Virus genome (UHGV): UHGV-0305822 | DNA: 64,000 nt | Direction: 5' to 3' (one strand) | Origin: a virus | Part shown: one piece after another, positions 1 through 64,000 of the stretch | Layout of the letters: the number at the start of each line of letters is the position of its first letter | How positions within the stretch are numbered: position 1 is the first letter of the stretch | Notes under the pieces: generated by a model | Seen by the model: the letters and a program-made list of their open reading frames with translations, nothing else | The model's database searches: none | Told to the model about the DNA's origin: nothing | Translations under genes and position numbers: made by a program

Positions 1-745
1 GCTCGTTAAAACTGAAATCCGTCCGGTTCCCGAAGCACAATTACTCGATCAACTTTATCGCATATTCCTGGATAAAGGTGTACATTTCCGTGTAGAACAA
101 GTCAATGATGAAAGCATCGTGTTCTACTGGACTCACAGCAACGATTATCTTTGTGACACTATTGCGAAAGAAATCGGTGAGTTACTCAACCCAGCAGAAG
201 GTACCACGAACGCCTGGGTAGAAACGACCGAGACTGAACAACCGAAAGCCGAGGCCGAAAAACAGCAGAAAGACGAACCGCACGTCCTCTGGTACGAAGG
301 TAAGAAGATTAAGGAAATTAAAGAAGCGTTAGAGACCCTCTATCACGACGATTTAGGCATTTACTGGGATAACAGCAAGCTCGTCGTTCGATTGAAGAAA
401 GACGATCGTAACCTCATGGAAGATATTCGTTCTATCGTTAAGCTGATCGATAACGACGCTGTTCGACTTATTTCGATTCATGGTATCGGAAAAGATACCG
501 CTGATGAACTCATGCGTGTGGCTGTTCACGAACACAAGGAGAAAATTCATCAATCCGTTTACAAAGGTGAAACGCTCACCGTTTTGATCGACAACGATGT
601 TGAGGTTTTCAAATCATTAACGAACTTTATGCGAATAGTTTCAACGGATTCTTATATCGAAAAAGCACGTGCCATGGTTCTCGAAAAGATTTTTGATATT
701 TACAACAAAGATTGCGATTGTCCTAATTGTCAAAAACGTCGTTAA
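1..745 (+). CDS. hypothetical protein, 5'-truncated at window edge
   Basis: Frame of ORF 119..745 stays open back to position 2 with no stop; C-terminal DCDCPNC Cys motif; followed by palindrome/hairpin. Confidence 0.55.
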   Translation, partial: LVKTEIRPVPEAQLLDQLYRIFLDKGVHFRVEQVNDESIVFYWTHSNDYLCDTIAKEIGELLNPAEGTTNAWVETTETEQPKAEAEKQQKDEPHVLWYEGKKIKEIKEALETLYHDDLGIYWDNSKLVVRLKKDDRNLMEDIRSIVKLIDNDAVRLISIHGIGKDTADELMRVAVHEHKEKIHQSVYKGETLTVLIDNDVEVFKSLTNFMRIVSTDSYIEKARAMVLEKIFDIYNKDCDCPNCQKRR

Positions 746-769
746 TTAACGACGTTCTAAATTCATCTA

Positions 770-803
770 AGGGGTGGTAATCCGCCCCTCTGTTATTGTA
801 TTT
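770..803 (+). terminator. rho-independent terminator candidate
   Basis: Stem AGGGGTGG/CCGCCCCT with TAAT loop followed by T-rich tract; also perfect palindrome CGTCGTTAATTAACGACG spanning the stop codon (737-754). Confidence 0.5.
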
Positions 804-821
804 ACCTAAAGGAGCATTAAA

Positions 822-1253
822 ATGTTTTTCGTACTAAAAGATGATATCCGTAACTACATTCGTAACAACCCTATTGCTCTGGGCGTTTTAGCAGGTTTCT
901 GTCGTCCAAATACTGATTTCGATTTAGTTAAGTTAGAAGAATATCAGGAAATTGTGAATACTAACTACTTGCACATCTGTAGCTGGGGTAAACGTCCTCG
1001 AGAAGAGTACCCTGTAGGTGAGTTAGGTGACACTATGCATCGTGACCAGAATCTGATGCACGAATTCGTTGAATACACACTGGAAAATCTTAACTATCCG
1101 CTTCTGGTCGACACTGTACCAGAAATGGTTGACGAGTGGTTAAGTCGTGTTTACAATGACCCTACTGCCAGCGCTCTACTGAGTCAGATGTCACAAACTT
1201 CTCGTGATATCGACACCCGTACCCTGATGTACTTAGCACACAACGTTCGCTAA
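822..1253 (+). CDS. hypothetical protein (143 aa)
   Basis: ATG preceded by conserved TTTACCTAAAGGAGCATTAAA ribosome-binding context; no recognisable motif. Confidence 0.6.
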   Translation: MFFVLKDDIRNYIRNNPIALGVLAGFCRPNTDFDLVKLEEYQEIVNTNYLHICSWGKRPREEYPVGELGDTMHRDQNLMHEFVEYTLENLNYPLLVDTVPEMVDEWLSRVYNDPTASALLSQMSQTSRDIDTRTLMYLAHNVR

Positions 1254-1419
1254 CCTCTCTCCGCTATAGGCTTCGGTCTATAGCGGAATTAATTTTCTTT
1301 CCCTTTTCTTTTTTGTTATTTCGACACCGCTTTACTTACTCTCTACTCGACTATTCCTATGCTGGCTGAGGGATGTAAAACGACCTCTTAAACCTTTTTA
1401 CTTATTGTGAGTTAACGCG

Positions 1420-2268
1420 ATGTCTCTTACGTCAAAACAGAAACTGCTAAAACTCATCAACACTGAAAACAATATTGTTCCGCCATTGACCTTCAGTGAT
1501 GTTGATATCGGCGAACCTACTGGTACTGGGGTTGATACCCAGGTGGTTCTGACTTCTAAACTCAAAGGCGATGAGTCTACTACTTTAACTGTGACTTACC
1601 ATCGTCGTAATTTGCCCGAATACCTAACAGGTGAATTGGTATTCGGTAACGACGGTGTTGTAACCGCTACAGATTTGCTTAATGCAATCAACGCAAAATA
1701 CGATTTAAATATCCTGCCGTCGGATATCGTTGATGCGAAAGTTGAAGGTGAAACCCATCAGCTTACCGCTAACGAGAAATCCTACGAATGGTGTGGCGAG
1801 GTGACGCTTACGCTACGCGATCCTATTGATCTGGCTAAATTGTTACCTGTTACTCAATTAGAAAACCTGGTAGAGTATCCGTCCACTAAGAAAGGTAACG
1901 CAGCGGTTTATTCTTATCCAATTGACTTCACCGCAGAAAAAGATTACCTCGATCCGATTACCATTAACGACACTGTCGACCTGGCTGAGTTAGCCACTAA
2001 ACTGGTCAACGTCGTTGATGAGAAATGGGTAAGCGTACCTAAAAACGCTGCTAATAACCTCTACGGTGCTAAGGTTATCTACGATGGCCCTACCGCAGGT
2101 TACGAAGGTGCAAACACAAAGTACACACGTGTGTTGGTACTCGCACTCAGTGGACTGTGTGCTAACCTGACCGGTAATCTGTTAATCCACTTTAACGGTA
2201 CCGATCGTCCGAAGTCGAAGATTGAATTAGCTAAAACTAATTCGGTCTTACCGGGATTCTTAGATTAA
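1420..2268 (+). CDS. hypothetical protein, member 1 of 4-member paralog family (282 aa)
   Basis: N-terminal ~70 aa alignable by eye with ORFs 2282, 5423, 6034 (shared DV.FG.P ... NT.V.LT ... Y.R pattern). Confidence 0.6.
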   Translation: MSLTSKQKLLKLINTENNIVPPLTFSDVDIGEPTGTGVDTQVVLTSKLKGDESTTLTVTYHRRNLPEYLTGELVFGNDGVVTATDLLNAINAKYDLNILPSDIVDAKVEGETHQLTANEKSYEWCGEVTLTLRDPIDLAKLLPVTQLENLVEYPSTKKGNAAVYSYPIDFTAEKDYLDPITINDTVDLAELATKLVNVVDEKWVSVPKNAANNLYGAKVIYDGPTAGYEGANTKYTRVLVLALSGLCANLTGNLLIHFNGTDRPKSKIELAKTNSVLPGFLD

Positions 2269-2281
2269 GAGGATTACAGTA

Positions 2282-2758
2282 ATGACCAGTCAAGAAACTA
2301 TCTTCGACCTTATTAAAAAGGCTAACCCAGACGCTGAGCTTGACACCGCCAAAGTTACATTGGGTGTGCCCGTCGTAAGTACCGGTGCGTACAACACCGA
2401 AGTTACGGTTGCGTCAATTAAGAATCTCGGTTATGCTAATAAGCAAACGTTCCAGTATAACCGCATTGATGCAGGTTTGTATTTCCTCAACGTATTGCCG
2501 AAACTGTTAGTTGAATCAGCCACCACGACTGCGGACCTGCTGCCTGTAATTAACGAGCAGTATGGCTTAACCCTTACTGAAGACGACGTATGGGTAGAGC
2601 AGGTTGGTGAGTTACCGCTGGACGGCAGTGCAATCGAGCACGGCATTTTCTTCCGTCCTGAGTGCCTAACCTGGGTCGGTGGTTTTACAGTGCGCGTTGC
2701 GCGTAAACCGACTGTTGAAACACCGCCAGCTAATCCATCGCGCGCTAAGAAGAAATAA
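2282..2758 (+). CDS. hypothetical protein, paralog family member 2 (158 aa)
   Basis: RBS AAGAGGA; N-terminal similarity to 1420/5423/6034 products. Confidence 0.6.
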   Translation: MTSQETIFDLIKKANPDAELDTAKVTLGVPVVSTGAYNTEVTVASIKNLGYANKQTFQYNRIDAGLYFLNVLPKLLVESATTTADLLPVINEQYGLTLTEDDVWVEQVGELPLDGSAIEHGIFFRPECLTWVGGFTVRVARKPTVETPPANPSRAKKK

Positions 2759-2763
2759 CGACA

Positions 2764-2797
2764 GGGTGGGGTAATCCCACCCTCTTTTCTTTTTTTG
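2764..2797 (+). terminator. rho-independent terminator candidate
   Basis: GGGTGGG...CCCACCC stem followed by TCTTTTCTTTTTTTG. Confidence 0.55.
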
Positions 2798-2819
2798 TGT
2801 AAAAGAGGAGTTAAACGAA

Positions 2820-3410
2820 ATGGCCGAACGTTGGACTAAAGAAGGTATTATTGCTTCGAAAACAGATTTAGAAGGTGGGTACGTGAACGACCCCGACGAT
2901 AAAGGTGGGGAAACCTGTCACGGCGTAACACTAACAACTGCACGCGAATACGGGTATAAAGGGAGAATGAAGGATCTGACCCGTGCGCAGGCGTTTGATA
3001 TTTACGATCGCGGTTGGTGGAAGAAACTTAAACTCGATGAGATTTTAGCTATTTCACCCTTACTCGCAGACCGGATGTTTGATTTTGCTATTAACTCTGG
3101 CCGCGTTAACTGTGTGAAATCGTTACAACGTATTCTGAACGTTTTAAATAACGAAGGGAAACTTTACGCAGATATTGACACCGACGGCGGTATGGGACCT
3201 AAAACGCTAGGTGCCCTGAATGCTTATCTGAATTACCGTAAAGACGAGGGGTTAGGCATCTTAATCTTTGCCTTAATCTCACACCAGGTAACTTACTACA
3301 CAGAAATCTCCGAAAAGCGTAAGAAGAATGAAAAATTCGCTTACGGTTGGTATGCACGTGTGTTCAGGGAAATGCCGGATTATGTAGTGAAGGCGGGGTT
3401 AGTAAAATGA
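2820..3410 (+). CDS. GH108-type lysozyme with putative peptidoglycan-binding domain (endolysin-like)
   Basis: Motif EGGYVNDPDDKGGETCHGVT matches the GH108 signature (EGGY.NDP.D.GG.T..G); C-terminal region resembles PG_binding_3-type domain; RBS AAAGAGGAG. Confidence 0.7.
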   Translation: MAERWTKEGIIASKTDLEGGYVNDPDDKGGETCHGVTLTTAREYGYKGRMKDLTRAQAFDIYDRGWWKKLKLDEILAISPLLADRMFDFAINSGRVNCVKSLQRILNVLNNEGKLYADIDTDGGMGPKTLGALNAYLNYRKDEGLGILIFALISHQVTYYTEISEKRKKNEKFAYGWYARVFREMPDYVVKAGLVK

Positions 3411-3511
3411 ACTGGTTTGCTAAACTCTTAGCGTTATTGTGGAAAGCGTTAACGTCTGGGCGGAAACGTAAAGACGAAAAGCGTGGATACGAATTTTTCT
3501 GGTTTCTATAA
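3407..3511 (+). CDS. small ORF (34 aa, amphipathic/basic), start overlaps lysozyme stop (ATGA)
   Basis: MNWFAKLLALLWKALTSGRKRKDEKRGYEFFWFL; not in ORF track (short); ATGA overlap suggests translational coupling; function unknown. Confidence 0.25.
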   Translation: MNWFAKLLALLWKALTSGRKRKDEKRGYEFFWFL

Positions 3512-3526
3512 GGGAAGGTGTGGGTA

Positions 3527-4192
3527 ATGGAGAAGCTTCAATATAAACGTTTAGACAATAAGTGGTTTGTATTAACGGAGGATTACCATTATCCGTTTAC
3601 GTTACGTGAGATATATCACGACCACGTACACTTAGACCGTGCGGTTTATTTAACGGGTGTATTGCCTGACACACAATTGTGGTTAACGGCACCGAAAGGG
3701 TTCGTTACCGATTTAGCGTCAATTCCTGAACACCTCCAGGGAATTTTCCATCCTGACGGGCCGTGGGCACCTGCGGCCTGCATTCACGACCTACTCTATC
3801 AAAAATGCAGTACGGAACGGAGCTATCCCATGACACCGGGTGGTAACGTTTCGCGTTTTATCGATAAAGAGTTTTCTGACTTAACGTTCCTGCGTATTAT
3901 GCAGTCGTTGGAAATCTCGCCTTATATCTGCCAAACATTTTATAAGGCCGTCGTTGAATTCGGCTGGGATGCCTACGTAGATCCTAATGCAAAGCCATCC
4001 TACAACACTAACGCGTTTCGTACGTTAGATTATAATCGAAACTATTTATTCGTTCGCGAGTTTAAGGAACCTGCAATACCTGACCACGAACGTATTGATA
4101 TCACCACAGATCAGCCCGTTAATGTCAAATACCTGAACATTAAACGTGCTTTTCTGTCTGGGAGGGAAGATGTTTCATCCAAATCCGAGTAA
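3527..4192 (+). CDS. DUF1353-like protein
   Basis: Motif GFVTDLASIP ... AACIHDLLYQ resembles DUF1353 (G..TDGASIP ... HD.LY); ATG at 3527 after GGGAAGGTG (ORF track start 3518 is GTG). Confidence 0.5.
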   Translation: MEKLQYKRLDNKWFVLTEDYHYPFTLREIYHDHVHLDRAVYLTGVLPDTQLWLTAPKGFVTDLASIPEHLQGIFHPDGPWAPAACIHDLLYQKCSTERSYPMTPGGNVSRFIDKEFSDLTFLRIMQSLEISPYICQTFYKAVVEFGWDAYVDPNAKPSYNTNAFRTLDYNRNYLFVREFKEPAIPDHERIDITTDQPVNVKYLNIKRAFLSGREDVSSKSE

Positions 4193-4685
4193 CTTTAAAC
4201 TCAAAGAGTTAGTACCACAGTCTTATATTGCCAAATACGGCGATTCTGCAATTCGGTTTATGAATCCGTTGTTAATGATTTCGCTACAACAGATTCGTAA
4301 CCGTTTCGGTAGAATGGTCATTAACTCAACTACCGCACAACAACGTGGCCTAAGAACCTTAGACTTCTTTATCAATCAAGAAAAGCCTAAAGGCGGTAAC
4401 TATAAACAACGTGCTTTACAACTCTACTCTGATTCAGGAAGTCAACACAAATTCGGTAATGCGATTGACGCAACGTTGTTGGACAGTACCGTAAAGCAGG
4501 TTCACGACTACATCGCCGCTAACCCTGATGAGTTTCCGTTCATTCACTTTATTGAATGCGACATCAGTTGGTTACACATCGACGTTCGTAACCAACCTAA
4601 CATTACTTTCTGGTCACCAAATCGAGGTACTGTGAAAGTGGTTAAGCAAAAACCAATCGATTGGAGCGCCTTAGTCGAGATTTAA
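4170..4685 (+). CDS. peptidase M15-like (zinc D,D- or L-Ala-D-Glu peptidase fold) candidate
   Basis: SQHKFGNAIDA (S.H..G.A.D) and WLHIDV (W.H.D) resemble M15 metal-binding motifs; ATG at 4170 after GGGAGGGAAG; overlaps upstream gene by 23 nt. Confidence 0.45.
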   Translation: MFHPNPSNFKLKELVPQSYIAKYGDSAIRFMNPLLMISLQQIRNRFGRMVINSTTAQQRGLRTLDFFINQEKPKGGNYKQRALQLYSDSGSQHKFGNAIDATLLDSTVKQVHDYIAANPDEFPFIHFIECDISWLHIDVRNQPNITFWSPNRGTVKVVKQKPIDWSALVEI

Positions 4686-4770
4686 CTATTTCTAAGGTGT
4701 TTATACCTTATTTTGTATAAAGACGCTTAGAATGCGTTCTACGCACGATTTGGCGGTTAAAATGAATATA

Positions 4771-4805
4771 CCCTACTCCTTAACGGGAGTAGGGTAGTTT
4801 TTATT
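4771..4805. terminator. bidirectional terminator hairpin between convergent genes
   Basis: Stem CCCTACTCC / GGAGTAGGG, loop TTAACG, followed by TAGTTTTTATT; same stem recurs at 45813 and 46429. Confidence 0.6.
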
Positions 4806-5283
4806 ATTCCGCAGGATGGAGCATTGTTCCGGTGTCAGGAGCTACACCTTCTTTACAGTGGAAGAAAGTAATGCCTTTACCATCACCCGTTTTATATTCT
4901 AAAGTAGAATACGCAAACGTTGGCGTTTTTGAAAGTAACCCATTTACACGGTAGTAACGTTGCCCCGTGATAGGATCGATATTTCCATTAACTTTACCTA
5001 ATAAATCTTTATAAAGTTGGGGTGACTCAATCTTACCATTTGGCCAAGTGGCTACCCAGTTAGCGCCAGTATCGATTACAGTTACTGAACCTAACATTAG
5101 GTTAGTCGAGCTGACGACAGGTTTGTAATTTACAAAATCCTGCTCTACGCCCATACAGGTGTAAATAACCATGTCGTGTGGCTCTACGGGTACAGTTGAG
5201 AATTGGCCATTACTATTCGGTTGTAAAGCACATCCTGCTAATGAAAAAACACCAACCATAGCGATAAGAAAACGTTTTAGCAT
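4804..5283 (-). CDS. predicted lipoprotein (159 aa)
   Basis: N-terminal signal peptide with lipobox LAGC (MLKRFLIAMVGVFSLAGCALQ); convergent to the hydrolase cassette. Confidence 0.6.
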   Translation of the reverse strand: MLKRFLIAMVGVFSLAGCALQPNSNGQFSTVPVEPHDMVIYTCMGVEQDFVNYKPVVSSTNLMLGSVTVIDTGANWVATWPNGKIESPQLYKDLLGKVNGNIDPITGQRYYRVNGLLSKTPTFAYSTLEYKTGDGKGITFFHCKEGVAPDTGTMLHPAE

Positions 5284-5422
5284 GTTTTCACCTTTTATAA
5301 AAAAAGTTAAAAATAATAATTTTACAGACGACCCTTACTGCCATCTGTCATAACTATTAAAACCACTTCTATAATCCGAACAATACTATGCAATCCACCC
5401 TGCCACACACGAGGTAAAAACG

Positions 5423-5968
5423 ATGGCTAAAGCTTTCAATCTGCAGCTCATTGAAGCTGTTAAAGCTAAAAACCCTGAAACTGCTTCTAAACTGACCGTA
5501 AATGATGTCGATTTCGGGGCCGTAGAAGCTTACACCCCGACCGGTAAAAGCGACGCCCGTAACACTAAAGTTGTCCTGACAGCGAAAGAAAGCAGCGCTA
5601 ACTTCACCGGTAATAAAGAATTTCATTATATCCGTCTGGCTTCCGCTAACCTGATTGGTGCCAAAGCTTACCAACAGGAAGGTAGCCTCGACCTGGAAAA
5701 TGACGCTATCGTAACCAAACTCAATCAAGAAATGGTTACTAAAGGTTATGTCGATGACGCGTTCGCTGCAGGTGAACTCACTATTGAGAAAACTAATGGC
5801 GAGAGCGGTGCTAAGGTTTACACTATCAAAGTAAATGCTGGGCACATTAAATTCCTACCAGGTACCATTGCCACCTTCACCTATACCAACCCGGTTCCTC
5901 CGAAGGTAGCTCTGAGCGGCCTGGAAGGTGAACTGGACGGTTTCACCGCACCGTCTCCTAAAGAGTAA
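5423..5968 (+). CDS. hypothetical protein, paralog family member 3 (181 aa)
   Basis: N-terminal similarity to 1420/2282/6034 products; C-terminal GELDGFT motif shared with 6034 product; candidate TATAAT at ~5381. Confidence 0.6.
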   Translation: MAKAFNLQLIEAVKAKNPETASKLTVNDVDFGAVEAYTPTGKSDARNTKVVLTAKESSANFTGNKEFHYIRLASANLIGAKAYQQEGSLDLENDAIVTKLNQEMVTKGYVDDAFAAGELTIEKTNGESGAKVYTIKVNAGHIKFLPGTIATFTYTNPVPPKVALSGLEGELDGFTAPSPKE

Positions 5969-5972
5969 TTAA

Positions 5973-6008
5973 ATCGGGGAGGGGGTAACCTCCCCGATAT
6001 TTCTTTAA
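5973..6008 (+). terminator. rho-independent terminator candidate
   Basis: Stem ATCGGGGAGG / CCTCCCCGAT followed by ATTTCTTT. Confidence 0.55.
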
Positions 6009-6033
6009 CTCGTACTATTAAGGATTTAAGATA

Positions 6034-6564
6034 ATGGCAGCTACTAACCAGATGATGTTGGTCGCGCTTTATAATGCTGCTAACACTGAGCTACCACATC
6101 AGATTACTGATAAAGAAGTGTCCTTTGGTTTGCCTACTGCGCTGGAAGGCGAAGGTAAGAATACCAAAGTTACCATGACTGCACTGCCGGGTTCTGAGAA
6201 TTTCAAAGGCGCAATCGAACTGCATTACGATCGTCTGGAGCCGGGTGTTGTAGGTCGTATTGAACTAACTGACGATCTGTCTCGTTGGGAAGATCAAAAC
6301 GAATTGCGCGCATGGTTACAATATTACATCAATAAAGTTAAACCGGACGATGCTATTCATCCAGCGGACGTTTCTTATTCTACCGAAGACCAGAAAGACG
6401 AACATGAAAACGTCACTCTGCGTACCGTGACGTGCACCGTTACCGAAAAGAACCTCCGTTATAAACCAGGTGTAATGGCAACTTTCGTAATTACGCCGAA
6501 AGTTGTCGATAATCGTATTGACCTGGCCACCACCAACGGTGAGCTGGACGGCTTTACGTCCTAA
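6034..6564 (+). CDS. hypothetical protein, paralog family member 4 (176 aa)
   Basis: N-terminal similarity to 5423 product; C-terminal GELDGFTS. Confidence 0.6.
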   Translation: MAATNQMMLVALYNAANTELPHQITDKEVSFGLPTALEGEGKNTKVTMTALPGSENFKGAIELHYDRLEPGVVGRIELTDDLSRWEDQNELRAWLQYYINKVKPDDAIHPADVSYSTEDQKDEHENVTLRTVTCTVTEKNLRYKPGVMATFVITPKVVDNRIDLATTNGELDGFTS

Positions 6565-6565
6565 G

Positions 6566-6624
6566 AAAAAATAAAAAAAAATACCTACCTCCTATTACGG
6601 GAGGTAGGTATACTATTTTTTTTT
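6566..6624. terminator. bidirectional terminator (A-run, hairpin, T-run)
   Basis: AAAAAATAAAAAAAAA + stem TACCTACCTCC/GGAGGTAGGTA + TTTTTTTTT between convergent genes ending 6564 (+) and 6634 (-). Confidence 0.65.
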
Positions 6625-6633
6625 CGCTGTCGA

Positions 6634-7305
6634 TTACAGCCCTTGCTCTAACGCAAACGCTTTAATTGAATCGTAATCACGTGCTTCAGCCCAAGCCCTG
6701 ACTTCTCTTTTCTGCTCAGACATTGCGTGGTGTAGTCTTTGATCGCGCTCAACGATTGCTGCCAGCAACGTCTTGCACTGTTCTAACGTAAACGGTTCGA
6801 TACGGGTGTTGTTAGCCGTTAACCAATACGCTGGCGCAGTTTCTGACTGAATATAACGACTCAGTGCTACCTGTGACTTCTCATCTGCCTGGAAAGTGAA
6901 ATCACCTACCTGAATCTCAGCATAGCGTGCATCTTGATAACGGAATTCCAAAGCGCTTAGAATTTTCTGAACATCGGTAAAGATGTACCGCACCGTGGAA
7001 CGTAAACCTGTACGAATTTCTTCCAGGTCAATCCCCAACGTGTCGTTAACAAAGTCTTTCGCTTTCTGTAGCGTAAACCGTGCTTCGATTTCAGACATGT
7101 CGTAGTTACGCATTTGTTCCAATGCTTCGCGATCAGACATCCCATCAATCAACTTATAATGCAGTAACGCACAAAACCCTGTACGGCCGTGATCTTCGCT
7201 ACCGATTTTCTCCATGTAGTTACCATGACGGTCAATCGGTAAATCGTGCGCAAAATAACGGCGACGGATTTCTTCTTTCGTTAAGCCTTCACCAGTAGCA
7301 GACAT
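6634..7305 (-). CDS. hypothetical protein (223 aa), last gene of radical-SAM operon
   Basis: Long ORF, start overlaps upstream gene by 25 nt (translational coupling); no confident motif. Confidence 0.5.
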   Translation of the reverse strand: MSATGEGLTKEEIRRRYFAHDLPIDRHGNYMEKIGSEDHGRTGFCALLHYKLIDGMSDREALEQMRNYDMSEIEARFTLQKAKDFVNDTLGIDLEEIRTGLRSTVRYIFTDVQKILSALEFRYQDARYAEIQVGDFTFQADEKSQVALSRYIQSETAPAYWLTANNTRIEPFTLEQCKTLLAAIVERDQRLHHAMSEQKREVRAWAEARDYDSIKAFALEQGL

Positions 7306-7853
7306 TCATCGTCTCCTTTAATCAACCCTAATTCGATTAACAGTTCAAAATCGATATGACGGAATCTTGTGTCGAAGTCCGATTCCCAATCGATACGGAT
7401 ACCCTGGCATTCTTCTGGCGTTAGCTCAGGAAAAATCACGCTATTAAATTTCTCCCGCTCATCGTAAAACCCATCAATCGGTGAGTTCGGGTTACGTGTT
7501 GCGAAGATAGTAATGCCGGGGAAGGACAATGCCAACACAGTGATAGATTCTGCGCTGGGTTCGCTTAAAGAGCGGCGTAGAAACGCAATTTTGTGACGTG
7601 GGAAATCCAATACCCGTTCTTCAAACCCTGGGTTACGTTTTTCAATTTCCGCAACCGACAGGTCAGTAAGTTCGGTGCAGTACATTGGGATGATTACAGT
7701 CACGCCGTGACGAATCAGTAAGCGTTTTACGTCATCGGTGAAATCTTCACCGTTAATCACCACATAACAACCGAATAGCTTACTGTTTTCCAGAAACTTA
7801 TCCAGAAGTCGAATTCTACGCTTCGTAATATTGTTGATCAGAATTGGTTTCAT
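7281..7853 (-). CDS. hypothetical protein (190 aa)
   Basis: Long ORF overlapping both neighbours (7281-7305 and 7816-7853) on same strand. Confidence 0.5.
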   Translation of the reverse strand: MKPILINNITKRRIRLLDKFLENSKLFGCYVVINGEDFTDDVKRLLIRHGVTVIIPMYCTELTDLSVAEIEKRNPGFEERVLDFPRHKIAFLRRSLSEPSAESITVLALSFPGITIFATRNPNSPIDGFYDEREKFNSVIFPELTPEECQGIRIDWESDFDTRFRHIDFELLIELGLIKGDDECLLLVKA

Positions 7854-9138
7854 CTTTGGCTTCTCTTAATAATTTTTCCTTTTGGGCACGTTCACGAACA
7901 CAGCGTGGGCAATAACACATGCTCGTGTCGTGGAACGCTTTTGCTGACGTCGTACCCATCTTCTGTTTCCAGTATTCCGCCACCATCAGTTTCGCTGTCG
8001 TCCAGCCACACTGACGTCGTTCAGCGTGATACGCCTTACGGTCTTCTAACGTCCCTTCCCCGTTCTCGTAAGAAGCCGCTGCGCAGCTACCACAAGCGTG
8101 TTTCATCGGACAACCTAAACAGGTCTCTGGGTAGTTGGTATATTGCGTTTGAATCTCTTCTAACAATTTACCGTTGTCCAGACTGACGAATTCCCGACCT
8201 ACCAACTCAAACACCGCAGAACGCGACGTTACCGTTGACATAAAGCGGTTACAGCCAAAGATCTTACGGTCAAATCCTAAGCACGTCATGTGCGTTAACG
8301 TCCCACAAAACGGACGTAAACGTTCTGGGTTCAGCCGTACGGTGTCATTATACAGTAACTGGTCACGCCAGTTCGGTTCCCAAATCGTATCGAAATCCAA
8401 CCCTTCTGGAATGATGTGCGATAAGATATTACGTGGGTTGGTGTGTAATCCTTTCTCAACCCAGTAATCTATCACATCCATCATCTGTAACGCGATTGAC
8501 GTCGCCATGCTACGTGGCATAACGTCTTCGAAAGTTACGTTTCCAGAAATTGTCCCACCGCCAGTAATGTCAATTAATGACTTCATCCCCGCAGCATAGA
8601 ACGGCAGCGTTTCTAACGTAAAGGTTGCTTTTACGCCGAGCTCTGCAATGCCAACCTCTTTTAAGTAGTTATAGCCACGTACTGCGGCTTCGTAAGAACC
8701 CTGGCGTGTTGTTGTGAAGATACGATAACGGTCATGGGATTCAGGTAAGCCATCAATCGAAACCCCAACCGAAAGTTTATCTTTCCAACGTTCTACAATC
8801 TCACGGTTCAACGGACGATCTAACAGCGTTCCGTTCGTGGAGATACTAAACATAAACGGTCGGTTGTGTTCTTTACACAACTGCTCAGCGGTTTCAAACG
8901 CAGCCAGCAGCAGTTTAGGCTGCATGAACGGCTCACCACCGATAATGTCGATAATAACTTCAACATTCGGTTCGTTTTTATCACGTTCAAAACAGGCGTG
9001 TAAGAAATCAACAATATCCGCCGCTTTGTTGTTACGCGGGTACTTACGTTCGTAACAATATTCGCAGTCCAAGTTACACGAAAGGTTGGTTACGATCTGA
9101 TACGTTAACTGCTTAGGGAATTCATTTACTTGACTCAT
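7816..9138 (-). CDS. radical SAM enzyme with SPASM-type C-terminal Cys cluster (peptide/protein-modifying maturase candidate)
   Basis: N-terminal CNLDCEYC (Cx3Cx2C radical SAM 4Fe-4S motif); GGEPF SAM-binding-like motif; C-terminal FCG...C...C and CLGCPMKHACGSC clusters typical of SPASM auxiliary Fe-S domains. Confidence 0.8.
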   Translation of the reverse strand: MSQVNEFPKQLTYQIVTNLSCNLDCEYCYERKYPRNNKAADIVDFLHACFERDKNEPNVEVIIDIIGGEPFMQPKLLLAAFETAEQLCKEHNRPFMFSISTNGTLLDRPLNREIVERWKDKLSVGVSIDGLPESHDRYRIFTTTRQGSYEAAVRGYNYLKEVGIAELGVKATFTLETLPFYAAGMKSLIDITGGGTISGNVTFEDVMPRSMATSIALQMMDVIDYWVEKGLHTNPRNILSHIIPEGLDFDTIWEPNWRDQLLYNDTVRLNPERLRPFCGTLTHMTCLGFDRKIFGCNRFMSTVTSRSAVFELVGREFVSLDNGKLLEEIQTQYTNYPETCLGCPMKHACGSCAAASYENGEGTLEDRKAYHAERRQCGWTTAKLMVAEYWKQKMGTTSAKAFHDTSMCYCPRCVRERAQKEKLLREAKDETNSDQQYYEA

Positions 9139-10045
9139 TTGCCGCCCCTCTATTACGCCCTGCCATCACTACGCGACGAATATATTCGTACGCCTCTACA
9201 CCGATAGAGAAGGCCAGTTGGTTACATCCCGATTCCAGAACGTTAGGTGCATTCTGGAGTTGGTGCTCACCACCGTCTGCATTAATCCAAAGACTTTCGC
9301 TGCAAACGTTACACCCTTCTTCAAACACTTTACTTACTGTAAAGCCGCATTCACGACCATTTACTACATTCAGTCGTTCAATGTTATCCTGAACCTGATA
9401 GTAGCCGTAAATAAAGTTCATGACGTGGTCAGGCGATAAAGGTTTTGGCATTTTCGCATCTAAGAGTAACGTCATTGCACGGAAACCGTAATGGTAAATC
9501 GCGCTGTGCAGCTGAATAATATCTTCGTGCCAGCGTTTGTCCCCTAAACGGTCCCGTGTCAGGACACCCCAAGTCTGGACATTATCCAGCTCGTAGATCG
9601 TTTCCAGTGCTTCGTAACAGCCTTCGTCAATAAAGCGCATAAACGGGCGCTCAGACGACTTAAACCCATCGATGCTAACGTAGACATTGTCAAACTGTTT
9701 TAGCAACGGGAGATGCGATTTACGCATCTTTAAGCCATTGGTATACAACTGGTGTTTGAGTTCTGGACGAATCACTTTTAATTCGTCAACAAACGCCTCA
9801 ATTTTACGGGTTGCCAGTAATGGCTCACCACCCGTCCACTGAATTTCGGTAATGGTTGGATTAGCTTCCAGCGCTTCCAAAATTCGCTCACGTTGAAACT
9901 CTCGCGGAGAATCTTCACGATTCATGTAATAGGCTCCACCGCAGAAGCTACAATCCAGGTTGCACTTGGACGTAGCGACTACGGACAATACGGTGGGTTT
10001 ATCGTATAAACGATTCGATAACCTTGGTTCTGCATTGGTTGTCAT
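9122..10045 (-). CDS. radical SAM enzyme (second, shorter; partial auxiliary Cys cluster)
   Basis: CNLDCSFCGG (Cx3Cx2C); GGEPLL motif; C-terminal ECGF...CNVCSE Cys cluster; overlaps downstream rSAM start by 17 nt. Confidence 0.75.
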   Translation of the reverse strand: MTTNAEPRLSNRLYDKPTVLSVVATSKCNLDCSFCGGAYYMNREDSPREFQRERILEALEANPTITEIQWTGGEPLLATRKIEAFVDELKVIRPELKHQLYTNGLKMRKSHLPLLKQFDNVYVSIDGFKSSERPFMRFIDEGCYEALETIYELDNVQTWGVLTRDRLGDKRWHEDIIQLHSAIYHYGFRAMTLLLDAKMPKPLSPDHVMNFIYGYYQVQDNIERLNVVNGRECGFTVSKVFEEGCNVCSESLWINADGGEHQLQNAPNVLESGCNQLAFSIGVEAYEYIRRVVMAGRNRGAANESSK

Positions 10046-10066
10046 TGCAGGTGACTCCGGTCGTTT

Positions 10067-10966
10067 TTAAATATAATCAATGGCGAACAAAGGATCGTCG
10101 TCTACGTTAGCACCAGGGGTTAACAAGAATGGAGAGTTATACGCTTCCAAAATACGGTTAAGGTCTTTATAACGGACATTTAAACGTTCTAAATCCGCTA
10201 ACGTTACGTTACGGTCCAACACCGCCGACACTGCTGCTTTCTCTTCGTCAGTTAACGTGACTTTCGTCATTAAGAAACTAACGAGTTTTGCCAGATCCGC
10301 TTCTGTTGACGGATGCTCGCCAATACGCGTTTGAATCAAATGCTGCATCCAAGGCTTACGGATGCGTTTTGTGATTTCGTGTTCATCTGTCAGGGCAACC
10401 CACACGGAACGTTCACGATCCCACACGAACTTATAGCTATACGCCATTAAATCCGCTAAGCAATTAATCCCTAACGCTTCGTACCCTTCAATTTCGATAT
10501 ACGATTCCGTATCGAAATAGTTCTTCGTTTCTGGTGTTACCAGGGTAAAGAAATACGGGAACGAGCCTAAGTAATCCGGTGACCACCAACGACGGGCAAC
10601 CGGTTTTGCGCCCATTTCTTCAAATGGGGTAAAGAACAATTCCATATCTACGGAGTTATTCAAAATCCCGTCACTAAAGAAATATTTACCCGCAACCAGT
10701 TTACCACGCAACTCGGAGTCACCGGTAAAGACCACTACACTTTCTGCCGTCAGATCACGAATCTTAAACGTATTTTCTACACGATAGTTTTTACGATCGG
10801 TGAAGAAACGTCCGCGCACTTTAGGCCATTCGCCCGGCAACTGAGTCAACAGACGAACTTCATCTGCTAAGTGTGCACGTACGGAATCAGGGGAAGAAAT
10901 GTGAAGTGGGTGATTGAAAATTGTTTTGTACGCTAAATGTAAATCATTCTTCATTGATTGCTCCAA
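10067..10966 (-). CDS. hypothetical protein (299 aa), between Cys-rich genes and radical SAM genes
   Basis: Long ORF on operon strand; no recognisable motif. Confidence 0.5.
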   Translation of the reverse strand: MEQSMKNDLHLAYKTIFNHPLHISSPDSVRAHLADEVRLLTQLPGEWPKVRGRFFTDRKNYRVENTFKIRDLTAESVVVFTGDSELRGKLVAGKYFFSDGILNNSVDMELFFTPFEEMGAKPVARRWWSPDYLGSFPYFFTLVTPETKNYFDTESYIEIEGYEALGINCLADLMAYSYKFVWDRERSVWVALTDEHEITKRIRKPWMQHLIQTRIGEHPSTEADLAKLVSFLMTKVTLTDEEKAAVSAVLDRNVTLADLERLNVRYKDLNRILEAYNSPFLLTPGANVDDDPLFAIDYI

Positions 10967-11103
10967 TTATTTCACGGTCAAACAGACATTCAGGGTATAG
11001 AAACCACCGCACCATTGCCTACCGGTGACTTGAAACTCAGTAGTAAACCCGTACGATTAACTCGGTTATTGCGTAATAGACATACTACCACTGGAGGGCT
11101 TAG

Positions 11104-11310
11104 TTACCTTCCCCCCGCACCTTTACTACAGCTACCACTGCACGACCAGCTACATCCGCCGTTACAGTTATAATGGCTTAAAGGTAAACCGGCAAGGTTA
11201 TTGGTTGAAGACACAGTGCCCTGGTTTGCAATATAGTTGTTTGCGTTAGCGGTCGTAATATACCCTTCCGCTGTTACTAACCGATCACGAAGGTTCTTAA
11301 GGCTAATCAC
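11104..11310 (-). CDS. Cys-rich leader+core protein C (short core, ~68 aa)
   Basis: ORF track start 11340 is TTG and overlaps gene B; GTG at 11310 preceded by GGGAGG gives MISLKNLRDRL...HYNCNGGCSWSCSGSCSKGAGGR; N-terminus similar to protein A. Confidence 0.5.
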   Translation of the reverse strand: MISLKNLRDRLVTAEGYITTANANNYIANQGTVSSTNNLAGLPLSHYNCNGGCSWSCSGSCSKGAGGR

Positions 11311-11312
11311 AA

Positions 11313-11711
11313 TTACCTCCCAGAACACCCACCAGAACAACTACCTGAGCAGCCTGCAGAACAGTTTCCTACACACGAGTTAGAACAACTCCCCGTACAG
11401 CTTCCTGAACAGCCACCAGAACAGGTATTCGAACATCCACTACAGCCTGCACTACAACCTGATACACAGTTTGCAGAACACGAAGAACCACAGCCGCCTG
11501 ATGCGTTCCCTGTACAACCACCAGAACAGCTCGAACAGGTCCAGCTACAGCTCCCACCACAGTCATAGTGGTTGCGAGCTTGCCCACCGAATAAGTCTGC
11601 GTTGTTCGTCGCTTTCCCACGAATATAGTTTTGTACTGCACCCGTATTCTTCAATGCAGTGTTGTCAATGTTATTTAGCCGCGCTTGTAGCGCAGGTAAT
11701 CCAATTGCCAT
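11313..11711 (-). CDS. Cys-rich leader+core protein B (132 aa)
   Basis: ~50-aa Cys-free N-terminal segment then HYDCGGSCSWTCS followed by ~80 aa of CSG/CTG repeats (about 25 Cys). Confidence 0.6.
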   Translation of the reverse strand: MAIGLPALQARLNNIDNTALKNTGAVQNYIRGKATNNADLFGGQARNHYDCGGSCSWTCSSCSGGCTGNASGGCGSSCSANCVSGCSAGCSGCSNTCSGGCSGSCTGSCSNSCVGNCSAGCSGSCSGGCSGR

Positions 11712-11721
11712 TTTTCACCTC

Positions 11722-12120
11722 TTAGGTTGGGCCAGAACAGCCACCAGAGCAAGCACCAGAACAACCCGTAGAACAACGGCCCGAGCAAGCACCCCCACAG
11801 GTCCCACTGCAACCTGAGCAGCCACCGGAACACGTTGAACTACATCCAGTACACTGGTTACCGCACGCAGAGGAGCAGCTACCTACACACACTGACGTAC
11901 AGGTGCCCGAACAACTCGTACAGCCATGCGTACAACCGTTTGAGCACGTCCAGCTGCAACTCCCCCCGCAGTCTAACCGACTTGGCGTCCAACCCGAAAA
12001 AGTGTCGGCGGCATTATGTGCTTTCGACGCAACTTGCGGATCAACACGTGGGCCAGTTGCCATTTGGTTCTCTACGTTGGTGATTCGGTCACGTACATTT
12101 TTAACACTGATCGCCATCAC
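11722..12120 (-). CDS. Cys-rich leader+core protein A (132 aa)
   Basis: N-terminal MAISVKNVRDRITNVENQ..., junction RLDCGGSCSWTCS, then Cys/Gly/Ser/Thr repeats; GTG-ATG start with AAGGA RBS. Confidence 0.6.
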   Translation of the reverse strand: MMAISVKNVRDRITNVENQMATGPRVDPQVASKAHNAADTFSGWTPSRLDCGGSCSWTCSNGCTHGCTSCSGTCTSVCVGSCSSACGNQCTGCSSTCSGGCSGCSGTCGGACSGRCSTGCSGACSGGCSGPT

Positions 12121-12128
12121 GTATCCTT

Positions 12129-12174
12129 AAAATAAAAAAGAATGGAGGACTACGCCCATAAGCATAGTTCCTCC
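12129..12174 (-). terminator. terminator hairpin downstream of 401-aa fibre gene, immediately upstream of Cys-rich gene A
   Basis: Minus-strand GGAGGAACTATGCTTATGGGCGTAGTCCTCC hairpin followed by ATTCTTTTTTATTTT. Confidence 0.55.
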
Positions 12175-12184
12175 TGTAATAAAG

Positions 12185-13390
12185 TTATTTCGTACCCGCT
12201 TCTGCCTGAACGTCATCACGGGACGTCAAGTTAGCGTTAACGTGTACTGGAGCCTGAACCACACCACCGTATTTCTTGTGGAGATAGCCTGTGTGTGGGT
12301 TATCCGCCGCAATATGGTTTTGCAGGTTCTGATTCGCCTGACTGATCGCGTTCGTGTTATTCGCAACCTGTTGTTTAAGCGCATCCAGGTTTTGTTGCAG
12401 ATTATCAATTTTCTGATCGGACTCATTACCCCGTTGTTCTAACGCAGCAATGCGCTGAATCGCTTGGTTGAGTTTGGTGCTCAGATCGTTGATATTTTTC
12501 TGTAACTGTAACACTAGCGAATTTAGGTTCGCCAATGCCAATGCCATTTTCTGGTAGTTTTGTGCAACGATGTTAAGTTGGTCGTTCCACGCTTCCAAAG
12601 ATTTGACAACAGCATCAATACGTTTTCCTAACGCTTCATCCGCTTTCTTCAACGCATTAATATCAGTAATGGTTGCATCGATGGCAGACTGTACATCACG
12701 GATAAGTGCACGGATCTCCGTTTCTGTTAACCCGTTAACCTGGTGAATATCCAGATGGTGGACGTTACCCGTGGCGTTAATGTGCGCGTTCAGCGCGTCC
12801 AGGAAATCGTTTTTCAGGCTTTCGAGAATCGCTTTGATGTTCTCAAGCTGTACAGCATCGCCCGCCGTTATCGCATCTTTAATGCCAGCGAGCACTGTAA
12901 TGATATATTCGAAGCCGTAAATATCGCCGACGTCTTTATACGTCGGTGCCGACGGAAATGTATCTGGAACATTTCGCAAGTCTTTAAAGCCAACAGTTCG
13001 ATTATCGAGATTCAACTCAGCAATCGCCTGTTCTATCGCAGTCACGTTTGCCGACTGCGGACCCCCGACCACTTGCGCCGAAACCGTGATATCGGTCGGA
13101 ATCGCGGTGTTCGTTACAACAACCGCCATTACCACTTCCCGGTTCTTCGTCAATTTCTCGTAAGCCGGGTGTGCAAAAATCAACTCATAGTCCGTTCCGC
13201 GCTCATACGTCGCATCGGGGCGGTTAGCAACCCGCAAGCGGAACGTATCAGCATAAAACGGACCGTCAGGAAAAGCAAACGCACGGTTAACTTTACCTGT
13301 ACCTAACGTAACCTGACGCTCCACGGCGTTAGAGGTTAGGGTTCCCGTTAAATCTAAAGGGTATTGGTATACAATGGAGGCCATGGCCAC
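12185..13390 (-). CDS. tail fibre-like protein (401 aa) with C-terminal coiled coil
   Basis: N-terminal FPDGPFY ... GTDYEL motif shared with the three giant ORFs; long heptad-like Q/N/L-rich region. Confidence 0.6.
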   Translation of the reverse strand: MAMASIVYQYPLDLTGTLTSNAVERQVTLGTGKVNRAFAFPDGPFYADTFRLRVANRPDATYERGTDYELIFAHPAYEKLTKNREVVMAVVVTNTAIPTDITVSAQVVGGPQSANVTAIEQAIAELNLDNRTVGFKDLRNVPDTFPSAPTYKDVGDIYGFEYIITVLAGIKDAITAGDAVQLENIKAILESLKNDFLDALNAHINATGNVHHLDIHQVNGLTETEIRALIRDVQSAIDATITDINALKKADEALGKRIDAVVKSLEAWNDQLNIVAQNYQKMALALANLNSLVLQLQKNINDLSTKLNQAIQRIAALEQRGNESDQKIDNLQQNLDALKQQVANNTNAISQANQNLQNHIAADNPHTGYLHKKYGGVVQAPVHVNANLTSRDDVQAEAGTK

Positions 13391-13424
13391 TCTCCTTAAT
13401 CCGAGACGTCCTTGTCTCGTGGCG

Positions 13425-16400
13425 TTAAGATGTAAACATAAGATTGAACTGGAGCTTATCGATATCGCGCGTTTGTGCTGGGTTAACCGCGTCGTACGTG
13501 GTTGCCACGTAGACCGTTAATGTCCCGTCAGCAAACGAGGTTTTCACCGGTGGCGTAGTCCCTGTCTGTCCATCAGTTACAATGACGACAGGTTGAGACG
13601 GGAGTTGATGGAACTGACCCTTAACCGCTTTATACACCAAACCAGATTGCGCTGCTAACTCCGTGTCGGTATACACGATAAACGGTGTGTCGATATCTGT
13701 CTGTTTAATGACAGTGTTCGACTCAACGTCAATCAGCTGAACAGCACCGAACTTCGTACGGTAGCTATCGTATTCATTTTTTGGAATGACAAACGTAGCA
13801 TGTACACGGACTTCTTCGGCGGGCTTAAATCCGGCGTGTTCTTTTTCCAGATAGCTGTTAGCAGTTAACGTTACTGTCTGTTCAGTCATCGTACCACCAG
13901 ACTGGTTTAACCCGTAACGAACTTGGGTTATACCTGTCGGAGCCGCAAGCCTGATTTTTAGTCTACGGTTAGCGGTACCAGGATCGCCTGGCACTCTAAC
14001 ACGCAGGCTCAAAGCCAGATATGCATTCGCACCGGTAGTCGGTTTCGTATACGCACCCAACCACTTCATATTCGCGGTTGCCGCTTGACTGTTCTCAGAA
14101 GCAGTAGCCGCTGCAACGTTCGCAGCAACCGCTTTCTGCCAGAACTGGTCAGCGCAGTTTTCATACGCTACTCTACCGATACTTTTATAACCTGCGTAGG
14201 TTTCCTGTATCGGCAACTTGGGACGTGTTGTGATCCCGCTCAACGCATTCCATCTCTGACCATCGACATACCCTGCACCATTGCTCGCAGATGCCGTGGG
14301 GGCTTTCAGCGGTTGGTTAACCAAGGTTTGAAGTGGACCCGTTTTTCGATCGTACGCCGCCGCAACGTCGTGCTGATCTCTAACGGCAGCGTGTTCTTCT
14401 AATTCACGAACCCTGCCTAGCCGTTTCACTTTATCGATGTTAATAGCAACAATGCGCTTTTTATCGGTTGTAACTGTACCAACAAATAATCGCGAAGTCG
14501 TATCCGGCAGCTTTTCCAGCCCGATCTGATATTGAGCTTTCGAACCTACAAGAGCAGCATGAACATAGAACGTCTGGTTAGCATGGTTTTCTGGGAATTC
14601 ATTGCTTAAATCCACCGACCACGTCGGTAATGTATAGCTATTACTACCGAAATCTAACCTGACCTCTTCCGTCAAATATAGAATCCAGCCTTCCGCAGTC
14701 TCCACACCGGCGATAATAACCGCCTCCCCCCCAGTTGAGAACCTGGTGTCATTAACGAACTCTTCGGCTGTATATGCGTTACCTGAACAGAAGACACGAT
14801 CTGCTTTAGAGAAAATTAGTGCCATCTTGTCCCAATTACCCGCTCCCATGTAGCAGCCTGATTCGGGATTATGTGCAGGGGCCATCTGACGCAACTGTGA
14901 CTTACCGGGAACGCGAGTCCAGCCCGACCCAGGGTCGAAGGTGTACTTCGCAGCGTAACCCAAAGCATTTAGGTCCCCGATATTCCGTATTGTCAGCGTA
15001 TAAGGCAGCCATAGACCGAAGTTTACACCGTCGGCAGAAGCAAAAATGGGCTGGCCTACACGTCGCGTTTTATTACCCGCTTCTTCCCTCAGAGACTGAT
15101 AACTTAAGCCGTAATCAAGGTCTAAGAACCAATCAACGAGTTTGAAAGTAGCCGAGTTAAAACGTAGATAACCGTTTTCTTTGGTCGGGCTCACCATGAA
15201 GTAATAGATGTCGAGGACTCGACGTCCGTTACTCAGGATTTTCATACATGAGACTTGTAATAGGTCGAACTCACAAACAGTGTTAATGCCTAGCAACCAG
15301 AGCGCAAACAACGCGTTGCCGCTTTGGTGTGCTGCACTGATGCGCTCGTTCGCGTAACCATTTGCCTGACCAGATGGTGCGCCATCGACAATCATCCTAA
15401 TCATCTTCTGGCGATCCGCTTCCTCTAACGTCAGTCGTTCTGATGACAAGGCAAAGTTACCGTAGATGTTCCGATATGGGAAGGTTTCCGCTTTCGTCAA
15501 ATACCAACCGTTTAATTGCCCGTGACGCTCCTCAGGAGTCATGCAAGCAGCCATACAGCTTAACTGTTCGTAAAGGGTTGCATCAACTTCTCGACGGTTG
15601 TTGTTCGGGCCATAACCGCTATATCCGGGAACGTCATAAGGTTTACTTGGGTCAACTTCTACTTCGATCGTATAGCGGTTACGCGGATTGGATAACCATA
15701 CTTTGTTTGAGCCACCGATACCGACAGGATGAGAAAGACCAATGGTATAGATAGAACCACGACCTTTATCCCAAGTAAATGTCGCTTCGCCTGAGGTATT
15801 GTTTGGGTTATCGTAACGCAGATAATCAAAAAACTCTTTGCCTTGCGTACTTTTAATAGTAACATTCGGCATCTGGTCCGCATCGTTAATCTGCCAGCAG
15901 GAAAGCATCATTCCTGAGACATTAGGTTTAGCATACGTCGCAAAACAACGATTGTTTGCTTGGCCGCCACCCCACTTACGACTGGTTTCTACAGTTGAGC
16001 CATCCGCGAACGATAGTCTGGTAGTATCAACCTTAATGGGGAAACGTTCGGCACCCTCTAACGTAACTCTGCCCGTTAACGTATCGATTGTGAAACTTGT
16101 TGACCATTGACGGAAATTAATCGTCGTACCGTCGGCAGCCGCAAACCACACGCTGGGGACATGATTCACACGAATAACGCTGTCGCGTACCGCACAAGCA
16201 TGGTTACATTCTGGACCGTGAACAAAGTTGTGACCGATTGTCCATTTAGCCCGTGCCTCTGGCGGGTAATACGTAAAGAACTGACCAGTCTGCGACTCTT
16301 CGGTCTTCTGGCCAATTCTTAGGCAGAGGTTATCTCCGAATTGCCCCATTTCTCCGGTTAGGGTTACACGTTCAAATTCTAACTCAGTATTGGTAGTCAA

Positions 16401-18608
16401 ATCGGCTTTACGTAAACGCCATGCCGCCACGGCATAAGCAGAGTTATTTACCGTGGAACGAAGAAGATAAACGTGATCGTCAACTAACACAACATCGTCA
16501 GCTTCTGGCCAAGGATTCCAGGTTTGTTCCACAGTACCGCTGGGGTTGCCATTACGGTATTTAGGCATTGTAACACGACATACCACCGTGTGTTTACTGT
16601 GGTCCATTGAACCATTGAACAACACCAAATAACGGTTATTATCAGAACCCAGACAAATAATCGCTTCCTGACCACCAACCAATATCGCTTTTAAGGTCAC
16701 TCCAGGATATTTACTCATCCCAACGGGATGGTATTTCACCGAAGTTTGCTGAGGGTTCACAAACACATTCGACGTATTGATATCAGCATAGCCGTAGTAA
16801 ATAGCCTCTGTACCAGGTACACCATTAGAAGCATTACGTAACGAATAAACTTTACCTTGTTGGAATCCTACAACGCCTTTCTGATAGGACTGGTTCTTTG
16901 TAAAACCTGAATAATTACCGAGTGCCGGAATGGGTAAGAAGTTTTTGTTACCGAACTTCGCCCCACCGACAGTCCACGCAGGTAAGATGGTATTCAGTTT
17001 ATCAGAGACTTTCTTAATCTCTTTTGCGAACAACCAGCCTTGACGAGACGTGACGGCTTTATCGCTCGTGGTATCAATCGCATCCCACAACTGTAAGATA
17101 CCATCCACAGTCGCGCTGCCAATCGGGACATTATCCAAATCGGCGGTAGTGTGCGTGTGCTCCTTCACACTTTTATTTTTCAGCACGTTCGCTAACGCTT
17201 TTGTTACCGGTTTAGCGATCGGCATGGTGTTATCCATCTTATCGATACCGAAATCGGTTTTCGTTAAGGTTAACACCATTTTATCGCCCGTCTTAACAAA
17301 CCCTTTACCGTTAACCGTGTAGTCATCGTCAACGTACAAGTCTAACCGGTCTTTTAACTCGGTCACCGCCTTTTGGGAAATAGCAGTGCCTAGTGCTACG
17401 GAGGTTGCGATATTCGTAATCGAAAACACCCCATAAACCGACTCGGTTGCTGTGGGAATATTCGCGTTCAACGTTAGCGGGTTAGACTGCTTCGCTGTAC
17501 CGTATGGTTTTACGGTGTCTGATGGTTTGAAATAGGCATTTGCTTCAAGTAACGTTACAGACGTCAGGTACATGTTCACCATTTCTGGTGTAACCAAATA
17601 CACAGAGTTGTAAACCGGCGCTAATACATCCTGTTCTGTCCCAGAGTGCACCCAAAGCGTATTCAGTCCCGCACTAAATTCAACCGCCAAACCCGATTCG
17701 TTGTTGTCCTGGTCCGCTTTAATCACTAGCGGTTGCGGTGAGGTAATTAACCACTTATCACCACGGATACTGATGATGTGTCCGCCTGCGGTTTTAAACG
17801 TCAGTTCGTTACCGTTCGTGCTACCCCATCGACCGTAAACAGTGCCGAGGGCTTCACCCATTAACTGATCAACGTCTGATTGCTCAATACCCGCCGAACC
17901 CATCAGCGTAGCCAACTCGTCAATCGTCAGTCCAAACGCTTTTGTCGCGTCAACAGCACGTCCCAAAACCGGAAGGGCACCAACATCAGTGGTCGTATAC
18001 TGGTGTGCGTTAGGATTAAGGTGGTGTTGGTATAACTCCTCGTCGAAAACTTTTTTACCGTTCTCGTAAATCAGGTTAGTGACTTCGGTAAACGCTGCAT
18101 CTAACTCTGTTGAACGTTGAACGATTTTCTTACGGATGTCGTTTAACGCTTTAACAACCTCATCCCTCAGAATAGCTTCTTCTAAGTTAGCAGGGGGATC
18201 GATAGGTTGTATAACCGGTGCATACGCCATTAACTCTGACCAGTCCACGTTACGTGGGTCTTTCAGGTCAGTACGAACTAAGAACTTTCCGATTTCAGAT
18301 TGTGGTACACGATACTGGCGTGCTACCCCTAAAATCTCATATTCGATTTCTGTTGCGGTCAGCAACATAAACCCGCCATAAATCTGATCTTGCTCAGCTT
18401 CTGCGAGTTCTTTAAAGTAATAGCCTAAATAGTAGTCCAACCCCTCAATCAGAGTACGACGTCCGTTAGGCGCGGTATCGTCGGCTACTGTGAGTTTTAA
18501 TCCGATACGATAAAAAGGTCCTTCAGGCGGAATGACCACATTAAATCGGTTAGGGTACGTCGCTGTGCTTAACGTACCGTTAAACTGCGCCGCGTCTTCT
18601 CTCGGCAT
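13425..18608 (-). CDS. large tail fibre protein (1727 aa)
   Basis: N-terminal PPEGPFY ... EGLDYYL anchor-like motif; internal fibre-repeat-like segments (ATESVYGV...KAVTELK). Confidence 0.65.
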   Translation of the reverse strand: MPREDAAQFNGTLSTATYPNRFNVVIPPEGPFYRIGLKLTVADDTAPNGRRTLIEGLDYYLGYYFKELAEAEQDQIYGGFMLLTATEIEYEILGVARQYRVPQSEIGKFLVRTDLKDPRNVDWSELMAYAPVIQPIDPPANLEEAILRDEVVKALNDIRKKIVQRSTELDAAFTEVTNLIYENGKKVFDEELYQHHLNPNAHQYTTTDVGALPVLGRAVDATKAFGLTIDELATLMGSAGIEQSDVDQLMGEALGTVYGRWGSTNGNELTFKTAGGHIISIRGDKWLITSPQPLVIKADQDNNESGLAVEFSAGLNTLWVHSGTEQDVLAPVYNSVYLVTPEMVNMYLTSVTLLEANAYFKPSDTVKPYGTAKQSNPLTLNANIPTATESVYGVFSITNIATSVALGTAISQKAVTELKDRLDLYVDDDYTVNGKGFVKTGDKMVLTLTKTDFGIDKMDNTMPIAKPVTKALANVLKNKSVKEHTHTTADLDNVPIGSATVDGILQLWDAIDTTSDKAVTSRQGWLFAKEIKKVSDKLNTILPAWTVGGAKFGNKNFLPIPALGNYSGFTKNQSYQKGVVGFQQGKVYSLRNASNGVPGTEAIYYGYADINTSNVFVNPQQTSVKYHPVGMSKYPGVTLKAILVGGQEAIICLGSDNNRYLVLFNGSMDHSKHTVVCRVTMPKYRNGNPSGTVEQTWNPWPEADDVVLVDDHVYLLRSTVNNSAYAVAAWRLRKADLTTNTELEFERVTLTGEMGQFGDNLCLRIGQKTEESQTGQFFTYYPPEARAKWTIGHNFVHGPECNHACAVRDSVIRVNHVPSVWFAAADGTTINFRQWSTSFTIDTLTGRVTLEGAERFPIKVDTTRLSFADGSTVETSRKWGGGQANNRCFATYAKPNVSGMMLSCWQINDADQMPNVTIKSTQGKEFFDYLRYDNPNNTSGEATFTWDKGRGSIYTIGLSHPVGIGGSNKVWLSNPRNRYTIEVEVDPSKPYDVPGYSGYGPNNNRREVDATLYEQLSCMAACMTPEERHGQLNGWYLTKAETFPYRNIYGNFALSSERLTLEEADRQKMIRMIVDGAPSGQANGYANERISAAHQSGNALFALWLLGINTVCEFDLLQVSCMKILSNGRRVLDIYYFMVSPTKENGYLRFNSATFKLVDWFLDLDYGLSYQSLREEAGNKTRRVGQPIFASADGVNFGLWLPYTLTIRNIGDLNALGYAAKYTFDPGSGWTRVPGKSQLRQMAPAHNPESGCYMGAGNWDKMALIFSKADRVFCSGNAYTAEEFVNDTRFSTGGEAVIIAGVETAEGWILYLTEEVRLDFGSNSYTLPTWSVDLSNEFPENHANQTFYVHAALVGSKAQYQIGLEKLPDTTSRLFVGTVTTDKKRIVAINIDKVKRLGRVRELEEHAAVRDQHDVAAAYDRKTGPLQTLVNQPLKAPTASASNGAGYVDGQRWNALSGITTRPKLPIQETYAGYKSIGRVAYENCADQFWQKAVAANVAAATASENSQAATANMKWLGAYTKPTTGANAYLALSLRVRVPGDPGTANRRLKIRLAAPTGITQVRYGLNQSGGTMTEQTVTLTANSYLEKEHAGFKPAEEVRVHATFVIPKNEYDSYRTKFGAVQLIDVESNTVIKQTDIDTPFIVYTDTELAAQSGLVYKAVKGQFHQLPSQPVVIVTDGQTGTTPPVKTSFADGTLTVYVATTYDAVNPAQTRDIDKLQFNLMFTS

Positions 18609-18621
18609 CGTAAAGACTCCT

Positions 18622-18664
18622 ACTTTTAAATAAAATGGATACCCCTCCCCATTACAGGGAGGGG
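18622..18664 (-). terminator. terminator hairpin between 1401-aa and 1727-aa fibre genes
   Basis: Stem CCCCTCCC/GGGAGGGG followed on minus strand by ATCCATTTTATTTAAAAG. Confidence 0.5.
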
Positions 18665-18702
18665 TTACCTACGGACACACAACTGCCCGCAGGCAGCCTG
18701 TC

Positions 18703-21700
18703 CTAAGTACGATCCCCTAACTGCTTCCCGTTAAGTTCTCGTTTCAGTACAGCCAAAATCCACTTCCACGCTTTACTCGTGATGTGGTACGGATTGCGTT
18801 TCTCCATTAAGAATTGACTTTCGCCGCTACGGAGTTCGAAGCTCTGCGCATTGAGTTGGTCTTGGCGAACACCGTTCTCGTCAGTGACATCTAACGAACA
18901 GGTAAAGTTAAGCTCGTAGCCCTCTGGATTATTGCCTGGTGGTTCTAAGACAATATAAATGTCCTGTCCTACACGTAGGTCCTTTGGCGTAAGGGTAACT
19001 GCTTTACCTGTGTCCGCGCTGGTCGAAAGCGCAAACGGCACGCTATCGATAGCTGATACATACGCGTCCTTCCCAGCATCGCCGATAATCACCTTACCCG
19101 GCCAGTTACACTTCACCGTTCCTGTCACTTTTGCAACACGGTACTGCTGTTTATCAGCACCTTGTGCAAAGCGTAAAATGAGTTTATGCCGATACCGGTT
19201 TGCGGCAGCTTTGGATGTACTCCACTCATTGTTCCAGGAGGCATGAAGTTCACCTTTCTTGGCCATCAAAGCACCACGAGACAGCTTACGTGGGAAGAAT
19301 TGTGCCGGAAGTTGCCCTTCGTGGGAAATCGCTACACTCCCTTGTCCGGTTGGAAGTGCTATTGTTTCAGTAGGGCAATAATTTAACTCGTACACGTGTG
19401 TTGTAGGATCGATCAATTTCTGATAGTAATCGCCGTCCTTACTGTCCGCTAACCAACCAACGGAAGAGTCCGTATACGATTCAAACAGTGAACGTAAATA
19501 GTGATACTTATCGATATCGATGTTACCCGTTTTTGGATCGATCAGTGCATGGTTAATAGTGAGGAAACACTTCTCACTCAAACCATTAAACGCCAAGCCC
19601 ACGCCGTCACCGGTAAAATAGTCTACCAGGTCAAATGGAAGCGTCATTTCTATTTGTCGCAAGTTGATAGTCGTTGAACCAAACTGCGAAAAAGATAGCG
19701 CTAAACGAAGTACACGAGTATTAACATTATAACGATAACGAATCATCCCACGCGGCGCATGGTTCGCGGAGATCTTATCACCGTTTGGACCCCACCCAAT
19801 TAAATCGAGTATTTCGGCGTTTGCTACTTCACCATTAAACAAAACGTCTTTAGTCGTGATTTCAACTGACGTTTCCCTTCCGCCATCCATTAACATCGAA
19901 CCGTTATTCAACTCGAAGCTCTTGTGCCAAACTTCAGAAGTCGAGCCAGCACCTACACCCACCTTACAAGTTTTACTAGTAAGGTTAATACGCACATAAC
20001 GGCGTCCCACTGTACCGCCCTGCGAGCTTGCACACAAAATAAGATCAGGTGCCGCAGACAGTGCCTTGGTCCCTGCAATGTCATCAACATCGAAAACGAA
20101 TGAGCCTTCGAACGTTGGTGCGTTATTTTCCTTCGGGTTAAATGGCGTGAACCAACAATAAGGCGTCGCGCCCTCGGTTGAGAAAATCAACTCTAAGTCA
20201 GATTTAACATTTAATCCGTGGGAATAAGAAAAAAGACCGCGACTTAAGGTACAAAGCGTTCCACCGCTTCCGCTACCTAAGGTTTTTCGATATATTAAAG
20301 CGCGGGGTTCTGGGATAGCACGGTTTAATAACGGCAACCGTGGGTTATCCGTTAACGTCCAGTCTACAGAACTGAGTCCGTGTGCTTTACGAGCGTCGAT
20401 GTGCTCACTAACCTCGGTACTTTTCCCGAAATCAAACGTGGTTTCAAAACTCACGGTTTTATTCGAGTAAGATTCACCGGCAACAATATCAACGTAGCCG
20501 ATATAACCGCGCTCAGGGTCAACTGCAATACTCTGAATTGGCTCAGTACGCGAATACAGAGAACCTGTGAGCATGTTAACGTACAGATAATGACGAATGC
20601 CTACGTGTGTTGTAACGAACTCTTGGAGAAACTCTACGTGCGTTTCAGGGCCACTGAAATAAACGGGGTAGTCACCGTCGTAAACTTCGAATTGCACTGC
20701 TGCGGATTTAGCCGTGTCGCTACACTCAGCTTTAACCGCTACGGTGTAGTTTTCAACGTCTGCTGATGTTTCATACACTGCAACAAGCGGAGACTGGCCT
20801 GTGGCTGCCTGGATACCGTTAATGTAAACTGTAACCGGGCCACCCCCTGCGGCATAAACCCAAAGCTTCGGCTGGCGTGCCCTTACCCGCGTTTTGGCCA
20901 ACACAGTAACAACTGACTGGTCACCCATCTGTGAGGCAGTTTTACCTACCGGAACAGATTGGAAACCCATTAGTGGTGGTTCTTCAATACCTGTCCAGTT
21001 AATGCCCTTACCAGCGCTCACTTTCCCCGTAGGCCAGGTCGTCTCAATTTGGTTGTTCGGTGAGAACCAGTTAAACATCGGCGTAGTTTGCAGGTCAATC
21101 GAACCTGTAACGGCGCTATCAGCTTTCGCACCGTTCAGCAAATAGAAATATTTCAAATCTTGAACGGAGATTGCCGTACCCTGACTATTAAAACGCCAGT
21201 CTGCACCTTTTACCGCAGCAAAATCCGTTACCGACCCTTCTTTCGCGTTCGCAATCGCCGCAGCAACCACATCTAAACGCGCCGAAAGTTCTTTTAAGAT
21301 GTTCGGTACCACTGCACGGTTTTCAACCAAACCGTTCTGGTTAGTTGCGTACCGACCGATACCGTAAACGGTTTGCGAGGCTTTATAAATGCCTAGTTCC
21401 GACCAATCGTGGTGGTGACCTGCATCCGCTAAACCACTAAGCGCCGTATTTAACTCGGTAGACAACGGCTTGTCAACGTCTGCGGTGTTATCCGCTTGCC
21501 CTAACCCCAGATCAGCTTTCGTGATTGTCCTGGAGCCGTCATTCATCGGCTTACCGTTAATCATGGTCGTTTTAGCCACATACCCCGATAAGTCGGTCGA
21601 GTATGGTGCTAACGAAGCCGGTGTTGCAGCAACCCCAGTCGTTTCTGTACCTTTACCTGTTTTAAGTTTAGCGACGCCTTTTTCGGCGGTTGTCGCTTTT

Positions 21701-22908
21701 GTTGGGTCGATAGTCCCCACGATAGGGTCGGCGCGAGAACCTTTACCGGTAAAGCTAATCCCATTACGACCTTCAATGTACACCTTCGAATCGTCAGGGT
21801 CGCCACCGCCACCAGAACCCGCATCTGGATCTTGTTGGTATTCCATCAACGCCGTGGTGGTCAGTAACGGGTTACCGTTCAGGGTGAGTTTGTTCATCCC
21901 TAAAGCATCGCCTGTTGACTCGATGCGTAATGTGTTTTTACCGGCACGCCAGTTGATATAACGTCCTGCACCTGTGCCTTCCAGATGTCCTACCGCTAAT
22001 ACCACAGAACCGTTGGATTTTAACGTAAAACCATCGTTGGCAAAAATGATTTCTGACTCACCGTTTTTCGAACGGAACTGTGCGCGGTTTCCTGACACCG
22101 TACAGTTAAACACGCCCCGTACTTCCGAAGAAATCCAGTGAGAGATATACGTGTCGATAACTGACTGGGGTAAACGAAACGCTTTCAGCTCATCCGTCAG
22201 TGCTTTCAACTTTAACCCGTACGCCATAAAGGTGTCGGGCGTTTTCAAGTTAACAGGATGCGCGTTAATCTGCGCGGATGTGGTTTCGTGCGGGTTCTTC
22301 GCTGCGATATGTGCTGGGTAGTTAAATGCTTCGATTTCTTTACCCAACGCAGTCACTAACGCTTTAACTTCAGCTAATTTGTCTTTAATTAGCTGGTTAG
22401 CGTCGTCGGTTTTCAATTCAATATCGTGAACTGCCGACGCTAAATATTTTTTGTTCAGCAAATCCGCCCAGGACGTTGCTGCTGGCGTCGCTGGATATAA
22501 CGATGGTCTACCGTCTAATAACAACCAGTCAGCACTGACTGGGTTATTCAAATATTTCACCAGTTCATCGAGAATGTCAACAAACGGGTCGTAGAACGTA
22601 CCGCCGAGCATTTGTCCTTCAAAGGTTACGATACCCTTGATGGATGGGTTGATAAGGTGTACCCCACAATACACGTTGGCTGCTACCGAGTCATCCAGTT
22701 CCGTCAGCTGATATTGCAGTTCGTAGTCCACCCCACGACTCAGTGGGGTGGTTGAACCTGGTTGTCTGACGACCAAATCTTCAAAGAACGGGCGGTGGTC
22801 TAAAATCACCACCCGATCGTTGTTGTTCTCTGACCCGATGATACGCTCCTCTAAGAAGTGATTCTCGGCTTTCGTCCCCCGAGGATCGTAAGGATACGCT
22901 TTCATCAA
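18703..22908 (-). CDS. large tail fibre protein (1401 aa)
   Basis: N-terminal HRPFF ... GVDYEL motif; ATTAEKGVAKLKTG...AATPASL resembles the phage fibre repeat A[ST]xxxxG..[KR]LAT...AVTP..L. Confidence 0.65.
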   Translation of the reverse strand: MMKAYPYDPRGTKAENHFLEERIIGSENNNDRVVILDHRPFFEDLVVRQPGSTTPLSRGVDYELQYQLTELDDSVAANVYCGVHLINPSIKGIVTFEGQMLGGTFYDPFVDILDELVKYLNNPVSADWLLLDGRPSLYPATPAATSWADLLNKKYLASAVHDIELKTDDANQLIKDKLAEVKALVTALGKEIEAFNYPAHIAAKNPHETTSAQINAHPVNLKTPDTFMAYGLKLKALTDELKAFRLPQSVIDTYISHWISSEVRGVFNCTVSGNRAQFRSKNGESEIIFANDGFTLKSNGSVVLAVGHLEGTGAGRYINWRAGKNTLRIESTGDALGMNKLTLNGNPLLTTTALMEYQQDPDAGSGGGGDPDDSKVYIEGRNGISFTGKGSRADPIVGTIDPTKATTAEKGVAKLKTGKGTETTGVAATPASLAPYSTDLSGYVAKTTMINGKPMNDGSRTITKADLGLGQADNTADVDKPLSTELNTALSGLADAGHHHDWSELGIYKASQTVYGIGRYATNQNGLVENRAVVPNILKELSARLDVVAAAIANAKEGSVTDFAAVKGADWRFNSQGTAISVQDLKYFYLLNGAKADSAVTGSIDLQTTPMFNWFSPNNQIETTWPTGKVSAGKGINWTGIEEPPLMGFQSVPVGKTASQMGDQSVVTVLAKTRVRARQPKLWVYAAGGGPVTVYINGIQAATGQSPLVAVYETSADVENYTVAVKAECSDTAKSAAVQFEVYDGDYPVYFSGPETHVEFLQEFVTTHVGIRHYLYVNMLTGSLYSRTEPIQSIAVDPERGYIGYVDIVAGESYSNKTVSFETTFDFGKSTEVSEHIDARKAHGLSSVDWTLTDNPRLPLLNRAIPEPRALIYRKTLGSGSGGTLCTLSRGLFSYSHGLNVKSDLELIFSTEGATPYCWFTPFNPKENNAPTFEGSFVFDVDDIAGTKALSAAPDLILCASSQGGTVGRRYVRINLTSKTCKVGVGAGSTSEVWHKSFELNNGSMLMDGGRETSVEITTKDVLFNGEVANAEILDLIGWGPNGDKISANHAPRGMIRYRYNVNTRVLRLALSFSQFGSTTINLRQIEMTLPFDLVDYFTGDGVGLAFNGLSEKCFLTINHALIDPKTGNIDIDKYHYLRSLFESYTDSSVGWLADSKDGDYYQKLIDPTTHVYELNYCPTETIALPTGQGSVAISHEGQLPAQFFPRKLSRGALMAKKGELHASWNNEWSTSKAAANRYRHKLILRFAQGADKQQYRVAKVTGTVKCNWPGKVIIGDAGKDAYVSAIDSVPFALSTSADTGKAVTLTPKDLRVGQDIYIVLEPPGNNPEGYELNFTCSLDVTDENGVRQDQLNAQSFELRSGESQFLMEKRNPYHITSKAWKWILAVLKRELNGKQLGDRT

Positions 22909-22918
22909 AAAATTCTCC

Positions 22919-25900
22919 TTAATCGCGAATGATTACCGCCTGCACTTTATTGTTGGTGTCGATAAACGACATTACGCGCTCCTTGTTAAGATAAGGAGGT
23001 ATCGGTAACGCAGCGTAATCCGCCAGGTTGTTATTAAATTCAGTTGCCACTAACGCATTAAGCGTTTCAGGGTCTGAACTGACACCGGTCAATTCCATAA
23101 CGCGCACACGATTTAATGAGGAATAGTTGCTAATATAGTCTAACAACGTACCATAGACTTTATTCGCGGTTGTGCTATCTGCCGTAGAACGGATGTTGGC
23201 ACGAACTTCATCCTCATAAAGTCCCCCTAAACCGTAGTAAATAGGGGTATACGGATCGTTAACGATAGGTGCGATATTGAACCCTGTTAGACGGTCAGTT
23301 AGAGGGATTTTCTGCGTAGCTCCCCCTGCTGCCGTGCAACTTACGTATTTATCAGTCGCAGATAAAAACACCACGATGGTATACGTAGTGCCCGCTAAGG
23401 TCAATGTTGCGTTAAACGTTATTGCGTTATTTGCAGCACGGGTGTGGGTAAACGTTACGTCAGGTTGTAACGTATTCCACGGCGCAGGCGTAACACGCTT
23501 CGTTGGTGTGAAACCTAACACTACCGATTTCCCGCTACCGAAGTTCAAACCGAACCCTGCGTAACAATATTCACCGTTGCTGTCAGTTAAACGATAACCA
23601 CGAGTGATAAGTAACGACAACCGCATAAACTCGCCGTCGGTGTTTTTCCAACAACCTAAAACAGTTTCTAGCACCGTGCCGGTTTTTGCGTTGCTTTCTG
23701 TTTCCCAACTTACCCGCATTCCTGCGTTCTTAAAAGCTGGGAACATGTTGTGGATAAACCCGTGTAGGTTATCGCTTACCCCTTTCGCGTCAAAAATCCA
23801 CTTGGATGCGAGCTGGTCGTATTTCACCCCGTCTAAAGCTTTATACTGCCCACCGGCAACATAACGCCAATCTGCTTCACCGCGTACTACTGCCTGGAGT
23901 CCAGAAGCCCAGCAAGGTGCGCCTACCGTTAAGTTAGCTAACCCAAGCGTTGCACGTGACGCGGAGCGCTGAATGTGTGCGTTGTCATCGGCTTTATGAT
24001 CTTTCAGTTCACGGAAATCACCCAACCGTGTGACATTACGCATCTCCGTAACGAACACCTCAGAAATGTCGTTAACACCAATCAACCCTACACGCGTCAT
24101 GGTATCCGTTTCAGCCTGACTGTAGCTGTCGTGGACAATATACTTCGCTTTGTTATCAACGATATCAACAAAAATCCCTGCGTAGATTTCTGTATTCAAT
24201 TTCGGAAAACGTTCACTGACGTTAATCGTCATCAACGGAACGTCGTATGTTTCACCACCGATAAAATACGTTGAAGCTGGAAGCGTGACCAGAATTTTGT
24301 CTTTGACCGTAAGGTCTATTAAGTCGTTACCAGACTCACCAAAACGTATAATGTCAAGACGTGCCTCCGAGTCAACGCCGCTGACAGCGCGCTCCAATTT
24401 TTCAATCTGGGAAGTCTGCGCCATTACCACACTCCCATCGAGTGCTAAAGTCGCATCATCCACATCCAGACCAAATTTAATCAGACCACGTTGCGCTGTG
24501 GTTGCGTTCCCAGTACCAAAAGCGGTAAACGGGTGTTGGTGAACTTTAGGCGAGTATTTATCTAACTCCGCACGTTGTGCTGTAGAAATCGGTAAATCGA
24601 CATCGGGCGTATTCGCAACGTTACCTAAACCAAAGGTAATCTTATCGATAGTAACCGAGCTGGTAAGTTGCATGTCGTTAATGTACGATTTAACTGCAAC
24701 TAATTTACCGGTGAACTCCGCATCGAGTTTTTCAATCAGTGCTGGCGTTGCTGCAAGGTTTTCAGCGGTACCGAACTCATCGGTCAACTGCCAAGCTGCC
24801 AGAGCTGTTGTATCGGTCGCGGTAGGGAGAATAAAGGTCGCTACGAACGGCGAGGCTTTTATCCCGCTACCGGTGATCGTAACCGTTGTTGTCGAGTTTG
24901 CGTAGAATAAACCTGTACCACCTGCGGTATTGCCTGGTAGATACGGGGCCACGGTGGTGGGGTCTAAAAGTTTTTTACCACGCCACTGTAACCCTCGATC
25001 ATCAGGATACAACATAAGCTGGTTAGTACCTGCTTGGAACGTTACGGGGTTGTTACCCACGTTAACATCAGTAGAACCTTGACCGATGAACTTAATGGAT
25101 TTCGGATCAACGACAAACTGAGCGCCTAAACGTGTTTCGTCAACAACATCCGGTGCTTTCTTAATGGTAACCGTGTTACCTTTGTTTTGCGAACTAATGG
25201 TAACGGCGTCGGCAACATTATTGATCAGCGATTTAAAGTGGTGCTGATTCTCTAATGCTTCTAACGCGGCGTCCATGTTATTGAAGTTAATCCGACCGCT
25301 ATACGTTTTACTGTTTACGGTAATAACGACGTCAAACACATTCCCTGTACGCTTCAGTTGAAAACGTAGCGTAAAATCCCCATCCGGTATTGCCGGATTA
25401 GGAGCTTGTGAAATATACCGAACTGCCGGTACCGGACTCCCGTAACCGTGCAACGCCAGTTCGATAGTAAGAGTACCGGACCAGACTTCACCGCTAATCT
25501 CTACGTACTTACCGGAGTTACTACCAGGATTTTCGTAGAAACGTAAACCAACCCTACCGACCGCTTCATTACCAGACGCTGTTTTACGACCAGTAACAAT
25601 AAAGTCTATATCTTGCAGGTTGGCAGGCACCGCATTAAAGTTAGCACTGAAACCGCTTTTCGCTCCTGTGTAACGAAGCGCGCCGTGATATCTGTGACCT
25701 CTACTAACATAGCTTTCGCTAAAATAAGGACTCACGTATTTCGACATCGAAACCGGATCAACTTCCGTCGTGAACGAAGTAAAACCCGGAAGTGTGGTAA
25801 TCGTGCCGTTAACGTTCTTGCTCGCCGATTCACGAAGCAGTTTTTTCTGTGCGGTTAACGTTGCTTGTGTTGGGTACTTAGCATTAACGTAATCCGTTAA

Positions 25901-27241
25901 CTGCTGTTTCGTTTTCCCGTAAGCTAACGCGGCATCCGACGCAATACCATTCAGCTCTAACGCACGGATCGGACCCCACGTATCGGTGTGCGGGTTGTCC
26001 TTACGTGTAACGTGTTCGTGTGCAGGCGCGTTACGATACAGCTGCTCAACTAACTGATGGTATTTGACTATTAACTGGTAGACATCGTTATCGACGTCAG
26101 GTTCTGGTGCGCCGGGTAAAGAACGAATTTGAATATAATCGTTTTCGGCCGCATACCAGTTTAAATTAATGTTCGTTTTAAACTTCAACCATTTAGCAAC
26201 ATCCGTTTTCGAATACCCTGCCGAGAACTCATCAGGCGGTGTATCGACATTGAATGTGTAATCCATGGTCTGTTTATTTGTTTTTACTACGATGACGTAA
26301 ACACCGTTTCCGGGTTGACGGGTTACACTAAAATCGATATCGTTTTTTAACTCATCGTCAGTTAAACCGTTGATTAACGTATAATCGTAGTTTGTTGAAC
26401 CGCTACCAATAGCGACCGTTAAGACCAGTGAGATTTTGCGCTGTTTTAGCTGCAACCGTAGAATACTTGCACCGCCGTTAGCATAACAGAGCATCCAATC
26501 GATCTGTTCGTTTGGATTCAATTTCGTCATGTCTGGCAGAATAGCAGGAATTCTGTGTTTCACTGACAGGGCGTAGTCGTTAAAGGTTGCAGTTTTATAA
26601 CTCAAGCTATAACGATGACGGGTAGTGTTGTAGGTGAAGCCACCTTTATTGTCGTATACGGCATACTGCTCGGAAGTGATAACCTTGCTATTAGCACGGT
26701 ATTCTAAATCCAGGGTATTGCGTGCGATGGGGTTAAGTCGACTCACGACTTCCCCTAACGAATCGCCTAATCCAGCAATAGCCTGCATTAATTCCAGTTC
26801 ACCTTTCCAATTCTCCCAATCGAACTGGATATCGACCGGCGGAAAGTAAACGTCCCCGATGACGGTGTCCCACTGACACGCAGACGGGTATTTATCTTTA
26901 TTGAGTTCGCGTTCTGCGGTAATCTGTTGTTGGGTAGCCTGACCACAACCAACGGCGTGGTAATCTACCGTAAAATTCGATTTGTATTTGTCATTAACAA
27001 TCCAAATCATCCCGTGAATGAGATAGGCTGTGCGCAACATACCGGTCTCGTACGGGTGTGTAATAACGTAATCGTCGCCTAAGGTCAGTGTTTTGCCGCC
27101 GCTCTTGACCACCAGGGATGTGGTGAAAAAAGGGGCGTGGGCAGGTACCAACATTCGGTATTTCGTACCAATGACGGCGACCGCTTCACCGGTTATTTTA
27201 TTCCCCGGTTTTTTGAAGTGTGGGTCTAGGACGACAGCCAT
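22919..27241 (-). CDS. large tail fibre protein (1440 aa)
   Basis: N-terminal HAPFF ... GDDYVI motif; TTAQRGLIKFG fibre-repeat-like segment; only 10 nt from next gene (co-transcribed). Confidence 0.65.
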   Translation of the reverse strand: MAVVLDPHFKKPGNKITGEAVAVIGTKYRMLVPAHAPFFTTSLVVKSGGKTLTLGDDYVITHPYETGMLRTAYLIHGMIWIVNDKYKSNFTVDYHAVGCGQATQQQITAERELNKDKYPSACQWDTVIGDVYFPPVDIQFDWENWKGELELMQAIAGLGDSLGEVVSRLNPIARNTLDLEYRANSKVITSEQYAVYDNKGGFTYNTTRHRYSLSYKTATFNDYALSVKHRIPAILPDMTKLNPNEQIDWMLCYANGGASILRLQLKQRKISLVLTVAIGSGSTNYDYTLINGLTDDELKNDIDFSVTRQPGNGVYVIVVKTNKQTMDYTFNVDTPPDEFSAGYSKTDVAKWLKFKTNINLNWYAAENDYIQIRSLPGAPEPDVDNDVYQLIVKYHQLVEQLYRNAPAHEHVTRKDNPHTDTWGPIRALELNGIASDAALAYGKTKQQLTDYVNAKYPTQATLTAQKKLLRESASKNVNGTITTLPGFTSFTTEVDPVSMSKYVSPYFSESYVSRGHRYHGALRYTGAKSGFSANFNAVPANLQDIDFIVTGRKTASGNEAVGRVGLRFYENPGSNSGKYVEISGEVWSGTLTIELALHGYGSPVPAVRYISQAPNPAIPDGDFTLRFQLKRTGNVFDVVITVNSKTYSGRINFNNMDAALEALENQHHFKSLINNVADAVTISSQNKGNTVTIKKAPDVVDETRLGAQFVVDPKSIKFIGQGSTDVNVGNNPVTFQAGTNQLMLYPDDRGLQWRGKKLLDPTTVAPYLPGNTAGGTGLFYANSTTTVTITGSGIKASPFVATFILPTATDTTALAAWQLTDEFGTAENLAATPALIEKLDAEFTGKLVAVKSYINDMQLTSSVTIDKITFGLGNVANTPDVDLPISTAQRAELDKYSPKVHQHPFTAFGTGNATTAQRGLIKFGLDVDDATLALDGSVVMAQTSQIEKLERAVSGVDSEARLDIIRFGESGNDLIDLTVKDKILVTLPASTYFIGGETYDVPLMTINVSERFPKLNTEIYAGIFVDIVDNKAKYIVHDSYSQAETDTMTRVGLIGVNDISEVFVTEMRNVTRLGDFRELKDHKADDNAHIQRSASRATLGLANLTVGAPCWASGLQAVVRGEADWRYVAGGQYKALDGVKYDQLASKWIFDAKGVSDNLHGFIHNMFPAFKNAGMRVSWETESNAKTGTVLETVLGCWKNTDGEFMRLSLLITRGYRLTDSNGEYCYAGFGLNFGSGKSVVLGFTPTKRVTPAPWNTLQPDVTFTHTRAANNAITFNATLTLAGTTYTIVVFLSATDKYVSCTAAGGATQKIPLTDRLTGFNIAPIVNDPYTPIYYGLGGLYEDEVRANIRSTADSTTANKVYGTLLDYISNYSSLNRVRVMELTGVSSDPETLNALVATEFNNNLADYAALPIPPYLNKERVMSFIDTNNKVQAVIIRD

Positions 27242-27309
27242 TATCTACTCCTATAGTCCGTGGGCGTCGAAGTTCATACTATGACTTGAATCTATAGAGG
27301 AAAAGAGCT

Positions 27310-28572
27310 GTGACTACTGCTTATCAAGTGCGGCCCGACAGCGCTTTTGGCTTCTCTCGAGAGTCCCGTACCTGGGGAGCCATCGATGTCACGCAACCCT
27401 TAAATACGTTGTGTTCAGACTACCACACCTTTGAGATCGGTTTAAGTGCACTTGGTAAAGACTATACGTTAGTCAGCCAATACCATCTTGCCGAACTACA
27501 AAACCGAACAGACACTTTACAAGATTGGTTAAATGAAAAAGCCGGAAACGTCATCCCTACTCTAAAAGCCGGATTGCCGAAACTCGAATTCAGTTGGGCA
27601 CATTACCAATCGATTAATGCCGACGTACCCGTTGAAACGTACCTGTGTCCGCCTGGGTACCACCACAGTCAAGATTTCAGCTTAGACGATGCTGATGACG
27701 TTGTCATCGTTTGTGAGGACAAGTGGAAGGACAAATACCGTAATAGTGTACTGTACAACATTAACGGTCAATGGGTACCGCACCAGACAGATACCGTAGG
27801 TGTCCGATTACCCGGGGCCGGTAAAATCGTACGGAGAGCCTGTACGCCAGATATCGGCTGTATGGTTTTTGGTCAGTTAGGGAATGTTAAAACTTACCCC
27901 ATTGCCAACCTTACCCTAAACAAGCTCGACACTACACGTGACTATTACTCCACGCTAATGATTTCGCTGCCCGAATCTATTACGGGAAAAACGGTGGGTT
28001 TCGTCATCGGTGGACTGTTACGTTGGTTGCCTCCGGGCGGTTATTTCTCCGACCGTGCGATCATGATTTCTTTGCCGAATTTTGATCTTGCTCGGACCGT
28101 TCTGGAAACCCGTCGCTATTACGACTGGGACGCCATCGGTGTGGGTGATTTATCAACGCCTACTAATGTCCAACGTATTCGCAACCCCGAAACATTAAAG
28201 GCGCTTTTACTCCACGAGTCTTCGTTTATCTTTACGGTAGATAATCCGTATTTAGAAGAAGAGGTTGTGGGTGTATCGCATAACGCAGTTTGGGGACGTT
28301 GTTATCTCAAGGACCCTAGCGATCCTGATTCTGAAAAACCATTAGGGTACTTAAATAATCGCTTCGGAAAGACCGTGGGCTATTGGCCTACATGGGAGGA
28401 GGGTGAGTGGGTATTTAACACCACCGAATTCGACAGTCAAAACTACGTCTTTCGTGAAGCCCGGTGGTATAATCAGAAGAAGATTAACGACGCGCAAGCA
28501 ATCGTCGGTCCATTCGGTCCCTGGGAAAAAGTGTATTTAGAAATGCATCGCTTTAGAGCACGAAAAAAATAA
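27310..28572 (+). CDS. hypothetical protein (420 aa), divergent from fibre operon
   Basis: GTG start with GAGGAAAAGAG RBS; 68-nt divergent intergenic region; no motif recognised. Confidence 0.5.
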   Translation: MTTAYQVRPDSAFGFSRESRTWGAIDVTQPLNTLCSDYHTFEIGLSALGKDYTLVSQYHLAELQNRTDTLQDWLNEKAGNVIPTLKAGLPKLEFSWAHYQSINADVPVETYLCPPGYHHSQDFSLDDADDVVIVCEDKWKDKYRNSVLYNINGQWVPHQTDTVGVRLPGAGKIVRRACTPDIGCMVFGQLGNVKTYPIANLTLNKLDTTRDYYSTLMISLPESITGKTVGFVIGGLLRWLPPGGYFSDRAIMISLPNFDLARTVLETRRYYDWDAIGVGDLSTPTNVQRIRNPETLKALLLHESSFIFTVDNPYLEEEVVGVSHNAVWGRCYLKDPSDPDSEKPLGYLNNRFGKTVGYWPTWEEGEWVFNTTEFDSQNYVFREARWYNQKKINDAQAIVGPFGPWEKVYLEMHRFRARKK

Positions 28573-28578
28573 AGTAAC

Positions 28579-28621
28579 CTCCTACCCTCTAAGAGGGTAG
28601 GAGTAGCACGTTTTTTTTTTC
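28579..28621. terminator. bidirectional terminator
   Basis: A-run, stem CCTACCC / GGGTAGG, then TTTTTTTTTT; between genes ending 28572 (+) and 28624 (-). Confidence 0.65.
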
Positions 28622-28623
28622 GC

Positions 28624-28830
28624 TTAGTCTTTTTTGTAGACAATTGCGTTACCGTGCAGTTTGTTGTTGCCGGAAATACCGATAACTTTGAATGCGTCGC
28701 CGCCAATTTTTTCAGCTTCAGCAGCCAGCTTACCCGTTACATGATCAACGGTGTCGCCGAAAGCGCTAACGTTACCGATTTTCTTAAACTCTTCTGGAAT
28801 ATGCTCAGCAGAAGAGAACTCTTTAATAGA
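28624..28830 (-). CDS. DUF1471 (BhsA/YdgH/McbA-like) domain protein without signal peptide
   Basis: C-terminal GGDAFKVIGISGNNKLHGNAIVYKK resembles the DUF1471 consensus (GA..Y.I.S.SG.N...GTA..YK); ATG at 28830 after GGAGAG RBS (ORF track start 28851). Confidence 0.45.
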   Translation of the reverse strand, partial: SIKEFSSAEHIPEEFKKIGNVSAFGDTVDHVTGKLAAEAEKIGGDAFKVIGISGNNKLHGNAIVYKKD

Positions 28831-29039
28831 CATAACAGCTCTCCATTTCAAAAGGAAGGTGGTCTAAGACCGACGTGTGTTACAACCGAAGCATAAGATA
28901 GCTCCTCCCCGTAGGGAGGAGTAGAGTGCGCGAAAAAAGTGGCCTGCTTAACTAAACGATGGGTTTAAGAAAAGTGTTGATAAAAAGCTTTACCAACGTC
29001 AGGTCACAATATATAAACACAACGTAAGAAAAAGGGGAA

Positions 29040-30005
29040 TTATTGCGGAGGTGATGTCGGACCATGTTTACCTTGGTGAATGTGAACGCTAAAGGTAATA
29101 CCGGAAATAATGGCATCTTTAACCGTAAAGACACCCACGCCTTCACCCGTACCACCGTATTTGAAGTTCTTAGCGACTTCCAAATTACCGGTGAACATCG
29201 CTTCATTCCCTTCCTGTTTAAAGTTCGGCGTTTTGAACGTTGTCGAACTGCCCGCTTCTGTTAACCAGGTTTGTGTTTTAAACGTAACGGAATTCGCTGC
29301 TTCCGTATTGCGGACTTCGCATTTTTCATTAATCGTTTTCGTTTCCAGGTTAATAGAGCGCTTTGAATAAATGAACGCATCTTCTTTGTTGATGTTCACT
29401 TTTGAAAGCATCGCATTCTCAAACCCGAGATCATCTTCAACCGAGTTAATGTAATACTTGTTTCCTTTATGGTCAACGCACTGCCACGTACCGTTTGCAT
29501 TATCAAACTGAAACAACCACGCCGCTTTCTCGCCATTCACCATACTTGTTCTTAGCGTGATATGTTTGTCAATCGTCGAAACGTTCAACACATACGCATT
29601 GGACAAGTCATCCGCCATTTGGTTTTCGGGGTCAGCCGACCACGCATAAACCGCATCTTCTAATCGCTTAACGTTAGCGAAGTTCAGATCAATCCAAAAA
29701 TAAATATCGGTTTTCCCCAAACGTAACAAGATAACGTAGTCTTCTCGTTTAACGTCAGGGGAATTAATTCGGTTGGAGTTAAACTTCCACCACTTTGCTG
29801 TTATCGTGTTACCCGTCTTAATGGTTAGGTTATCTGTTGCACCAGATGTTTCATGCGTCTTTTCAGTTGCTGAAGAAACAGATTGCACCACGGTAGGGTT
29901 AGCAAAGTTGGTTTCAATTGGTATCACTTTTACCCGATCTGTACCACGGGGTTTGTCTTCCGCGACGATACCAATTGAGAAAAAATCAACACTGGATTTC
30001 TCCAT
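29040..30005 (-). CDS. putative virion (tail/baseplate-associated) protein (321 aa)
   Basis: First gene of minus-strand structural block; beta-rich composition; placement only, no motif match. Confidence 0.4.
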   Translation of the reverse strand: MEKSSVDFFSIGIVAEDKPRGTDRVKVIPIETNFANPTVVQSVSSATEKTHETSGATDNLTIKTGNTITAKWWKFNSNRINSPDVKREDYVILLRLGKTDIYFWIDLNFANVKRLEDAVYAWSADPENQMADDLSNAYVLNVSTIDKHITLRTSMVNGEKAAWLFQFDNANGTWQCVDHKGNKYYINSVEDDLGFENAMLSKVNINKEDAFIYSKRSINLETKTINEKCEVRNTEAANSVTFKTQTWLTEAGSSTTFKTPNFKQEGNEAMFTGNLEVAKNFKYGGTGEGVGVFTVKDAIISGITFSVHIHQGKHGPTSPPQ

Positions 30006-30325
30006 CGGGACGTTCCTTAGATCGGAATTGATTTCAGATATATTTTACTTAAGTGAATAGGGACTGAACTGGTACTTCAGTCCCTACGGACACGTTACCC
30101 TTTTAGTACCTTTCGTTAAAGGTTACTAAAAATTACATTATGTCCCTTTATTCTGCTACTCGGGATACCGGTAGGGGGTAGGGGGCATTATGTATACGGA
30201 TATAAATAGCGGAGGTATACGGAGTATACCGACATACTCTTCCCAGAGGAACGTAGTGACTTCCTTATACCTCTTTTACAATCCATAATAATAGCCTTCC
30301 CTTCATTGGGATTAGCGAGTAAATC

Positions 30326-31063
30326 ATGAGAGAATTATTAGACGATATCTTTACCAACACCAGTTTAGAACTTTCTTCTACGGTGGTTAACGAACTAATA
30401 AAACAATCGCAACCTGCCAAGTTAATCGATGCTGGAACAATTAAACCTGAAGATTATCCAGACAGTGACGTTATCGACTGCTTGATTGACGAATACGTGA
30501 TAGGTAGTTACGCCAACCGCGTCTTCTTTGTTTTTAATACCGAAACCAGTGTCATGTTAATCTATAAGTTGATCAGTGGTGCCGAACTTGAAGTAATGGC
30601 TGACCACATTCGTCTCCTTGCGAACACGCCTACTAGTATCGCTGATGTGCTTATTGGGAACGGTTGGCCTTTACCACCACTATTCTCTTACTTCCCTCTG
30701 TTTAGAAATGGGATAGGGTTACTCCGAAATGCGGAAAACCTTCCCGATAACGTCGAGTTATCACTGCTTGGGCCCGGCATCGATCTTTGTCCATTAGAAG
30801 ACGAGGGCACGCTGTATGGTTTACGCATTTATGTTTCTGTGTTAGAGGGATACCGTATCATCGAGTTAATTGCATCAGACTTAGCAAAACAGATCCCTGA
30901 TGTAGAAACGATTTCTAAAGCTACCCACCTGGTTGAGATTAACCCGGACGATCCCTTATTGAAATATCACGAGAAAATTGATCTTCGTAAAATCGCCACG
31001 ATGAGAGGGTGGGGTTGTGCTGAGATTACGAAGGACTATCTGCTGTTAATTAAAACCGCGTAA
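30326..31063 (+). CDS. hypothetical protein, family with conserved C-terminal GW...LL module (member 1)
   Basis: N-terminus MRELLDDIFT similar to 32897 product (MKVHLDDIFKT); C-terminal MRGWGCAEITKDYLLLIKTA. Confidence 0.55.
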   Translation: MRELLDDIFTNTSLELSSTVVNELIKQSQPAKLIDAGTIKPEDYPDSDVIDCLIDEYVIGSYANRVFFVFNTETSVMLIYKLISGAELEVMADHIRLLANTPTSIADVLIGNGWPLPPLFSYFPLFRNGIGLLRNAENLPDNVELSLLGPGIDLCPLEDEGTLYGLRIYVSVLEGYRIIELIASDLAKQIPDVETISKATHLVEINPDDPLLKYHEKIDLRKIATMRGWGCAEITKDYLLLIKTA

Positions 31064-31093
31064 TTAAGAAAACCGAAAAAAGGAGAATATACC

Positions 31094-31648
31094 ATGTTTC
31101 AAACTGAACTGAAAAATGAAATTATCCAAACCCTTGAAAAAGGCGTAGGCGAACATTTCTTTGTCCGTCCTTATACCGTACTGACCAATACCATTATTCA
31201 GCCAGGTGCGATGATAGTAGGGGTAAGTGTACAAGCTGTAGAGGAAACCCCACTGCGTCGCAACATCACACGTAAAACCCATATCCCGTTTAGAACAGGT
31301 TTTACAGATTACTTTCAGAGCTTACTGAAAGATAGCGGTTGGAAAACAGGCAGCTTCTTCCACGAAGGGAAGACTTCCACGCTCGTTTATAAAGAGAACA
31401 CCAAGTATCTGGTCGATTTTCTCTTAGCGCGTCAGTATACTTTCTTTCCAACCCCTACTGACTGCACCCCAGACAACCCAGGTAAGTTATTAAACCAAAG
31501 CGAAGCCGAAGCACTCTTTACAAGACTTCGGAATGAGCAGTGCGATGTTGACGACTGGGAAACGTTGATCGCGGTCGCTAAAGCCCACGGTTGGTATACC
31601 GTACGTAAACTCGGCCAGCAGTTGTTGTTCTTAGCTTACCCTGCTTAA
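31094..31648 (+). CDS. hypothetical protein, GW...QLLF family (member 2)
   Basis: C-terminus AHGWYTVRKLGQQLLFLAYPA. Confidence 0.55.
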   Translation: MFQTELKNEIIQTLEKGVGEHFFVRPYTVLTNTIIQPGAMIVGVSVQAVEETPLRRNITRKTHIPFRTGFTDYFQSLLKDSGWKTGSFFHEGKTSTLVYKENTKYLVDFLLARQYTFFPTPTDCTPDNPGKLLNQSEAEALFTRLRNEQCDVDDWETLIAVAKAHGWYTVRKLGQQLLFLAYPA

Positions 31649-31677
31649 GTAACGAAAAAACCTAAAGGAGAGTAAAA

Positions 31678-32829
31678 ATGCGAAATATTATTTCTAAACC
31701 AGGTCATGCCAAAATCCTAAAAGAACTGATGGACAGATGCTATAATCGGACTTGGTCGCTACCAAGCTTAACCATCGAATCTTCATTACAACGTGAGTTG
31801 TTTGGTTATGTCATGGGCTGCTGTGTACTTACTGAATACAATGAGATTATCGCGCCTGTCGATGTCTGTACTTCCGATGAAGAAATTGAAGGTTACCAGT
31901 TCACAGCTTACACAAATTGTGGACTAAATTACCGTAAACTCGTTGTTAGGGAAATGAGTAGCAACCGGAAGATTATGTTTAAGGTATTCCCAAGTGGTAA
32001 AGTCAGTAATTTATGTCTTCAGCTTGAGAAAGTGCCCTTTCACGGTGCGGACATTTTAACTAAACCGGAGCTCGCGTTATTAAGCGGGTTAATTGGTTTT
32101 GAAGCAAAAACCATCAAAGTTGAGCAGGAACTTACACGAAACGATTTCGGCTCAACTTGGTACGAAAGTTTCTTCCGCTACGAAATGTTAAGTGATAAAG
32201 CTATCAAACTCACTTACCGTTCTACCGACGACATCGTTTACCACATTTTAATTAGCGGCGAACCCCACCAGATTATTGAAGTCGAAGGAGAAAAATCCGT
32301 GCGTACCTTAAAAGATGAATTAACTGATTTTGTTAACAAAATTGATAGCGTGGGTATCAGTGAATTATTATTCCCGATTCAACATCCAGAGTTGCTTGAC
32401 GAGAAATGTGAAAACATGGTTATGGCGGTGCATTTACTTCCTGACCATCTTGCTATCTACCGTACACTTTCTAAGAACCAACTTAAAGTGTGGTGTCTGT
32501 TAAAAGACCTTTTAACAGAGGCGGGGTGGTCGTGTAGTGTAGATGTTAACTGTGAAGGAGTTGCGTTCTTCATCACAATAGGCAATCGTAGTTTTTCTGT
32601 CGATTTACCTACTCGCAGCTATTACGATTTCTTCCCGACCGCAGAAGGACGTACTGAAAAAGAACCCGCATTACTGCTCAGTGCTAAGTCGTCCAATGCG
32701 CTAATGGCGCAACTAAAGGCAAAAGACGAGAAACTGGATGCTTTACATCTACCTATAATCGGAAAAGATTACGGTTGGGCTGACGTGCAAAAATACGGCA
32801 GCCAACTGTTGTTTGTTGCTGACCTTTAA
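31678..32829 (+). CDS. hypothetical protein, GW...QLLF family (member 3)
   Basis: C-terminus DYGWADVQKYGSQLLFVADL. Confidence 0.55.
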   Translation: MRNIISKPGHAKILKELMDRCYNRTWSLPSLTIESSLQRELFGYVMGCCVLTEYNEIIAPVDVCTSDEEIEGYQFTAYTNCGLNYRKLVVREMSSNRKIMFKVFPSGKVSNLCLQLEKVPFHGADILTKPELALLSGLIGFEAKTIKVEQELTRNDFGSTWYESFFRYEMLSDKAIKLTYRSTDDIVYHILISGEPHQIIEVEGEKSVRTLKDELTDFVNKIDSVGISELLFPIQHPELLDEKCENMVMAVHLLPDHLAIYRTLSKNQLKVWCLLKDLLTEAGWSCSVDVNCEGVAFFITIGNRSFSVDLPTRSYYDFFPTAEGRTEKEPALLLSAKSSNALMAQLKAKDEKLDALHLPIIGKDYGWADVQKYGSQLLFVADL

Positions 32830-32896
32830 TAAGTGAAAATACACTTTCTCTAACTGCCGCGCTTTAGTCGCGGCTTTTGTTAAGAAGGAAATAGAA

Positions 32897-33670
32897 ATGA
32901 AAGTCCATTTAGACGATATCTTTAAAACCGAACCGTATATGATCGAAGGTCCGCTAACATCACTACTACTCGCCGATAGATTAGATCGTACGCTGCAATT
33001 ACAATCGATCGAATCTGCACCCGTTGACGATGTAGAGCGTTACGAGCGCATCAACTATACGCGTGGTGAGTATCGTCGCTATAAGCCAAATTCACTAAGC
33101 GTTAAACTTTGGAAAGTAAGCACAGGTAAGGTATTAACTTATCGCACTGTCGGTAGTTATTACATTCAACAAGCCAAAGAATGGCTAGAGAAAGTTAAAG
33201 AACTGAACTTCGATCTACTGAGCAAAAAACTGCGCGATCATAACGCTAGTTTGCCGATACGTAATTATTTCTCCACGATTGAAAATAGCCGTTGTTTCGT
33301 TTCTCGCGAATCCATGATATTACCTGGGGATGATGTTCAGACAACACTAAAAGATGTGGTTGTGAAGAAAATCTTTCATGAATCTGAACACGTTGGGTTT
33401 CGTATCTATCTGACGCACAAGAGACCATTTACCGTGATTCACGTTGTTACCGCACCCGAAGGCTCAGCGGTTATTCGAGAACTTCCTGATGCTCGAGACC
33501 GTTGCCCTAATGAGCCGCTTTATTTAATGTCAGGAACAAAATCAACCGCGTTGATGTCCCGTTACAGCATGTTAGATGTTGTTGACGCTGCTATGAAACT
33601 AGGTTGGAAAGAAGTGCAGCAACATGGTAAACAATTGCTGTTTATTGCCGATGTAAAACTTAATCAATAG
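32897..33670 (+). CDS. hypothetical protein, GW...QLLF family (member 4)
   Basis: C-terminus KLGWKEVQQHGKQLLFIADVKLNQ. Confidence 0.55.
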   Translation: MKVHLDDIFKTEPYMIEGPLTSLLLADRLDRTLQLQSIESAPVDDVERYERINYTRGEYRRYKPNSLSVKLWKVSTGKVLTYRTVGSYYIQQAKEWLEKVKELNFDLLSKKLRDHNASLPIRNYFSTIENSRCFVSRESMILPGDDVQTTLKDVVVKKIFHESEHVGFRIYLTHKRPFTVIHVVTAPEGSAVIRELPDARDRCPNEPLYLMSGTKSTALMSRYSMLDVVDAAMKLGWKEVQQHGKQLLFIADVKLNQ

Positions 33671-33682
33671 TGAGGTGGTACC

Positions 33683-34261
33683 GTGTACCGATTAATAGAA
33701 ATGCGAAAAGACGTTTGGTTGGAAAACCTCGTCGATGGGGAGCTTGAGGGAATAGAGCTTTCCTTACCAGAAAGAGCGGACACGGTATTGGTCTTTCTGA
33801 TAAAACAGGCAGCGAAGGAACCGGTAGGAATCTTCAGCGTGGACTATAAAGACCCACGAGGGATTCATTTACGGAACATTTGCAGTGGTTTAGAAAGCTT
33901 ACCGGCTAATCCGTTCTTAAACTACGCAAAACGTAAACTCCAGCCAGGGCAACATCTCTGGGTAGTTCTAGCGCCTGATACACGCATTATACGTGACGAC
34001 CTGACTGCGTTTGTCCAAGCAACGAAAGTCAGTTTGTACAATCCTAATGCGGATCGTACCGATATGCCGTTTACAATCACCTTAGAAGACGATGGAACGC
34101 AAGAGGGTATTGAGGCAATTACGGAATTAGTAAACTCTTATCCGGTAGCGTCTATTGAGTTAGAAAACCCAAACCGATTACCGTTGGGTGATTTACTCGA
34201 ATGGATTGAGCTGAATACCGAGTTCCTCATTAACTCCCGGCAGTACCGGTTCGATGTATAA
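33683..34261 (+). CDS. hypothetical protein (192 aa)
   Basis: GTG start after GAGGTGG; followed by strong terminator. Confidence 0.5.
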   Translation: MYRLIEMRKDVWLENLVDGELEGIELSLPERADTVLVFLIKQAAKEPVGIFSVDYKDPRGIHLRNICSGLESLPANPFLNYAKRKLQPGQHLWVVLAPDTRIIRDDLTAFVQATKVSLYNPNADRTDMPFTITLEDDGTQEGIEAITELVNSYPVASIELENPNRLPLGDLLEWIELNTEFLINSRQYRFDV

Positions 34262-34265
34262 CATC

Positions 34266-34298
34266 GGTGGGGGTAAACCCCCCACCTTTTATTTTTTT
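34266..34298 (+). terminator. rho-independent terminator
   Basis: Stem GGTGGGGG / CCCCCACC, loop TAAA, then TTTTATTTTTTTG. Confidence 0.65.
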
Positions 34299-34391
34299 GT
34301 TCGTTAATATTAAAAATAATTTCAGATATATATTACCTAGGTGAGAGTACAAAAGCTCTCACTTAATAAAACCATTTTAGGAGTATTAAAG

Positions 34392-34763
34392 ATGAAAAAC
34401 GAATTATTTAAAGACCCGTTTGTTGTATTAATGATCGTTACTCGCGCTGCCACTAACCCAGAAAACCTGAAACGTTTACTTACTAACGAAGCATACCTTA
34501 TCGAACAGCGTGACGCGCAGTTAGCCAAACCGCACGCTGAAGGCCAGGCGAAAGACCTTATCTCTATTTTCCGTAACGAAGAATGGCGTAAAAACAACGA
34601 GCTGTCCGACAACTTGACGGTTGCAATTGCAAAACTCTTGACACTGTTCAATCTTGACAAAGACATTAACCAAAGCCTTTCTACAGAAGAGCGTCTGGAA
34701 ATGATAAGAGGTATCGGAGATAGTTATACACAGATTAAAGCATTACCCAACACAGTTATTTAA
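34392..34763 (+). CDS. hypothetical protein (123 aa)
   Basis: ATG at 34392 preceded by TTTTAGGAGTATTAAAG (ORF track start 34341 is upstream non-ATG). Confidence 0.5.
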   Translation: MKNELFKDPFVVLMIVTRAATNPENLKRLLTNEAYLIEQRDAQLAKPHAEGQAKDLISIFRNEEWRKNNELSDNLTVAIAKLLTLFNLDKDINQSLSTEERLEMIRGIGDSYTQIKALPNTVI

Positions 34764-34809
34764 TTTCATAATTTGTGGGAATTTCCCCATAACCCGAAGG
34801 AGCATTTCA

Positions 34810-35271
34810 ATGAAAACCTTTATCACATTCTTAATAACCATTTTAACTTTCGGCCTCAATAGCGCACACGCCGCTATCAACAGCTGGGAACAAATACAAA
34901 ACCCTGGCCAGGCAGTTTACGAAATTGAAGACACCGCCGGAAACGGACTGTCTATCAACTGTGACACAGAAACTGCGAATCGCAAATTTTACGGTCGCAT
35001 GGTTTGGTATTACGGTGAACCCGTAGGTGCAACTAACGCTGAAGATAACACGATGGATATTGTCGTAAACGGCAAAACCTATAACATCCCTACCGTGGAC
35101 GGTAGTGACAAAGCAGAACACGCTTGGGTTGCTTTCGTTAATGCTATCGGTAATGCCAAAACTTTCAGTGTGAGTATCAATGGTAACGATGCCGCTAACT
35201 TTACCGTAGAAGGCGAACGTCTGTCTGAAACTTTCTTCCAAAACTGTGGACACACCCGTCCTAACAAATAA
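34810..35271 (+). CDS. secreted protein (signal peptide), 153 aa
   Basis: N-terminal MKTFITFLITILTFGLNSAHA signal-like sequence; RBS GAAGGAG. Confidence 0.55.
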   Translation: MKTFITFLITILTFGLNSAHAAINSWEQIQNPGQAVYEIEDTAGNGLSINCDTETANRKFYGRMVWYYGEPVGATNAEDNTMDIVVNGKTYNIPTVDGSDKAEHAWVAFVNAIGNAKTFSVSINGNDAANFTVEGERLSETFFQNCGHTRPNK

Positions 35272-35293
35272 TTATTAGTCTTTTTTAGAGTGC

Positions 35294-35686
35294 GTGAAAA
35301 TGAATATCAGAACTATACTTTATACCATCATTATTTTCTGTGCGGTCGGAATTACTGGCACTTATGCTTTCGGTGATTCGGATGTCCGCTATTACGAACC
35401 GGCTCCTGACTCACCGATTATCAACCCGGATGAGACGCCTACGTTAATGCGCAGTTTCGGTAAACTACAAGTTTATCGTTTAGTGCGTGGTGAAACGTGT
35501 ACGGGATTACTCATTGCTGACACCCGTGCACAAGTCTACCAACGTCTGACGGATATCGCCTGCGAACAACCAAAGGTAATGTCGGTTAGCATCCATCCGC
35601 TATCAGTTGGTAACTATACCGCTGTGGACTTCTTTCACAACGCCGAATTAATCGGACGCGTTACCTTAAATCGTCCTGCCGAATAA
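35294..35686 (+). CDS. secreted/membrane-anchored protein, 130 aa
   Basis: Hydrophobic N-terminus ILYTIIIFCAVGITGTYA; start may be ATG at 35300. Confidence 0.5.
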   Translation: MKMNIRTILYTIIIFCAVGITGTYAFGDSDVRYYEPAPDSPIINPDETPTLMRSFGKLQVYRLVRGETCTGLLIADTRAQVYQRLTDIACEQPKVMSVSIHPLSVGNYTAVDFFHNAELIGRVTLNRPAE

Positions 35687-35704
35687 TCTAAAGGAGTAGT
35701 TACA

Positions 35705-36190
35705 ATGAAACGTTTACACACTCTGATGTTCTTTCTGGTTTTCTTGTTTATCGGTGTCACACCAAGTGTAGATGCGGCCTCCGTAGACGAATTGCTTACC
35801 TGTGATGGAAACGCTTGGGAAGGTCAGCCAAATGCGTGCCCAAACATCAACGACTTGTACGATACCGATAAGTCGTTTAAAGCCGTTGTTGATAAAACAT
35901 TAGACCCTGTGGGACTGGATGGTATGTTCGGCTCTAAAGGTTACATGGATGGCCCTGGCGGTAACATGTATCCGGTAAACATCAACAACAAAATCTGGAT
36001 TGAAAGTGGCGGTTGTAAAGCTAACGCTTGTGGTTGGGAATACATCGTAACGCTATACAACCCACACACCAAGAAACTCGTCGGTTATTACTACAACATC
36101 GACCCCGGTTATCTGATCTGGTTCGGTGATATCGGTGTTGCCGAATTCGCTTACCTGGTTAAGAAATACGTAGAACAATCTAAATACTAA
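35705..36190 (+). CDS. secreted Ivy-like protein (inhibitor-of-vertebrate-lysozyme fold candidate)
   Basis: Signal peptide MKRLHTLMFFLVFLFIGVTPSVDA; segment ESGGCKANACGWEYIVTLY...YYNIDPG parallels the Ivy CKPHDC loop region (SACKPHDCGSQRIAVMW...FSTIDEK) recalled from E. coli Ivy, but with N in place of the key His. Confidence 0.4.
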   Translation: MKRLHTLMFFLVFLFIGVTPSVDAASVDELLTCDGNAWEGQPNACPNINDLYDTDKSFKAVVDKTLDPVGLDGMFGSKGYMDGPGGNMYPVNINNKIWIESGGCKANACGWEYIVTLYNPHTKKLVGYYYNIDPGYLIWFGDIGVAEFAYLVKKYVEQSKY

Positions 36191-36201
36191 GGACTTTTAT
36201 C

Positions 36202-36612
36202 ATGAAAACTATCATCAATACTCTTCTCATTGCAATGGCTGTTCTGTTCTCTGTCAACGCTACAGCAAAAACAATACAGTTGCCAGACAATATTAAGTAC
36301 GTCAATAGCACCGATGATTTCTATTGTACGGAAATTGACGGCTTGTACTGCCAGGCGAAGAGTCTGTTTAAATACAAAGGTAGCAGATACGTATTCATCG
36401 TTGAGCAGGGTGGTGCCTGGTGTTACGACAGCCCAATGTCCGTACTCAACCTCGAAACGTGGAAGGCCCAACGTCTCGAATACAACGACAAACGTCTGTG
36501 CTCTGGTAATAACAAACCATTCTTCGAAGTCGTAGATGGTGTGCCAATGGTAGGGATATTAGACACTTCGGAAAAACCTATCGTTGTAGCTATGGATAAA
36601 CTTAAAATTTAA
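36202..36612 (+). CDS. secreted protein (signal peptide), 136 aa, 4 Cys
   Basis: MKTIINTLLIAMAVLFSVNATA signal-like N-terminus. Confidence 0.55.
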   Translation: MKTIINTLLIAMAVLFSVNATAKTIQLPDNIKYVNSTDDFYCTEIDGLYCQAKSLFKYKGSRYVFIVEQGGAWCYDSPMSVLNLETWKAQRLEYNDKRLCSGNNKPFFEVVDGVPMVGILDTSEKPIVVAMDKLKI

Positions 36613-36622
36613 GGAGTAACTC

Positions 36623-37012
36623 ATGCGTCTCGTCTGCGTTTTAGCATTCTTCTTCTCCCTGAGTGTAGCAGCATCTACTCAAGTTAACGATTTACTGCTA
36701 ACCCCAAACAACAATACCGATTACCAGTACAATCCTCCGGGGTTTGAAGTTTGTGAAGTCGGTGAAACAATCTGCCAAGAAGTCGGCGCAGACGGGCGCT
36801 ATATTCTGGTAAAAGCTGATGGTGGCACAATGTGTCCCGCAGGTTATTACTTTCTGCTCGATTCCGTCGCAAGAGAGGTTCTTCCTATCACCACGAAAAC
36901 GTGCGACCCTACCGTTGTCTTAACTCTCGCTAAAAGCAAATCTCGCGACCGTTACCTGATCGTTATCGAAGAACGGGGCAAGATGGCTGGTGCTATCGAA
37001 TTAGATCATTGA
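36623..37012 (+). CDS. secreted protein (signal peptide), 129 aa, 4 Cys
   Basis: MRLVCVLAFFFSLSVAAS signal-like N-terminus; RBS AAGGAG. Confidence 0.55.
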   Translation: MRLVCVLAFFFSLSVAASTQVNDLLLTPNNNTDYQYNPPGFEVCEVGETICQEVGADGRYILVKADGGTMCPAGYYFLLDSVAREVLPITTKTCDPTVVLTLAKSKSRDRYLIVIEERGKMAGAIELDH

Positions 37013-37021
37013 GTGTAGTCT

Positions 37022-37050
37022 TGGCCCCGATACGTTCGGGGTCCTTTTTA
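37022..37050 (+). terminator. rho-independent terminator
   Basis: Stem GGCCCCGA / TCGGGGTCC followed by TTTTT. Confidence 0.6.
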
Positions 37051-37078
37051 CGACATGTTTACCTAAAGGAGTATTAAA

Positions 37079-37555
37079 ATGCAATTATCTAACGTTTACC
37101 AAGCTGCGCAATTTCATCATGACCTGTCGGCTAAACCTGAACAAATTCGCCACAACTTAACGGTGGCCTGGAAACTGCTGCGTATCGCCGAAGCCTCGCG
37201 CCTTAACGATCAGTCGACGATTATCGAAACGGTGCGCACACTACATCCAGTCGACCTGGAAACAATCTGGACCTTTGATTTAACCCGAATTTATCACCGT
37301 CGTTTTAATGCGGCAGTTGATGCGATCCGTCCTTACTTTCACCACCTGCGAACAACACGCGAAAATGACACCGCACTTGAGTGGGTATTGGTACAAAGCG
37401 TATGGAGCGACTACATTTATCTCCTTTCTTTAGAGACGGGTGAATGTATCGTTGCTAACGAAGTTTTTTCAAGTAACGCAGAAATGTATCGTTCCTTCGC
37501 GACGATTAAAGGTGAAACACAACCTATTTTATCACTCACGCACTTAGGGCTGTAA
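37079..37555 (+). CDS. hypothetical protein (158 aa)
   Basis: Conserved upstream TTTACCTAAAGGAGTATTAAAATG context, nearly identical to that of ORF 822. Confidence 0.55.
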   Translation: MQLSNVYQAAQFHHDLSAKPEQIRHNLTVAWKLLRIAEASRLNDQSTIIETVRTLHPVDLETIWTFDLTRIYHRRFNAAVDAIRPYFHHLRTTRENDTALEWVLVQSVWSDYIYLLSLETGECIVANEVFSSNAEMYRSFATIKGETQPILSLTHLGL

Positions 37556-37559
37556 TTAG

Positions 37560-37592
37560 CCCGGCCCCGTTTACTCGGGGCTTCTTTTTTTG
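37560..37592 (+). terminator. rho-independent terminator
   Basis: Stem GCCCCG / CGGGGC followed by TTCTTTTTTT. Confidence 0.6.
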
Positions 37593-37611
37593 ATCTAAAA
37601 GGAAAGACCAG

Positions 37612-38220
37612 ATGAACGAAATTACATTAGTTCGTTTTCTTGAAGCGATGCAAAATGCAGAGCGCTTTTCGCATACGCCTTTATTCATTGACTTAATGGA
37701 AGAAGAAGTAGAGGGCTTCCTGGCATACCCACGCTTACGGGAATATTTTAAACGCAAAACACCGACTGCTTACGAAAAGTTGGTTTACGCGCTTGAAAAC
37801 AGTACAACACTGTTAACGTCGCCTTTTAAGGCGTTGGAGGCTTTAGACCCGGCTGGTACCACAAGTATCCCACAACGTGTTGTGTTCTACTATATCGACC
37901 ACGATCGAATTAAAGCCGATGTTGTTAACTGGATCTCTGAAAACGCAGTTCCTGAAACACGCACTTTTAATCTCTGTCCCGTAGAAGAAGGGTGGAAGGT
38001 CGGTAGCCACTATTCTTACCCGTACCAATCCATTAAATCGCCGTTTTTATACCCGGTTTATCTGGATGATGTTACACCTGGAAATTGTATCCCGGTAACA
38101 AATCTGATCTGTACATTGACAATGGAAGTCTTAGCCACAAAGGCGGGACAGGTTTGGGTAGAAAACACGAAGAACGTCGATTATTGGACTTCAATGGGTT
38201 ATCACCTGTACACCAAATAA
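37612..38220 (+). CDS. hypothetical protein (202 aa)
   Basis: Long ORF with AAAGGAAAG RBS; no metallophosphatase (Mre11/SbcD) motifs. Confidence 0.5.
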   Translation: MNEITLVRFLEAMQNAERFSHTPLFIDLMEEEVEGFLAYPRLREYFKRKTPTAYEKLVYALENSTTLLTSPFKALEALDPAGTTSIPQRVVFYYIDHDRIKADVVNWISENAVPETRTFNLCPVEEGWKVGSHYSYPYQSIKSPFLYPVYLDDVTPGNCIPVTNLICTLTMEVLATKAGQVWVENTKNVDYWTSMGYHLYTK

Positions 38221-38225
38221 CGTTT

Positions 38226-38268
38226 GGGAGAACCTTCGGGTTCTCCCTTTCTTTATTTTTTTCTTTTT
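38226..38268 (+). terminator. rho-independent terminator
   Basis: Stem GGGAGAACC / GGTTCTCCC, loop TTCG, then long T-rich tract. Confidence 0.65.
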
Positions 38269-38298
38269 ACACCACACTCCGTCTTTATGGAGGTGGGT

Positions 38299-40803
38299 AT
38301 GCTAAAAGTTGAACGCATTATACTCAAAGGTTTTACGGGGATGGGGTTACATGAAATTGAAACCTTCGATTTCACTATCCAGTCTCCAACAACAATTATC
38401 CTGGGTGGGAACGGCTGCGGGAAAACCAGTCTACTGTCTGTGTTCTTACCCTTAGCACCGGCTAAAACCGAATTTAGGGACGGCGGTTCTTACACAAACT
38501 ACTGTTTAGTTGGCGATCAACGCTATCGATTCAAAGTTGCCCGTAAAGGCAACTCTTTGGTTTGTGATATTGAGAACTTGACCACGGGGACAAAGATCGT
38601 CGAGCAAGGTAATGCGAAAGTCTACAACTCCCGTGTTGAAGAAATCACGGGTATTACGAAAGAGATTAAAGAACTATTAAATGGTGAGGTGTTGTTAACC
38701 GATGCGGGAACCGAATTACGCCGCAAATGGTTTTACCGTTTAAGTACCTCTGACCTCACTTACGCGTTAGGGTTTTATCAGCGTTTACGTAAAAACCTTA
38801 CTGCCTTAAATGGGGGTATTGAAATCACCAGCCGCAAGATCGCCGAATTACGGACGCGTGTTATTGAGAACGAGGAAGAACGGCAGCAGTTAGCGACGAG
38901 ATTAAAAGGTTTGGAATCGGATTTACGTGAACTGAACCGAGAAATCGAACAGTTGCCAGGATTAAATCGTGCCGTCACCATCGAAACAATCCAAGCGTTA
39001 TTAAACAGCTTGGGCCCAACCATCGACGCAATATTACAACATCGTGGTGGCCTGCCTACTGATGAACAGATACTGACCGCGCGACAAAACGAAGCTACGG
39101 CCCGCGAAGCTGTCGTGTCTACTGAAACAGAGGTATCGATGTTGAATAAAGACTTGTCGTTATTAATGGATGAGTCGACACGACAAGACTACCTGATGCG
39201 GAATCACGAAGGTCTCAAGAATACGCTGGCACGTTTACGTGAGTTACTTACCAAATGGGACACCGAACATCTCTTTCCGGGTCTATTTAACGACAACATC
39301 AATTTAGACCAACTTCGTGCGGCTACAGATGCGCGTGTTTGGGGGCAACGGTTGGGAACAACACTAGACGCAATTCATTCAACCGAAAAACTTAACGTTT
39401 TGGAAGAACGACTTCTGGTGATGGATCAAAAAACCGCAGGGATGCGGGATAGACTCCAGCGAGTGGAGAACGTTTTACAGAATTTAAATCACGAACGTAA
39501 TCACTACTTAGAAACAGCGGAAGTGGATTGCCCGCAGTGTCGGTTTAAGTTTCGGCCCGGTGTTACGCGTTCTTTACCTGAACTTGAGTCTTCGATTCGC
39601 GGACAACAACAGCAGCGCACGGAACTGCAAACACAGTTAGAGGCCCTATTACGCGATCGTGTTGAATTAGAATCTGATGTAACTTATATGCGGCAGGTTC
39701 GTGAGATTGTACTGACGTATTCAAAGGACCCGGTATTGAGCATGTTCTTTAAGCGTTTGCAAGAACGTAACGTTTTCACAGAATCACGCGAACAGTTCGG
39801 GAGTCTATGCGCAGCGTTTGACAGTGAGTTGTACTCTGCTATTGAGTACCATGAAACCCGACAACGGTTAGTGAAGGCGGAAAAAGAATGGCAGGATGCC
39901 GTAGCGGCCGTTGGTAACGTCGATGGTGCTTTACAACAGAAAATCGCCTTCCAACAGTCACGATTAGGTAAAGCCACAGAAATGCTCTCAATGCGTCGTA
40001 GAGAGCACGAACTGGCTAACACGACACTTACCTATCTGGTGAATGTTAAACGTGCTGTAGATGATTTCAGTGCGTTATTCGAACGGTTAGAGAGTGATGT
40101 TAAGGTTACGTTGACAAATACGGTCGTCGAGGAACTCTTACGTGCACGAGAAGGGAAGCTGGATGCTTTTACAACCGCACGCGAACGTTATCGTCAGATG
40201 GAAAATGAATTGAATCAGCTCAACAGTTTGGAACGCGAACTTGCTGACTTACAAGCCCAGCAGTTCAATAACAAACTGATGATTCAAGCCTTCTCGCCAG
40301 AAAAGGGTGTACTTAGAAAGTATTTTTACAACGCTATCGTTAGAATCACAGAGTTAATGACGCGTTATATCGAACAAGTCTGGACGTACCCCATGCGCGT
40401 TATGCCTTGTGACCTCACTGACGGCGATTTGGATTATACTTTTCCTGTCCAGCTAAAAACGCATCCTGAGCCTGTTCCTGACGTGCGTAAAGGGTCTAAG
40501 GCGCAGCGTGCGATATTTAATCTGATGTTCAGGCTGACCGCGTACAAAGCGCTGAAGTTGCATCAGTTTCCGTTGCTTTTGGATGAGCCTTCGGAAGGCA
40601 TGGATGAGGAGCACCGTAACAACCTGGTCGGCTTTATTAAAACGTTAGCAAACTCGGGAGAATTTTCTCAACTGTTGGTAGTCTCCCACGAAGCCGAGGT
40701 TCATTCTAAACTTAATGAAGCATCGTACTGTGTCATCGAACCGGAAGGGGTGACATTGCCTGCGGTGTATAACGAAGGAGTAAAAATTGTTTATGCAAAC
40801 TGA
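38299..40803 (+). CDS. Rad50/SbcC-like ABC-type ATPase with zinc hook
   Basis: Walker A GGNGCGKTS near N-terminus; long coiled-coil-like middle with central CPQC (zinc-hook-like); C-terminal LLLDEPSEGMD Walker B/D-loop; ATG at 38299 after GGAGGTGGG (ORF track start 38224). Confidence 0.7.
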   Translation: MLKVERIILKGFTGMGLHEIETFDFTIQSPTTIILGGNGCGKTSLLSVFLPLAPAKTEFRDGGSYTNYCLVGDQRYRFKVARKGNSLVCDIENLTTGTKIVEQGNAKVYNSRVEEITGITKEIKELLNGEVLLTDAGTELRRKWFYRLSTSDLTYALGFYQRLRKNLTALNGGIEITSRKIAELRTRVIENEEERQQLATRLKGLESDLRELNREIEQLPGLNRAVTIETIQALLNSLGPTIDAILQHRGGLPTDEQILTARQNEATAREAVVSTETEVSMLNKDLSLLMDESTRQDYLMRNHEGLKNTLARLRELLTKWDTEHLFPGLFNDNINLDQLRAATDARVWGQRLGTTLDAIHSTEKLNVLEERLLVMDQKTAGMRDRLQRVENVLQNLNHERNHYLETAEVDCPQCRFKFRPGVTRSLPELESSIRGQQQQRTELQTQLEALLRDRVELESDVTYMRQVREIVLTYSKDPVLSMFFKRLQERNVFTESREQFGSLCAAFDSELYSAIEYHETRQRLVKAEKEWQDAVAAVGNVDGALQQKIAFQQSRLGKATEMLSMRRREHELANTTLTYLVNVKRAVDDFSALFERLESDVKVTLTNTVVEELLRAREGKLDAFTTARERYRQMENELNQLNSLERELADLQAQQFNNKLMIQAFSPEKGVLRKYFYNAIVRITELMTRYIEQVWTYPMRVMPCDLTDGDLDYTFPVQLKTHPEPVPDVRKGSKAQRAIFNLMFRLTAYKALKLHQFPLLLDEPSEGMDEEHRNNLVGFIKTLANSGEFSQLLVVSHEAEVHSKLNEASYCVIEPEGVTLPAVYNEGVKIVYAN

Positions 40804-40972
40804 TTGGTTCCGTCGTATTGTGGATGCGGCAGGGTTTGGCTTCATGTCCATTCTAGCGGTTCTTTATGTCATGTTTTGTGTGGTGATGATTTTATGGGTA
40901 GTTTCATCTTATCTGATTAAACTATCGTGGGGTTCAATTTGGCGTCAACGCGAATGCGAATGGCGGAATTAG
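40793..40972 (+). CDS. small membrane protein (59 aa)
   Basis: Hydrophobic stretch FGFMSILAVLYVMFCVVMILWVVSSYLI; ATG at 40793 overlapping upstream stop. Confidence 0.4.
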   Translation: MQTDWFRRIVDAAGFGFMSILAVLYVMFCVVMILWVVSSYLIKLSWGSIWRQRECEWRN

Positions 40973-40982
40973 GAGAGGGAAT

Positions 40983-41081
40983 ATGGTTGTAGGGGTTCTG
41001 TTAACACTTGGCTCGTTGTGGTTAATTGGTAAAGGTTTAAACTGGCTGATTAAACGTCACCGTTGGGCGTTCGAAGATTAA
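40983..41081 (+). CDS. small hydrophobic peptide (32 aa)
   Basis: MVVGVLLTLGSLWLIGKGLNWLIKRHRWAFED, AGGAGAGGGA RBS; not in ORF track (short). Confidence 0.3.
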   Translation: MVVGVLLTLGSLWLIGKGLNWLIKRHRWAFED

Positions 41082-41138
41082 CCACCCAAATAATCCAGAA
41101 GATACCCTCCGGTGTGAGGGTATTGACAGGAGCAGAAA

Positions 41139-41267
41139 ATGACCACGATAAACGCTACGAATGTAGCGATATCCGCACTATACGACGCGGAACTTTCATG
41201 GGGTGGATTAATGATCACCACAGCCATATTAGCCGCTGCGGCTTTCGTCATCGCGCGTTGGTTTTAA
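41139..41267 (+). CDS. small hydrophobic peptide (42 aa)
   Basis: MTTINATNVAISALYDAELSWGGLMITTAILAAAAFVIARWF, AGGAG RBS 6 nt upstream; not in ORF track (short). Confidence 0.3.
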   Translation: MTTINATNVAISALYDAELSWGGLMITTAILAAAAFVIARWF

Positions 41268-41298
41268 TTTTACTTTTTTGCGTCTCTAAGGTTTGCAA

Positions 41299-41742
41299 AT
41301 GGAAATTTATTTGTTGAACGCATCTTCTAAAGTCGGTGAACGACAAGCTGCCGATTTACTCAAACTACACTACCGTTACTTGGACCACCAGGCTACATTA
41401 CTGAAAATCAAAACGTCGGTGCCGAAGTTAAATGCGCGACAGCTGATCGAAGGTAACTGCATAGTTCTGGTGTATCAGGATGATGTCGCGGTAGGATACT
41501 GTAGTTATCGGAATCGTAACGGTTCACTTAAGATACGTTCGGTATACGTGCTCCCAGACTATCGTCAACGGGGTGTAATGAAAGAGATTTTCAAAGCAAT
41601 TGCAGCTGATGAAGTTTTCGGCGAGATTGTTACTGGCATGTATGCGAAATGTAAAGAAGCAAAAGAGTATTTCATCCGACGCGGCTATCAAGCGGTTTAC
41701 TCACACGATCGTGAGTGGGTCGATTTTAGCAAAACATTCTAA
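41299..41742 (+). CDS. GNAT-family N-acetyltransferase candidate
   Basis: VYVLPDYRQRGVMKEIF resembles the GNAT acetyl-CoA-binding motif A region; ATG at 41299 (ORF track start 41293 is TTG). Confidence 0.4.
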   Translation: MEIYLLNASSKVGERQAADLLKLHYRYLDHQATLLKIKTSVPKLNARQLIEGNCIVLVYQDDVAVGYCSYRNRNGSLKIRSVYVLPDYRQRGVMKEIFKAIAADEVFGEIVTGMYAKCKEAKEYFIRRGYQAVYSHDREWVDFSKTF

Positions 41743-41808
41743 AAACAATAAAGCTCTCTTGGCGTACCTCACTATGAGTGTGAGAAATTTACGTCAGGAG
41801 AGCTAATT

Positions 41809-42054
41809 ATGTTAAAATCGTACGGAGTGGGTGGTTTGGATACGAGTATTTGTTGGAAAGAATACGAACGTGCGAAAGCGTTCTTACAGCATCCCAATGT
41901 GGGGACGATAGGTAAGGTCTGTTTCGGCAAACCTTCACTGACGGCTTGTATCCAAGGGGCTTTAGGGACGTTGCCACCCGAATCACATTTCGAGCCTGAG
42001 GAGAATATGAATGTTCACAGAGAACCCATCAATTTACGGCATACCGTTGAATGA
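41809..42054 (+). CDS. hypothetical protein (81 aa)
   Basis: ORF with GGAGAG RBS. Confidence 0.4.
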   Translation: MLKSYGVGGLDTSICWKEYERAKAFLQHPNVGTIGKVCFGKPSLTACIQGALGTLPPESHFEPEENMNVHREPINLRHTVE

Positions 42055-42379
42055 AATTGATATTCTGCAAATTTGTTATCAATGTGGTGACTTCGGTAAG
42101 ACGCAGGTAACGCCGTTAGTTAAGCTTTTAGGTTACTTGCCTGAAATCGAGTTGCCTTTTGTTAAACCCAGTTTAGTTCGTCGCGCATCGTGTCGTGAAG
42201 CTTATTTGCTCTGGAAACACAATATTTCAGTAGAGAATGTCTGGGACCGTATGAACGATCATCAGTTCCGTGAGCAGGTCGTCCACACGCTTAACTTGTC
42301 ACTGACTATGCAGCGCCTGGGCTTACAACACGAAGGTTTAGAAGCGGCGGTCAAGCAATGGATTACGAAAAATCGATAA
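42011..42379 (+). CDS. hypothetical protein (122 aa)
   Basis: ORF overlapping upstream gene end; GAGGAGAA RBS. Confidence 0.45.
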   Translation: MFTENPSIYGIPLNEIDILQICYQCGDFGKTQVTPLVKLLGYLPEIELPFVKPSLVRRASCREAYLLWKHNISVENVWDRMNDHQFREQVVHTLNLSLTMQRLGLQHEGLEAAVKQWITKNR

Positions 42380-42466
42380 TGGGTAAAACATATATCGCTA
42401 TACTTGTCGAGCTATCAATCGGCGGTACACGTTTTAATACTACACATCAACTCCGGGCGTTTCGTT

Positions 42467-42964
42467 ATGTTAACGGTACGTAAAGAATCTGAAATTGGTA
42501 ACGATCTTTTTAATGCGCCCGAAGACTATAAAGTCGTTACCATTAACTGCGTAGGAGCGATGGGTCGCGGTATTGCACTCGCGTGTCGTGAACGCTACCC
42601 CAACCTTTATCAGGATTATCGTAAGCGGTGTCGTGAAGACGAAATTAAGATTGGAAGCGTTTACGTTTACTCTGACGAAAAGTGTATCTTGCTCCCCACG
42701 AAAACACATTGGCGTTTAAAATCCCAGGTTTCTTATGTTACTGCGGGCATTACCGCATTAGCAGACTGTGTTGAGGATCTGGATACCAGCGTTGCTATCC
42801 CTCCGTTGGGAATGGCAAATGGGTGGTTAGATTCCTGGGAAAGACAAGAAATCTTTTTGTGGCTTTACAAAAAACTTGAACCGAGGAGGCAGCGCTACAC
42901 GTTATACTTACCTGATAAGCTGTACCAAGAAGCAGAGTCATTAATTCCAAACTCTTTTAAATAG
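42467..42964 (+). CDS. TARG1/DarG-like macrodomain protein (ADP-ribose hydrolase candidate)
   Basis: NCVGAMGRGIALACRERYP parallels TARG1 DCRMGAGIAVLFKKKFG; later AIPPLGMANGWLDSWERQ parallels SMPRIGCGLDRLQWENV (comparison from memory); ATG at 42467 (ORF track start 42404 is TTG). Confidence 0.6.
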   Translation: MLTVRKESEIGNDLFNAPEDYKVVTINCVGAMGRGIALACRERYPNLYQDYRKRCREDEIKIGSVYVYSDEKCILLPTKTHWRLKSQVSYVTAGITALADCVEDLDTSVAIPPLGMANGWLDSWERQEIFLWLYKKLEPRRQRYTLYLPDKLYQEAESLIPNSFK

Positions 42965-43064
42965 ATATTATCATTAGGGCACACAACAAAGGAGTATTAG
43001 CTGTCCGCGCCGTCATTTCGTCTTACGGAATACGGAAATGTATAAATCCAACTGGAGAAACAAA

Positions 43065-43763
43065 ATGTTTCGTATCTTCTTTCTTTTACTGGTAACACTT
43101 TTCGCGTTTAACGCACAGGCGTCAACGTCAACGCCACATTCTAAGCATCAGCGTGAGTTTGCACAAATCCAACATCGGTTCGAAAAAGTCAGCCCGTTAA
43201 TTGTGGAAATCTCACGAAAGCAGGGCGTTGATCCCAAGCTGATGATTACGCTGATTTATCGTGAATCGCGTTTTGATCCCAAGGCTTACAACAAAAGCTC
43301 ACGAGCGCACAGCCTGGTACAAATGCTTCCAAGTACCAAGCGTAATCTGCTAAAGCTTTATGGAAAAGAATTAGGTCTTAGTCAGAACGCCGATTTGTAT
43401 AATCCGCGTAACGCTGTTTTGCTGGCTACCGCGTATGTTAAACATCTTGAGAAGGGGTTAACCAAACGACTCAAACGCAAGCCCACCATGGCTGAAATTG
43501 CGTTAGCTTACCACTGGGGTGAAAGTGGCGCTCACACGCGAATCAAAAGCAAATCTCGAGCAGCACAACGAGAAATGGCAGGCTTTATGAAAGACGCCGC
43601 GTTCTATAGCGCGAAAATCGATGTGCCTGTTGTTGTGGGCTCGGCCCCACGTCAGCTTGCGTTTGCGAAGAAAACACCACGTCAGATTCAACTGGCGGAA
43701 GTTAGTAGAATTTGGGATACGATAAACATGAGTTTTCCAATCAATAGAGGAGTTACCCTTTGA
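43065..43763 (+). CDS. secreted lytic transglycosylase (SLT domain) candidate
   Basis: Signal peptide MFRIFFLLLVTLFAFNAQA; YRESRFDPKAYNKSSRAHSLVQMLPST resembles the SLT catalytic ES ... G(L)MQ(L/I)(M)P motif; ATG at 43065 after GGAGAA. Confidence 0.55.
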   Translation: MFRIFFLLLVTLFAFNAQASTSTPHSKHQREFAQIQHRFEKVSPLIVEISRKQGVDPKLMITLIYRESRFDPKAYNKSSRAHSLVQMLPSTKRNLLKLYGKELGLSQNADLYNPRNAVLLATAYVKHLEKGLTKRLKRKPTMAEIALAYHWGESGAHTRIKSKSRAAQREMAGFMKDAAFYSAKIDVPVVVGSAPRQLAFAKKTPRQIQLAEVSRIWDTINMSFPINRGVTL

Positions 43764-44269
43764 GCATCGTAGTAACCGATTGGTATAAAGGCATTACAAA
43801 AGCCGCACAATTGACCGCGAAAGACGTTTACAGTATCGTCCGAAGCAGTATCGAAGACGAGATTAAGTCGGATGAAGAATTCGCAGAGAAACACGAATTT
43901 TACGATGCTTTACCCACAGCATTCGGTGACGACGAAGAAGAAGGTTTAGAGTTTGACTGGAACGTCAACCTTGCCTTGTTGTGGATTTGTGGTTTACGAC
44001 CAACGGTAAAAGAAACCGAAGAAGGGAAAGTCTTGCTTTGGAATTTTACCGGGCAGTATAACCGTAATTTAGTCTTTAAACAGGCGTATATGGACGCTAC
44101 TGTAGAACTTCAAAATCTACTGCTTGGCGAAAACACATACTGCCAACGCAGTTTCTTAACGATTCTGGAAAAACTTGTGTCGACACACAAAGTCTGGCGT
44201 AAAGAAGACGCCCCGGAACATATGTTCATTTTAGAGTACGCTGTCATTCCAAATCAGCCGTTCTTCTAA
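43760..44269 (+). CDS. hypothetical protein (169 aa)
   Basis: TTG start overlapping upstream stop, GAGGAG RBS. Confidence 0.45.
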   Translation: MSIVVTDWYKGITKAAQLTAKDVYSIVRSSIEDEIKSDEEFAEKHEFYDALPTAFGDDEEEGLEFDWNVNLALLWICGLRPTVKETEEGKVLLWNFTGQYNRNLVFKQAYMDATVELQNLLLGENTYCQRSFLTILEKLVSTHKVWRKEDAPEHMFILEYAVIPNQPFF

Positions 44270-44275
44270 CCTCTA

Positions 44276-44313
44276 CCCCTTACCCTATACGGAGTAAGGG
44301 GTACTTTTATTTT
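44276..44313 (+). terminator. terminator candidate
   Basis: CCCCTTA ... TAAGGGG stem with long loop followed by TACTTTTATTTT. Confidence 0.4.
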
Positions 44314-44335
44314 CATTCCCTAAAGGAGCAGAGTT

Positions 44336-44815
44336 ATGATAAAATTCATTTGGCGTTATCCAACGCGTTTTTGGTTTGTGGTACTTGAACTGTGTATGGT
44401 TCTTGTAGCGGTTACTTTTGTCGAAGCACCCGCCTCGCAGTTGGCCATTTTCTGCCTTTTCGTGACTGTCCCTGTATGGGTGATTGCGAAGGTTATTAAG
44501 TTCGTCATGGTGTGTTGGGCGAATTATACCTGTCCGTATAAGCCTAAACAAATCATGAAATGGCTGATGTATATTGAAGAACGTTTACCGGCGCAACATA
44601 AATTACTGGGCTGGTCGTCAATGTTGGATATTGCGCTAGAAACCAATGCAAAGTTCCCCGGTGCGAAAAACCCGTATTTGTTGATGGCGGTAATTGTTGC
44701 ACAACAAAAACTGGCAGGTGACCGTTGGTTGCCAGAAGAAGCGAAAGCGTATATCCGTAAACATCCAAAAGCTTTTTACTCGGTAGGACAATGGCGTAAC
44801 TTGCCTTTATTTTAA
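44336..44815 (+). CDS. membrane protein (159 aa)
   Basis: Two hydrophobic segments (FWFVVLELCMVLVAVTFV; LAIFCLFVTVPVWVIAKVI); RBS AAAGGAG. Confidence 0.55.
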   Translation: MIKFIWRYPTRFWFVVLELCMVLVAVTFVEAPASQLAIFCLFVTVPVWVIAKVIKFVMVCWANYTCPYKPKQIMKWLMYIEERLPAQHKLLGWSSMLDIALETNAKFPGAKNPYLLMAVIVAQQKLAGDRWLPEEAKAYIRKHPKAFYSVGQWRNLPLF

Positions 44816-44868
44816 CTTTTTACATAACCCTTAGTTGATTTGAACAAACCTAAAAGAGGACTATTAAA

Positions 44869-45804
44869 ATGACTTTTCCATCTGAAGTAATTTACGAACT
44901 GGCTAACACTCTACGTCGTCACTATAGCAGCAAAATGATGCAAACCCACGTGGGTGCGACTGCTGACTTTTTGCGCGGCCATTTCCTGGGCAATAACCCA
45001 CCGTCGATTACACAGGAAACGGTTTTCTCTATCGATCGTGCCTCCTTAATTCTTCCAATCGACCACGCCATTGCGGTTCAAGAAGGGAATACGTTCAACT
45101 TCTCTATGGGAATGCGACATTCGTCTAATGTCGTTAACTCAAGCATGGGAAATGACCCGTCTTTCGCACACAACACGCACTCTGTAGAACATGGTAACTG
45201 GTTCGTTGCTGTAGAACAAGGCGTGAATCAGTATGACGTTGTTGCAGCTCGCGATGAGTCTTTCTTTGAGCTGGGACAGATTTCTCGCCGTCGTGAAATT
45301 GCGCTTGACCTACGTCAAGGTAATATCGGATTAAGTGGGACCAGTGTTTATTTCATCCTGAGCAGTTGGGCACATGTAAGTTACGTGCTGAAAAATGCCA
45401 GCCCGACGTTCCACGCAACGATGGTAGAATTTCGTAGCCTTGATGTAGGAAATCATGACGAAGAAGAAACGGTACCTAGCACAGAAGTCGCCGTCTGTGA
45501 AGACTACGATGATCTGAAATCTGTACTCGTTAAGCGTGATGTTTTCGAATCGTTAAACCTGGATTTCCCCGGTGACGAAAATGAAATATCCGTAGCTGAT
45601 CTGGTAGAAGCGTTGTGTCAGAAAGACCAAGCTAATGAGATCAGTGACGAAGAAGCAGAACTCTTCCAAGTTCAACAACTCGTCAGCAAGGTTATCGGTG
45701 GACAGGGAATCGTTGACACTCTTATGGCTCTACCGCCGAAGAAACGTACTCAGAAGTACATTCGTGAACTGGTTCTTGAAAACCTTGGTCAAACCAAAAA
45801 GTAA
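44869..45804 (+). CDS. hypothetical protein (311 aa)
   Basis: Long ORF, AAAGAGGA RBS. Confidence 0.55.
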   Translation: MTFPSEVIYELANTLRRHYSSKMMQTHVGATADFLRGHFLGNNPPSITQETVFSIDRASLILPIDHAIAVQEGNTFNFSMGMRHSSNVVNSSMGNDPSFAHNTHSVEHGNWFVAVEQGVNQYDVVAARDESFFELGQISRRREIALDLRQGNIGLSGTSVYFILSSWAHVSYVLKNASPTFHATMVEFRSLDVGNHDEEETVPSTEVAVCEDYDDLKSVLVKRDVFESLNLDFPGDENEISVADLVEALCQKDQANEISDEEAELFQVQQLVSKVIGGQGIVDTLMALPPKKRTQKYIRELVLENLGQTKK

Positions 45805-45812
45805 TTTAAATC

Positions 45813-45846
45813 CCCTACTCCTCCGGGAGTAGGGTTAATTCTTTTT
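45813..45846 (+). terminator. rho-independent terminator
   Basis: Stem CCCTACTCC / GGAGTAGGG, loop TCCG, then TTAATTCTTTTT. Confidence 0.65.
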
Positions 45847-45865
45847 CCACCTTAGGAGTATTAAA

Positions 45866-46417
45866 ATGTTTCCATCGTCTGAATATTTAACTCATCTGGC
45901 TTACGGTATTCGCCGTGGTTCTGTTTTCCGCACACGTTTAAAGGATATAAATTTCCTGGCTAATTTCTTATTTGATCGTTTGTGGGATGGCGATAGTGTT
46001 TACAAAAAGATCACCGTAACACAACTTTATTCCCTTATAGCAGCATCTGAAATTGTGCCTACTGATATTCGTCGATTTAAACGACAGCATAACGGGGAGG
46101 TTACAATCAGCTTTCTTGATCGTTCTCCTATTACCGTTGAAATCGACGATCGTATTGACGCTAATAGTGAAATGTCTGGTTGGAAGATTCTGTTTGATTG
46201 TGGCAATCGTTATGCGGTACTTGGTTCCTCTGATGAGCGCGACTTCCCTTTCGACAAACCTTACTACTACCTCAGTGAAGATGATTTCCCGGATAAAGAA
46301 TCTAACATCTTTTTAAACGGAGACACAGTTTACTTCATTTTTCGTACCTGGAACGATGTTGCTGCTATGATTGCTCAAGGCGTCATCGATTACCGTAAAC
46401 TAGAAGTCGACATTTAA
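45866..46417 (+). CDS. hypothetical protein (183 aa)
   Basis: ATG after TTAGGAGTATTAAA. Confidence 0.55.
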   Translation: MFPSSEYLTHLAYGIRRGSVFRTRLKDINFLANFLFDRLWDGDSVYKKITVTQLYSLIAASEIVPTDIRRFKRQHNGEVTISFLDRSPITVEIDDRIDANSEMSGWKILFDCGNRYAVLGSSDERDFPFDKPYYYLSEDDFPDKESNIFLNGDTVYFIFRTWNDVAAMIAQGVIDYRKLEVDI

Positions 46418-46428
46418 AATAAAAGCTA

Positions 46429-46460
46429 CCCTACTCCTTCGGGAGTAGGGTAATCTTTTT
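46429..46460. terminator. bidirectional terminator
   Basis: Stem CCCTACTCC / GGAGTAGGG, loop TTCG, flanked by A-rich and T-rich tracts; between convergent genes. Confidence 0.65.
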
Positions 46461-47082
46461 AGTTAACTAACCCGTTAGCTTTAAGAATCTCTAACATTTG
46501 GTTGTTTAACTCTTTTAATTTTTTGTTCTCTTCTGTCAACGCAGCAACTTTCTCACCTAATGGAATAGATTCACGAATTTTATTTTTTCGTGCCGCTTCC
46601 ATCTGCAAGTGTTGTTCCTCCGTTACCTTCCCTTCATACTCGAGCGTTGTAATTTCAACTTTCGGCTCAATCCCTAGTGTATGCGTGAGAATATCTGAAA
46701 CGTCTTTTGTTATAGACGACACTTTCACGTAATCCGGTACCAGTGCCAAATCTACCACTAACACATTTCGTTGATACGTGATCCCGGATAAACCTGGGTA
46801 TGATTCCAGATAGGTGTCAGGTATGTATACAACTTGACCGTCCCGAGATTTAAATGTCAGAATAGACGCACTAACATTCGCATCTGCTAAATATTCTTCA
46901 CGTCCTAGCCCTACTGGCTGGTAATACGAGTTATAAACGTCAATATTCTGACGTACTAAATCTGGGAAGGTACGTGACGCTTCTACCGTATAAATGACCG
47001 TCTCGGCTAAAGTAAATGGTGTTTTTACTTTAAACAGTCCCGTGGTGTTGACCGGTACCTGGAGTGGTAAACGCGTAGCCAT
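46459..47082 (-). CDS. hypothetical protein (207 aa)
   Basis: Long minus-strand ORF, C-terminal coiled-coil-like EENKKLKELNNQMLEILK. Confidence 0.5.
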   Translation of the reverse strand: MATRLPLQVPVNTTGLFKVKTPFTLAETVIYTVEASRTFPDLVRQNIDVYNSYYQPVGLGREEYLADANVSASILTFKSRDGQVVYIPDTYLESYPGLSGITYQRNVLVVDLALVPDYVKVSSITKDVSDILTHTLGIEPKVEITTLEYEGKVTEEQHLQMEAARKNKIRESIPLGEKVAALTEENKKLKELNNQMLEILKANGLVN

Positions 47083-47085
47083 TCA

Positions 47086-48459
47086 TTACTCCTCGTCTAA
47101 CTCGGTGTACCATTTCGCTTTCCGAGACAGGATACGATATTCTACGTTGTCGTATTCAAACACCCAGAAGTAGTTATCAGGGTCGGCCTCATCGACCAGT
47201 TTTACAACATCTAAGCTGGTTTGATACGGGTGGTATTCTTCCGCAGCAATAAGTGCCTGGAAGAATAACGCCAACCATTCGGTCGTTGTTTTCGACATAC
47301 GCGCAATATCAGGGTTAGTCGTCGCAATTAACGCATAATCCGGGATAGTTTCGTGTAAGGTCGCTTTCCGTGTATCGTTTTCCGGCCCACTGATTACAAC
47401 ACAGTTTAATGATTTATAAACTGTTGGTAAGTCAGTTACGTCTGTTGTAGGTTTACTGATCGTTTTAGTATTTCTTTCTGCTACCGTCTGGTCTGCCCAT
47501 TCTCCAAACCGACTGATAGCTTTGACCCAGAAATCATATGGAAGGATGGGGGAATAAAGCGCCGCCACATCTTCCTCATTGGGTATCCCACGAATTTTCC
47601 ATCCAGGGACAATTGTAAATTTCGTGGTAGTGAAAATTTCGGGAAATACTTTTACCCCGATAGGGACAGTAAAGCTAGAATTAGCGAGAATATGTTCTCG
47701 CAACGCTTGCTTTATTTTCGTTGGGTTTTTTCCCGCACGTCCGTAGATAATAACCGACATTGGGACAACTAGGGTAGACTCGTAGTTTTCTTGATCGTGC
47801 CAAGTATAGTAGTTGGTTTGGATGGCGGTATAAGGAAACCCTGCCATTAACTCATTGATTTTCTTATGGTGTTCGGTAAGGTTAAACCCTTCCATCGCCT
47901 TTTCAACGACTGACTTGGTCGACAAAAATGTGTCGATTGGTGAAATCGGCATCTGTACTTCGATTTCGAACCCTGTGTAATCTTGATCGAAGTCTTCATC
48001 CGAGAACCAAACAATGATCTGATTATCTACATCAGTGTCATCTTGTACTTGATCTGCCGTTACTTCATATTTCCAGCTCACCCAACGTGGGAACCAGTTA
48101 CTGTTCGTCTGTATCATCGCACCAGACTGAACACCAGAAATGGTTGATTGGAATTGGCCTAATAACAGGCGCTGGAATTCGAGTTCGTCATTTCTCAGAT
48201 TCCCCAAGATGGCTTGCTGGTAAATCCATTGAGAAACGGTTAGAATATGATCAGAAAATTCGGCTGGTACAACAACCGTCTGTTTTTCTCGTTTAGACGT
48301 AAAAGTCACCAATTGAACTTGCAAATTGGTTTTAGTAAACGTCTGTTTACTCTTCGCGTACGAGAGTGTCAAATCCGACAGCTCGCCCACCGGAGCGGTG
48401 ACGCCGTCCTGATTGTCAAACAGTGCCGGTATCTGAATAAAACCTTGTAAGTCTAACAT
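47086..48459 (-). CDS. hypothetical protein (457 aa)
   Basis: Long minus-strand ORF, 3 nt from downstream gene; no motif recognised. Confidence 0.55.
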   Translation of the reverse strand: MLDLQGFIQIPALFDNQDGVTAPVGELSDLTLSYAKSKQTFTKTNLQVQLVTFTSKREKQTVVVPAEFSDHILTVSQWIYQQAILGNLRNDELEFQRLLLGQFQSTISGVQSGAMIQTNSNWFPRWVSWKYEVTADQVQDDTDVDNQIIVWFSDEDFDQDYTGFEIEVQMPISPIDTFLSTKSVVEKAMEGFNLTEHHKKINELMAGFPYTAIQTNYYTWHDQENYESTLVVPMSVIIYGRAGKNPTKIKQALREHILANSSFTVPIGVKVFPEIFTTTKFTIVPGWKIRGIPNEEDVAALYSPILPYDFWVKAISRFGEWADQTVAERNTKTISKPTTDVTDLPTVYKSLNCVVISGPENDTRKATLHETIPDYALIATTNPDIARMSKTTTEWLALFFQALIAAEEYHPYQTSLDVVKLVDEADPDNYFWVFEYDNVEYRILSRKAKWYTELDEE

Positions 48460-48484
48460 AATTAAAAATACTCCGAGGTGAGCA

Positions 48485-48988
48485 ATGGGTTCATTTTTTA
48501 AAGTGCTTCCGTTCTTCCTTCAGATGTTAATGGAAGCATTTAAACCAGGAGAAGGAGAAAACGTATCAAGAGCAAGCAAGATAATGACTTTAATCATCAC
48601 GATCTTGTTGTCGTATTCTGGCTTCGTCTCCTACGCCTATGTACAACAGTTTCACGCGCTCGTTGCAGTGCAGTCTCATGACACTTATATGTCGCAGTCT
48701 TACCAAGAGATGAAACAAGATCGAGATAAACTAAAAGAAGATAATGGGAAGTTATACGACAGGCTCTTCGTTTGCCTCGGCCAGAAACCGCCATATGAAA
48801 GCACGTTTAATTCATCGAAAGCGAGCGGTACGGCGAAGGATCTGTCTTCGACAAAACCAGAAACTCCTGTTAATCCAGCTTCAACACCAGAACAACGTAA
48901 AGAGGCTTCGGCGAGACCTGTTGGCAATTTAAATGCGAACAGCTTTCGACAGGAGATCATAAAGACGCTAACGTCTTCTAAGGAGTGA
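48485..48988 (+). CDS. membrane-anchored protein (167 aa)
   Basis: Internal hydrophobic segment IMTLIITILLSYSGFVSYAYV; charged/low-complexity C-terminus. Confidence 0.5.
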   Translation: MGSFFKVLPFFLQMLMEAFKPGEGENVSRASKIMTLIITILLSYSGFVSYAYVQQFHALVAVQSHDTYMSQSYQEMKQDRDKLKEDNGKLYDRLFVCLGQKPPYESTFNSSKASGTAKDLSSTKPETPVNPASTPEQRKEASARPVGNLNANSFRQEIIKTLTSSKE

Positions 48989-48991
48989 TTG

Positions 48992-49447
48992 ATGAAAATG
49001 CTGTTATTCATCATGATGGTGTTCGTGGGGTTGGTGAGTAATAGCTACGGCGACGAAGTTAAACGTCCAGCTTATAGGCCACTGGAACTTCCTCCTACAC
49101 CGCCAATAATGGTGAATTGGAAAATTGACAATAACGCAATGCGTGAGTATGTTGCGGACGTCAACACCTATGCTTACTACGTTTATGTCTACACCCGAAA
49201 TTTAAACCAACAAGCCGTTAAACGTGGCTGGAGCCCACCAATGCTGGCTCCACTTTGTGAGCGTTATGAGTTACCGAAGTTACATGTTGTACCCGAACGC
49301 TTATCTCTTGACGAAAGCTCTTTAACGCCCCAGGAGATTAGCCGTGACCTATCGCGTAAACTCAATAATTTGTTGTGGAATTACCGTTCCGACCGTCAGA
49401 CACTACTCGATTCGTACAACCAATACTTGACATCGTGTTTGTACTGA
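48992..49447 (+). CDS. secreted protein (signal peptide), 151 aa
   Basis: MKMLLFIMMVFVGLVSNSYG signal-like N-terminus without lipobox Cys; ATG at 48992. Confidence 0.5.
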   Translation: MKMLLFIMMVFVGLVSNSYGDEVKRPAYRPLELPPTPPIMVNWKIDNNAMREYVADVNTYAYYVYVYTRNLNQQAVKRGWSPPMLAPLCERYELPKLHVVPERLSLDESSLTPQEISRDLSRKLNNLLWNYRSDRQTLLDSYNQYLTSCLY

Positions 49448-49451
49448 CACC

Positions 49452-49493
49452 CCCTCCTGTACCCATTCGTGGTACAGGAGGGTCTTTCTTTTT
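49452..49493 (+). terminator. rho-independent terminator
   Basis: Stem CCCTCCTGTACC / GGTACAGGAGGG followed by TCTTTCTTTTT. Confidence 0.65.
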
Positions 49494-49537
49494 AACGTTT
49501 GTAACTATTTTAATGTAGACTAACAGGAGAATTCAAC

Positions 49538-50272
49538 ATGACCTACCCAAAAATTGTCACCCCGTACACCCCGACGCTGGTTATTGGCGCTGATGCTGAA
49601 ACCAAATCATTACGTCCCGATGCTTATCTGTTAAGTGCGGGTTTAGTGGCTTTTGACGTCCCTACATTGAAAATGGTAGGTTCCTCATACATCAGGATCG
49701 ATCCTAACGATCCTAAAGCAAAAGCCATTTTCCACGAAGACCCACAAACCGTTGGTTGGTGGGAAGGTAAAGGCGAACCCGAATACGCACCGTCTCGTGA
49801 AGCCTATGCGGAAGCGTGGGGTGGGACGACAGCATTGCCAGACGCGCTCTGGGCGATGCAAAAATGGCTCGGGGAGATCACCGCAAAACATGAGTTTGTG
49901 ATTACCATGCGTGGCCCTGACTTCGATGCGCCGATTTTCATGAACGCATTCGCACAATGTGATATTCCGCCAGGGAAGTTCCGTAAATTCAGTGCACTGG
50001 ATAGCGATCGTACCGCAGAACGTTTAGCCTTTGCATTTGGGTTCGAGCCTGACCTAACCGTAGAGCAAATTTACTGGACACGCGGTAAGCCCGCTTTTGA
50101 GCACCACGCAATGTGGGATGCAGCAAAAGAAGCCTACACCACGGCACGTATTTACCACCTCGCTTTGGTCACTCGCCAATACGGGTTTGAACGCGCCAAA
50201 GCCTGTCACGAAGAACTGAAAACGGGCGAGTATGTTGCGCCGCAGATTCGTGATCAATTAACCAGGGATTAA
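49538..50272 (+). CDS. DEDDh-type 3'-5' exonuclease (DnaQ-like) candidate
   Basis: VIGADAETKSL (DxE Exo I motif) and HHAMWDA (H-x4-D Exo III motif). Confidence 0.55.
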   Translation: MTYPKIVTPYTPTLVIGADAETKSLRPDAYLLSAGLVAFDVPTLKMVGSSYIRIDPNDPKAKAIFHEDPQTVGWWEGKGEPEYAPSREAYAEAWGGTTALPDALWAMQKWLGEITAKHEFVITMRGPDFDAPIFMNAFAQCDIPPGKFRKFSALDSDRTAERLAFAFGFEPDLTVEQIYWTRGKPAFEHHAMWDAAKEAYTTARIYHLALVTRQYGFERAKACHEELKTGEYVAPQIRDQLTRD

Positions 50273-50274
50273 GA

Positions 50275-51795
50275 ATGAAGAACGTTGATGTTGCAGTAAT
50301 TTACACGGATGGTAGCCATTTGACCTCCCCGCTCGGTACAGGAGCGGGGATTCATGGATACTTATTTAATCGTGAAGCGATTGAGGATGGTCGGGTTTAC
50401 CGCCATCCCTCTATTCCCGAGGGGATTACGACGTCAGGATACCGCCAGATAAACAAGGATGAAAAACTTCCACCTTTACCAGAAACCGTGGAGTTTATTG
50501 ACGGCGTTGTGCCTGTACCAAAAATGTCACACTCCGACGTTGCAGAACTCGTGGCTTTCCTGACCGTCTTCGAACACGCACCTTTCGTTGCCAAAAACTA
50601 TGTTATCTATATCGATGCCTCTTACGTTGTCAACACGTATAACGATTGGATTGATGGTTGGGCTGCACGCGGCTGGCGTCGTGCAGACGGTACGCCTATT
50701 GCGAACTTGGAATTAATCCAACGGATGTGGGAAGTTAAACAGCGGTTAAAGAAAGAAGGGAAAGGTATCCGTGTCCTTAAAATTAAAGGGCATTCAGGAC
50801 GCTATGGAAACGAGCGTGCCGACGAGTTAGCACGGAAAGGTTCAAGTATTTCGGCTCGAGGTGATGGGTTAGACTATACACCGTATTGGTCAAAAGACGA
50901 GATGCCTGAGGAAGAACAGCAACCAGAAGTTGTTGGTGAAGGTGTCAATTTGTCTGCTTTTCCCGATATCTGTGTTACGAAGTTCTGTTACCCGATGGTG
51001 AACGAACCGCATCCCACTGTTACAGTTAACGGTAATAAACTTTATTACATGTTCGGTGGGAACCATGCAAAACAGAAGGACGATATCGTCTTCGTTGGTA
51101 AGTACATTCCAGATGCACAATTCTGCGTAATGTTTACCAAAGAACCATGGAACAACGTATACGAGTTGGTAAATACCCACTCTGCGAAAGCGTGGGAAGG
51201 GGTGCCCCGTTTACGTCAGTTTGATCCCATCGCCGTTGTTTTTAACTTATTCGTAAAACGTAAGAAGTTCGCAGAAGCCGCAGGTAACGGTATTCCTGTC
51301 GATCGGATGCATTTTAGCGAAGACAAAAACCTGTGGATGTTTGAAGATCTTTCGATTACACGAATTCTTCGTCCCGCGTTATTGTCTTATCGCTGCATTA
51401 CGATTCGTGATGAGCTTGCAGGTTGGTTACGCGATGCCATGGAGGGGAAAAACTCAGTCGTAATGAACGACATTACTGACCTGCTTTACGATGAGAAAGG
51501 TAAGCCGAAGAAAGACTTTTATCGTAACGTAGATAAAGGTTTTGACGTAACCATCCATATCCCTGGTAGCAAAAACAAGGTTAAAACCATCCTTACTCGA
51601 GGTATCGACATACCGACGCGTACGGAAATCAACCGTATGAAAGAACCAGAAGGACGATTCTACGTGGCGGTAAGGCGTCCAGAACGGCAGTATATCGAAT
51701 ATGCGTTGGTTTATATTGGGGAAAAATATCATGGGTTGTGGTGTGGCTATTATTCAAACAAACGAATATTGACGGATAAGGAGCTTGAATGCTGA
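50275..51795 (+). CDS. RNase HI domain fused to ~310-aa C-terminal domain of unknown function
   Basis: VAVIYTDGS; DVAELVAFL; IDASYVVNTYNDWIDGWAARGWRRADGTPIAN; KGHSGRYGNERADELARKG all parallel E. coli RNase HI motifs (TDGS; NN.MEL.A; TDSQYV..GI..W...W..RGW.TA; KGH.G...NE..DELA). Confidence 0.75.
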   Translation: MKNVDVAVIYTDGSHLTSPLGTGAGIHGYLFNREAIEDGRVYRHPSIPEGITTSGYRQINKDEKLPPLPETVEFIDGVVPVPKMSHSDVAELVAFLTVFEHAPFVAKNYVIYIDASYVVNTYNDWIDGWAARGWRRADGTPIANLELIQRMWEVKQRLKKEGKGIRVLKIKGHSGRYGNERADELARKGSSISARGDGLDYTPYWSKDEMPEEEQQPEVVGEGVNLSAFPDICVTKFCYPMVNEPHPTVTVNGNKLYYMFGGNHAKQKDDIVFVGKYIPDAQFCVMFTKEPWNNVYELVNTHSAKAWEGVPRLRQFDPIAVVFNLFVKRKKFAEAAGNGIPVDRMHFSEDKNLWMFEDLSITRILRPALLSYRCITIRDELAGWLRDAMEGKNSVVMNDITDLLYDEKGKPKKDFYRNVDKGFDVTIHIPGSKNKVKTILTRGIDIPTRTEINRMKEPEGRFYVAVRRPERQYIEYALVYIGEKYHGLWCGYYSNKRILTDKELEC

Positions 51796-52457
51796 TCGTT
51801 TATAGTGAGGTCTTGTCAAAAGCCCCTCGGTTTTTACAAACTCACTTTATGTATAACGCACGGCAGTATTGGGGCTTTAAAGCCCCTTACTCCGAAGATT
51901 GGGAAGTTGTGGAAAAGTTAGCATTTGTGTTTTCTCTTTCGTTGTTGTGGGAGATCATTGCACTATACAACGCAGGTTGTGATATCCCGGAGAACGGCTT
52001 TTTCCAACAACACCTATTCCAAAAATTCACAGCATCGGTAGAAAATCATGAAGTGCGCAAGGAGTGTATCGGCTACGCCGAGCATTCTGAAGAATTGAGA
52101 AAGATTTCCAAATTAGTTATCACGCGGACATGGGCTGAATTCGAAACTTACCCCGAAAAAATAATTTGGTTTAATCGTGAACAGTTTATTAAAGAGGCAG
52201 TCAGTCAACATCCCGTTCGATTAATCGTGTTAAAGCCGTCCGATCTCGCCTTACGCCACACCTATTCGTCTCCAGAGGAAATCGTTTTTTCCTCTGGAAC
52301 AACAGATTATGGTATTTTTAAACAAGGAGATTCTTGGATTCTTCCACACGATTTAGACGGGTATTTGCTCAGTAGCGATCAAATACATTCGGGTTATGAC
52401 TCACAGGTGAAGGAGTTTACAGTCGATCCTTTTTTCGCTAAAAATATTCTTAGATAG
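51789..52457 (+). CDS. hypothetical protein (222 aa)
   Basis: ATG overlapping upstream stop. Confidence 0.5.
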   Translation: MLIVYSEVLSKAPRFLQTHFMYNARQYWGFKAPYSEDWEVVEKLAFVFSLSLLWEIIALYNAGCDIPENGFFQQHLFQKFTASVENHEVRKECIGYAEHSEELRKISKLVITRTWAEFETYPEKIIWFNREQFIKEAVSQHPVRLIVLKPSDLALRHTYSSPEEIVFSSGTTDYGIFKQGDSWILPHDLDGYLLSSDQIHSGYDSQVKEFTVDPFFAKNILR

Positions 52458-52493
52458 ATATTATCCAGGTGTAACACCATTGGAGTTATTAAA

Positions 52494-53231
52494 ATGCTAA
52501 AAGTTTATGTCCCTCAATTACAACGTATCAATCCCTCGTTGTTCGAGGGAATCTTTTATAAAATTTGGCCGCAATACTTCAATGAACATTTGAAGGACCC
52601 AAAGTGGTCAACCGTACAAGGAGAATTCTTTTATACCGCACAGACTGCCTGCACAAACGTCTTTACTCGTCTCATCGCTGAAGTTATTGAGGGCGTCAAT
52701 ACCAACCGAAACTTTGACCTTCGCGACGTCATAATAGATCTCTCAGGGGTCTTCGATAACTACGATTGTGATGACGCCGTATTCGAGCATTTCTCTTCTG
52801 AGGATGTCTGGGAAGCCGTTTATCAATGGCTAGAATACTACGTGAACTTTCTACTCTCTCCAGAGATGTTAGAAAGTTTCAATAAAGCACTCTACCCCAT
52901 TTATAACGACTTAATGAACGTTAAACGGACAAAGAACCTCGTCGGTTTCTGGTTTTCGATTTACGACGCCGAAAGCAGATTGTGGGAAAAAGAAATGATT
53001 GCTTTTGGTATCGAGCGCGGTGATTACGACGAATTGTATCGCGGTTATTGGCCCTTCGATCATCGTGAAAACAGTTGTCAAGGCAATCCGTACTTGTGGT
53101 CTTTTTATTTCTGTAATCAGACTGGTGTTATTTATCTTGAAGACGCTGGCGTACAAATCCCTAACGGTGCTGACGTAACATACTGCCAGTTACGTAAAGA
53201 CCGTGACGACATCATTTATCAGGGCTATTAA
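52494..53231 (+). CDS. hypothetical protein (245 aa)
   Basis: ATG after GGAGTTATTAAA. Confidence 0.5.
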   Translation: MLKVYVPQLQRINPSLFEGIFYKIWPQYFNEHLKDPKWSTVQGEFFYTAQTACTNVFTRLIAEVIEGVNTNRNFDLRDVIIDLSGVFDNYDCDDAVFEHFSSEDVWEAVYQWLEYYVNFLLSPEMLESFNKALYPIYNDLMNVKRTKNLVGFWFSIYDAESRLWEKEMIAFGIERGDYDELYRGYWPFDHRENSCQGNPYLWSFYFCNQTGVIYLEDAGVQIPNGADVTYCQLRKDRDDIIYQGY

Positions 53232-53232
53232 C

Positions 53233-53775
53233 ATGAAAATACTTATCGATTTCTCACTCAGTGAGTCACGGGGCAAATTAAACAAACTGTTAAGTGGGAT
53301 GCGTAGCCGCGTTGCGTTTGAACTGCACGACGCGATAGCAGTACATGAGAACAAGATTTCTGAAGAACACAGTGGGGTCGAAATTACTATCCTGGATTCA
53401 GAAGCGATGGTGAATAATCTCATTGAACAGTTAGAGCGAAAAATCCATTCGGCCATGACATACCCACATTTGGTGCGGGTAACTGATCCCGATACGGATA
53501 TTCACCTGATTCTTGAGAAAGCCTTTCTACATGCCGCGCATTACTTACAGAATAATGCTCCAGATACCCTCGATGAAGTGTATGTCGCCATATTGCAGCG
53601 ACAATCTTCAACGACGGATATAATAGACACAACGTGTTGGAGCGATATTCTTACCAACGAAACAATGTCCCGTATCCGGGATATTTTCCTTGAGACACTC
53701 GGGTTAGTTGAGAAAATCTGCCATGCCGAGCTCATCTACCTGTCATCAAAATACGGTCAACCTAAAGGAGTATAA
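53233..53775 (+). CDS. hypothetical protein (~180 aa)
   Basis: In-frame ATG right after upstream stop (ORF track start 53203 overlaps previous gene). Confidence 0.5.
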   Translation: MKILIDFSLSESRGKLNKLLSGMRSRVAFELHDAIAVHENKISEEHSGVEITILDSEAMVNNLIEQLERKIHSAMTYPHLVRVTDPDTDIHLILEKAFLHAAHYLQNNAPDTLDEVYVAILQRQSSTTDIIDTTCWSDILTNETMSRIRDIFLETLGLVEKICHAELIYLSSKYGQPKGV

Positions 53776-53777
53776 TC

Positions 53778-54302
53778 GTGGATATTTTAATTCAGCTTCG
53801 TAAGAAAACAACCATTGCCACACCGATAGCGCTAGAGGAGAAAATCTCTGGCGCAGTTGCACGCAAGCTCTGTGGTGCTCATGGCTTTAGCGACCATCAG
53901 GAGCGGGTCGTTACTGTCGCCACATTACACAACTTACGTCACACAGTGCATTACTGTTTAGTTGACAACGTCACCATCACTCTTGATGATAACGTAAATG
54001 TCGACCAACTGCGACGCGAAATTGTCCACAAGATCGAGGCTTACAATAGACGTTTCGATCGGGCGTGTACGCGTTTAACTAATGACGAGGCACTACGAAA
54101 ACGTTTGAAACTTGAAATCGAATATGCAGCGCAACGATACGGGATTGGCGGTACCGAACCGTGTCTGACTGAACAAGAAATCACGTTAGCAATTGAGGTT
54201 TATACCACTCTCTGTTGCGCCATCCTAAAAGAGACCAACCACGAAATTACAAAAGCGTTGTTAAACACCGCAGACAAACTCTCCCCAATTTTAGGACAAT
54301 AA
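53778..54302 (+). CDS. hypothetical protein (174 aa)
   Basis: GTG start after AAAGGAG. Confidence 0.5.
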   Translation: MDILIQLRKKTTIATPIALEEKISGAVARKLCGAHGFSDHQERVVTVATLHNLRHTVHYCLVDNVTITLDDNVNVDQLRREIVHKIEAYNRRFDRACTRLTNDEALRKRLKLEIEYAAQRYGIGGTEPCLTEQEITLAIEVYTTLCCAILKETNHEITKALLNTADKLSPILGQ

Positions 54303-54303
54303 A

Positions 54304-54792
54304 ATGAACGTAAATGATATTATCAATCTTAGTAAAAGTGATATTGTGCACGAATTTCTCAATCACGGTGCGCGTGTAAGAAAAGAAATTGAAGAAAAGT
54401 TGACCCCAATGGTTGCTTCCACTCCTTGGATGGCAGGATACGCCGCTGCCTACTTCAGTTGCCAGAGCGGAAAAGCATACATAGCTAACCTGTTTGATTT
54501 CTTCAATCCATCAAACGACCACATAACAGAAACAGACGTTCGACAACGCCTTCGCGATTGCCGGTATCAGTTCTTAAGAAATGTTACTGATGCGTACAAT
54601 TTAGAGCAATTTCCTACACCGATTGTTCCCTATACAGAACCGGAATGGGAAAATTTTTATAGACGAATTTGGATTGGTGGGTCTTACGTGGCAGATATAA
54701 TGGAAATCATCGAACGTAGTGAAAACCAACTTGCTCTGCAACTATGGGAGTGGTTAAAAGCTAATTATCCTGATTACGTCAAAATCGACTAA
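54304..54792 (+). CDS. hypothetical protein (162 aa)
   Basis: ATG 2 nt after upstream stop. Confidence 0.5.
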   Translation: MNVNDIINLSKSDIVHEFLNHGARVRKEIEEKLTPMVASTPWMAGYAAAYFSCQSGKAYIANLFDFFNPSNDHITETDVRQRLRDCRYQFLRNVTDAYNLEQFPTPIVPYTEPEWENFYRRIWIGGSYVADIMEIIERSENQLALQLWEWLKANYPDYVKID

Positions 54793-54798
54793 TACACA

Positions 54799-54829
54799 CC
54801 CTAGCTTCGGCTAGGGTTACTTTATTTTT
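54799..54829 (+). terminator. rho-independent terminator
   Basis: Stem CCCTAGC / GCTAGGG, loop TTCG, then TTACTTTATTTTT. Confidence 0.6.
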
Positions 54830-54851
54830 AACCATTTTAGGAGAATAAACC

Positions 54852-55778
54852 ATGTATTTGTACAAAAGTAAAAAAGTAAAAGGTATTAAAGACTGCCTTA
54901 GACAAATGGGGTCTCAGCATCTTGAAAATGTCATGGAAGAAAACCGAATAAAGGAAAATCCTGTCTCGAAATGGATAAAAAAGAATCGTAACCATTTAAC
55001 CAATGCCTTTATACCTTACGACGCTGAGTTAGGTCTCAAAGATCCCCGTTCCCTTCACGCACAAACATTGGCAATTGGATGGCTATACGGTGGTGCTTCC
55101 TTAATATCCAACCAAGCACTTAGAGAACTTGTTTTCGAGACTGAGATGCCCAGTAAATTCCCTGAAGAATGGTTGGACTTTATACCTACTTGGACTGTGG
55201 CAATCGACGTAGGTAAAGAGGATGAGACTTTCTTTCTCGGCTATCGAAAAAACGGGAAGAGAAGGTTTATCATAATTGCCACAAATACTGATTACGGGTT
55301 AACAGAAGGCGTTACCACAATTGCCACTTGTTCGTTAGAGCTTCGTAGTGCAGGGAACGGGCTTGTGGAAATCGACTATGCCGACGGTGTGGAAAACGAA
55401 CAAGAAAAGATGTTGTGGTTATCTCTGGCCAAAGCCGCCACTTCGATGATATTTCTGTGCACGCTAATCCCGCCTAACTACAGGGAGACTTTTAATGATA
55501 TTAAGTTCAAGGAAATCAAAAAGAACGGTAGTATTAGTTACGACGTTAAACCTCGTGAACGCGATGTTAAGATAGATATCACGCCAGGACAAGTGAATTA
55601 TCTAAAAGGGTTTAACACTGACTTGAAAACCATGCAGGGTATCAAACATGCTAAGGCTGCCCACATCCGTCGCGCACACTGGCGCAGATATTGGGTCGGC
55701 CCTAGAAATGGTGAAAGAAAGAGAAAACTTTGTTGGATTCCACCTACCTTTGTCCGTGGCTACGTACCCCACAATTAA
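54852..55778 (+). CDS. hypothetical protein, HIRRAHW family member 1 (308 aa)
   Basis: C-terminus AAHIRRAHWRRYWVG...WIPPTFVRGY paralogous to next gene. Confidence 0.55.
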   Translation: MYLYKSKKVKGIKDCLRQMGSQHLENVMEENRIKENPVSKWIKKNRNHLTNAFIPYDAELGLKDPRSLHAQTLAIGWLYGGASLISNQALRELVFETEMPSKFPEEWLDFIPTWTVAIDVGKEDETFFLGYRKNGKRRFIIIATNTDYGLTEGVTTIATCSLELRSAGNGLVEIDYADGVENEQEKMLWLSLAKAATSMIFLCTLIPPNYRETFNDIKFKEIKKNGSISYDVKPRERDVKIDITPGQVNYLKGFNTDLKTMQGIKHAKAAHIRRAHWRRYWVGPRNGERKRKLCWIPPTFVRGYVPHN

Positions 55779-55802
55779 GCTAAAGTGTTTAGGAGTATTA
55801 AA

Positions 55803-56702
55803 ATGACAACGAATAATAGACTTTACGGGAAAGCGCTAAGACGCATGAGTGAACAAATAGAAAAGGCACACCAAACAATTCACGGATTAGATCAGTGTCG
55901 CTTTATTCGGTTCATTAACGAGCATAAACGTCAAATACCCGTAACGTTTATGCCAGTTAAAGATCCGACCTATCGTGAGTATGGCGTTACCGAACAGATT
56001 CCCAGACTGATTAAGCAGTCTCTGGGACTAGGATGGCAATACGCTGCTGTTGAAATCATCTCGGATGAAGAACTGATGGCGCTCTTAGCAAAAACTGAGA
56101 GACTAAAAAATATCCCGTACTTCTGGATAGAAACCATCCCTTCATTTACTTTCTCGGTTACTGTAAATCTCGACGAATGTCCAATCACGTTATTTATCGG
56201 AAGACGTCTTTACGAAGGTGAAGAAGTTCTCTTTGTGATGTCATGCGAAGAACATGACGAGTCGGTATACATGGAGTTTGAGATTTACACGATCGATAAA
56301 AGTAATGATGATTTCGTGGAGTTAAAGCCGCTCCTTACTTCGGTTAAGGAGAATCAACGACTACTCGACGCCGTCTATATCGGGCTATATCTTTCATCAC
56401 GAATTAAGCGAACCGAACGCGAGAAGAAAGAATTTCGCGGAAGGTCCATTCGTTATGTTCCTGATACAGAAATTCGCCCACGTAGTGAAGCAGTCGTTTT
56501 AGATGTAAGTCCGGTACAATGGGAAGATATAGAGCAGCAACGCAAGGAAGGACACGAGGTTTGTTTGGCGATTTATTGTGCCGCACATATCCGTCGTGCG
56601 CATTGGAAGCGTGTATGGTGTGGTAAAATGTCAGAAATGCGCTGGCGCGAATGGCGATGGATAGCGCCGAGTTACATTTCTGGATTTTATCGTGGGAAAT
56701 AA
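55803..56702 (+). CDS. hypothetical protein, HIRRAHW family member 2 (~300 aa)
   Basis: C-terminus AAHIRRAHWKRVWCG...WIAPSYISGF; ATG at 55803 after TTAGGAGTATTAAA. Confidence 0.55.
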   Translation: MTTNNRLYGKALRRMSEQIEKAHQTIHGLDQCRFIRFINEHKRQIPVTFMPVKDPTYREYGVTEQIPRLIKQSLGLGWQYAAVEIISDEELMALLAKTERLKNIPYFWIETIPSFTFSVTVNLDECPITLFIGRRLYEGEEVLFVMSCEEHDESVYMEFEIYTIDKSNDDFVELKPLLTSVKENQRLLDAVYIGLYLSSRIKRTEREKKEFRGRSIRYVPDTEIRPRSEAVVLDVSPVQWEDIEQQRKEGHEVCLAIYCAAHIRRAHWKRVWCGKMSEMRWREWRWIAPSYISGFYRGK

Positions 56703-56710
56703 ATAGTTTA

Positions 56711-56759
56711 CCCCTAGACCGTGTGGTCTAGGGGTAACTTTACTTTTTTTTATTTTTTG
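56711..56759. terminator. bidirectional terminator
   Basis: Stem CCCCTAGACC / GGTCTAGGGG, loop GTGT, then TTTACTTTTTTTTTATTTTTT; between convergent genes. Confidence 0.65.
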
Positions 56760-57505
56760 TTTGCCTTAAGCGCTTTTAAGCGTTCGGCAGTAACGTTCAG
56801 GCATTCGATTAACTCGTTAACCTGTTTCATGAACAGACCAAACAGCTCCACCCAATCGGACGCAAAATCTAACATCATCGTCAGTTCTTTTGCTACATTC
56901 GGATGAATGTTTTGTTCAGACAAGATTTCCGACGTAGTGCGAATGGACTCGATTGACTTGTCGATGTTCGTCCGTAAACGTTTCGTAATTTCAACGTTCA
57001 GGGCTTTAGCACGATTGAACGCAACGTCAATCTCAGACGCGCTGTGGTACGTCTTCTCAATTGGTCGCTGGTCAATAACGTTATTAGTGTACGATTTCGC
57101 TAATAAGTTAACCAGGTCTTTCGGGTTAACATTACGTAACGGCAAATTAACGTTTTTATAACGGAAACCAATCGGTAATGACAGTACCCCCACATCATGT
57201 GTAAGGGCCGAAAGTTGTTTATCGACCGGCAGCAGAATACCCGTATAGATGTTTTGTAGTGAACTCCATACGGATTCTAAGCGGTTCAAGTGATCCATCA
57301 CGTAGGTATTAAACCCAGGTGGGACGATAACCAACATTCCCGCAAAGTGTAGGAATTTTTCTTGTTGCATCCACTTGGAAACGTCCGACATCTCGTCATA
57401 AGTGGTTAATGCAATCTCTTGTTGAGGGCCGCTAAACCCTTTCGGTAAGATTGCAGACGCTTTAGCGGCGAAGCTAGATAACGCTGCAAGTGGATTTACA
57501 TTCAT
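56750..57505 (-). CDS. hypothetical protein (251 aa)
   Basis: Isolated minus-strand ORF between plus-strand blocks. Confidence 0.5.
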   Translation of the reverse strand: MNVNPLAALSSFAAKASAILPKGFSGPQQEIALTTYDEMSDVSKWMQQEKFLHFAGMLVIVPPGFNTYVMDHLNRLESVWSSLQNIYTGILLPVDKQLSALTHDVGVLSLPIGFRYKNVNLPLRNVNPKDLVNLLAKSYTNNVIDQRPIEKTYHSASEIDVAFNRAKALNVEITKRLRTNIDKSIESIRTTSEILSEQNIHPNVAKELTMMLDFASDWVELFGLFMKQVNELIECLNVTAERLKALKANKK

Positions 57506-57603
57506 TCTAAAACCTCGGATTATAAGTCAGGGTTACATAGTAAAGTCTTTTTACAGTTCACCCAAACCTTATGACCGAGACTCTTCCATAAAGGTAAAGC
57601 TCG

Positions 57604-57903
57604 ATGAAAATCAAATTACTGACTCGAAACACCACACCGCGTTTAGAACCGGAAATTTATCTGACGCCTGTTAAAAAAGGTCAGAACGGTAAACCTATTC
57701 AAGTTGGAAAAGTCTTGAGCGTAACGTCGTGCCCGAGCGGTAAACGTGTTATGGAACTGGAAATTGACGAGCGTAACAAACGCCGTTTCGAGTCTATTGA
57801 AAACCCTTATCCTGAAAATGCGGAAGAAGTTACTGAGTGGGTAGAGACCTACTTTGAATTCTGGCACAACCGCCGTCTTCTTCTTCCGACCAAGAATCGT
57901 TAA
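57604..57903 (+). CDS. hypothetical protein (99 aa)
   Basis: ATG-initiated ORF upstream of recombinase-like gene. Confidence 0.45.
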   Translation: MKIKLLTRNTTPRLEPEIYLTPVKKGQNGKPIQVGKVLSVTSCPSGKRVMELEIDERNKRRFESIENPYPENAEEVTEWVETYFEFWHNRRLLLPTKNR

Positions 57904-57918
57904 TTATCGGAGCGCTAA

Positions 57919-59415
57919 ATGGCAGGCCCAACTAAGCAAGTTATCGGTGAAGTAATTCGTCCACGTTTTAACGTTTACACCATCATGGATCATGCCTTAG
58001 GTAACTACGAAAAAGGTGAAGATGGTTTGTACTACCTTAACGGTGGTTTTGCCCACATCATGGGTTTCGCAGGTCGCGGTAACACCTTTAAATCCACCTT
58101 GTTAGATTTCTGTATTTTCCAAATCCTGCAACGTTATAAAGCAGAGTGGGGTTCTAAGTACGATACAGAAGTGTCCGCTGCCCTCGATCGTTTAGAAACT
58201 GGGTACATCTCTGCCATGAACGCCAACGGTATCGACGACGGAACATCCGTACTGGAGCTTATCCACGAAGGTCGTTATAACCTGGTCGGTTCTGACGTAA
58301 TGCCCGGGGAACAGTATTACAGTGATTATATTCGTGATGAAGTTGAAAAACGCTTCAAACAGTATATGTCTGGTAAGACCCGCGTAACACCGTTCCCCGA
58401 TCCGGTTCGTCGTAAGTTAAAAGAAATCCTGGACCCCTGGCTTTATTCTATCGACTCCCTGTCAGAGTGGCATTCCAGTTCGCTGGAAGACAAGCACGCA
58501 AAAACGGATATCGGGGATTCTGATCAGAACATCCTGAACGCCCACGATGCGCTGCAAAAATCGAATATGATGAGCCGCTGGCCGTCTGCGTTTGCACGCG
58601 GTGGTTTTTACATGGGCTTCGTGGCACAGATGGCCGATGACTCTGGGAAAGCGATGGCGGGTGGCCGACAGGCACAAAAAGCAAATGCGAAAATTCTCGA
58701 CGACGCCAACGACGATCTAAAATTCGCAGGTATTCCTCGCCGTCAGCTTAGCTTCTTAACAAACTCTTTTATCGTCGCGACGAAATCAGGGGAACTGAAG
58801 AAAGACCAGAGCTATAACGCACAGACCGGTGTTAACGAAGAACTTTATCCGACGTCACGTTCTAAAGCGATGAATGCGTCGGTAAACGACTTGAAGATTA
58901 TCACCTTTACCCAGTATCGTGCGAAGGGTGGTCACACCGGTGTGAAATTCCAGATGATCTTCTCTCAGGAAATGGGTCTGTTGTATCACCTGAGCCTGTG
59001 GCATTATTTAAGTGACACGCTGAAGAAGTCAGACTTTGGTTTCACATCAAGCGGTAGTGGAGGTTCCATCAAAGAACTTGACATTCTACCTGGTGTGAAA
59101 TTCCAACGCACGACAATCCGTGATATGATTTCTGATAACGCACGCTTACGTCGCGCTTTAGAAATCACTGCGGCAATTGCGTATATGCAAAACAACTACC
59201 ATCGTCTTGAAATGAAGTATCATCTCAGCATGGGTGAGATTTACAAACTGATTGACGAGAAGTGGGACTGGAATGAAATTCTGGATAACACGGTAGAATA
59301 CTGGATGTTTAAAGACCAGGAAACCAAAGGCGGTAAACGTACACTGACTGCACGTACCATTCTGGGTATGGCTGTTGATGGACTAGAACCGAAGTTCCTG
59401 ACGAAAAAGAAATAA
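57919..59415 (+). CDS. RecA-superfamily recombinase candidate (UvsX-like)
   Basis: GGFAHIMGFAGRGNTFKSTLL parallels the unusual T4 UvsX P-loop region (GG..SGL.ILAGPSKSFKSN) recalled from memory; not a canonical GxxxxGK[ST]. Confidence 0.35.
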   Translation: MAGPTKQVIGEVIRPRFNVYTIMDHALGNYEKGEDGLYYLNGGFAHIMGFAGRGNTFKSTLLDFCIFQILQRYKAEWGSKYDTEVSAALDRLETGYISAMNANGIDDGTSVLELIHEGRYNLVGSDVMPGEQYYSDYIRDEVEKRFKQYMSGKTRVTPFPDPVRRKLKEILDPWLYSIDSLSEWHSSSLEDKHAKTDIGDSDQNILNAHDALQKSNMMSRWPSAFARGGFYMGFVAQMADDSGKAMAGGRQAQKANAKILDDANDDLKFAGIPRRQLSFLTNSFIVATKSGELKKDQSYNAQTGVNEELYPTSRSKAMNASVNDLKIITFTQYRAKGGHTGVKFQMIFSQEMGLLYHLSLWHYLSDTLKKSDFGFTSSGSGGSIKELDILPGVKFQRTTIRDMISDNARLRRALEITAAIAYMQNNYHRLEMKYHLSMGEIYKLIDEKWDWNEILDNTVEYWMFKDQETKGGKRTLTARTILGMAVDGLEPKFLTKKK

Positions 59416-59459
59416 ATAGGCTCGGGTAGGGTAAACCCTACCCGACCTAAGGAGTCATC

Positions 59460-59759
59460 ATGCGTTATCAAACGGAGATTGTGGAACGCTTAAGTGAAGG
59501 ATTGGCAAGTGTTAATTTAGAAACAGCGGCCGAATTTCGTGAAGCCTTCACTCACCCGTTTCCCGATCTGGAATCCTTTTGTTTAAAGGTCGCTGAGTAT
59601 TACTCGAATCTATTAGTACGTTACGGGTATGCGCCAGTACGTTCCGAACTTCCTGAAAACACGGAAGCTATCAGCTACTGGATTGACCTGCTTGAAGCAG
59701 AAACGTTATCCAATTTACGTAAGGCGGTAGACAATGAAACTCGAACCAGCGCGGCGTAA
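59460..59759 (+). CDS. hypothetical protein (99 aa)
   Basis: ATG after TAAGGAG. Confidence 0.45.
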   Translation: MRYQTEIVERLSEGLASVNLETAAEFREAFTHPFPDLESFCLKVAEYYSNLLVRYGYAPVRSELPENTEAISYWIDLLEAETLSNLRKAVDNETRTSAA

Positions 59760-60402
59760 AAAGGCGGAAGCCTACGCCTTACAAATCTTAAAGTTGGTAG
59801 ACCCTTCTGGCATTAATGCCGAAGCCGCGAAGAAAGCCTTCGCACGAATGACCGACGAACAGTTTAACCGACTTCGTAACGGTTTGCCTATTTACAACCC
59901 GGTGGGAAGTAAAGTCGAAATTGACCACCTGCGCAATATCGAGGTGTGCAAAATTCTCGGGGTAAACCTGGAGCAACGACTCTGGTTAACAGAACCAAAA
60001 ACGGGTGTTTATCACCGTACTCGTTACCCTCACTTAGTCTTACGCTTGCCTGTCCGTCGTCAGACACAGATGCAAGAAAAGAAAATGGCGGTTGCGAAAA
60101 ACGACAAAGTTCGCGATAAGCTCTCCGGTCAAGTCGTCGGACCTTCCAAAGCATCCGGGGTGTCCTTCCCAGAGGCATACATCATGTACTCCGATGGTCA
60201 CGACTGGACACTGAAAGAGTTCTTGTGGGCGCGTGGTGGTAACGACGCACTACAACGTGCTTTCTATCAATCGCTGCGCCAAACCGGTAAAGGGCGTATT
60301 GATTTGCCTGGAGCGGAGCGAACAAGTTCTAAAGCAACGCGTACGTGGTCGGCGTACCTAAAAGCGATGCATATCGGTAACAACATAGGCCATCCGTCAT
60401 GA
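59734..60402 (+). CDS. hypothetical protein (222 aa)
   Basis: ORF overlapping upstream gene end. Confidence 0.45.
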   Translation: MKLEPARRKKAEAYALQILKLVDPSGINAEAAKKAFARMTDEQFNRLRNGLPIYNPVGSKVEIDHLRNIEVCKILGVNLEQRLWLTEPKTGVYHRTRYPHLVLRLPVRRQTQMQEKKMAVAKNDKVRDKLSGQVVGPSKASGVSFPEAYIMYSDGHDWTLKEFLWARGGNDALQRAFYQSLRQTGKGRIDLPGAERTSSKATRTWSAYLKAMHIGNNIGHPS

Positions 60403-61121
60403 GATTATCTCGGCGTTTCTTAATCGATATTGATACGTTATTTGATACGCGTTTAGGTTGGGTAAAAGCCGTTAAGCCTGAAAGCTTAGCATTGCTAGAC
60501 TACGATGTTTATCGTCGTCGCTATACAGAAGCTTGGGCTGGCGTACTTGGATTTGAAAAATGGGATGAAGAGTGGCGGAAGCGGGATAAGCGCGCGTTGA
60601 TTAATGCGCAACCTACTGAATTATTGGCAACAATGAAAAACGAATTCGAGTGTATGTTGCTTGAAATCGAAATGCATTCGCCAATTGAAAAACCCACCCT
60701 GACCATCAATACGTGGCCTTATACGGATTTAACAGGCGAAGAACTTCAAGCCTTTTTGAATCTGTTTCGGATGTACTACAATAACGTACAAGTTGAATTG
60801 GTGTCTTGGTCGTTAGAAGATCTCACACCGGGGAGATTGTCGTTGGCGTGGGATTGCTGGATAATGTACGATTGGTTCGAGTGGATTAAGCTTAACGCTA
60901 CGCACTTGAAAAAACCAATTCCGAGCTTTACCATCACACACCCTGCCATGCTCACACCAGAACTGACCGGAGTGTTGGTTGAACAAATCAAACAAGACGG
61001 CGTTAACCCGTTTAAGGAACATATCCGGTTTATGGCAGAGTGGGTCGGTGTCGACCCACGAGATGCCGCTTTATTTAGTCTTGCTCGCCCTGCTCAGGAC
61101 GTGCAAACGCCGCCGTCATAA
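60399..61121 (+). CDS. hypothetical protein (240 aa)
   Basis: ATGA overlap with upstream stop. Confidence 0.5.
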   Translation: MRLSRRFLIDIDTLFDTRLGWVKAVKPESLALLDYDVYRRRYTEAWAGVLGFEKWDEEWRKRDKRALINAQPTELLATMKNEFECMLLEIEMHSPIEKPTLTINTWPYTDLTGEELQAFLNLFRMYYNNVQVELVSWSLEDLTPGRLSLAWDCWIMYDWFEWIKLNATHLKKPIPSFTITHPAMLTPELTGVLVEQIKQDGVNPFKEHIRFMAEWVGVDPRDAALFSLARPAQDVQTPPS

Positions 61122-61539
61122 TGGACTTAACATCGATTTGTTCACCTACTGGTGCCAGCTCCCCTTCTGTTACTTCAACATCAGGAATAACAGGAACGGG
61201 GGGCTGGTAGCCCTGGGTTTCTTCGATTTCCTCATCGTGACGACGTATTTTGATATTACCACGTTGCATGAGGATGCTATTAAGTGCATTCGCCAAATCT
61301 TGGTTAGCTTCGCTGTTTTTCTGTGCAGCAGCGACGCGACGTTTGGAAATGATTTGTTTATCGACGTCGTTAAGCAAAGACCCCAGCCGGTCTACCGTTT
61401 TCAAGTCTTTGTGTGCTTGAGGATCGTCTAAGATGAGATTCACAATCCGTACACGGGCTTGTTGCGTTTGGCGGAGAAGCGATTCTTCGTCGTCCACATC
61501 TCCATCAAACGCCTGATATTTCACTTCTTCGTCAGCCAT
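61075..61539 (-). CDS. acidic hypothetical protein (154 aa)
   Basis: Minus-strand ORF with GAGGT RBS 8 nt upstream of ATG; 47-nt convergent overlap with 60399..61121. Confidence 0.4.
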   Translation of the reverse strand: MADEEVKYQAFDGDVDDEESLLRQTQQARVRIVNLILDDPQAHKDLKTVDRLGSLLNDVDKQIISKRRVAAAQKNSEANQDLANALNSILMQRGNIKIRRHDEEIEETQGYQPPVPVIPDVEVTEGELAPVGEQIDVKSIMTAAFARPEQGEQD

Positions 61540-61610
61540 TCTTACTACCTCAATTTCAAAAAGAAGTCAGACAGATATTATCTACGTGAGACATTCTTTA
61601 GGAGTGAATT

Positions 61611-62159
61611 ATGTTAACAGGAATAATAACTCGTTTTAAACAACGGTTAGAGAATAATCGTTTAAAAGCCCTCAGAGAGTCTCTGAAGCAGGAGTTCCAT
61701 AAGAACACCCACAACCCCTATGTCAGAGTCTTTACCGGCTTACAATTGCTTACGTTGCCTTTAAACATAAATGAAGAACCTTTTCGTCCCAGCCTTCGCG
61801 GTTTCCTCGAATTGCGTATTAATAACATTGACCTCGTTTATCAACGTTTGGCATTTCTCATTAATGAATACCAACGAGCAATTAACAGGAGTTCAATAGA
61901 ATGGCTACCATTACCTGATGCTTTAAATAAACGAAACGACTTGGCGGAATACCGATGGCTAGACACTTATTTTGGGACGTCCAGTCCTGAGGTTGCCGCT
62001 TATAAGCTGGGTAAATTACTCGCGCTAATTCAACCCTATGAATCGGCGTTCCTTAAACCGGAGTCCGACGAAGACAAAGCGCTGGTAAATCAAACAGCGC
62101 ATTTATTCCGGGAGTTGGAAACGTTGATTGAACACTACCTTTTAGAACGTCCTATTTAA
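61611..62159 (+). CDS. hypothetical protein (182 aa)
   Basis: ATG after TTAGGAGTGAATT. Confidence 0.5.
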   Translation: MLTGIITRFKQRLENNRLKALRESLKQEFHKNTHNPYVRVFTGLQLLTLPLNINEEPFRPSLRGFLELRINNIDLVYQRLAFLINEYQRAINRSSIEWLPLPDALNKRNDLAEYRWLDTYFGTSSPEVAAYKLGKLLALIQPYESAFLKPESDEDKALVNQTAHLFRELETLIEHYLLERPI

Positions 62160-62192
62160 TAAACCAGTAACCCCTTGTAACAAGGTGATGTG

Positions 62193-63035
62193 ATGGATAG
62201 CAAAAAAGTAAGTGTGGTCGTGGACGCTGAAGACGAACGTGCAGGCGGACCACTTCAAACACTATATTGGAATTATAAAGAATTGATCGGGTGGAAGCCT
62301 TCGGATTATAAACTCGCCGTCGCCAAACATATTCTGTCTCCAGAATTTAAAACACGTTCAAAAGCAACGATGGACGATCGAATACAACGTATCTCCACGA
62401 AGCTGAGTTCAGGTAACATCCCTGCACTACCTGTCGATCTTACCTGGCGAGGTTTTACAGAAGGGTTGGTGATTACCGGAGTGGAAACACTGCGGATTTG
62501 TGTAACCACTTACCGAGGACACTTCAAAACAAAAACCGTATCTGAAATTACCACACGCGTGCGTGAAGATCTCGCTCGGGATTTGTTCGAAGATAACGAC
62601 GAACGACCTAAAGAGTCTGCAACTGCGCAATTGAACCGTTATTTCCAGAACTGTGGTGAGACCGCAAAGATGATGGTACATCCGTTATCTCGGCTAACTT
62701 GGACTATCTTCGCAAACATGAAAATGAATGCGGACTGGTGGTACCGTCTTTCCACAAACTTCGTTAACGATCCTGCTAACTGTGAGCAGACGCCGTCGAA
62801 ACGAAATGATTTGCGGCACAACATGCAGCACAATCTAAGGTTAAAAAAGAAGTTTTCCTGGAAATGGTTTATGAGGGTACTCAAGGCAATTGATGTTCGT
62901 AGTTTCGAAATCCTTCTGACCTTAAGGCGTCAGAAAGACAATAAAATCTACGAAGTTCAGGTCACGGTAAACCTTGACGAATACCAAATTGGAGACCAGA
63001 ATGAAAATCGACCAAATAACCAGTCAGATAAATAA
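62193..63035 (+). CDS. hypothetical protein (~280 aa)
   Basis: GTG-ATG tandem start. Confidence 0.5.
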   Translation: MDSKKVSVVVDAEDERAGGPLQTLYWNYKELIGWKPSDYKLAVAKHILSPEFKTRSKATMDDRIQRISTKLSSGNIPALPVDLTWRGFTEGLVITGVETLRICVTTYRGHFKTKTVSEITTRVREDLARDLFEDNDERPKESATAQLNRYFQNCGETAKMMVHPLSRLTWTIFANMKMNADWWYRLSTNFVNDPANCEQTPSKRNDLRHNMQHNLRLKKKFSWKWFMRVLKAIDVRSFEILLTLRRQKDNKIYEVQVTVNLDEYQIGDQNENRPNNQSDK

Positions 63036-64000
63036 AGGTCAGTCAGCAATCGATAATTCCGTTAATACGGCAAAGAACGCCGCAAACCGCGTACAATCGA
63101 CGGTGGAGAATGCGGAGCGTGGTATTAAAAGCACGGTCGATAGCGTCAACCGATTATCAGAACGTGCTGGTGAAACATTCAACAAACTGATTGGCGGTGG
63201 TAACGAACTGACCAGCAAAATTGGTAACCTTTTTGGCGGTAGCGATACCGCCAGTGTTGGGGGGAGTAAGACTGCGGGGAGTTCGGCTTCCGGTGTATCT
63301 CCAGGACAAAAGGTTCCCGGTTTTGCATCTAATACCAAAGAAACACTTCCTGTCCTCGATCCACAAAAGCGTGACGTTTCTGAACCTTTTAAGAAAAAGG
63401 ATGAAGATGGTCTAAAAGCGCTAGACTACCTAAGTCCGGGTGGGATGGGGAAACTGTTAAATAAAGGGTGGGACAGCATCGGCAGCTTAACCGACTCTGT
63501 TTTATCAGGTATCGGCACCGACTTTAACTCAGTGAAAAAACGTCTCGAAGGGACGATGAACATTGCTGGGCAACTGGCTAAACTCCCCTCGGAAGTTAGT
63601 CAAGAAGTCAACGGCTTTATGTCCGAAGTTAACAGTATGCGTTATCAAATCACCTCGATCGTTGATGACGTACAGCATACTTTCGACAGCTACAAAGACT
63701 TAGACGACTTCTTAGCCATCGATAACCTGATTAACAGCTTTAAAGGCAGCAACAGTTTCTCCACGTTAGACATTAATACCTCTTCAGCATTGATTTATGG
63801 CCTGTCTACCAAACTGAACAGTTATGGCTTACCGGCTAAAATCGAACCGATGCTTCAAGCGATTACTGATGCACAAGCGAAAGAGGTACTGTACGGCGAG
63901 CTGATGATTCAGGCGGCAGCGACAGGTAATCTGGATTCAACGGAATACTATCTAGATAAACTCCAACCGGGGCAAGGGACTCAGATCGCAACCACCGTTA
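63001..64000 (+). CDS. hypothetical protein, 3'-truncated at window edge (Gly/Ser-rich N-terminus; possible structural protein)
   Basis: ATG at 63001; frame open with no stop to position 64000; not in ORF track because incomplete. Confidence 0.5.
   Translation, partial: MKIDQITSQINKGQSAIDNSVNTAKNAANRVQSTVENAERGIKSTVDSVNRLSERAGETFNKLIGGGNELTSKIGNLFGGSDTASVGGSKTAGSSASGVSPGQKVPGFASNTKETLPVLDPQKRDVSEPFKKKDEDGLKALDYLSPGGMGKLLNKGWDSIGSLTDSVLSGIGTDFNSVKKRLEGTMNIAGQLAKLPSEVSQEVNGFMSEVNSMRYQITSIVDDVQHTFDSYKDLDDFLAIDNLINSFKGSNSFSTLDINTSSALIYGLSTKLNSYGLPAKIEPMLQAITDAQAKEVLYGELMIQAAATGNLDSTEYYLDKLQPGQGTQIATTV

Follow-up and report, generated by a model that had tools for sequence, protein, structure and literature searches.

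The question raised by this locus is whether four short genes, arranged in two pairs on either side of a peptidoglycan-hydrolase cassette, belong to a single family, and what part their products might play in the virion. The window, that is, the whole stretch of DNA analysed, spans 64,000 nucleotides (64 kb) of the virus genome UHGV-0305822. The earlier note had read the genes as a paralog family of abundant small proteins, possibly virion decoration or fibre proteins, and all four open reading frames exist, here termed A to D. The cassette between the pairs is equally real, given the domain matches of its GH108, DUF1353 and M15-like genes. The features of the locus are as follows (NTD, N-terminal domain).

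1420..2268, plus strand: gene A, full-length DUF7941 protein, 282 aa (PF25613, 1.2e-53, profile positions 5-275 of 276)
2282..2758, plus strand: gene B, DUF7941 protein of the NTD only, 158 aa (PF25613, 4.1e-29, profile positions 7-155 only)
2763..2783, plus strand: intrinsic terminator after the A-B unit (9-bp stem, 6 GC pairs, T-run; -15.5 kcal/mol)
2820..3410, plus strand: context gene, GH108 + PG_binding_3 endolysin (Pfam 1e-23, 1.6e-16)
3518..4192, plus strand: context gene, DUF1353 protein (Pfam 1.2e-14; phrog_1158 'tail assembly chaperone', 8.9e-59)
4146..4685, plus strand: context gene, endolysin-like protein with an M15/LAS-type H..D..H signature (phrog_894 'endolysin', 1.3e-28)
4769..4796, no single strand: bidirectional terminator between the hydrolase cassette and a minus-strand lipoprotein gene (-20.4 kcal/mol)
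5423..5968, plus strand: gene C, DUF7941 protein of NTD + linker, 181 aa, subfamily phrog_4862
5440..5890, plus strand: hypervariable core of C, an allele-swapped block (drop in identity to the related locus L007)
5973..5998, plus strand: intrinsic terminator between C and D (10-bp stem, 7 GC pairs; -21.2 kcal/mol)
6034..6564, plus strand: gene D, DUF7941 protein of NTD + linker, 176 aa, subfamily phrog_4862 (Pfam 5.2e-10; phrog_4862 1.7e-34)
6581..6611, no single strand: bidirectional terminator after D, common to the convergent DUF4376 gene (13-bp stem; -24.9 kcal/mol)

All four proteins match the Pfam family PF25613 (DUF7941) above its gathering score of 27 bits (A 182.8, B 102.3, C 31.8 and D 39.7 bits), which bears out the proposed paralogy. 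Pairwise alignment by blastp is less uniform: the similarity of C and D is strong over their full length (E=1.9e-16), but the values between the pairs are weak (A–C and A–D at E~0.002-0.004, B–D at 0.011), and B and C show no significant similarity, so that the direct resemblance of the two pairs is marginal; A and B align at 0.007. The decisive evidence for paralogy lies in family-level tests rather than in direct pairwise alignment. The phmmer searches linked C and D to paralogs of phage SPN3US (E 1e-6 to 1e-8), and hhalign matched the C/D family to the A-type family (E=3.9e-6, probability 87%) over residues 2-78 of C. This span agrees with the shared domain of ~70 aa described earlier, but the homology really extends over the entire NTD of ~145 aa, an alpha/beta domain with the same fold as the NTD of phiKZ gp127. 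The 47 structural matches in BFVD are, without exception, jumbo-phage proteins.

The four genes are paralogs within DUF7941, a family equivalent to the 'virion paralog family B' of SPN3US, already described and largely confined to the nucleus-forming jumbo phages (Chimalliviridae), to which they add members. Although a known domain is formally matched, an outcome that the earlier note had treated as grounds for refutation, the family concerned is itself a DUF, so that the match gives the paralogs a family name without explaining the paralogy away. The count of four is exact for the window under a local NTD HMM, but eight members were recovered from one complete relative, all of them short, as are those of the window; the other members in that genome adjoin tail-fibre, receptor-recognizing and tape-measure genes. 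It is scarcely conceivable that the similarity of A–D is due to chance or composition, or that the reading frames are not expressed structural genes. Such a reading could draw on the modest pairwise values (between-pair E of only 0.002-0.01, B–C not significant), but it is already refuted by the Pfam, hhalign and fold evidence, with which the PHROG matches agree, and the reading frames are kept under purifying selection across many genomes, while orthologs are detected by mass spectrometry.

The phiKZ gp131-type baseplate fibre family (SPN3US paralog family C) was also considered, the features sought being a gp131-like N-terminal domain and a beta-propeller C-terminal domain. No match of A–D to gp131 or its relatives was found in the Pfam, PHROG, PDB and fold searches, and this candidate was rejected, as A–D form a different family.

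The surroundings of the genes assign the locus, on sequence evidence, to a jumbo phage of the Chimalliviridae type. Thirteen genes are syntenic with SPN3US (Seoulvirus, Chimalliviridae) at 45-82% amino-acid identity, and near-identical loci occur on contigs of ~220-227 kb and in circular records of 222 kb; the window most likely derives from a ~222-kb phage of the proposed genus 'Bapsvirus' type (Salmonella/E. coli). The order in SPN3US is a virion-protein array, endolysin, DUF1353, M15-like gene, minus-strand gene, gp160, DUF4376 and a radical SAM pair. The array before the endolysin comprises 18 consecutive genes (~20 kb) in SPN3US, whereas it is reduced to A and B in the window; gp160-type genes number one in SPN3US, two in the window (C and D) and three in the related locus L006. 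The GH108 endolysin is 61% identical to an SPN3US protein annotated as endolysin. The motif SQHKFGNAIDA...WLHID can be read from the translation of the endolysin-like gene at 4146-4685, and its SPN3US ortholog, gp158, was scored as 'non-virion'. The strong terminators that had been reported after each pair are found after B and after D, the latter with T-runs on both strands, but the one at 5973-5998 lies between C and D, which are thus separately terminated; the high expression read from these terminators finds no support in them, as a terminator is no evidence of it.

The four proteins differ in the parts that follow the NTD, and these parts are located as follows.

Gene A, parts: NTD ~1-135; linker motif IDLAKLLPVTQLENLVEYP, aa 136-154; C-terminal domain (CTD) ~160-260; lineage-specific C-terminal tail
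2221..2265, plus strand: extra C-terminal tail of A, IELAKTNSVLPGFLD, aa 268-282, a second linker-like motif
5903..5947, plus strand: linker motif of C, KVALSGLEGELDGFT, aa 161-175, aligned to the linker that follows the NTD in full-length paralogs
6514..6558, plus strand: linker motif of D, RIDLATTNGELDGFT, aa 161-175, by alignment with paralogs

Gene A alone has the C-terminal globular domain, matched to the CTD of gp127 and to the Pfam profile; B, C and D are without it, and so are Goslar gp23 and phiKZ gp126 and gp143. Its product matches phrog_1037 'virion structural protein' (1.2e-63) and PHIKZ127 of PDB 9xqd (phmmer E=7.4e-7), and shares 45% identity with the product of the gene that opens the SPN3US virion-protein array; the AF2 model is poor outside the NTD (pLDDT 58.8). 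The tail of A, IELAKTNSVLPGFLD, resembles that of D, IDLATTNGELDGF (blastp, A 266-280 vs D 160-174, 53% identity, E=0.036), with no similarity to the 3' end of D at the DNA level. Every full-length A homolog keeps this tail, even the most divergent (79% identity); SPN3US, phiKZ gp127 and Goslar gp22 lack it. Gene B stops where the linker begins, and its alignment with the paralogs contains no linker motif; the protein closes with a tail rich in Pro/Ala and Lys (..RKPTVETPPANPSRAKKK). Five relatives conserve the length and sequence of B (91-97%), the best SPN3US match of which is gp141, with an NTD 40% identical to B.

In A, C and D, the NTD is directly followed by a linker with the consensus [IV]-x-L-[AS]..L-x-G-[FL]. 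The shared GELDGFT of C and D, pointed out earlier, is an exact 7-mer at residues 169-175 in both, and is, by the alignments, the family's conserved post-domain linker motif, as GELDGF falls on the post-NTD linker of the SPN3US array paralogs. The same motif occurs in Goslar gp22/23/31/33/34, the tail of gp23 (QLATVLADNVADGF) carrying the motif of the D linker, and it is the most conserved segment among 113 C alleles (entropy 0.44). Tandem fusions with two to five NTDs per polypeptide are present in 48 of the 147 top family representatives, and of these tandem proteins P0182, P0184 and P0190 were examined; the linkers between their domains contain the same motif in all three. These covalent arrays may be taken as indirect, 'Rosetta stone' support for head-to-tail linkage.

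Gene C is 47% identical to SPN3US gp160, and D is its conserved paralog, 95-99% identical across relatives. The identity of C among relatives is 55-88% at the amino-acid level, in contrast with 91-99% in A, B and D. The nucleotide identity of the core to L007 is 30-70%, against 95-100% in the flanks, dS reaches 1.0-1.3, compared with 0.07-0.3 in the neighbours, and at least ten allele groups can be separated at 80% identity, which do not sort by host genus. By its sequence pattern, C is a sharply bounded hypervariable, swap-prone cassette with conserved ends, in genomes otherwise 95-100% identical. The dN/dS of C is 0.17-0.40, that is, below 1, and positive selection is thus not demonstrated.

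The same architectures recur in known phages. In Goslar, gp22 (NTD-linker-CTD) corresponds to A, and gp23 (NTD-linker, ~180 aa) to C and D; D matches gp23 by blastp (1.7e-9), with a common LAT..DGF tail, and the genes adjoin a GH108-type endolysin in both phages. Goslar has ten members, however, eight of them besides gp22 and gp23, and several bear glycan-binding or LRR extensions, in comparison with the four short ones of the window, and no NTD-only member such as B is highlighted there. In phiKZ, with only three members, each architecture has its counterpart: gp127 (290 aa, full length) is followed directly downstream by gp126 (147 aa, NTD only), like A by B, while gp143 (177 aa), directly upstream of the endolysin gp144, is of the C/D-like type. 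The identity to the window proteins is nevertheless very low (15-26%), and the tail of gp143 has a different repeated motif, R-[LY]-LENG. By sequence, B is not specifically closest to gp126 (E=0.62), so that the parallel between A–B and gp127–gp126 may be convergent.

A more distant likeness is found in surface proteins of Mollicutes: P0208, which is a DUF285 protein, and P0270, a lipoprotein that gives Phyto-Amp and Spiralin matches, contain repeats of ~70-80 aa that resemble the first ~70 aa of the NTD. These repeats match only part of the domain, through homology or convergence, and the biological setting differs. A weak Spiralin match was recorded for C (E=0.026), and DUF7941 has been reported in Spaid-like proteins of Spiroplasma.

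The earlier suggestion of abundant small virion proteins, as decoration or fibres, gains support from orthologs, which are among the most abundant proteins of their virions, rather than from this phage directly. The SPN3US family B, described in 2017 (gp83, gp138-154, gp160/161, gp237; PMC5694885, PMC10052503), includes gp160 and gp141, each present in more than 300 copies (PMC5694885), and in Goslar the estimates are ~2,140 copies of gp23 and ~580 of the A-type gp22 per virion (bioRxiv 10.64898/2026.04.21.720040). By analogy with these orthologs, A–D would be late and very abundant virion proteins.

The published evidence on their placement conflicts. In phiKZ, the cryo-EM model places gp127 on the outer baseplate, at the end of the gp139 band (PMC13250141, PDB 9xqd), and gp126 has been fitted next to it (bioRxiv 10.64898/2026.04.21.720040). 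The 2026 Goslar preprint proposes baseplate-anchored fibres in an explicitly speculative model; it reports AlphaFold head-to-tail dimers through the linker and negative-stain gp22 filaments, and no filament cloud was seen on virions (bioRxiv 10.64898/2026.04.21.720040). In SPN3US, proteomics assigns the family to the head, on or in it: in tailless heads purified twice in CsCl the whole family, with the C ortholog gp160 included, keeps its full level (583 vs 509 PSM, ratio 1.23), whereas true tail proteins fall more than 100-fold, which argues against a purely baseplate-dependent attachment (PMC5694885, PMC10052503). A virion decoration or fibre is compatible with either placement.

The reading judged somewhat better than an even chance is that A–D assemble head-to-tail into flexible, virion-attached chains, in which the linker of one protomer would dock on the NTD of the next. 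Gene A would supply the anchor type, corresponding to phiKZ gp127 at the outer-baseplate tip, and C and D the high-copy subunits, like Goslar gp23 and SPN3US gp160. The product of B would accept a linker but could not donate one, and would thus cap the chain, as gp126 is modelled on gp127. Attachment may be at the baseplate, the head, or both.

Two other placements have to be weighed against this reading. The proteins, especially those of the high-copy C/D type, may be packaged inside the capsid and delivered into the host, which is considered unlikely; in that case C would be hypervariable through an arms race with defences inside the host cell, much like the hyperplastic internal-protein loci of T-even phages. 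The allele-swapped cassette of C itself fits an ejected protein. In SPN3US, gp160 and gp148-155 were assigned to 'Head' in two different tailless mutants, gp160 being undiminished, and Ali et al. labelled the family 'Head ejection?' (PMC5694885), but their Table 1 gives no prohead-protease processing for gp160, gp141 or gp143 (PMC5694885). An internal position also sits poorly with the modelling of gp127 outside, on the baseplate, with the long filaments of purified gp22, with the tail-fibre or tape-measure genes that adjoin most other members in the relative, and with the fusion of family members to carbohydrate-binding, glycosidase, LRR and tail-fibre-like domains.

It may also be the outer surface of the capsid that anchors the chains, which would then be Hoc-like or head-fibre-like adhesins, either there alone or in addition to the six baseplate sites; the fusions to glycan-binding domains speak for this. 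This arrangement, which is given slightly less credence than the internal one, would reconcile the SPN3US and phiKZ data: tailless heads keep the family through buoyant-density gradients, the copy numbers are high and comparable with those of capsid proteins, and the variable core of C is presumably exposed. There is, however, no direct observation of such fibres, and the phiKZ atlas and the Goslar reconstruction model only gp127, on the baseplate, among the DUF7941 proteins, although flexible fibres would average out.

If the proteins do form head-to-tail chains, the layout of C, with its N-terminal helix and linker fixed and its core variable, is that expected of a polymer subunit with fixed interfaces, the core being its exposed surface under diversifying pressure. 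Flagellin and type IV pilin offer an analogy, as the termini of their subunits are conserved assembly interfaces and the central region is recombining and hypervariable; no sequence or fold relationship with C was found. It is possible, if doubtful, that C is the exposed, antigenically or adhesively variable filament subunit. Among the ~250 Bapsvirus genomes known, the exchange of cassettes at this one locus would then tune the recognition of host surfaces, or the evasion of a host sensor that responds to abundant virion protein, and B would be a dedicated chain terminator that sets the length of the filament. If true, this would provide the first genetic handle on what the DUF7941 filaments do.

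The four small ORFs A, B, C and D, which flank the peptidoglycan-hydrolase cassette, are essentially certain members of the DUF7941 family (PF25613), and are additions to a known family (Pfam DUF7941, or paralog family B of phage SPN3US) in a recently recognised genus of jumbo phages. The paralogy proposed in an earlier note, from the sequence alone, is borne out by the Pfam scores, which exceed the cut-off of 27 bits in all four cases (A 182.8, B 102.3, C 31.8 and D 39.7 bits), and by the profile–profile match between the C/D family and the A-type family (E=3.9e-6). The span of this match, C residues 2–78, corresponds to the ~70-aa pattern described in that note, the observation of which is confirmed with minor corrections. 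Pairwise blastp is clear for C and D (E=1.9e-16, full length), whereas the A–C, A–D, A–B and B–D comparisons are marginal (E 0.002–0.011), and that of B with C found no significant similarity.

Features of the locus (coordinates, strand where assigned, description)
1260–1287, terminator-like hairpin with T-run before A, -20.2 kcal/mol
1420–2268, +, A, 282 aa
2282–2758, +, B, 158 aa
2763–2783, terminator-like hairpin with T-run after B, -15.5 kcal/mol
2820–3410, endolysin (GH108 + PG_binding_3), between B and C
3407–3511, +, 34-aa ORF MNWFAKLLALLWKALTSGRKRKDEKRGYEFFWFL, amphipathic and cationic, directly 3' of the GH108 endolysin
3518–4192, DUF1353 protein, between B and C
4146–4685, endolysin-like protein, phrog_894, M15/LAS H..D..H signature
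4769–4796, bidirectional terminator-like hairpin with T-run after the hydrolase cassette
4804–5283, -, lipoprotein-like gene, 159 aa, lipoprotein signal ..FSLAGC.., phrog_9559, between the hydrolase cassette and C
5423–5968, +, C, 181 aa
5973–5998, terminator-like hairpin with T-run after C, -21.2 kcal/mol
6034–6564, +, D, 176 aa
6581–6611, bidirectional terminator-like hairpin with T-run after D, -24.9 kcal/mol

Other searches link the four proteins to the same family. A and B match phrog_1037/2935 ("virion structural protein"), while C and D match phrog_4862, with weaker matches to phrog_1037/2935. In phmmer searches, C and D are linked to several SPN3US paralogs (1e-6 to 1e-8) and B to nine, and A matches phiKZ gp127 across the linker and the C-terminal domain (CTD) with E=7.4e-7. 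A BFVD search with the structure model returned 47 matches at E<1e-3, all of them jumbo-phage proteins, and phmmer of C against the PDB sequences returned no match. A local HMM of the N-terminal domain (NTD) recovers SPN3US gp144 and gp155, both outside its training set, and finds only A, B, C and D in the 64-kb window, with nothing further at E<=10.

The positions of the hairpins indicate that A and B share a single terminated unit, whereas C and D each have a terminator of their own. The terminators noted previously after each pair are present after B and D, but the additional one after C separates C from D. An ACTAT core, a possible late-promoter element, lies upstream of A, C and D (~1350–1362, 5383–5390 and 6013–6018), as GACTAT for A and TACTAT for C and D, with a G next only in C. 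The 34-aa ORF, which may encode a lysis accessory peptide, is also called as a gene in two relatives (L003 and L005). No tRNAs were found in the window.

The family-wide alignment distinguishes three architectures. The C-terminal motif of C and D, ..[IV]-x-L-[AS]-x-x-x-G-E-L-D-G-F-T, falls on the stretch that directly follows the NTD in the full-length paralogs, and this stretch is IDLAKLLPVTQLENLVEYP in A and ..TELSGLLYP, ..TKLDGLVYP and others in SPN3US. The motif is also found in Goslar gp22/31/33/34 and in the tail of gp23 (QLATVLADNVADGF). The GELDGFT reported earlier as common to C and D is therefore present, but is the linker motif of the family rather than private to this pair. On this basis, A consists of NTD, linker and CTD (gp22/gp127 type), C and D of NTD and linker (gp23/gp160 type), and B of the NTD only, closing with a Pro/Ala-rich, Lys-rich tail at the very point where the linker would be expected to start. 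The possibility that B is a recent truncation or pseudogene was rejected in view of its length of 158–159 aa, its 91–97% conservation in five relatives, a dN/dS of 0.06–0.26, and the terminator immediately 3'.

A carries a lineage-specific 15-aa C-terminal tail, IELAKTNSVLPGFLD, which resembles the linker of D, and is kept in all the A homologs down to 79% identity, but is missing from the SPN3US, phiKZ and Goslar counterparts. A copying of this tail from the 3' end of D was rejected, given that the DNA comparison showed no similarity. The NTD HMM also has weak second matches within the final ~50 aa of A, and at the same place in several full-length SPN3US paralogs, a hint of a partial repeat of the NTD at the end of the CTD. 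For A, the AlphaFold model (pLDDT 58.8) is unusable past the NTD; its alignment was shallow, since a large-database search recovered only homologs of at least 79% identity.

The most distinctive feature of the locus is C, whose hypervariable cassette is a new observation. At the protein level, C is 88, 78, 60 and 55% identical in four relatives, where the flanking genes reach 91–100%, and D has 95–99% identity in relatives. Nucleotide identity to the related locus L007 is 95–100% over 10.5 kb, save for a block at ~5440–5890, where it falls to 30–70%, before recovering across the last ~25 codons of C, which encode the linker motif, and the terminator. The synonymous divergence of C (1.0–1.3, versus 0.07–0.3 in its neighbours) indicates that the alleles are of long standing and are swapped by recombination, as opposed to a recent acceleration, while dN/dS is 0.17–0.40, in comparison with 0.02–0.1 nearby. 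The 113 full-length homologs divide into 10 or more allele groups at 80% identity, with a lowest identity of 47%, and the large-database search returned 118 clusters for C (52–98% identity), as against 25 for A (nearly all 91–94%). When variability is mapped on the secondary structure predicted for C, it peaks in loops 31–47 and 85–92, and the linker (156–175) is the most conserved portion. An association of the alleles with host genus is not supported, as records from Salmonella, E. coli and Shigella share the same groups.

C resembles polymer subunits, for example flagellin and pilin, in having conserved ends on either side of a recombining core; this is an analogy of layout, with no fold relationship. 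The variable core points to exposure to something beyond the virion's own architecture, either a host surface or a host sensor, without telling which.

Variation is also observed elsewhere in the locus. The lipoprotein-like gene has 72% identity in L005, compared with 92–97% for its neighbours. A second mosaic block comprises the DUF4376 protein (6634–7305, -) and its downstream neighbour (7281–7853, -), with identities of 52–71% in L003 and L005, and 99–100% in L006 and L007. The radical-SAM gene beside this block falls to 85% identity in L003 and L005, and the radical-SAM pair (7816–9138 and 9122–10045, -) is kept in SPN3US at 82% identity.

An exhaustive profile search recovered 1,965 family representatives at E<=1e-3, and 48 of the 147 top representatives contain 2–5 NTDs per polypeptide. 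Pfam recognises two or three DUF7941 copies in the representatives P0180, P0182, P0184 and P0190, and the inter-domain segments of the last three carry the same linker motif (e.g., ..PLNTLYSTTQLAGFIYNG.. and ..NLAGLLDAIMDGFVYNN..), a statement that refers to aligned examples only, given that a regular expression over the 147 representatives gave inconsistent fractions. Covalent NTD–linker–NTD arrays of this type would be expected if separate proteins, each made of an NTD plus linker, normally line up head-to-tail. Over its first ~70 aa (C residues 9–67), the NTD also resembles the ~70–80-aa repeats of Mollicutes-type surface proteins (P0208, a DUF285 protein, and P0270, a lipoprotein with Phyto-Amp and Spiralin matches), and DUF7941 has been reported in Spiroplasma Spaid-like proteins (2026 paper), so that the family may not be strictly chimallivirus-specific.

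The description of a four-member family holds for the window, but a whole-genome search of the complete relative carried by E. coli (NZ_CP173450.1) found eight DUF7941 members, all short, including orthologs of A–D. The four extra genes, at 44085–44597, 54264–54827, 73927–74454 and 189719–190282, lie outside the part of the genome that the window spans. Two of them, near tail-fibre or "receptor-recognizing protein" genes, have a different tail (..D-x-VLTF..), and the remaining two have the linker L-x-L-D-G-[FL].

Additional DUF7941 members of the E. coli-borne relative, besides the A–D orthologs
RS25715, 187 aa, two genes downstream of a 7.1-kb SLT-domain gene, presumed from its size to encode the tape measure
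RS25070, 187 aa, two genes from tail-protein and tail-fibre genes
RS25040, 170 aa, two genes from a "receptor-recognizing protein"
RS25230, 175 aa, a further member

In L006, D is followed by an inserted third C/D-type gene (11208–11738, 176 aa, tail ..SELDGFT, 42% identity to C), which indicates that copy number at this site varies, with one in SPN3US, two in the window and three in L006. SPN3US has an 18-gene array upstream of the endolysin, where only A and B are left in the window. In phiKZ, the same trio is present: gp126, an NTD-only protein of 147 aa, comes straight after gp127 (290 aa), and gp143 (177 aa) immediately precedes the endolysin gp144. The resemblance may have arisen by convergence, as B is not specifically close in sequence to gp126 (E=0.62).

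The lineage is missing from INPHARED at the DNA level, where megablast of the locus returned no match. The protein-level matches are all to jumbo phages of 218–312 kb, the best (45–49% identity) being SPN3US-like Salmonella and Erwinia phages, and synteny with SPN3US includes the virion-protein array, endolysin, DUF1353, gp160, DUF4376 and the radical-SAM pair. Seoulvirus, to which SPN3US belongs, is a member of the Chimalliviridae, and the lineage fits the proposed genus "Bapsvirus" of this family (PMC12768965, ~250 genomes). Close relatives (75–98% identity for C) lie on ~220–227-kb contigs, both in metagenomes and in assemblies of Salmonella, E. coli and Shigella isolates. Two are circular "plasmids" in complete genomes, of E. 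coli 98232 (NZ_CP173450.1, 221,873 bp) and Enterobacter ludwigii (NZ_CP134650.1, 222,441 bp), which matches the carrier-state idea of PMC12768965.

The earlier suggestion of abundant small virion proteins finds support in the orthologs. Paralog family B of SPN3US has 20 members (gp83, gp138–154, gp160/161 and gp237), of which gp141 and gp160 exceed 300 copies per particle (Ali et al. 2017, PMC5694885), and the Goslar preprint in which the DUF7941 family is named estimates ~2,140 copies of gp23 and ~580 of gp22 per virion (10.64898/2026.04.21.720040). By orthology, A–D would be abundant late virion components.

The family is among the most abundant virion components of the nucleus-forming jumbo phages, but its location and role are disputed. 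Head association is supported by robust proteomics of SPN3US tailless heads: family B was placed in the head on the grounds of its persistence in a tailless mutant (PMC5694885), and a follow-up study of 2023, based on another tailless mutant and with two CsCl steps, classed gp160 as "Head" once more (583 PSM in virions versus 509 in heads, with tail proteins down >100-fold). These data would suit internal or ejected head proteins, which is an unlikely reading of A–D, or external capsid fibres, which is a more doubtful one still. Attachment to the baseplate is supported by phiKZ cryo-EM, fusions to glycan-binding and tail-fibre-like domains, and tail-gene neighbourhoods. The phiKZ structural atlas docks gp127 in every star lobe of the outer baseplate, where the gp139 band ends (PMC13250141). 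[quoted passage not shown] It makes no mention of the SPN3US tailless-head data.

The best-supported model, slightly more likely than not on indirect evidence, is a head-to-tail chain, in which A would be the anchor, C and D the chain subunits, and B the cap.

As a discovery, the locus is incremental, given that the family and its abundance have already been published. It nevertheless brings together, in a compact natural system, one gene of the anchor type, one of the cap type and two of the chain type, with hundreds of sequenced relatives in which one chain gene is cassette-swapped within nearly identical surroundings. This contrast would allow C alleles to be compared with the surface type or defence content of their hosts, and could be used in allele-swap and linker-deletion designs on the role of the filament. 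The main value of the locus lies in the hypervariable C cassette, the NTD-only B, and the recognition of GELDGFT as the family linker motif, which could help to settle the disputed place and role of this family.

Follow-up and report, generated by a model that had tools for sequence, protein, structure and literature searches.

A GH108 muramidase, a disruptin-like candidate peptide, a predicted phospholipase A2 and a predicted M15-type peptidase in a probable lysis operon of an SPN3US-like jumbo phage

The window analysed here is a 64,000-nucleotide stretch of the UHGV virus genome UHGV-0305822, and its positions 2820–4685 hold a four-gene plus-strand operon between hairpin terminators. The upstream boundary is a G+C-rich hairpin followed by a T-run (2763..2783), terminator-like on both strands and preceded by a gene for a DUF7941 protein. 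Downstream, a bidirectional hairpin with a 12-bp stem (4769..4796), likewise terminator-like on both strands, is common to the operon and to a convergent lipoprotein gene. The operon encodes a glycoside hydrolase family 108 (GH108) protein, a 34-aa cationic peptide, a DUF1353 protein and an M15-like protein, all four without a signal sequence. All of the ORFs listed in a preliminary description of this DNA were present at or near the positions given there; that description had overlooked the link of DUF1353 to phospholipase A2 (PLA2) through the protein TtaP, and the disruptin-like nature of the peptide. A scan of the window for sigma-70 promoters returned fewer sites than in shuffled sequence, and such a scan is uninformative here because the phage has its own RNA polymerases.

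The whole cassette was syntenic with gp156–gp159 of Salmonella phage SPN3US, a phage for which an amber-mutant genetic system exists. Gene order and orientation were the same, the convergent lipoprotein included. The kinship was detected by blastn and tblastn only; megablast of the window against phages gave no match, and nucleotide identity to SPN3US was only about 70%. Identities to the equivalent proteins of SPN3US, Erwinia phage Asesino, Wellington and CR5 were about 60–78%. The gap between the peptide and DUF1353 genes is 15 nt in the window and ~290 bp, with extra small ORFs, in SPN3US. RefSeq labels gp156–gp159 as endolysin, tail assembly chaperone, hypothetical and hypothetical, respectively. 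The cassette is embedded in a block of head-protein paralog genes. The partner of DUF1353 is GH108 in Asesino and Wellington (which lack the M15-like gene), M15 in CR5 (where GH108 is absent from the locus), and both in SPN3US and the window. Judged from these layouts, DUF1353 is the constant element of the cassette within the SPN3US-like clade.

The first gene (2820..3410, plus strand, 196 aa; ortholog of SPN3US gp156) has its ribosome-binding site, AAAGAGGAG, and its ATG at 2820 after the upstream hairpin. Its product matched Pfam Glyco_hydro_108 (PF05838; E 1e-23, 84.1 bits, gathering cutoff 21.2) and, C-terminally, PG_binding_3 (PF09374; E 1.6e-16, 60.7 bits, cutoff 24.6), as well as PHROG 315 'endolysin' (2.3e-43); the match to the NCBIfam 'holin-associated N-acetylmuramidase' (8e-20) was below cutoff. 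N-terminal EGGY is the catalytic motif of GH108 endolysins, and it was found at residues 18–21 of the protein (local sequence DLEGGYVNDPDDKGGET) and also in the TtsA-like muramidase of a typhoid-toxin islet locus (L106), to which the protein is 46% identical over 172 aa. Homologs were found in 729 phage records, and in hundreds of phages a GH108/PG_binding_3 protein is what is usually annotated as the endolysin. By its domain content, the gene product is a GH108 endolysin, with predicted N-acetylmuramidase activity.

The second gene (3407..3511, plus strand) encodes the 34-aa peptide, MNWFAKLLALLWKALTSGRKRKDEKRGYEFFWFL, and its ATG overlaps the muramidase TGA as ATGA, which couples its translation to that of the muramidase. 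A −1 frameshift joining the peptide onto the C-terminal end of the muramidase was considered, but no slippery site for it was apparent. Overlap and peptide are both kept in SPN3US and in Asesino, where the peptide is annotated as gp172, and the amphipathic ORF that the preliminary description had placed across the lysozyme stop is real. In these three phages the peptide has a net charge of +5 to +7 and an 18-residue hydrophobic moment of 0.45–0.60 (+5 and 0.45 in the window). Two Lys residues break up its hydrophobic stretch, and a search for a transmembrane domain (TMD) found no 19-residue window at Kyte–Doolittle 1.6; lacking a transmembrane segment, the peptide was ruled out as a holin. A published screen takes as disruptin candidates proteins of <80 aa with a net charge of at least +4. 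The peptide falls within this size and charge, has a predicted amphipathic helix and lies in a lysis cassette, properties that make it a disruptin-like candidate. Disruptin gp28 of phage phiKT (Holt et al., bioRxiv 10.1101/515445) is likewise small, strongly cationic and predicted to form an amphipathic helix, and both are products of endolysin-adjacent genes without a TMD or signal sequence. The likeness seen is one of physical properties; gp28 is longer, at 56 aa, and the clade of the window peptide differs from phiKT in that it also encodes a spanin-like pair.

The DUF1353 gene (3527..4192, plus strand, 221 aa; ortholog of gp157) likely starts at the ATG at 3527, behind a GGGAAGG ribosome-binding site, and not at the GTG at 3518. 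Its product matched Pfam DUF1353 (PF07087; E 1.2e-14, 54.1 bits, gathering cutoff 22.5), so that the GH108 and DUF1353 motifs named in the preliminary description both correspond to Pfam matches above the gathering score. The founding member of the family, TtaP, is an experimentally shown PLA2 with the residues H70/D71/D85, and its hydrolysis of phospholipids at the sn-2 position is abolished by mutation of the catalytic Asp (PMC11525133). The window protein is 37% identical to TtaP, with H87/D88/D118 in register with H70/D71/D85, and H87, D88 and D118 were invariant across 42 diverse DUF1353 sequences. It differs from TtaP by an insert between H87 and D118 and by a ~70-residue C-terminal extension (about residues 150–221) that is specific to the clade. 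The three residues also aligned to H64/D65/D85 of SvPLA2, at an hhalign probability of only 28%; a Foldseek search for a match to the group XIII/XIV PLA2 fold and a search of the DUF1353 profile against PDB sequences both returned nothing. Compared with the secreted PLA2 of groups XIII/XIV (Streptomyces SvPLA2, 1LWB/1FAZ; Tuber borchii TbSP1, 4AUP), the window protein has no signal peptide, no disulfides and extra N- and C-terminal beta elements. We predict that it is a TtaP-type PLA2 and would be active as such. Since the catalytic residues of TtaP are retained, the cassette may target membrane lipid in addition to the wall.

The same protein matched PHROG 1158, which is labelled 'tail assembly chaperone', at E 8.9e-59, and in some phages the DUF1353 gene comes after the tail-fibre genes, as might be expected of a non-enzymatic assembly or structural factor. 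Genes for tail assembly chaperones lie between the tail-tube and tape-measure genes and are needed for tail assembly; DUF1353 instead has the muramidase and head-protein paralogs next to it, both here and in SPN3US, and a chaperone identity was rejected. Lysis cassettes, too, lie behind the tail-fibre genes, and at the loci where DUF1353 has that place it is flanked by endolysin and holin. The invariant H-D...D residues, the PLA2 activity of TtaP and the finding that the SPN3US ortholog is not a virion protein further argue against an assembly factor, which we regard as very improbable. We traced the label to automatic annotation only and found no supporting experiment; some hundred phage records name this family 'tail assembly chaperone' or 'tail assembly-like', probably wrongly.

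The last gene of the operon (4170..4685, plus strand, 171 aa; ortholog of gp158, no signal peptide) likely starts at the ATG at 4170 (MFHPN...), which gives a 23-nt overlap with the DUF1353 stop. The product had been called M15-like, a claim that failed for the window protein taken alone and stood for its family. Single-sequence searches with the window protein gave no Pfam family at E ≤ 0.1 or E ≤ 1 and only noise against the PDB, and PHROG 894 'endolysin' matched it at 1.3e-28. Among 24 homologs, Peptidase_M15_3 (PF08291) matched 15 (best 6.8e-8) and Peptidase_M15_4 (PF13539) 11, and R62, H93-x6-D100, E129 and H136-x-D138 are invariant in the family, in keeping with a zinc-ligand pattern H-x6-D ... 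H with an acidic neighbour. Against the PDB, the family profile gave a weak VanX alignment on the SxHxxGxAxD motif; an A32 match from the same profile was spurious. In 39–48 kb Vibrio phages, members of the family are labelled endolysin. M15/LAS endolysins of the VanX-type fold share with the window protein the Hx6D ... HxD metal-site pattern and the upstream Arg, and the window protein has an insert of ~30 residues (64–92) that is present in part of the family and absent from shorter members. The protein is predicted to be a divergent M15/LAS zinc peptidase, an assignment holding at family level. The proposal of two cell-wall hydrolases of different specificity is borne out at the level of sequence, with a putative muramidase and a putative M15-type peptidase.

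The convergent gene (4804..5283, minus strand, 159 aa; ortholog of gp159) encodes an outer-membrane-type lipoprotein. Its lipobox, LAGC, recognised already in the preliminary description, and the Ala at +2 are kept across the family, in which C43 and C143 are invariant. An exhaustive profile search with the lipoprotein found only 13 relatives, none with a Pfam domain, and no signal of homology linked it to the lipoproteins encoded directly upstream of DUF1353 in distant phages. It was rejected as an o-spanin (convergent, isolated gene without a TMD partner) and as a u-spanin (lipobox present but no C-terminal TMD). Its possible roles are those of a partner in the envelope, an inhibitor or an exclusion factor.

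As had been noted, the cassette has no recognisable holin; none was found in the window by annotation-type searches or in the SPN3US genome annotation either. A canonical holin/spanin set located elsewhere and accounting for lysis would have told against the preliminary reading. At 48485–49447, 44 kb from the muramidase, lies an unannotated gene pair of two-component-spanin architecture that is conserved in the clade, its SPN3US counterpart being at 180017–180976. Its i-spanin-like first member (48485..48988, plus strand) has an N-terminal TMD at residues 30–48, a charged helical region, one conserved Cys and a Pro-rich tail (phrog_8719, function unknown). The second member (48992..49447, plus strand) has a signal peptide and, in this phage, no lipobox cysteine; the lipobox is present in five of six relatives. 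Several independent assemblies contained ~224-kb contigs with the exact lipobox-less protein. PHROG, Pfam and NCBIfam searches with the pair gave no spanin-family match. The pair resembles lambda Rz/Rz1 in that the gene for the secreted partner comes directly after that for the N-terminal-TMD protein and in the conserved Cys residues of both members; it differs from Rz/Rz1 in the long o-spanin-like partner (about 150 aa), in the missing lipobox cysteine and in its distance from the muramidase. A further wall enzyme encoded elsewhere is a Sec-secreted SLT transglycosylase.

The placement of DUF1353 in lysis cassettes recurs among unrelated phages, although not universally. At two loci from unrelated phages (L008 and L011) the gene order is holins, GH108, lipoprotein and DUF1353, and at a third (L013) a PF11860 muramidase precedes DUF1353. 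In Fusobacterium phage FNU_1P an M15 endolysin is followed by DUF1353 and a holin, and the largest IMG/VR cluster (38 of 80 loci) has the order endolysin, 121-aa ORF, DUF1353, holin. DUF1353 also adjoins holins in small phages with a single lysis cassette. The impression from seven contexts that DUF1353 is almost always beside a muramidase was tempered by the 80-locus IMG/VR sample (DUF1353 loci in IMG/VR number ~400); a recognisable wall hydrolase lay ≤3 kb from DUF1353 in only about 7 of 20 dereplicated viral clusters. In PhiPA3, Arash (where it is labelled 'structural protein') and pVa-21, DUF1353 is found elsewhere than beside the lysin, and chromosomal copies are not phage-linked.

These exceptions bear on whether the cassette acts as a unit. 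The GH108 muramidase might be the only lysis enzyme, with the peptide, DUF1353, the M15-like protein and the lipoprotein as 'moron'-type accessories of unrelated or dispensable roles. This would accommodate the non-lysis contexts in PhiPA3, Arash and pVa-21, the missing M15-like gene in Asesino and Wellington and the missing GH108 at the CR5 locus, as well as the lack of an envelope or secretion phenotype when ttaP is deleted in S. Typhi (PMC11525133). However, all four genes are tightly translationally coupled, and no SPN3US-like layout examined has DUF1353 without a wall hydrolase. Unrelated phages again have DUF1353 between endolysin and holin, and the invariant catalytic residues point to selection for activity. 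We consider a muramidase with mere accessories unlikely.

Whether the cassette serves lysis, entry or both had been left open in the preliminary description. Virion mass spectrometry of SPN3US, which detected 80+ proteins and for some of them needed no more than about 5 spectra, listed the flanking gp138–155 and gp160, and not gp156, gp157 or gp159; gp158 was found in trace amounts in virions but not in particles without tails, and a later study judged it non-specific. Because gp156, gp157 and gp159 are missing from virions, and because DUF1353 lies between endolysin and holin elsewhere, lysis is favoured over entry. The trace of gp158 in virions and its absence from tailless particles, the surrounding virion-protein genes and the labels 'tail assembly-like protein' and 'structural protein' (Arash) could be taken to mean that tail-carried wall hydrolases and a phospholipase breach the envelope at DNA injection, comparable to the PLA2 domain of parvovirus VP1 or to tail lysozymes. 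Yet the structural genes flanking the SPN3US cassette encode head, not tail, proteins, the 'tail assembly' label is automatic annotation, and neither the absent products nor the non-specifically associated gp158 speak for virion-borne entry factors, a role that seems to us improbable.

The homology of the GH108 and DUF1353 proteins to TtsA and TtaP raises a further alternative, in which the cassette would carry out a controlled, non-lytic remodelling of wall and membrane in the course of infection, be it to let something out or to change the envelope, with the lipoprotein as an exclusion or immunity factor, rather than being a terminal lysis device. TtsA releases typhoid toxin without gross lysis, and both islet proteins are likewise without signal peptides (Gartly et al. 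2024, PMC11525133). The SLT transglycosylase and the spanin-like pair could then perform the terminal steps. By contrast with the window genes, which are co-transcribed with the peptide and the peptidase, ttsA and ttaP lie on opposite strands, surrounded by genes for toxin subunits, and function in releasing the toxin; no cargo was evident in the phage, nor any role in secretion. The usual annotation of GH108/PG_binding_3 as endolysin in hundreds of phages and the proximity of DUF1353 to holins where there is a single lysis cassette also weigh against non-lytic remodelling, to which we assign a low probability.

We therefore prefer to read the region as the operon with which an SPN3US-like jumbo phage demolishes the envelope late in infection (lysis), at a probability of roughly 0.6; in this model the late timing, the membrane attacked by the lipase, the enzyme activities and the role of the lipoprotein are what we infer. 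One transcript between the two terminators would give four soluble, signal-less products. The GH108 muramidase would cut glycan strands and the M15/LAS zinc peptidase peptide stems or cross-links, the coupled 34-aa peptide would insert into and perturb membranes in the fashion of a disruptin, and the DUF1353 PLA2 would convert glycerophospholipid to lysophospholipid and fatty acid. After a breach of the inner membrane, muramidase and peptidase would dissolve the sacculus. Lipase and peptide would weaken membranes; their most plausible target is the inner, phospholipid leaflet of the outer membrane, and the inner membrane is a further possible one. Since no holin was recognised, the model leaves unexplained the route of the four signal-less proteins to the envelope. 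With a spanin-like pair conserved in the clade, the step at the outer membrane does not obviously call for a lipase.

A precedent for a lipolytic enzyme in a lysis cassette that deals with an outer lipid layer is mycobacteriophage LysB. This serine esterase or cutinase has mycolyl-arabinogalactan as its target and is unrelated to the window DUF1353 protein in fold and substrate. The cassette is a known gene set, mis-annotated, for which a new, testable reading is offered here. More broadly, and tentatively, DUF1353 PLA2 might be a widespread phage lysis effector that works with or instead of spanins or disruptins, with TtsA/TtaP as a domesticated lysis-cassette fragment. On this view the enzyme, no holin being recognisable, might even breach the inner membrane from within the cytoplasm, and in this phage, where the spanin-like partner is without its lipid anchor, lipase and cationic peptide may take over at the outer membrane. 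We hold this wider reading to be less likely than not. In TtsA-dependent toxin release, some agent perturbs the outer membrane. If the DUF1353 lipase acts in lysis, then Gram-negative phage lysis includes an enzymatic attack on membrane lipid. After spanins and disruptins, this would be a third way of dealing with the membrane. It would also provide a concrete, testable origin and function for TtaP, the one gene of the typhoid-toxin islet still without an assigned role, and would help to explain jumbo phages without annotated holins and spanins.

By sequence, the phage is distantly related to the SPN3US-like jumbo phages, named here after their Salmonella representative: nucleotide identity is approximately 70% across parts of the region, and proteins are 60–78% identical. 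A megablast search for relatives of the window returned no match; contigs of 221–225 kb nearly identical to the window phage were found in several metagenome assemblies. We established the anatomy of an operon at 2820–4685 and the domain identities of its products. Between a hairpin terminator (2763–2783) and a bidirectional hairpin (4769–4796) lie four tightly packed plus-strand genes, encoding a GH108 muramidase (2820–3410, 196 aa), a small peptide (3407–3511, 34 aa, its ATG overlapping the preceding TGA as ATGA), a DUF1353 protein (3527–4192, 221 aa), and an M15-like protein (4170–4685, 171 aa, with a 23-nt overlap with the previous stop), all signal-less. For the DUF1353 gene, the ATG at 3527 behind a GGGAAGG ribosome-binding site is a more plausible start than the GTG at 3518. 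The gene order is syntenic with SPN3US gp156–gp159, and DUF7941 paralogs flank the cassette as an interrupted array (1420–2758 and 5423–6564); their SPN3US counterparts are head proteins (tailless particles contained gp138–155 and gp160). The minus-strand neighbors at 6634–9138 (a DUF4376-type gene, a small gene, and a radical-SAM gene) are the same in SPN3US and in the Erwinia phages Asesino and Wellington, and the radical-SAM gene block directly adjoins DUF1353 in the related Erwinia phage CR5.

The DUF1353 assignment, proposed earlier from a motif, was confirmed above the Pfam threshold. TtaP, a DUF1353 protein of 125 aa encoded in the typhoid-toxin islet, has been shown to be a genuine phospholipase A2 (PLA2), with catalytic residues H70, D71, and D85 and a distant relationship to secreted PLA2s of group XIV (SvPLA2 1LWB and TbSP1 4AUP) (Gartly et al. 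2024, PMC11525133). The islet itself was recovered from IMG/VR (L106), where its 125-aa DUF1353 protein, with CdtB-, PltA-, and TtsA-like neighbors, is 37% identical to the window protein and has H70, D71, and D85. In the window protein, these align with H87, D88, and D118, which did not vary among 42 diverse DUF1353 proteins that were aligned. An hhalign comparison with SvPLA2 (sequence checked against PDB, 122/122 residues being identical to 1FAZ/1LWB) aligned three motif blocks and brought H87/D88/D118 into register with H64/D65/D85, at a probability of only 28%; neither Foldseek nor a profile-versus-sequence search returned a match, and the fold link taken alone is weak. Family membership, intact catalytic residues, and a characterized founder nevertheless lead us to regard DUF1353 as a PLA2 family and the window protein as a putative PLA2. 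The adjacent muramidase of the operon is 46% identical to the TtsA-like muramidase of the islet, so counterparts of both TtsA and TtaP are present and co-transcribed. IMG/VR lists the complete islet (CdtB, TtaP, TtsA-like, PltA, and PltB-like genes) as a viral contig (IMGVR_UViG_2872663256_000004), and a 173-aa lipoprotein gene (…LSSILCGC…) adjoins it there.

Of the two wall hydrolases in the preliminary description, the GH108 muramidase was unambiguous, with GH108 plus PG_binding_3 by Pfam; endolysins of this type are very common and occur in 729 phage records. The M15 assignment failed for the protein alone, which gave no Pfam match even at permissive thresholds and had no relative among PDB sequences, but held at the family level: Peptidase_M15_3 was reached by 15 of 24 homologs and Peptidase_M15_4 by 11 of 24. 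Invariant residues in the family are R62, H93-x6-D100, E129, and H136-x-D138, and the sole meaningful alignment of the family profile to PDB put the SxHxxGxAxD block on the VanX zinc motif. The protein also matches PHROG 894 'endolysin' (1.3e-28), and a gene annotated as endolysin in 39–48 kb Vibrio phages belongs to the same family. On these sequence grounds, we regard it as a divergent member of the LAS/M15 peptidases. In several SPFM Salmonella phage records (P0061–P0065 and P0144–P0148), the DUF1353 and M15-like matches were fragmentary, with high identity over 12–17% coverage, which suggests that these records contain frameshifts or sequencing errors. A third peptidoglycan-cleaving enzyme is encoded at 43038–43763, a 241-aa SLT lytic transglycosylase (Pfam 8.8e-15) with a cleavable-looking Sec-type signal peptide (…AFNAQA|S), whose predicted export needs no holin; SPN3US has a homolog that carries the label 'transglycosylase'.

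The hydrolases had been proposed to serve lysis, entry, or both. Mass spectrometry of SPN3US virions detected gp138–155 and gp160, while gp156, gp157, and gp159 were not listed, and gp158 was present in traces, absent from tailless particles, and later regarded as non-specific, which argues against virion-borne entry enzymes. The genes around DUF1353 in unrelated elements speak for lysis. Three metagenomic phages encode holin-like transmembrane proteins, a muramidase (GH108 in two, PF11860 in one), small genes ending in a lipoprotein gene, and then DUF1353; in Fusobacterium phage FNU_1P, an L-Ala-D-Glu peptidase endolysin is followed by three small ORFs, DUF1353, and a holin; and the largest cluster (38 of the 80 IMG/VR loci sampled) has a tail fiber, an endolysin (phrog_465), a 121-aa ORF, DUF1353, and a holin (phrog_199). 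Within the SPN3US-like clade, DUF1353 is constant and the neighboring wall hydrolase varies: Asesino and Wellington have GH108, CR5 has M15, and SPN3US and the window have both. The linkage does not hold everywhere: a recognizable hydrolase lay within 3 kb of DUF1353 in only ~7 of 20 dereplicated viral clusters, DUF1353 is located elsewhere in PhiPA3, Arash, and pVa-21, and chromosomal copies occur without phage linkage. PHROG 1158 labels the window protein 'tail assembly chaperone'; a search for an experimental basis for this label found none, and it probably reflects the usual place of lysis genes after tail-fiber genes. In Salmonella phage Arash, the homolog (gp82c, 3426–3764 of the compared locus) lies among tRNA genes and is labelled 'structural protein'; should proteomics underlie that label, some members of the DUF1353 family may be associated with virions.

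The 34-aa peptide is cationic (+5) and amphipathic, and because a scan found no transmembrane segment, it was ruled out as a holin. SPN3US and Asesino share both its pattern NWF..L......AL....RRKR and the ATGA coupling to the muramidase; in Wellington, the slot holds a different small hydrophobic peptide. It fits the published disruptin-candidate screen (<80 aa, charge ≥ +4) and shares its gene position with the disruptin phiKT gp28, a resemblance by analogy rather than demonstrated membership in the class. Between the peptide and DUF1353, SPN3US (L001 5110–5351) and Asesino (L002 4613–4741) carry a second small conserved ORF (…DSGFFKLLRAIF.RRV…), and SPN3US also a 30-aa ORF with a TM-like stretch, whereas the window has only 15 nt there.

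As the preliminary description had stated, no holin was recognizable, and neither the window nor the complete SPN3US annotation contained a labelled or recognizable holin or spanin. An annotation-independent scan revealed a conserved pair, unannotated in all relatives, of a protein with an N-terminal transmembrane domain (48485–48988) and, directly after it, a secreted protein (48992–49447). The secreted partner has a canonical lipobox in five of six clade members (SPN3US, pEa_SNUABM_6, Asesino, Wellington, and EarlPhillipIV), its cysteine missing in the window phage alone; this variant is real, since several independent assemblies contain ~224-kb contigs encoding exactly this protein. The pair has the architecture of a two-component spanin and in part counts against the preliminary description, which had named a canonical holin/spanin set elsewhere as grounds for refutation. 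A candidate holin is the 159-aa protein at 44336–44815, second downstream of the SLT gene, with strong transmembrane segments at 12–30 and 36–54 and a match to phrog_20030. Three tiny ORFs at 40787–41267 (61, 32, and 42 aa) have one strong hydrophobic segment each, with a weak PHROG match for the first only. A block of secreted proteins lies at 35294–37012, where four consecutive small ones (129–161 aa) each carry an N-terminal signal peptide; three match the partly paralogous PHROG families 9424, 8968, and 5248, and the fourth has no PHROG match.

The convergent lipobox protein was also borne out: the minus-strand ORF at 4804–5283 (159 aa), converging on the terminator common to the operon, has a conserved lipobox with Ala at +2, which predicts outer-membrane sorting, and two further invariant cysteines; with moderate confidence, it is modelled as a small beta-barrel. 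In four unrelated metagenomic phages (L007 3602–4051, L008 4624–5004, L011 4610–4993, and L013 4647–4991), a lipobox protein gene lies directly upstream of DUF1353, often overlapping it. Weak similarity links three of these four proteins to each other, and the window lipoprotein is unrelated to all four. They may act as o-spanins or as dedicated partners.

We propose that 2820–4685 is a lysis operon that would act against glycan strands, peptide stems, and membrane phospholipid, with a membrane-active peptide helping its enzymes. We put the probability of this reading, comprising the lysis role, its timing, and the target membrane of the lipase, at roughly 60%. Public genomes already contained the gene set, and DUF1353 PLA2 activity has been published; in our literature search, no paper put forward a role for a DUF1353-type phospholipase in the lysis of cells by phages. 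What appears to be new is the connection of the DUF1353 PLA2 with a phage lysis gene set, an idea directly testable in the SPN3US genetic system.

Follow-up and report, generated by a model that had tools for sequence, protein, structure and literature searches.

The window, a 64,000-nucleotide stretch of the virus genome UHGV-0305822, belongs to a ~225-kb SPN3US-like jumbo phage of the Salmonella/E. coli type. Within it, a minus-strand transcription block begins with three giant fibre/baseplate paralogs (22919-27241, 18703-22908 and 13425-18608). The last of these is a gp168-like baseplate/tail-fibre protein of 1727 aa; SPN3US gp168-170 are tail proteins similar to phiKZ gp131 (PMC5105663, PMC5694885). 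Next is a gp167-like virion protein (12185-13390, minus strand, 401 aa; phrog_2163, E-value: 8.6e-104) that has a coiled-coil C-terminal half and shares its N-domain with the three paralogs upstream. SPN3US gp167 was detected in virions and is not a head protein (PMC5694885, Supplementary Table 1). The genes described below lie in one tightly packed or overlapping block with these gp167-170 homologs. The block ends with a gp162-like protein (7281-7853, minus strand, 190 aa; phrog_7988), which overlaps the end of the radical SAM gene rSAM1 by 38 nt, is conserved in the jumbo clade only, has no known function and was not detected in SPN3US virions, and a gp161-like DUF4376 protein (6634-7305, minus strand, 223 aa; Pfam E-value: 5e-11; phrog_8169), which has weak tail-fibre-family matches (phrog_1807 tail fibre, E-value: 2.4e-4). 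A bidirectional terminator-like hairpin (6581-6611; 12-13 bp stem with T-runs on both strands) closes the block.

Three small minus-strand ORFs, each preceded by a Shine-Dalgarno sequence, follow the gp167-like gene. CysA (11722-12117, 131 aa; phrog_6085, E-value: 1.6e-40) has a Cys-free N-terminal segment of 49 aa, the junction CGGSCSWTC (nt 11944-11970) and an array of 21 Cys in C-[S/T]-G-x units (nt 11737-11970) that ends 4 aa before the C-terminus. CysB (11313-11711, 132 aa) is a paralog with the same junction and a 20-Cys array (nt 11325-11561), and it reaches the cutoff of the NCBIfam TIGR04114 Cys-rich repeat model (20.4 bits against 20). CysC (11104-11310, 68 aa; phrog_6085, E-value: 2.5e-24) is a third paralog that keeps the N-terminal segment and the junction CNGGCSWSC but has only 4 Cys, a vestigial array. 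It is 90% identical in amino acid sequence to its SPN3US ortholog, and a degenerate array also occurs in CR5. The Cys content of CysA and CysB contrasts with a 1.0% Cys background in the long ORFs of the window. Cys spacing is 4 residues in 33 of 39 intervals, and a Cys-repeat criterion fires on only these two of the 611 window ORFs. The Cys-rich genes are real, as dN/dS between the window and SPN3US is 0.13 for CysA and 0.09 for CysB with synonymous sites saturated. Array length is conserved at 20-21 Cys across the window, SPN3US and CR5, although the x positions diverge.

The small ORFs are followed on the same strand by X (10067-10954; phrog_8030), a 295-aa accessory protein of unknown fold that is found only in cassettes of this subfamily, always between the Cys-array gene and the radical SAM (rSAM) genes. 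The next gene encodes rSAM2 (9122-10045, 307 aa), a short radical SAM enzyme with the motif CNLDCSFC at residues 28-35 (nt 9941-9964). In an alignment, three conserved C-terminal Cys (C245, C248 and C274; nt 9224-9313) are enough for one auxiliary cluster (twitch-like). The last enzyme gene encodes rSAM1 (7816-9138, 440 aa), a SPASM-type radical SAM enzyme with CNLDCEYC at residues 21-28 (nt 9055-9078). Eight invariant C-terminal Cys (C278-C377; nt 8008-8307) include those of CLGCPMKHACGSC at residues 340-352, and a jumbo-clade-specific CYCPRC motif lies at nt 7900-7917. No N-terminal RRE domain was found in rSAM1. Both enzymes pass the Pfam Radical_SAM model (57 bits for rSAM1 and 53 bits for rSAM2; cutoff 29.5). 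The Pfam SPASM model itself did not hit at E<=0.1, and the SPASM assignment of rSAM1 rests instead on its Cys residues and predicted fold. Among 20 diverse homologs, 11 Cys are invariant, including the 8-Cys SPASM-like set, and the AF2 model (pLDDT 87) matches CteB, ChlB, anSME and SuiB over about 400 columns.

The observation made in the initial annotation, that two adjacent radical SAM genes, the first with a SPASM-type Cys cluster, are grouped with three Cys-rich genes sharing a Cys-free N-terminal segment and a junction, is confirmed. Some details required correction. The Cys-rich ORFs had been placed directly upstream of the radical SAM genes, but X, which was overlooked, lies between them, and the third ORF has almost no repeat core. 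Better starts, each with a Shine-Dalgarno sequence, are an ATG at 12117 for CysA (AAGGA), a GTG at 11310 for CysC (GGGAGG) and an ATG at 10954 for X.

Profile searches place both enzymes among peptide- or protein-modifying radical SAM enzymes. The best NCBIfam hits of rSAM1 are the PapB ranthipeptide maturase (E-value: 1.2e-33) and the CXXX-repeat maturase TIGR04115 (E-value: 6.5e-33). It had been specified in advance that scoring of both enzymes as QueE, NrdG or other nucleotide-metabolism proteins with no SPASM domain would overturn the proposal. This was not the outcome: rSAM2 scores 35.5 bits against a cutoff of 260 for QueE and 33.9 against 131 for NrdG, and these assignments are excluded. 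Loss of linkage in related genomes had likewise been named as a refuting result, but synteny is essentially absolute. Of 80 metagenomic viral loci found in IMG/VR with the rSAM1 profile, 79 have a same-strand Cys-array ORF at a median of 841 nt and a maximum of 2.6 kb from the radical SAM gene, and the one exception is cut off by the contig end. Among isolated phages, 62 of 62 genome records carry both rSAM1 and the Cys-rich module. Distant relatives at three loci (L016, L029 and L068) are true TIGR04115 members, at 434-474 bits, and the domain family of the gp167-like protein also lies next to the TIGR04115 system in L068.

In unrelated prophages (P2-like and lambda-like), the same junction motif and Cys array form the C-terminus of the tail fibre protein itself. 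This arrangement occurs in Deferribacter and Campylobacter prophages and in metagenomic contigs (loci L002, L003, L005, L012-L014, L174 and L176), with features such as PF12571 (Phage_tail_fib), collagen-like repeats and GpJ neighbours, and the fibre gene is followed by an X homolog and then radical SAM genes. In the SPN3US virion proteome, gp167-170 are present and gp161-166 are absent. The genes are unannotated or misannotated in SPN3US and CR5, so published virion proteomics could not detect them; virion presence of CysA, CysB and CysC has never been tested because these ORFs were missing from the search database. The initial annotation proposed either a phage-borne RiPP-like system or a radical-SAM-crosslinked Cys-rich virion component and favored a structural role, and this interpretation is supported by our results, with the fibre fusions strengthening the structural reading. 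Its comparison with SCIFF-type precursors is only an analogy.

The proposed model, which we consider more likely than not, is that of a tail fibre maturation cassette. CysA, CysB and the vestigial CysC would be small fibre-tip modules, each with a ~49-aa Cys-free segment ending in the motif NA..L.G....Y, a junction C..(x)CSW[T/S]C and, in CysA and CysB, an array of about 20 C-[S/T]-G-x units running to the C-terminus. In the SPN3US-like jumbo phages, what is elsewhere the end of the fibre polypeptide would have become three separate genes placed just after the fibre/baseplate genes, with the gp167-like protein as the inferred candidate attachment partner. During late infection, in the reducing cytoplasm where disulfides do not form, rSAM1 would modify the array, probably helped by rSAM2 and X. 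X sits where a tail fibre assembly chaperone normally sits and may present the substrate, since rSAM1 has no recognition (RRE) domain of its own. The most likely chemistry is the formation of many Cys-sulfur-to-carbon (thioether) cross-links, as made by the nearest characterized enzymes. This would turn a floppy low-complexity tail into a covalently braced tip or trimer staple that resists proteases and reduction. The enzymes and X are not packaged. The enzyme class, repeat architecture, purifying selection, strict co-occurrence and fusion to fibres elsewhere were demonstrated by this analysis, but that the array is the substrate, that thioethers are formed, that X has the role suggested and that the small proteins enter the virion are all inferences. 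There is no direct evidence that any modification occurs, or of what kind, and because rSAM1 scores far below the curated cutoffs of every characterized family (115-117 bits against 340-350), chemistry cannot be transferred with confidence. The role of X rests only on gene position. Homology between the Cys-free N-terminal segment and fibre pre-junction segments is weak (one hit, E-value: 0.004, about 17 residues), and radical SAM enzymes are oxygen-sensitive, yet these phages are routinely grown aerobically. That the two radical SAM enzymes and a helper protein always travel with these fibre-tip proteins, with Cys at every fourth residue, suggests that phages use peptide-antibiotic-type chemistry to covalently brace a structural part of the virion.

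An alternative, which is possible but doubtful, is that the array is a structural fibre-tip element but the modification is not a thioether. The radical SAM enzymes might oxidize Cys or Ser to formylglycine (as anSME does), epimerize or methylate residues, or form C-C or C-O links, or the array might mainly bind metal or form disulfides after lysis, with the enzymes doing something ancillary. SPASM enzymes catalyze many different reactions, the rSAM1 model matches anSME nearly as well as CteB, all family scores are below their cutoffs, and the arrays lack the Asp/Glu acceptors used by PapB and QhpD. However, the anSME target motif C/S-x-P/A-x-R is absent from the arrays, the two best-scoring families (PapB and TIGR04115) and the best structural match (CteB) are Cys-targeting, with PapB and CteB being thioether formers, and the one invariant feature of all substrates is Cys itself, every fourth residue.

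It is less likely that CysA and CysB are precursors of a diffusible RiPP, with a ~49-aa leader and a Cys-rich core that is modified and released at lysis as a bacteriocin-like, signalling or metal-binding peptide and never becomes part of the virion. The layout of the small ORFs is also what a RiPP precursor looks like, the nearest enzyme families are all RiPP maturases, and the enzymes and X are not in the virion. Against this, Pfam and PHROGs searches of the operon found no protease or exporter, no RRE domain was found, and in at least eight unrelated loci the junction and array are covalently part of a 220-480-aa tail fibre protein. In addition, the genes sit inside the late fibre operon with overlapping reading frames, and the conserved array length suggests a geometric constraint. 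The only interpretation that we found in the phage literature is that such radical SAM genes are auxiliary metabolic genes (QueE, NrdG, MoaA or viperin-like) that boost host metabolism (PMC6614189, PMC2853527), in which case the neighbouring Cys-rich ORFs would be unrelated and could be spurious low-complexity frames. One record labels the enzymes AlbA/MoaA, and there are weak N-terminal core similarities to MoaA, QueE, NrdG and viperin. This reading is very unlikely and effectively refuted: the matches to QueE, NrdG and MoaA (43.7 bits against a cutoff of 284) cover only the shared radical SAM core, co-occurrence with Cys arrays holds across unrelated phage types, and the Cys-rich ORFs show purifying selection and Shine-Dalgarno sequences.

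Several known systems can be compared with this cassette. X resembles phage tail fibre assembly chaperones of the P2 gpG and lambda Tfa type in gene position only: it lies immediately after the fibre gene, as between the gpH-like fibre and the radical SAM genes in the P2-like prophage L003, and its SPN3US ortholog is not packaged in the virion. There is no sequence or fold similarity, and the only tail-fibre-assembly entry in a BFVD search was not significant (E-value: 0.32). The best PDB sequence hit of rSAM2 is the twitch-domain sactisynthase SkfB (6efn, E-value: 3e-6), which also has a single auxiliary-cluster Cys set after the radical SAM core. This match covers only the core (residues 20-156), no fold model was made for rSAM2, and TIGR04403 scores 30.9 bits against a cutoff of 300. 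For rSAM1, the best sequence and fold match in the PDB is the SCIFF thioether maturase CteB (5wgg; sequence E-value: 5.8e-14; Foldseek E-value: 1.1e-14 over 401 columns), whose target is Cys-dense. CteB, however, has an N-terminal RRE of about 100 aa that rSAM1 lacks, the TIGR03974 score is 59.5 bits against a cutoff of 425, and SCIFF precursors are ~45-aa peptides with six Cys, not 20-Cys arrays on fibre modules.

QhpD, which acts on the quinohemoprotein amine dehydrogenase gamma-subunit QhpC, is a precedent for a SPASM enzyme installing multiple Cys thioethers in a subunit of a protein complex rather than in a secreted peptide. TIGR03906 is among the hits of rSAM1 (61 bits), but far below the cutoff of 453; the acceptors there are Asp/Glu, and the setting is a periplasmic enzyme subunit with no phage or structural context. 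The best-scoring characterized family is that of the PapB/PapA (freyrasin) ranthipeptide system (NF047865; 116.8 bits against a cutoff of 340). PapB is a compact SPASM enzyme that installs several thioethers in a substrate with regularly spaced Cys, and its thioether macrocyclization has been described (PMC12373016). PapB links Cys to Asp/Glu in CX3D motifs, whereas the arrays of the window contain essentially no acidic residues, and its product is a small peptide and not a fibre protein. TIGR04115 (radical SAM peptide maturase, CXXX-repeat target family), with its target TIGR04114, likewise pairs a SPASM-type enzyme without an RRE with a protein bearing long C-x-x-x arrays, and the alignment with rSAM1 is full length (residues 10-371 of 440 against 3-345 of 359). 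As far as we know and could find, this family is defined only in silico and has no published biochemistry. Its true members L016, L029 and L068 are also phage-borne, and at least some sit in tail modules, but rSAM1 scores 114.7 bits against a cutoff of 350 and so represents a sister clade and not a member. Subfamily B proteins have a different N-domain of ~110 aa and much longer arrays of up to 122 Cys, while the subfamily of the window adds X, usually a second short radical SAM enzyme, a conserved CSW[T/S]C junction and placement of the array at a fibre C-terminus.

The sequence belongs to a ~225-kb jumbo phage of the SPN3US group. IMG/VR contig UViG_3300029126_000001 is 100% identical over rSAM1, while SPN3US itself is about 72% identical in DNA. 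The exact X, rSAM1 and rSAM2 proteins occur on roughly 222-228-kb contigs, and on up to 322 contigs in all, in assemblies labelled Salmonella, E. coli and Shigella, which suggests that the jumbo phage is often co-sequenced with, or carried by, clinical and food isolates. On the minus strand, a single tightly packed block runs from three giant gp168-170-like baseplate/fibre paralogs (27241 down to 13425) to a bidirectional terminator at 6581-6611. Within this block lie, in order, a gp167-like virion protein (12185-13390), CysA (11722-12117), CysB (11313-11711), CysC (11104-11310), a 295-aa protein here called X (10067-10954), rSAM2 (9122-10045), rSAM1 (7816-9138), a gp162-like ORF and a DUF4376 protein. 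Gaps between genes are 10, 2, 149, 21, -17, -38 and -25 nt, and every gene has a Shine-Dalgarno sequence at its refined start. The 149-nt spacer between CysC and X (10955-11103) is present in close relatives (such as the related locus L008) but is only 22 nt in SPN3US. A regulatory RNA at this position was rejected, as the spacer has no significant predicted structure (z-score 0.58). On the other side of the terminator, two adjacent paralogous plus-strand ORFs (5423-5968 and 6034-6564; 181 and 176 aa, phrog_4862, with weak virion-structural-protein matches) converge on the fibre block.

The initial annotation, which described two radical SAM enzymes clustered with three tandem Cys-rich genes in a tail-fibre block, is correct in its central observation. 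Both enzymes carry the CX3CX2C cluster motif (CNLDCEYC in rSAM1 and CNLDCSFC in rSAM2) and exceed the gathering threshold of the Pfam Radical_SAM model (PF04055; 57 and 53 bits, respectively, cutoff 29.5). CysA and CysB have a Cys-free first 49-50 residues followed by the junction CGGSCSWTC and then by 21 and 20 Cys, respectively, spaced every fourth residue in 33 of 39 intervals. These proteins are 15-16% Cys, compared with 1.0% in the long ORFs of the window, and a simple Cys-repeat criterion picks out only these two of 611 ORFs. Three corrections apply. The Cys ORFs, which had been placed directly upstream of the rSAM genes, are separated from them by gene X; CysC, which had been described with a repeat core, keeps the junction but has only 4 Cys; and the Pfam SPASM model, despite the proposed SPASM-type C-terminus of the first enzyme, does not hit. 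Translation of the Cys-rich ORFs had been named beforehand as a point on which the proposal could fail, and the comparison with SPN3US indicates that they are real genes: dN/dS is 0.13 for CysA and 0.09 for CysB with saturated synonymous sites, and CysC is 90% identical in protein. CysC has a vestigial array (4 Cys here and 2 in Cronobacter phage CR5), yet it is the most conserved of the three paralogs (71-75% identity to SPN3US for CysA and CysB). Its role is unexplained, although it could be a cap, a heterotrimer partner or a decoy. In the protein collection searched, unrelated 172-aa proteins are grouped in the same 90% cluster as the 68-aa CysC, and one of them is its representative; this is a clustering artefact.

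rSAM1 is most similar among NCBIfam models to the PapB ranthipeptide maturase and TIGR04115 (radical SAM peptide maturase, CXXX-repeat target family). Both models align over nearly the whole protein, but at 115-117 bits against cutoffs of 340-350. Twenty homologs down to 28% identity keep the three rSAM-cluster Cys and eight C-terminal Cys (C278, C286, C296, C340, C343, C349, C352 and C377), the set expected for the two auxiliary 4Fe-4S clusters of a SPASM enzyme. The spacing at residues 340-352 is CX2CX5CX2C, one residue shorter than the CX2CX5CX3C seen in the CteB alignment. Only Radical_SAM and Fer4_12 were reported by Pfam at E<=0.1. An AlphaFold (AF2) model of the whole protein (pLDDT 87) matches solved SPASM enzymes in a Foldseek search of the PDB, including CteB (401 columns), anSME (400-412 columns), ChlB and SuiB. 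rSAM1 starts at the rSAM core (residue 19 aligns with CteB residue 105) and so has no RRE. An extra C-x-C-x2-C motif (CYCPRC; residues 408-413, 7900-7917) lies in a C-terminal extension. It is conserved in the 10 jumbo-clade-like homologs of the rSAM1 alignment and absent from the shorter, more distant ones, including the prophage proteins, and could be a zinc or further cluster site.

rSAM2 shares only the core with rSAM1 (25% identity over 150 aa). It keeps three conserved C-terminal Cys (C245, C248 and C274), enough for one auxiliary cluster, and its best PDB hit is SkfB. These Cys are compatible with a twitch-domain enzyme, but the NF033640 model scores only 37.7 bits (cutoff 170) and no structure model was made, so the evidence does not settle whether rSAM2 belongs to this class. 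X has a confident model (pLDDT 85) with no structural neighbour outside its own family, which has only 44 clusters.

Linkage of the rSAM genes to Cys-rich ORFs in related genomes had also been singled out in advance as a test, and it was found to be nearly universal. Of the 80 IMG/VR loci found with the rSAM1 profile, 79 carry a same-strand Cys-array ORF; in the exception, the upstream side is cut off by the contig end. The 87 same-strand hits all lie within 2.6 kb of the rSAM (median 841 nt), against 7 opposite-strand hits in 1.17 Mb. Among 50,697 phage records compared by tblastn, 62 have an rSAM1 homolog and 60 have the Cys-rich N-terminal module. The two missing records are CR5, and inspection shows that CR5 carries all three ORFs. 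The A/B/C triplet and the array length (20-21 Cys) are conserved across the window, SPN3US and CR5, while the x positions drift. In ten Salmonella phage records (SPFM1, 5, 6, 8, 9, 10, 12, 14, 15 and 20) the rSAM and X genes give high HMM scores but BLAST coverage of only 5-21% with short nucleotide matches, which looks like frameshift-ridden or otherwise corrupted sequence in this region. Two other approaches were uninformative. A scan of genome contigs with the rSAM1 profile gave mostly generic SPASM/SCIFF-type enzymes and was not useful for co-occurrence, and a back-translated DNA pattern of the junction motif matched only TGC-rich chance sequences.

The decisive comparative result comes from rSAM1 homologs at 33-40% identity, which occur in prophages of quite different architecture. 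Examples are a P2-like element in Campylobacter pinnipediorum, a GpJ-type element in Deferribacter abyssi, and metagenomic contigs. In these, the gene before the cassette encodes a tail-fibre protein, recognized by PF12571, HxH..Y..E repeats, collagen-like repeats or "TATKLQTARAI" repeats, and its last 30-100 residues are the same junction and array (for example, "NADQLGGQAGSYYRCSDCSWTCSSSCTGSC..."). Fused forms of this kind include those of the loci L003 (P2-like; PF12571 Phage_tail_fib), L014 (collagen-like) and L012, L013 and L176 (fibre repeats). Next comes a 250-277-aa homolog of X, followed by one to three rSAM genes. Two more distant X homologs, chosen blind from a search of 1.84 billion representatives, show the same arrangement. 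The small jumbo-phage proteins therefore look like fibre C-terminal modules that have become separate genes, and the window genes likewise lie in a tail module, between the gp167-170 homologs and the DUF4376 gene. Support from the Cys-free segment alone is specific but weak: the only non-jumbo hit among 15,122 ORFs is the Deferribacter fibre, matched exactly at its pre-array residues (E-value: 0.004). The cassette is evidently modular and expandable. Locus L005 has three consecutive rSAM genes (6306-9134) and a downstream Cys-containing protein with a TSP1_ADAMTS Pfam hit (10876-11418), and locus L072 has two consecutive giant Cys-array proteins (52 and 78 Cys; 9306-12260) after its rSAM.

Errors in reference annotations explain why these genes were missed. 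In SPN3US (NC_027402; positions 12167-13196 and 10321-11235 of the extracted locus), gp166 (gp100/SPN3US_0166) is annotated in the wrong reading frame of the 134-aa Cys-rich ORF, the 130-aa and 68-aa Cys ORFs are unannotated, and the annotated start of gp164 (rSAM2) is 40 codons late, which removes its CX3CX2C motif (CNLDCSFC). In the SPN3US record JN641803, the three correct Cys ORFs lie at complement 143413-143817, 143828-144220 and 143191-143397. In CR5 (NC_021531; positions 4145-4950 of the extracted locus), gene CR5_157 is annotated on the opposite strand across the stretch that holds CysA and the start of CysB. About half of the phage records annotate nothing there, and the exact CysA and CysB sequences are absent from a collection of 15 billion proteins. 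Literature searches on TIGR04115 and CXXX repeats, on radical SAM or RiPP chemistry in relation to tail fibres, Cys-rich proteins and jumbo phages, and on the work of Haft and Basu (2011) found no description of this system, although most subscription journals lay outside their coverage. The only published view of the rSAM genes found is that they are "enhancing host metabolism" (PMC6614189).

The repeat unit of the array is C-[S/T]-G-[S/G/T]. The nearest characterized enzymes, PapB and CteB, make Cys thioethers, and QhpD does so on a protein subunit. The favoured mechanism is therefore multi-site thioether cross-linking of the array in the reducing cytoplasm, giving a rigid tip or trimer staple, with Ser/Thr at x1 or Gly at x2 as the candidate acceptors. 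X occupies the position of a tail-fibre chaperone, and its SPN3US ortholog, like both rSAMs, is absent from virions, whereas gp167-170 are present (PMC5694885 Supplementary Table 1). The presence of the Cys proteins in purified virions was not examined here, and the SPN3US proteome database lacked these ORFs because of the gp166 frame error. The gene content, the enzyme class, the linkage and the fibre fusions are observed, while the mechanism is an inference: neither the chemistry nor virion incorporation has been demonstrated, no structure was predicted for CysA or CysB, and no acceptor residue, division of labour between the two rSAMs, or role for X or CysC was identified. The proposal made in the initial annotation, of either a phage RiPP-like system or a radical-SAM cross-linked virion component with a structural role preferred, is supported, and the fibre-associated structural role is favoured.

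A broader reading is possible but tentative, and is judged somewhat less likely than not. Tailed phages of very different kinds (jumbo myoviruses, P2-like and lambda-like prophages, and many gut and environmental phages) may post-translationally cross-link a dedicated poly-Cys module at the tip of their tail fibres with radical-SAM/SPASM enzymes, building a ladder of about 20 or more thioether bridges in the reducing cytoplasm. This would be the first radical-SAM "RiPP chemistry" applied to a virion structural protein and would give the first function for the curated but uncharacterized TIGR04114/TIGR04115 pair, with X as a new-fold helper protein acting as the substrate adaptor. If true, it would link RiPP/radical-SAM enzymology with phage structural biology, two fields that have not met, explain why SPN3US-like phages and many others carry radical SAM genes that the literature has described as "boosting host metabolism", and reveal a way for viruses to make covalently stabilized extracellular structures inside a reducing cell. 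Fibre tips determine host range and particle robustness, both of which matter for therapeutic Salmonella, E. coli and Erwinia phages, and the enzymes could also become tools for multi-site thioether stapling of Gly/Ser/Thr-rich sequences. Finally, three conserved genes are missing or misannotated in the reference genomes of model jumbo phages, with consequences for existing proteomic data.

Other functions for the enzymes find less support. Assignment to nucleotide or cofactor metabolism was the outcome that the initial annotation had said would refute it, and it was not obtained: rSAM2 scores 35.5 bits for QueE (cutoff 260), 33.9 for NrdG (cutoff 131) and 43.7 for MoaA (cutoff 284), and none of these is among the best 25 hits of rSAM1. 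A defence-system reading was rejected because PADLOC showed only viperin-core similarity. The leader-dependent recognition element (RRE), leader protease or exporter of a generic RiPP biosynthetic cluster were not found in the locus: rSAM1 has no RRE, X has no PqqD-like or other known fold, and no protease or transporter family was found among the proteins of the operon; whether a modified core is released as a free peptide was not measured. An anaerobic sulfatase maturase is not indicated either (TIGR03942, 59.2 bits; cutoff 349), and its target motif C/S-x-P/A-x-R is absent from CysA, CysB and CysC.

Among known families, rSAM1 falls below the TIGR03974 SCIFF maturase cutoff (59.5 bits against 425). 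It lacks the N-terminal RRE of that system, and its neighbouring precursors are 131-132 aa with 20-21 Cys rather than ~45 aa with six Cys. It also falls below the PapB model (NF047865, 116.8 bits; cutoff 340), and the Cys-X3-Asp/Glu motifs of PapB substrates are not found: in the arrays of the window's subfamily, Asp reaches only 1% at x3 and is not among the common residues at x1 or x2, and Glu is not seen. With respect to TIGR04115, rSAM1 scores 114.7 bits (cutoff 350), but it is encoded on the same strand as, and about 2 kb downstream of, proteins with CXXX repeats. CysB just reaches the cutoff of the target model TIGR04114 (20.4 bits; cutoff 20), CysA does not (14.4 bits) and CysC has no hit. 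As the partners of true TIGR04115 enzymes also gave no hit at E<=0.001, the model is weak on such low-complexity sequence, and these scores neither place the Cys proteins in the family nor exclude them. The more distant viral loci L016, L029 and L068 (rSAM 24-28% identical) are true TIGR04115 members at 434-474 bits. The partners in this more distant group (subfamily B) are 100-670-aa proteins with up to 122 Cys, and the N-domains and small neighbouring ORFs of subfamily B matched no PHROG family. At least some of these systems sit in tail modules. In L068, an unrelated 39-kb phage contig, the gene directly beside the system (6557-7606) belongs to phrog_2163, the same family as the gp167-like protein of the window, which shares this N-terminal domain with all three giant fibre/baseplate paralogs (12185-27241). 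The system described here is thus a sister subfamily of the CXXX-repeat system, which has been defined only in silico, and is distinguished from it by X, the CSW[T/S]C junction, usually a second rSAM, and the fibre-terminal position of the array.
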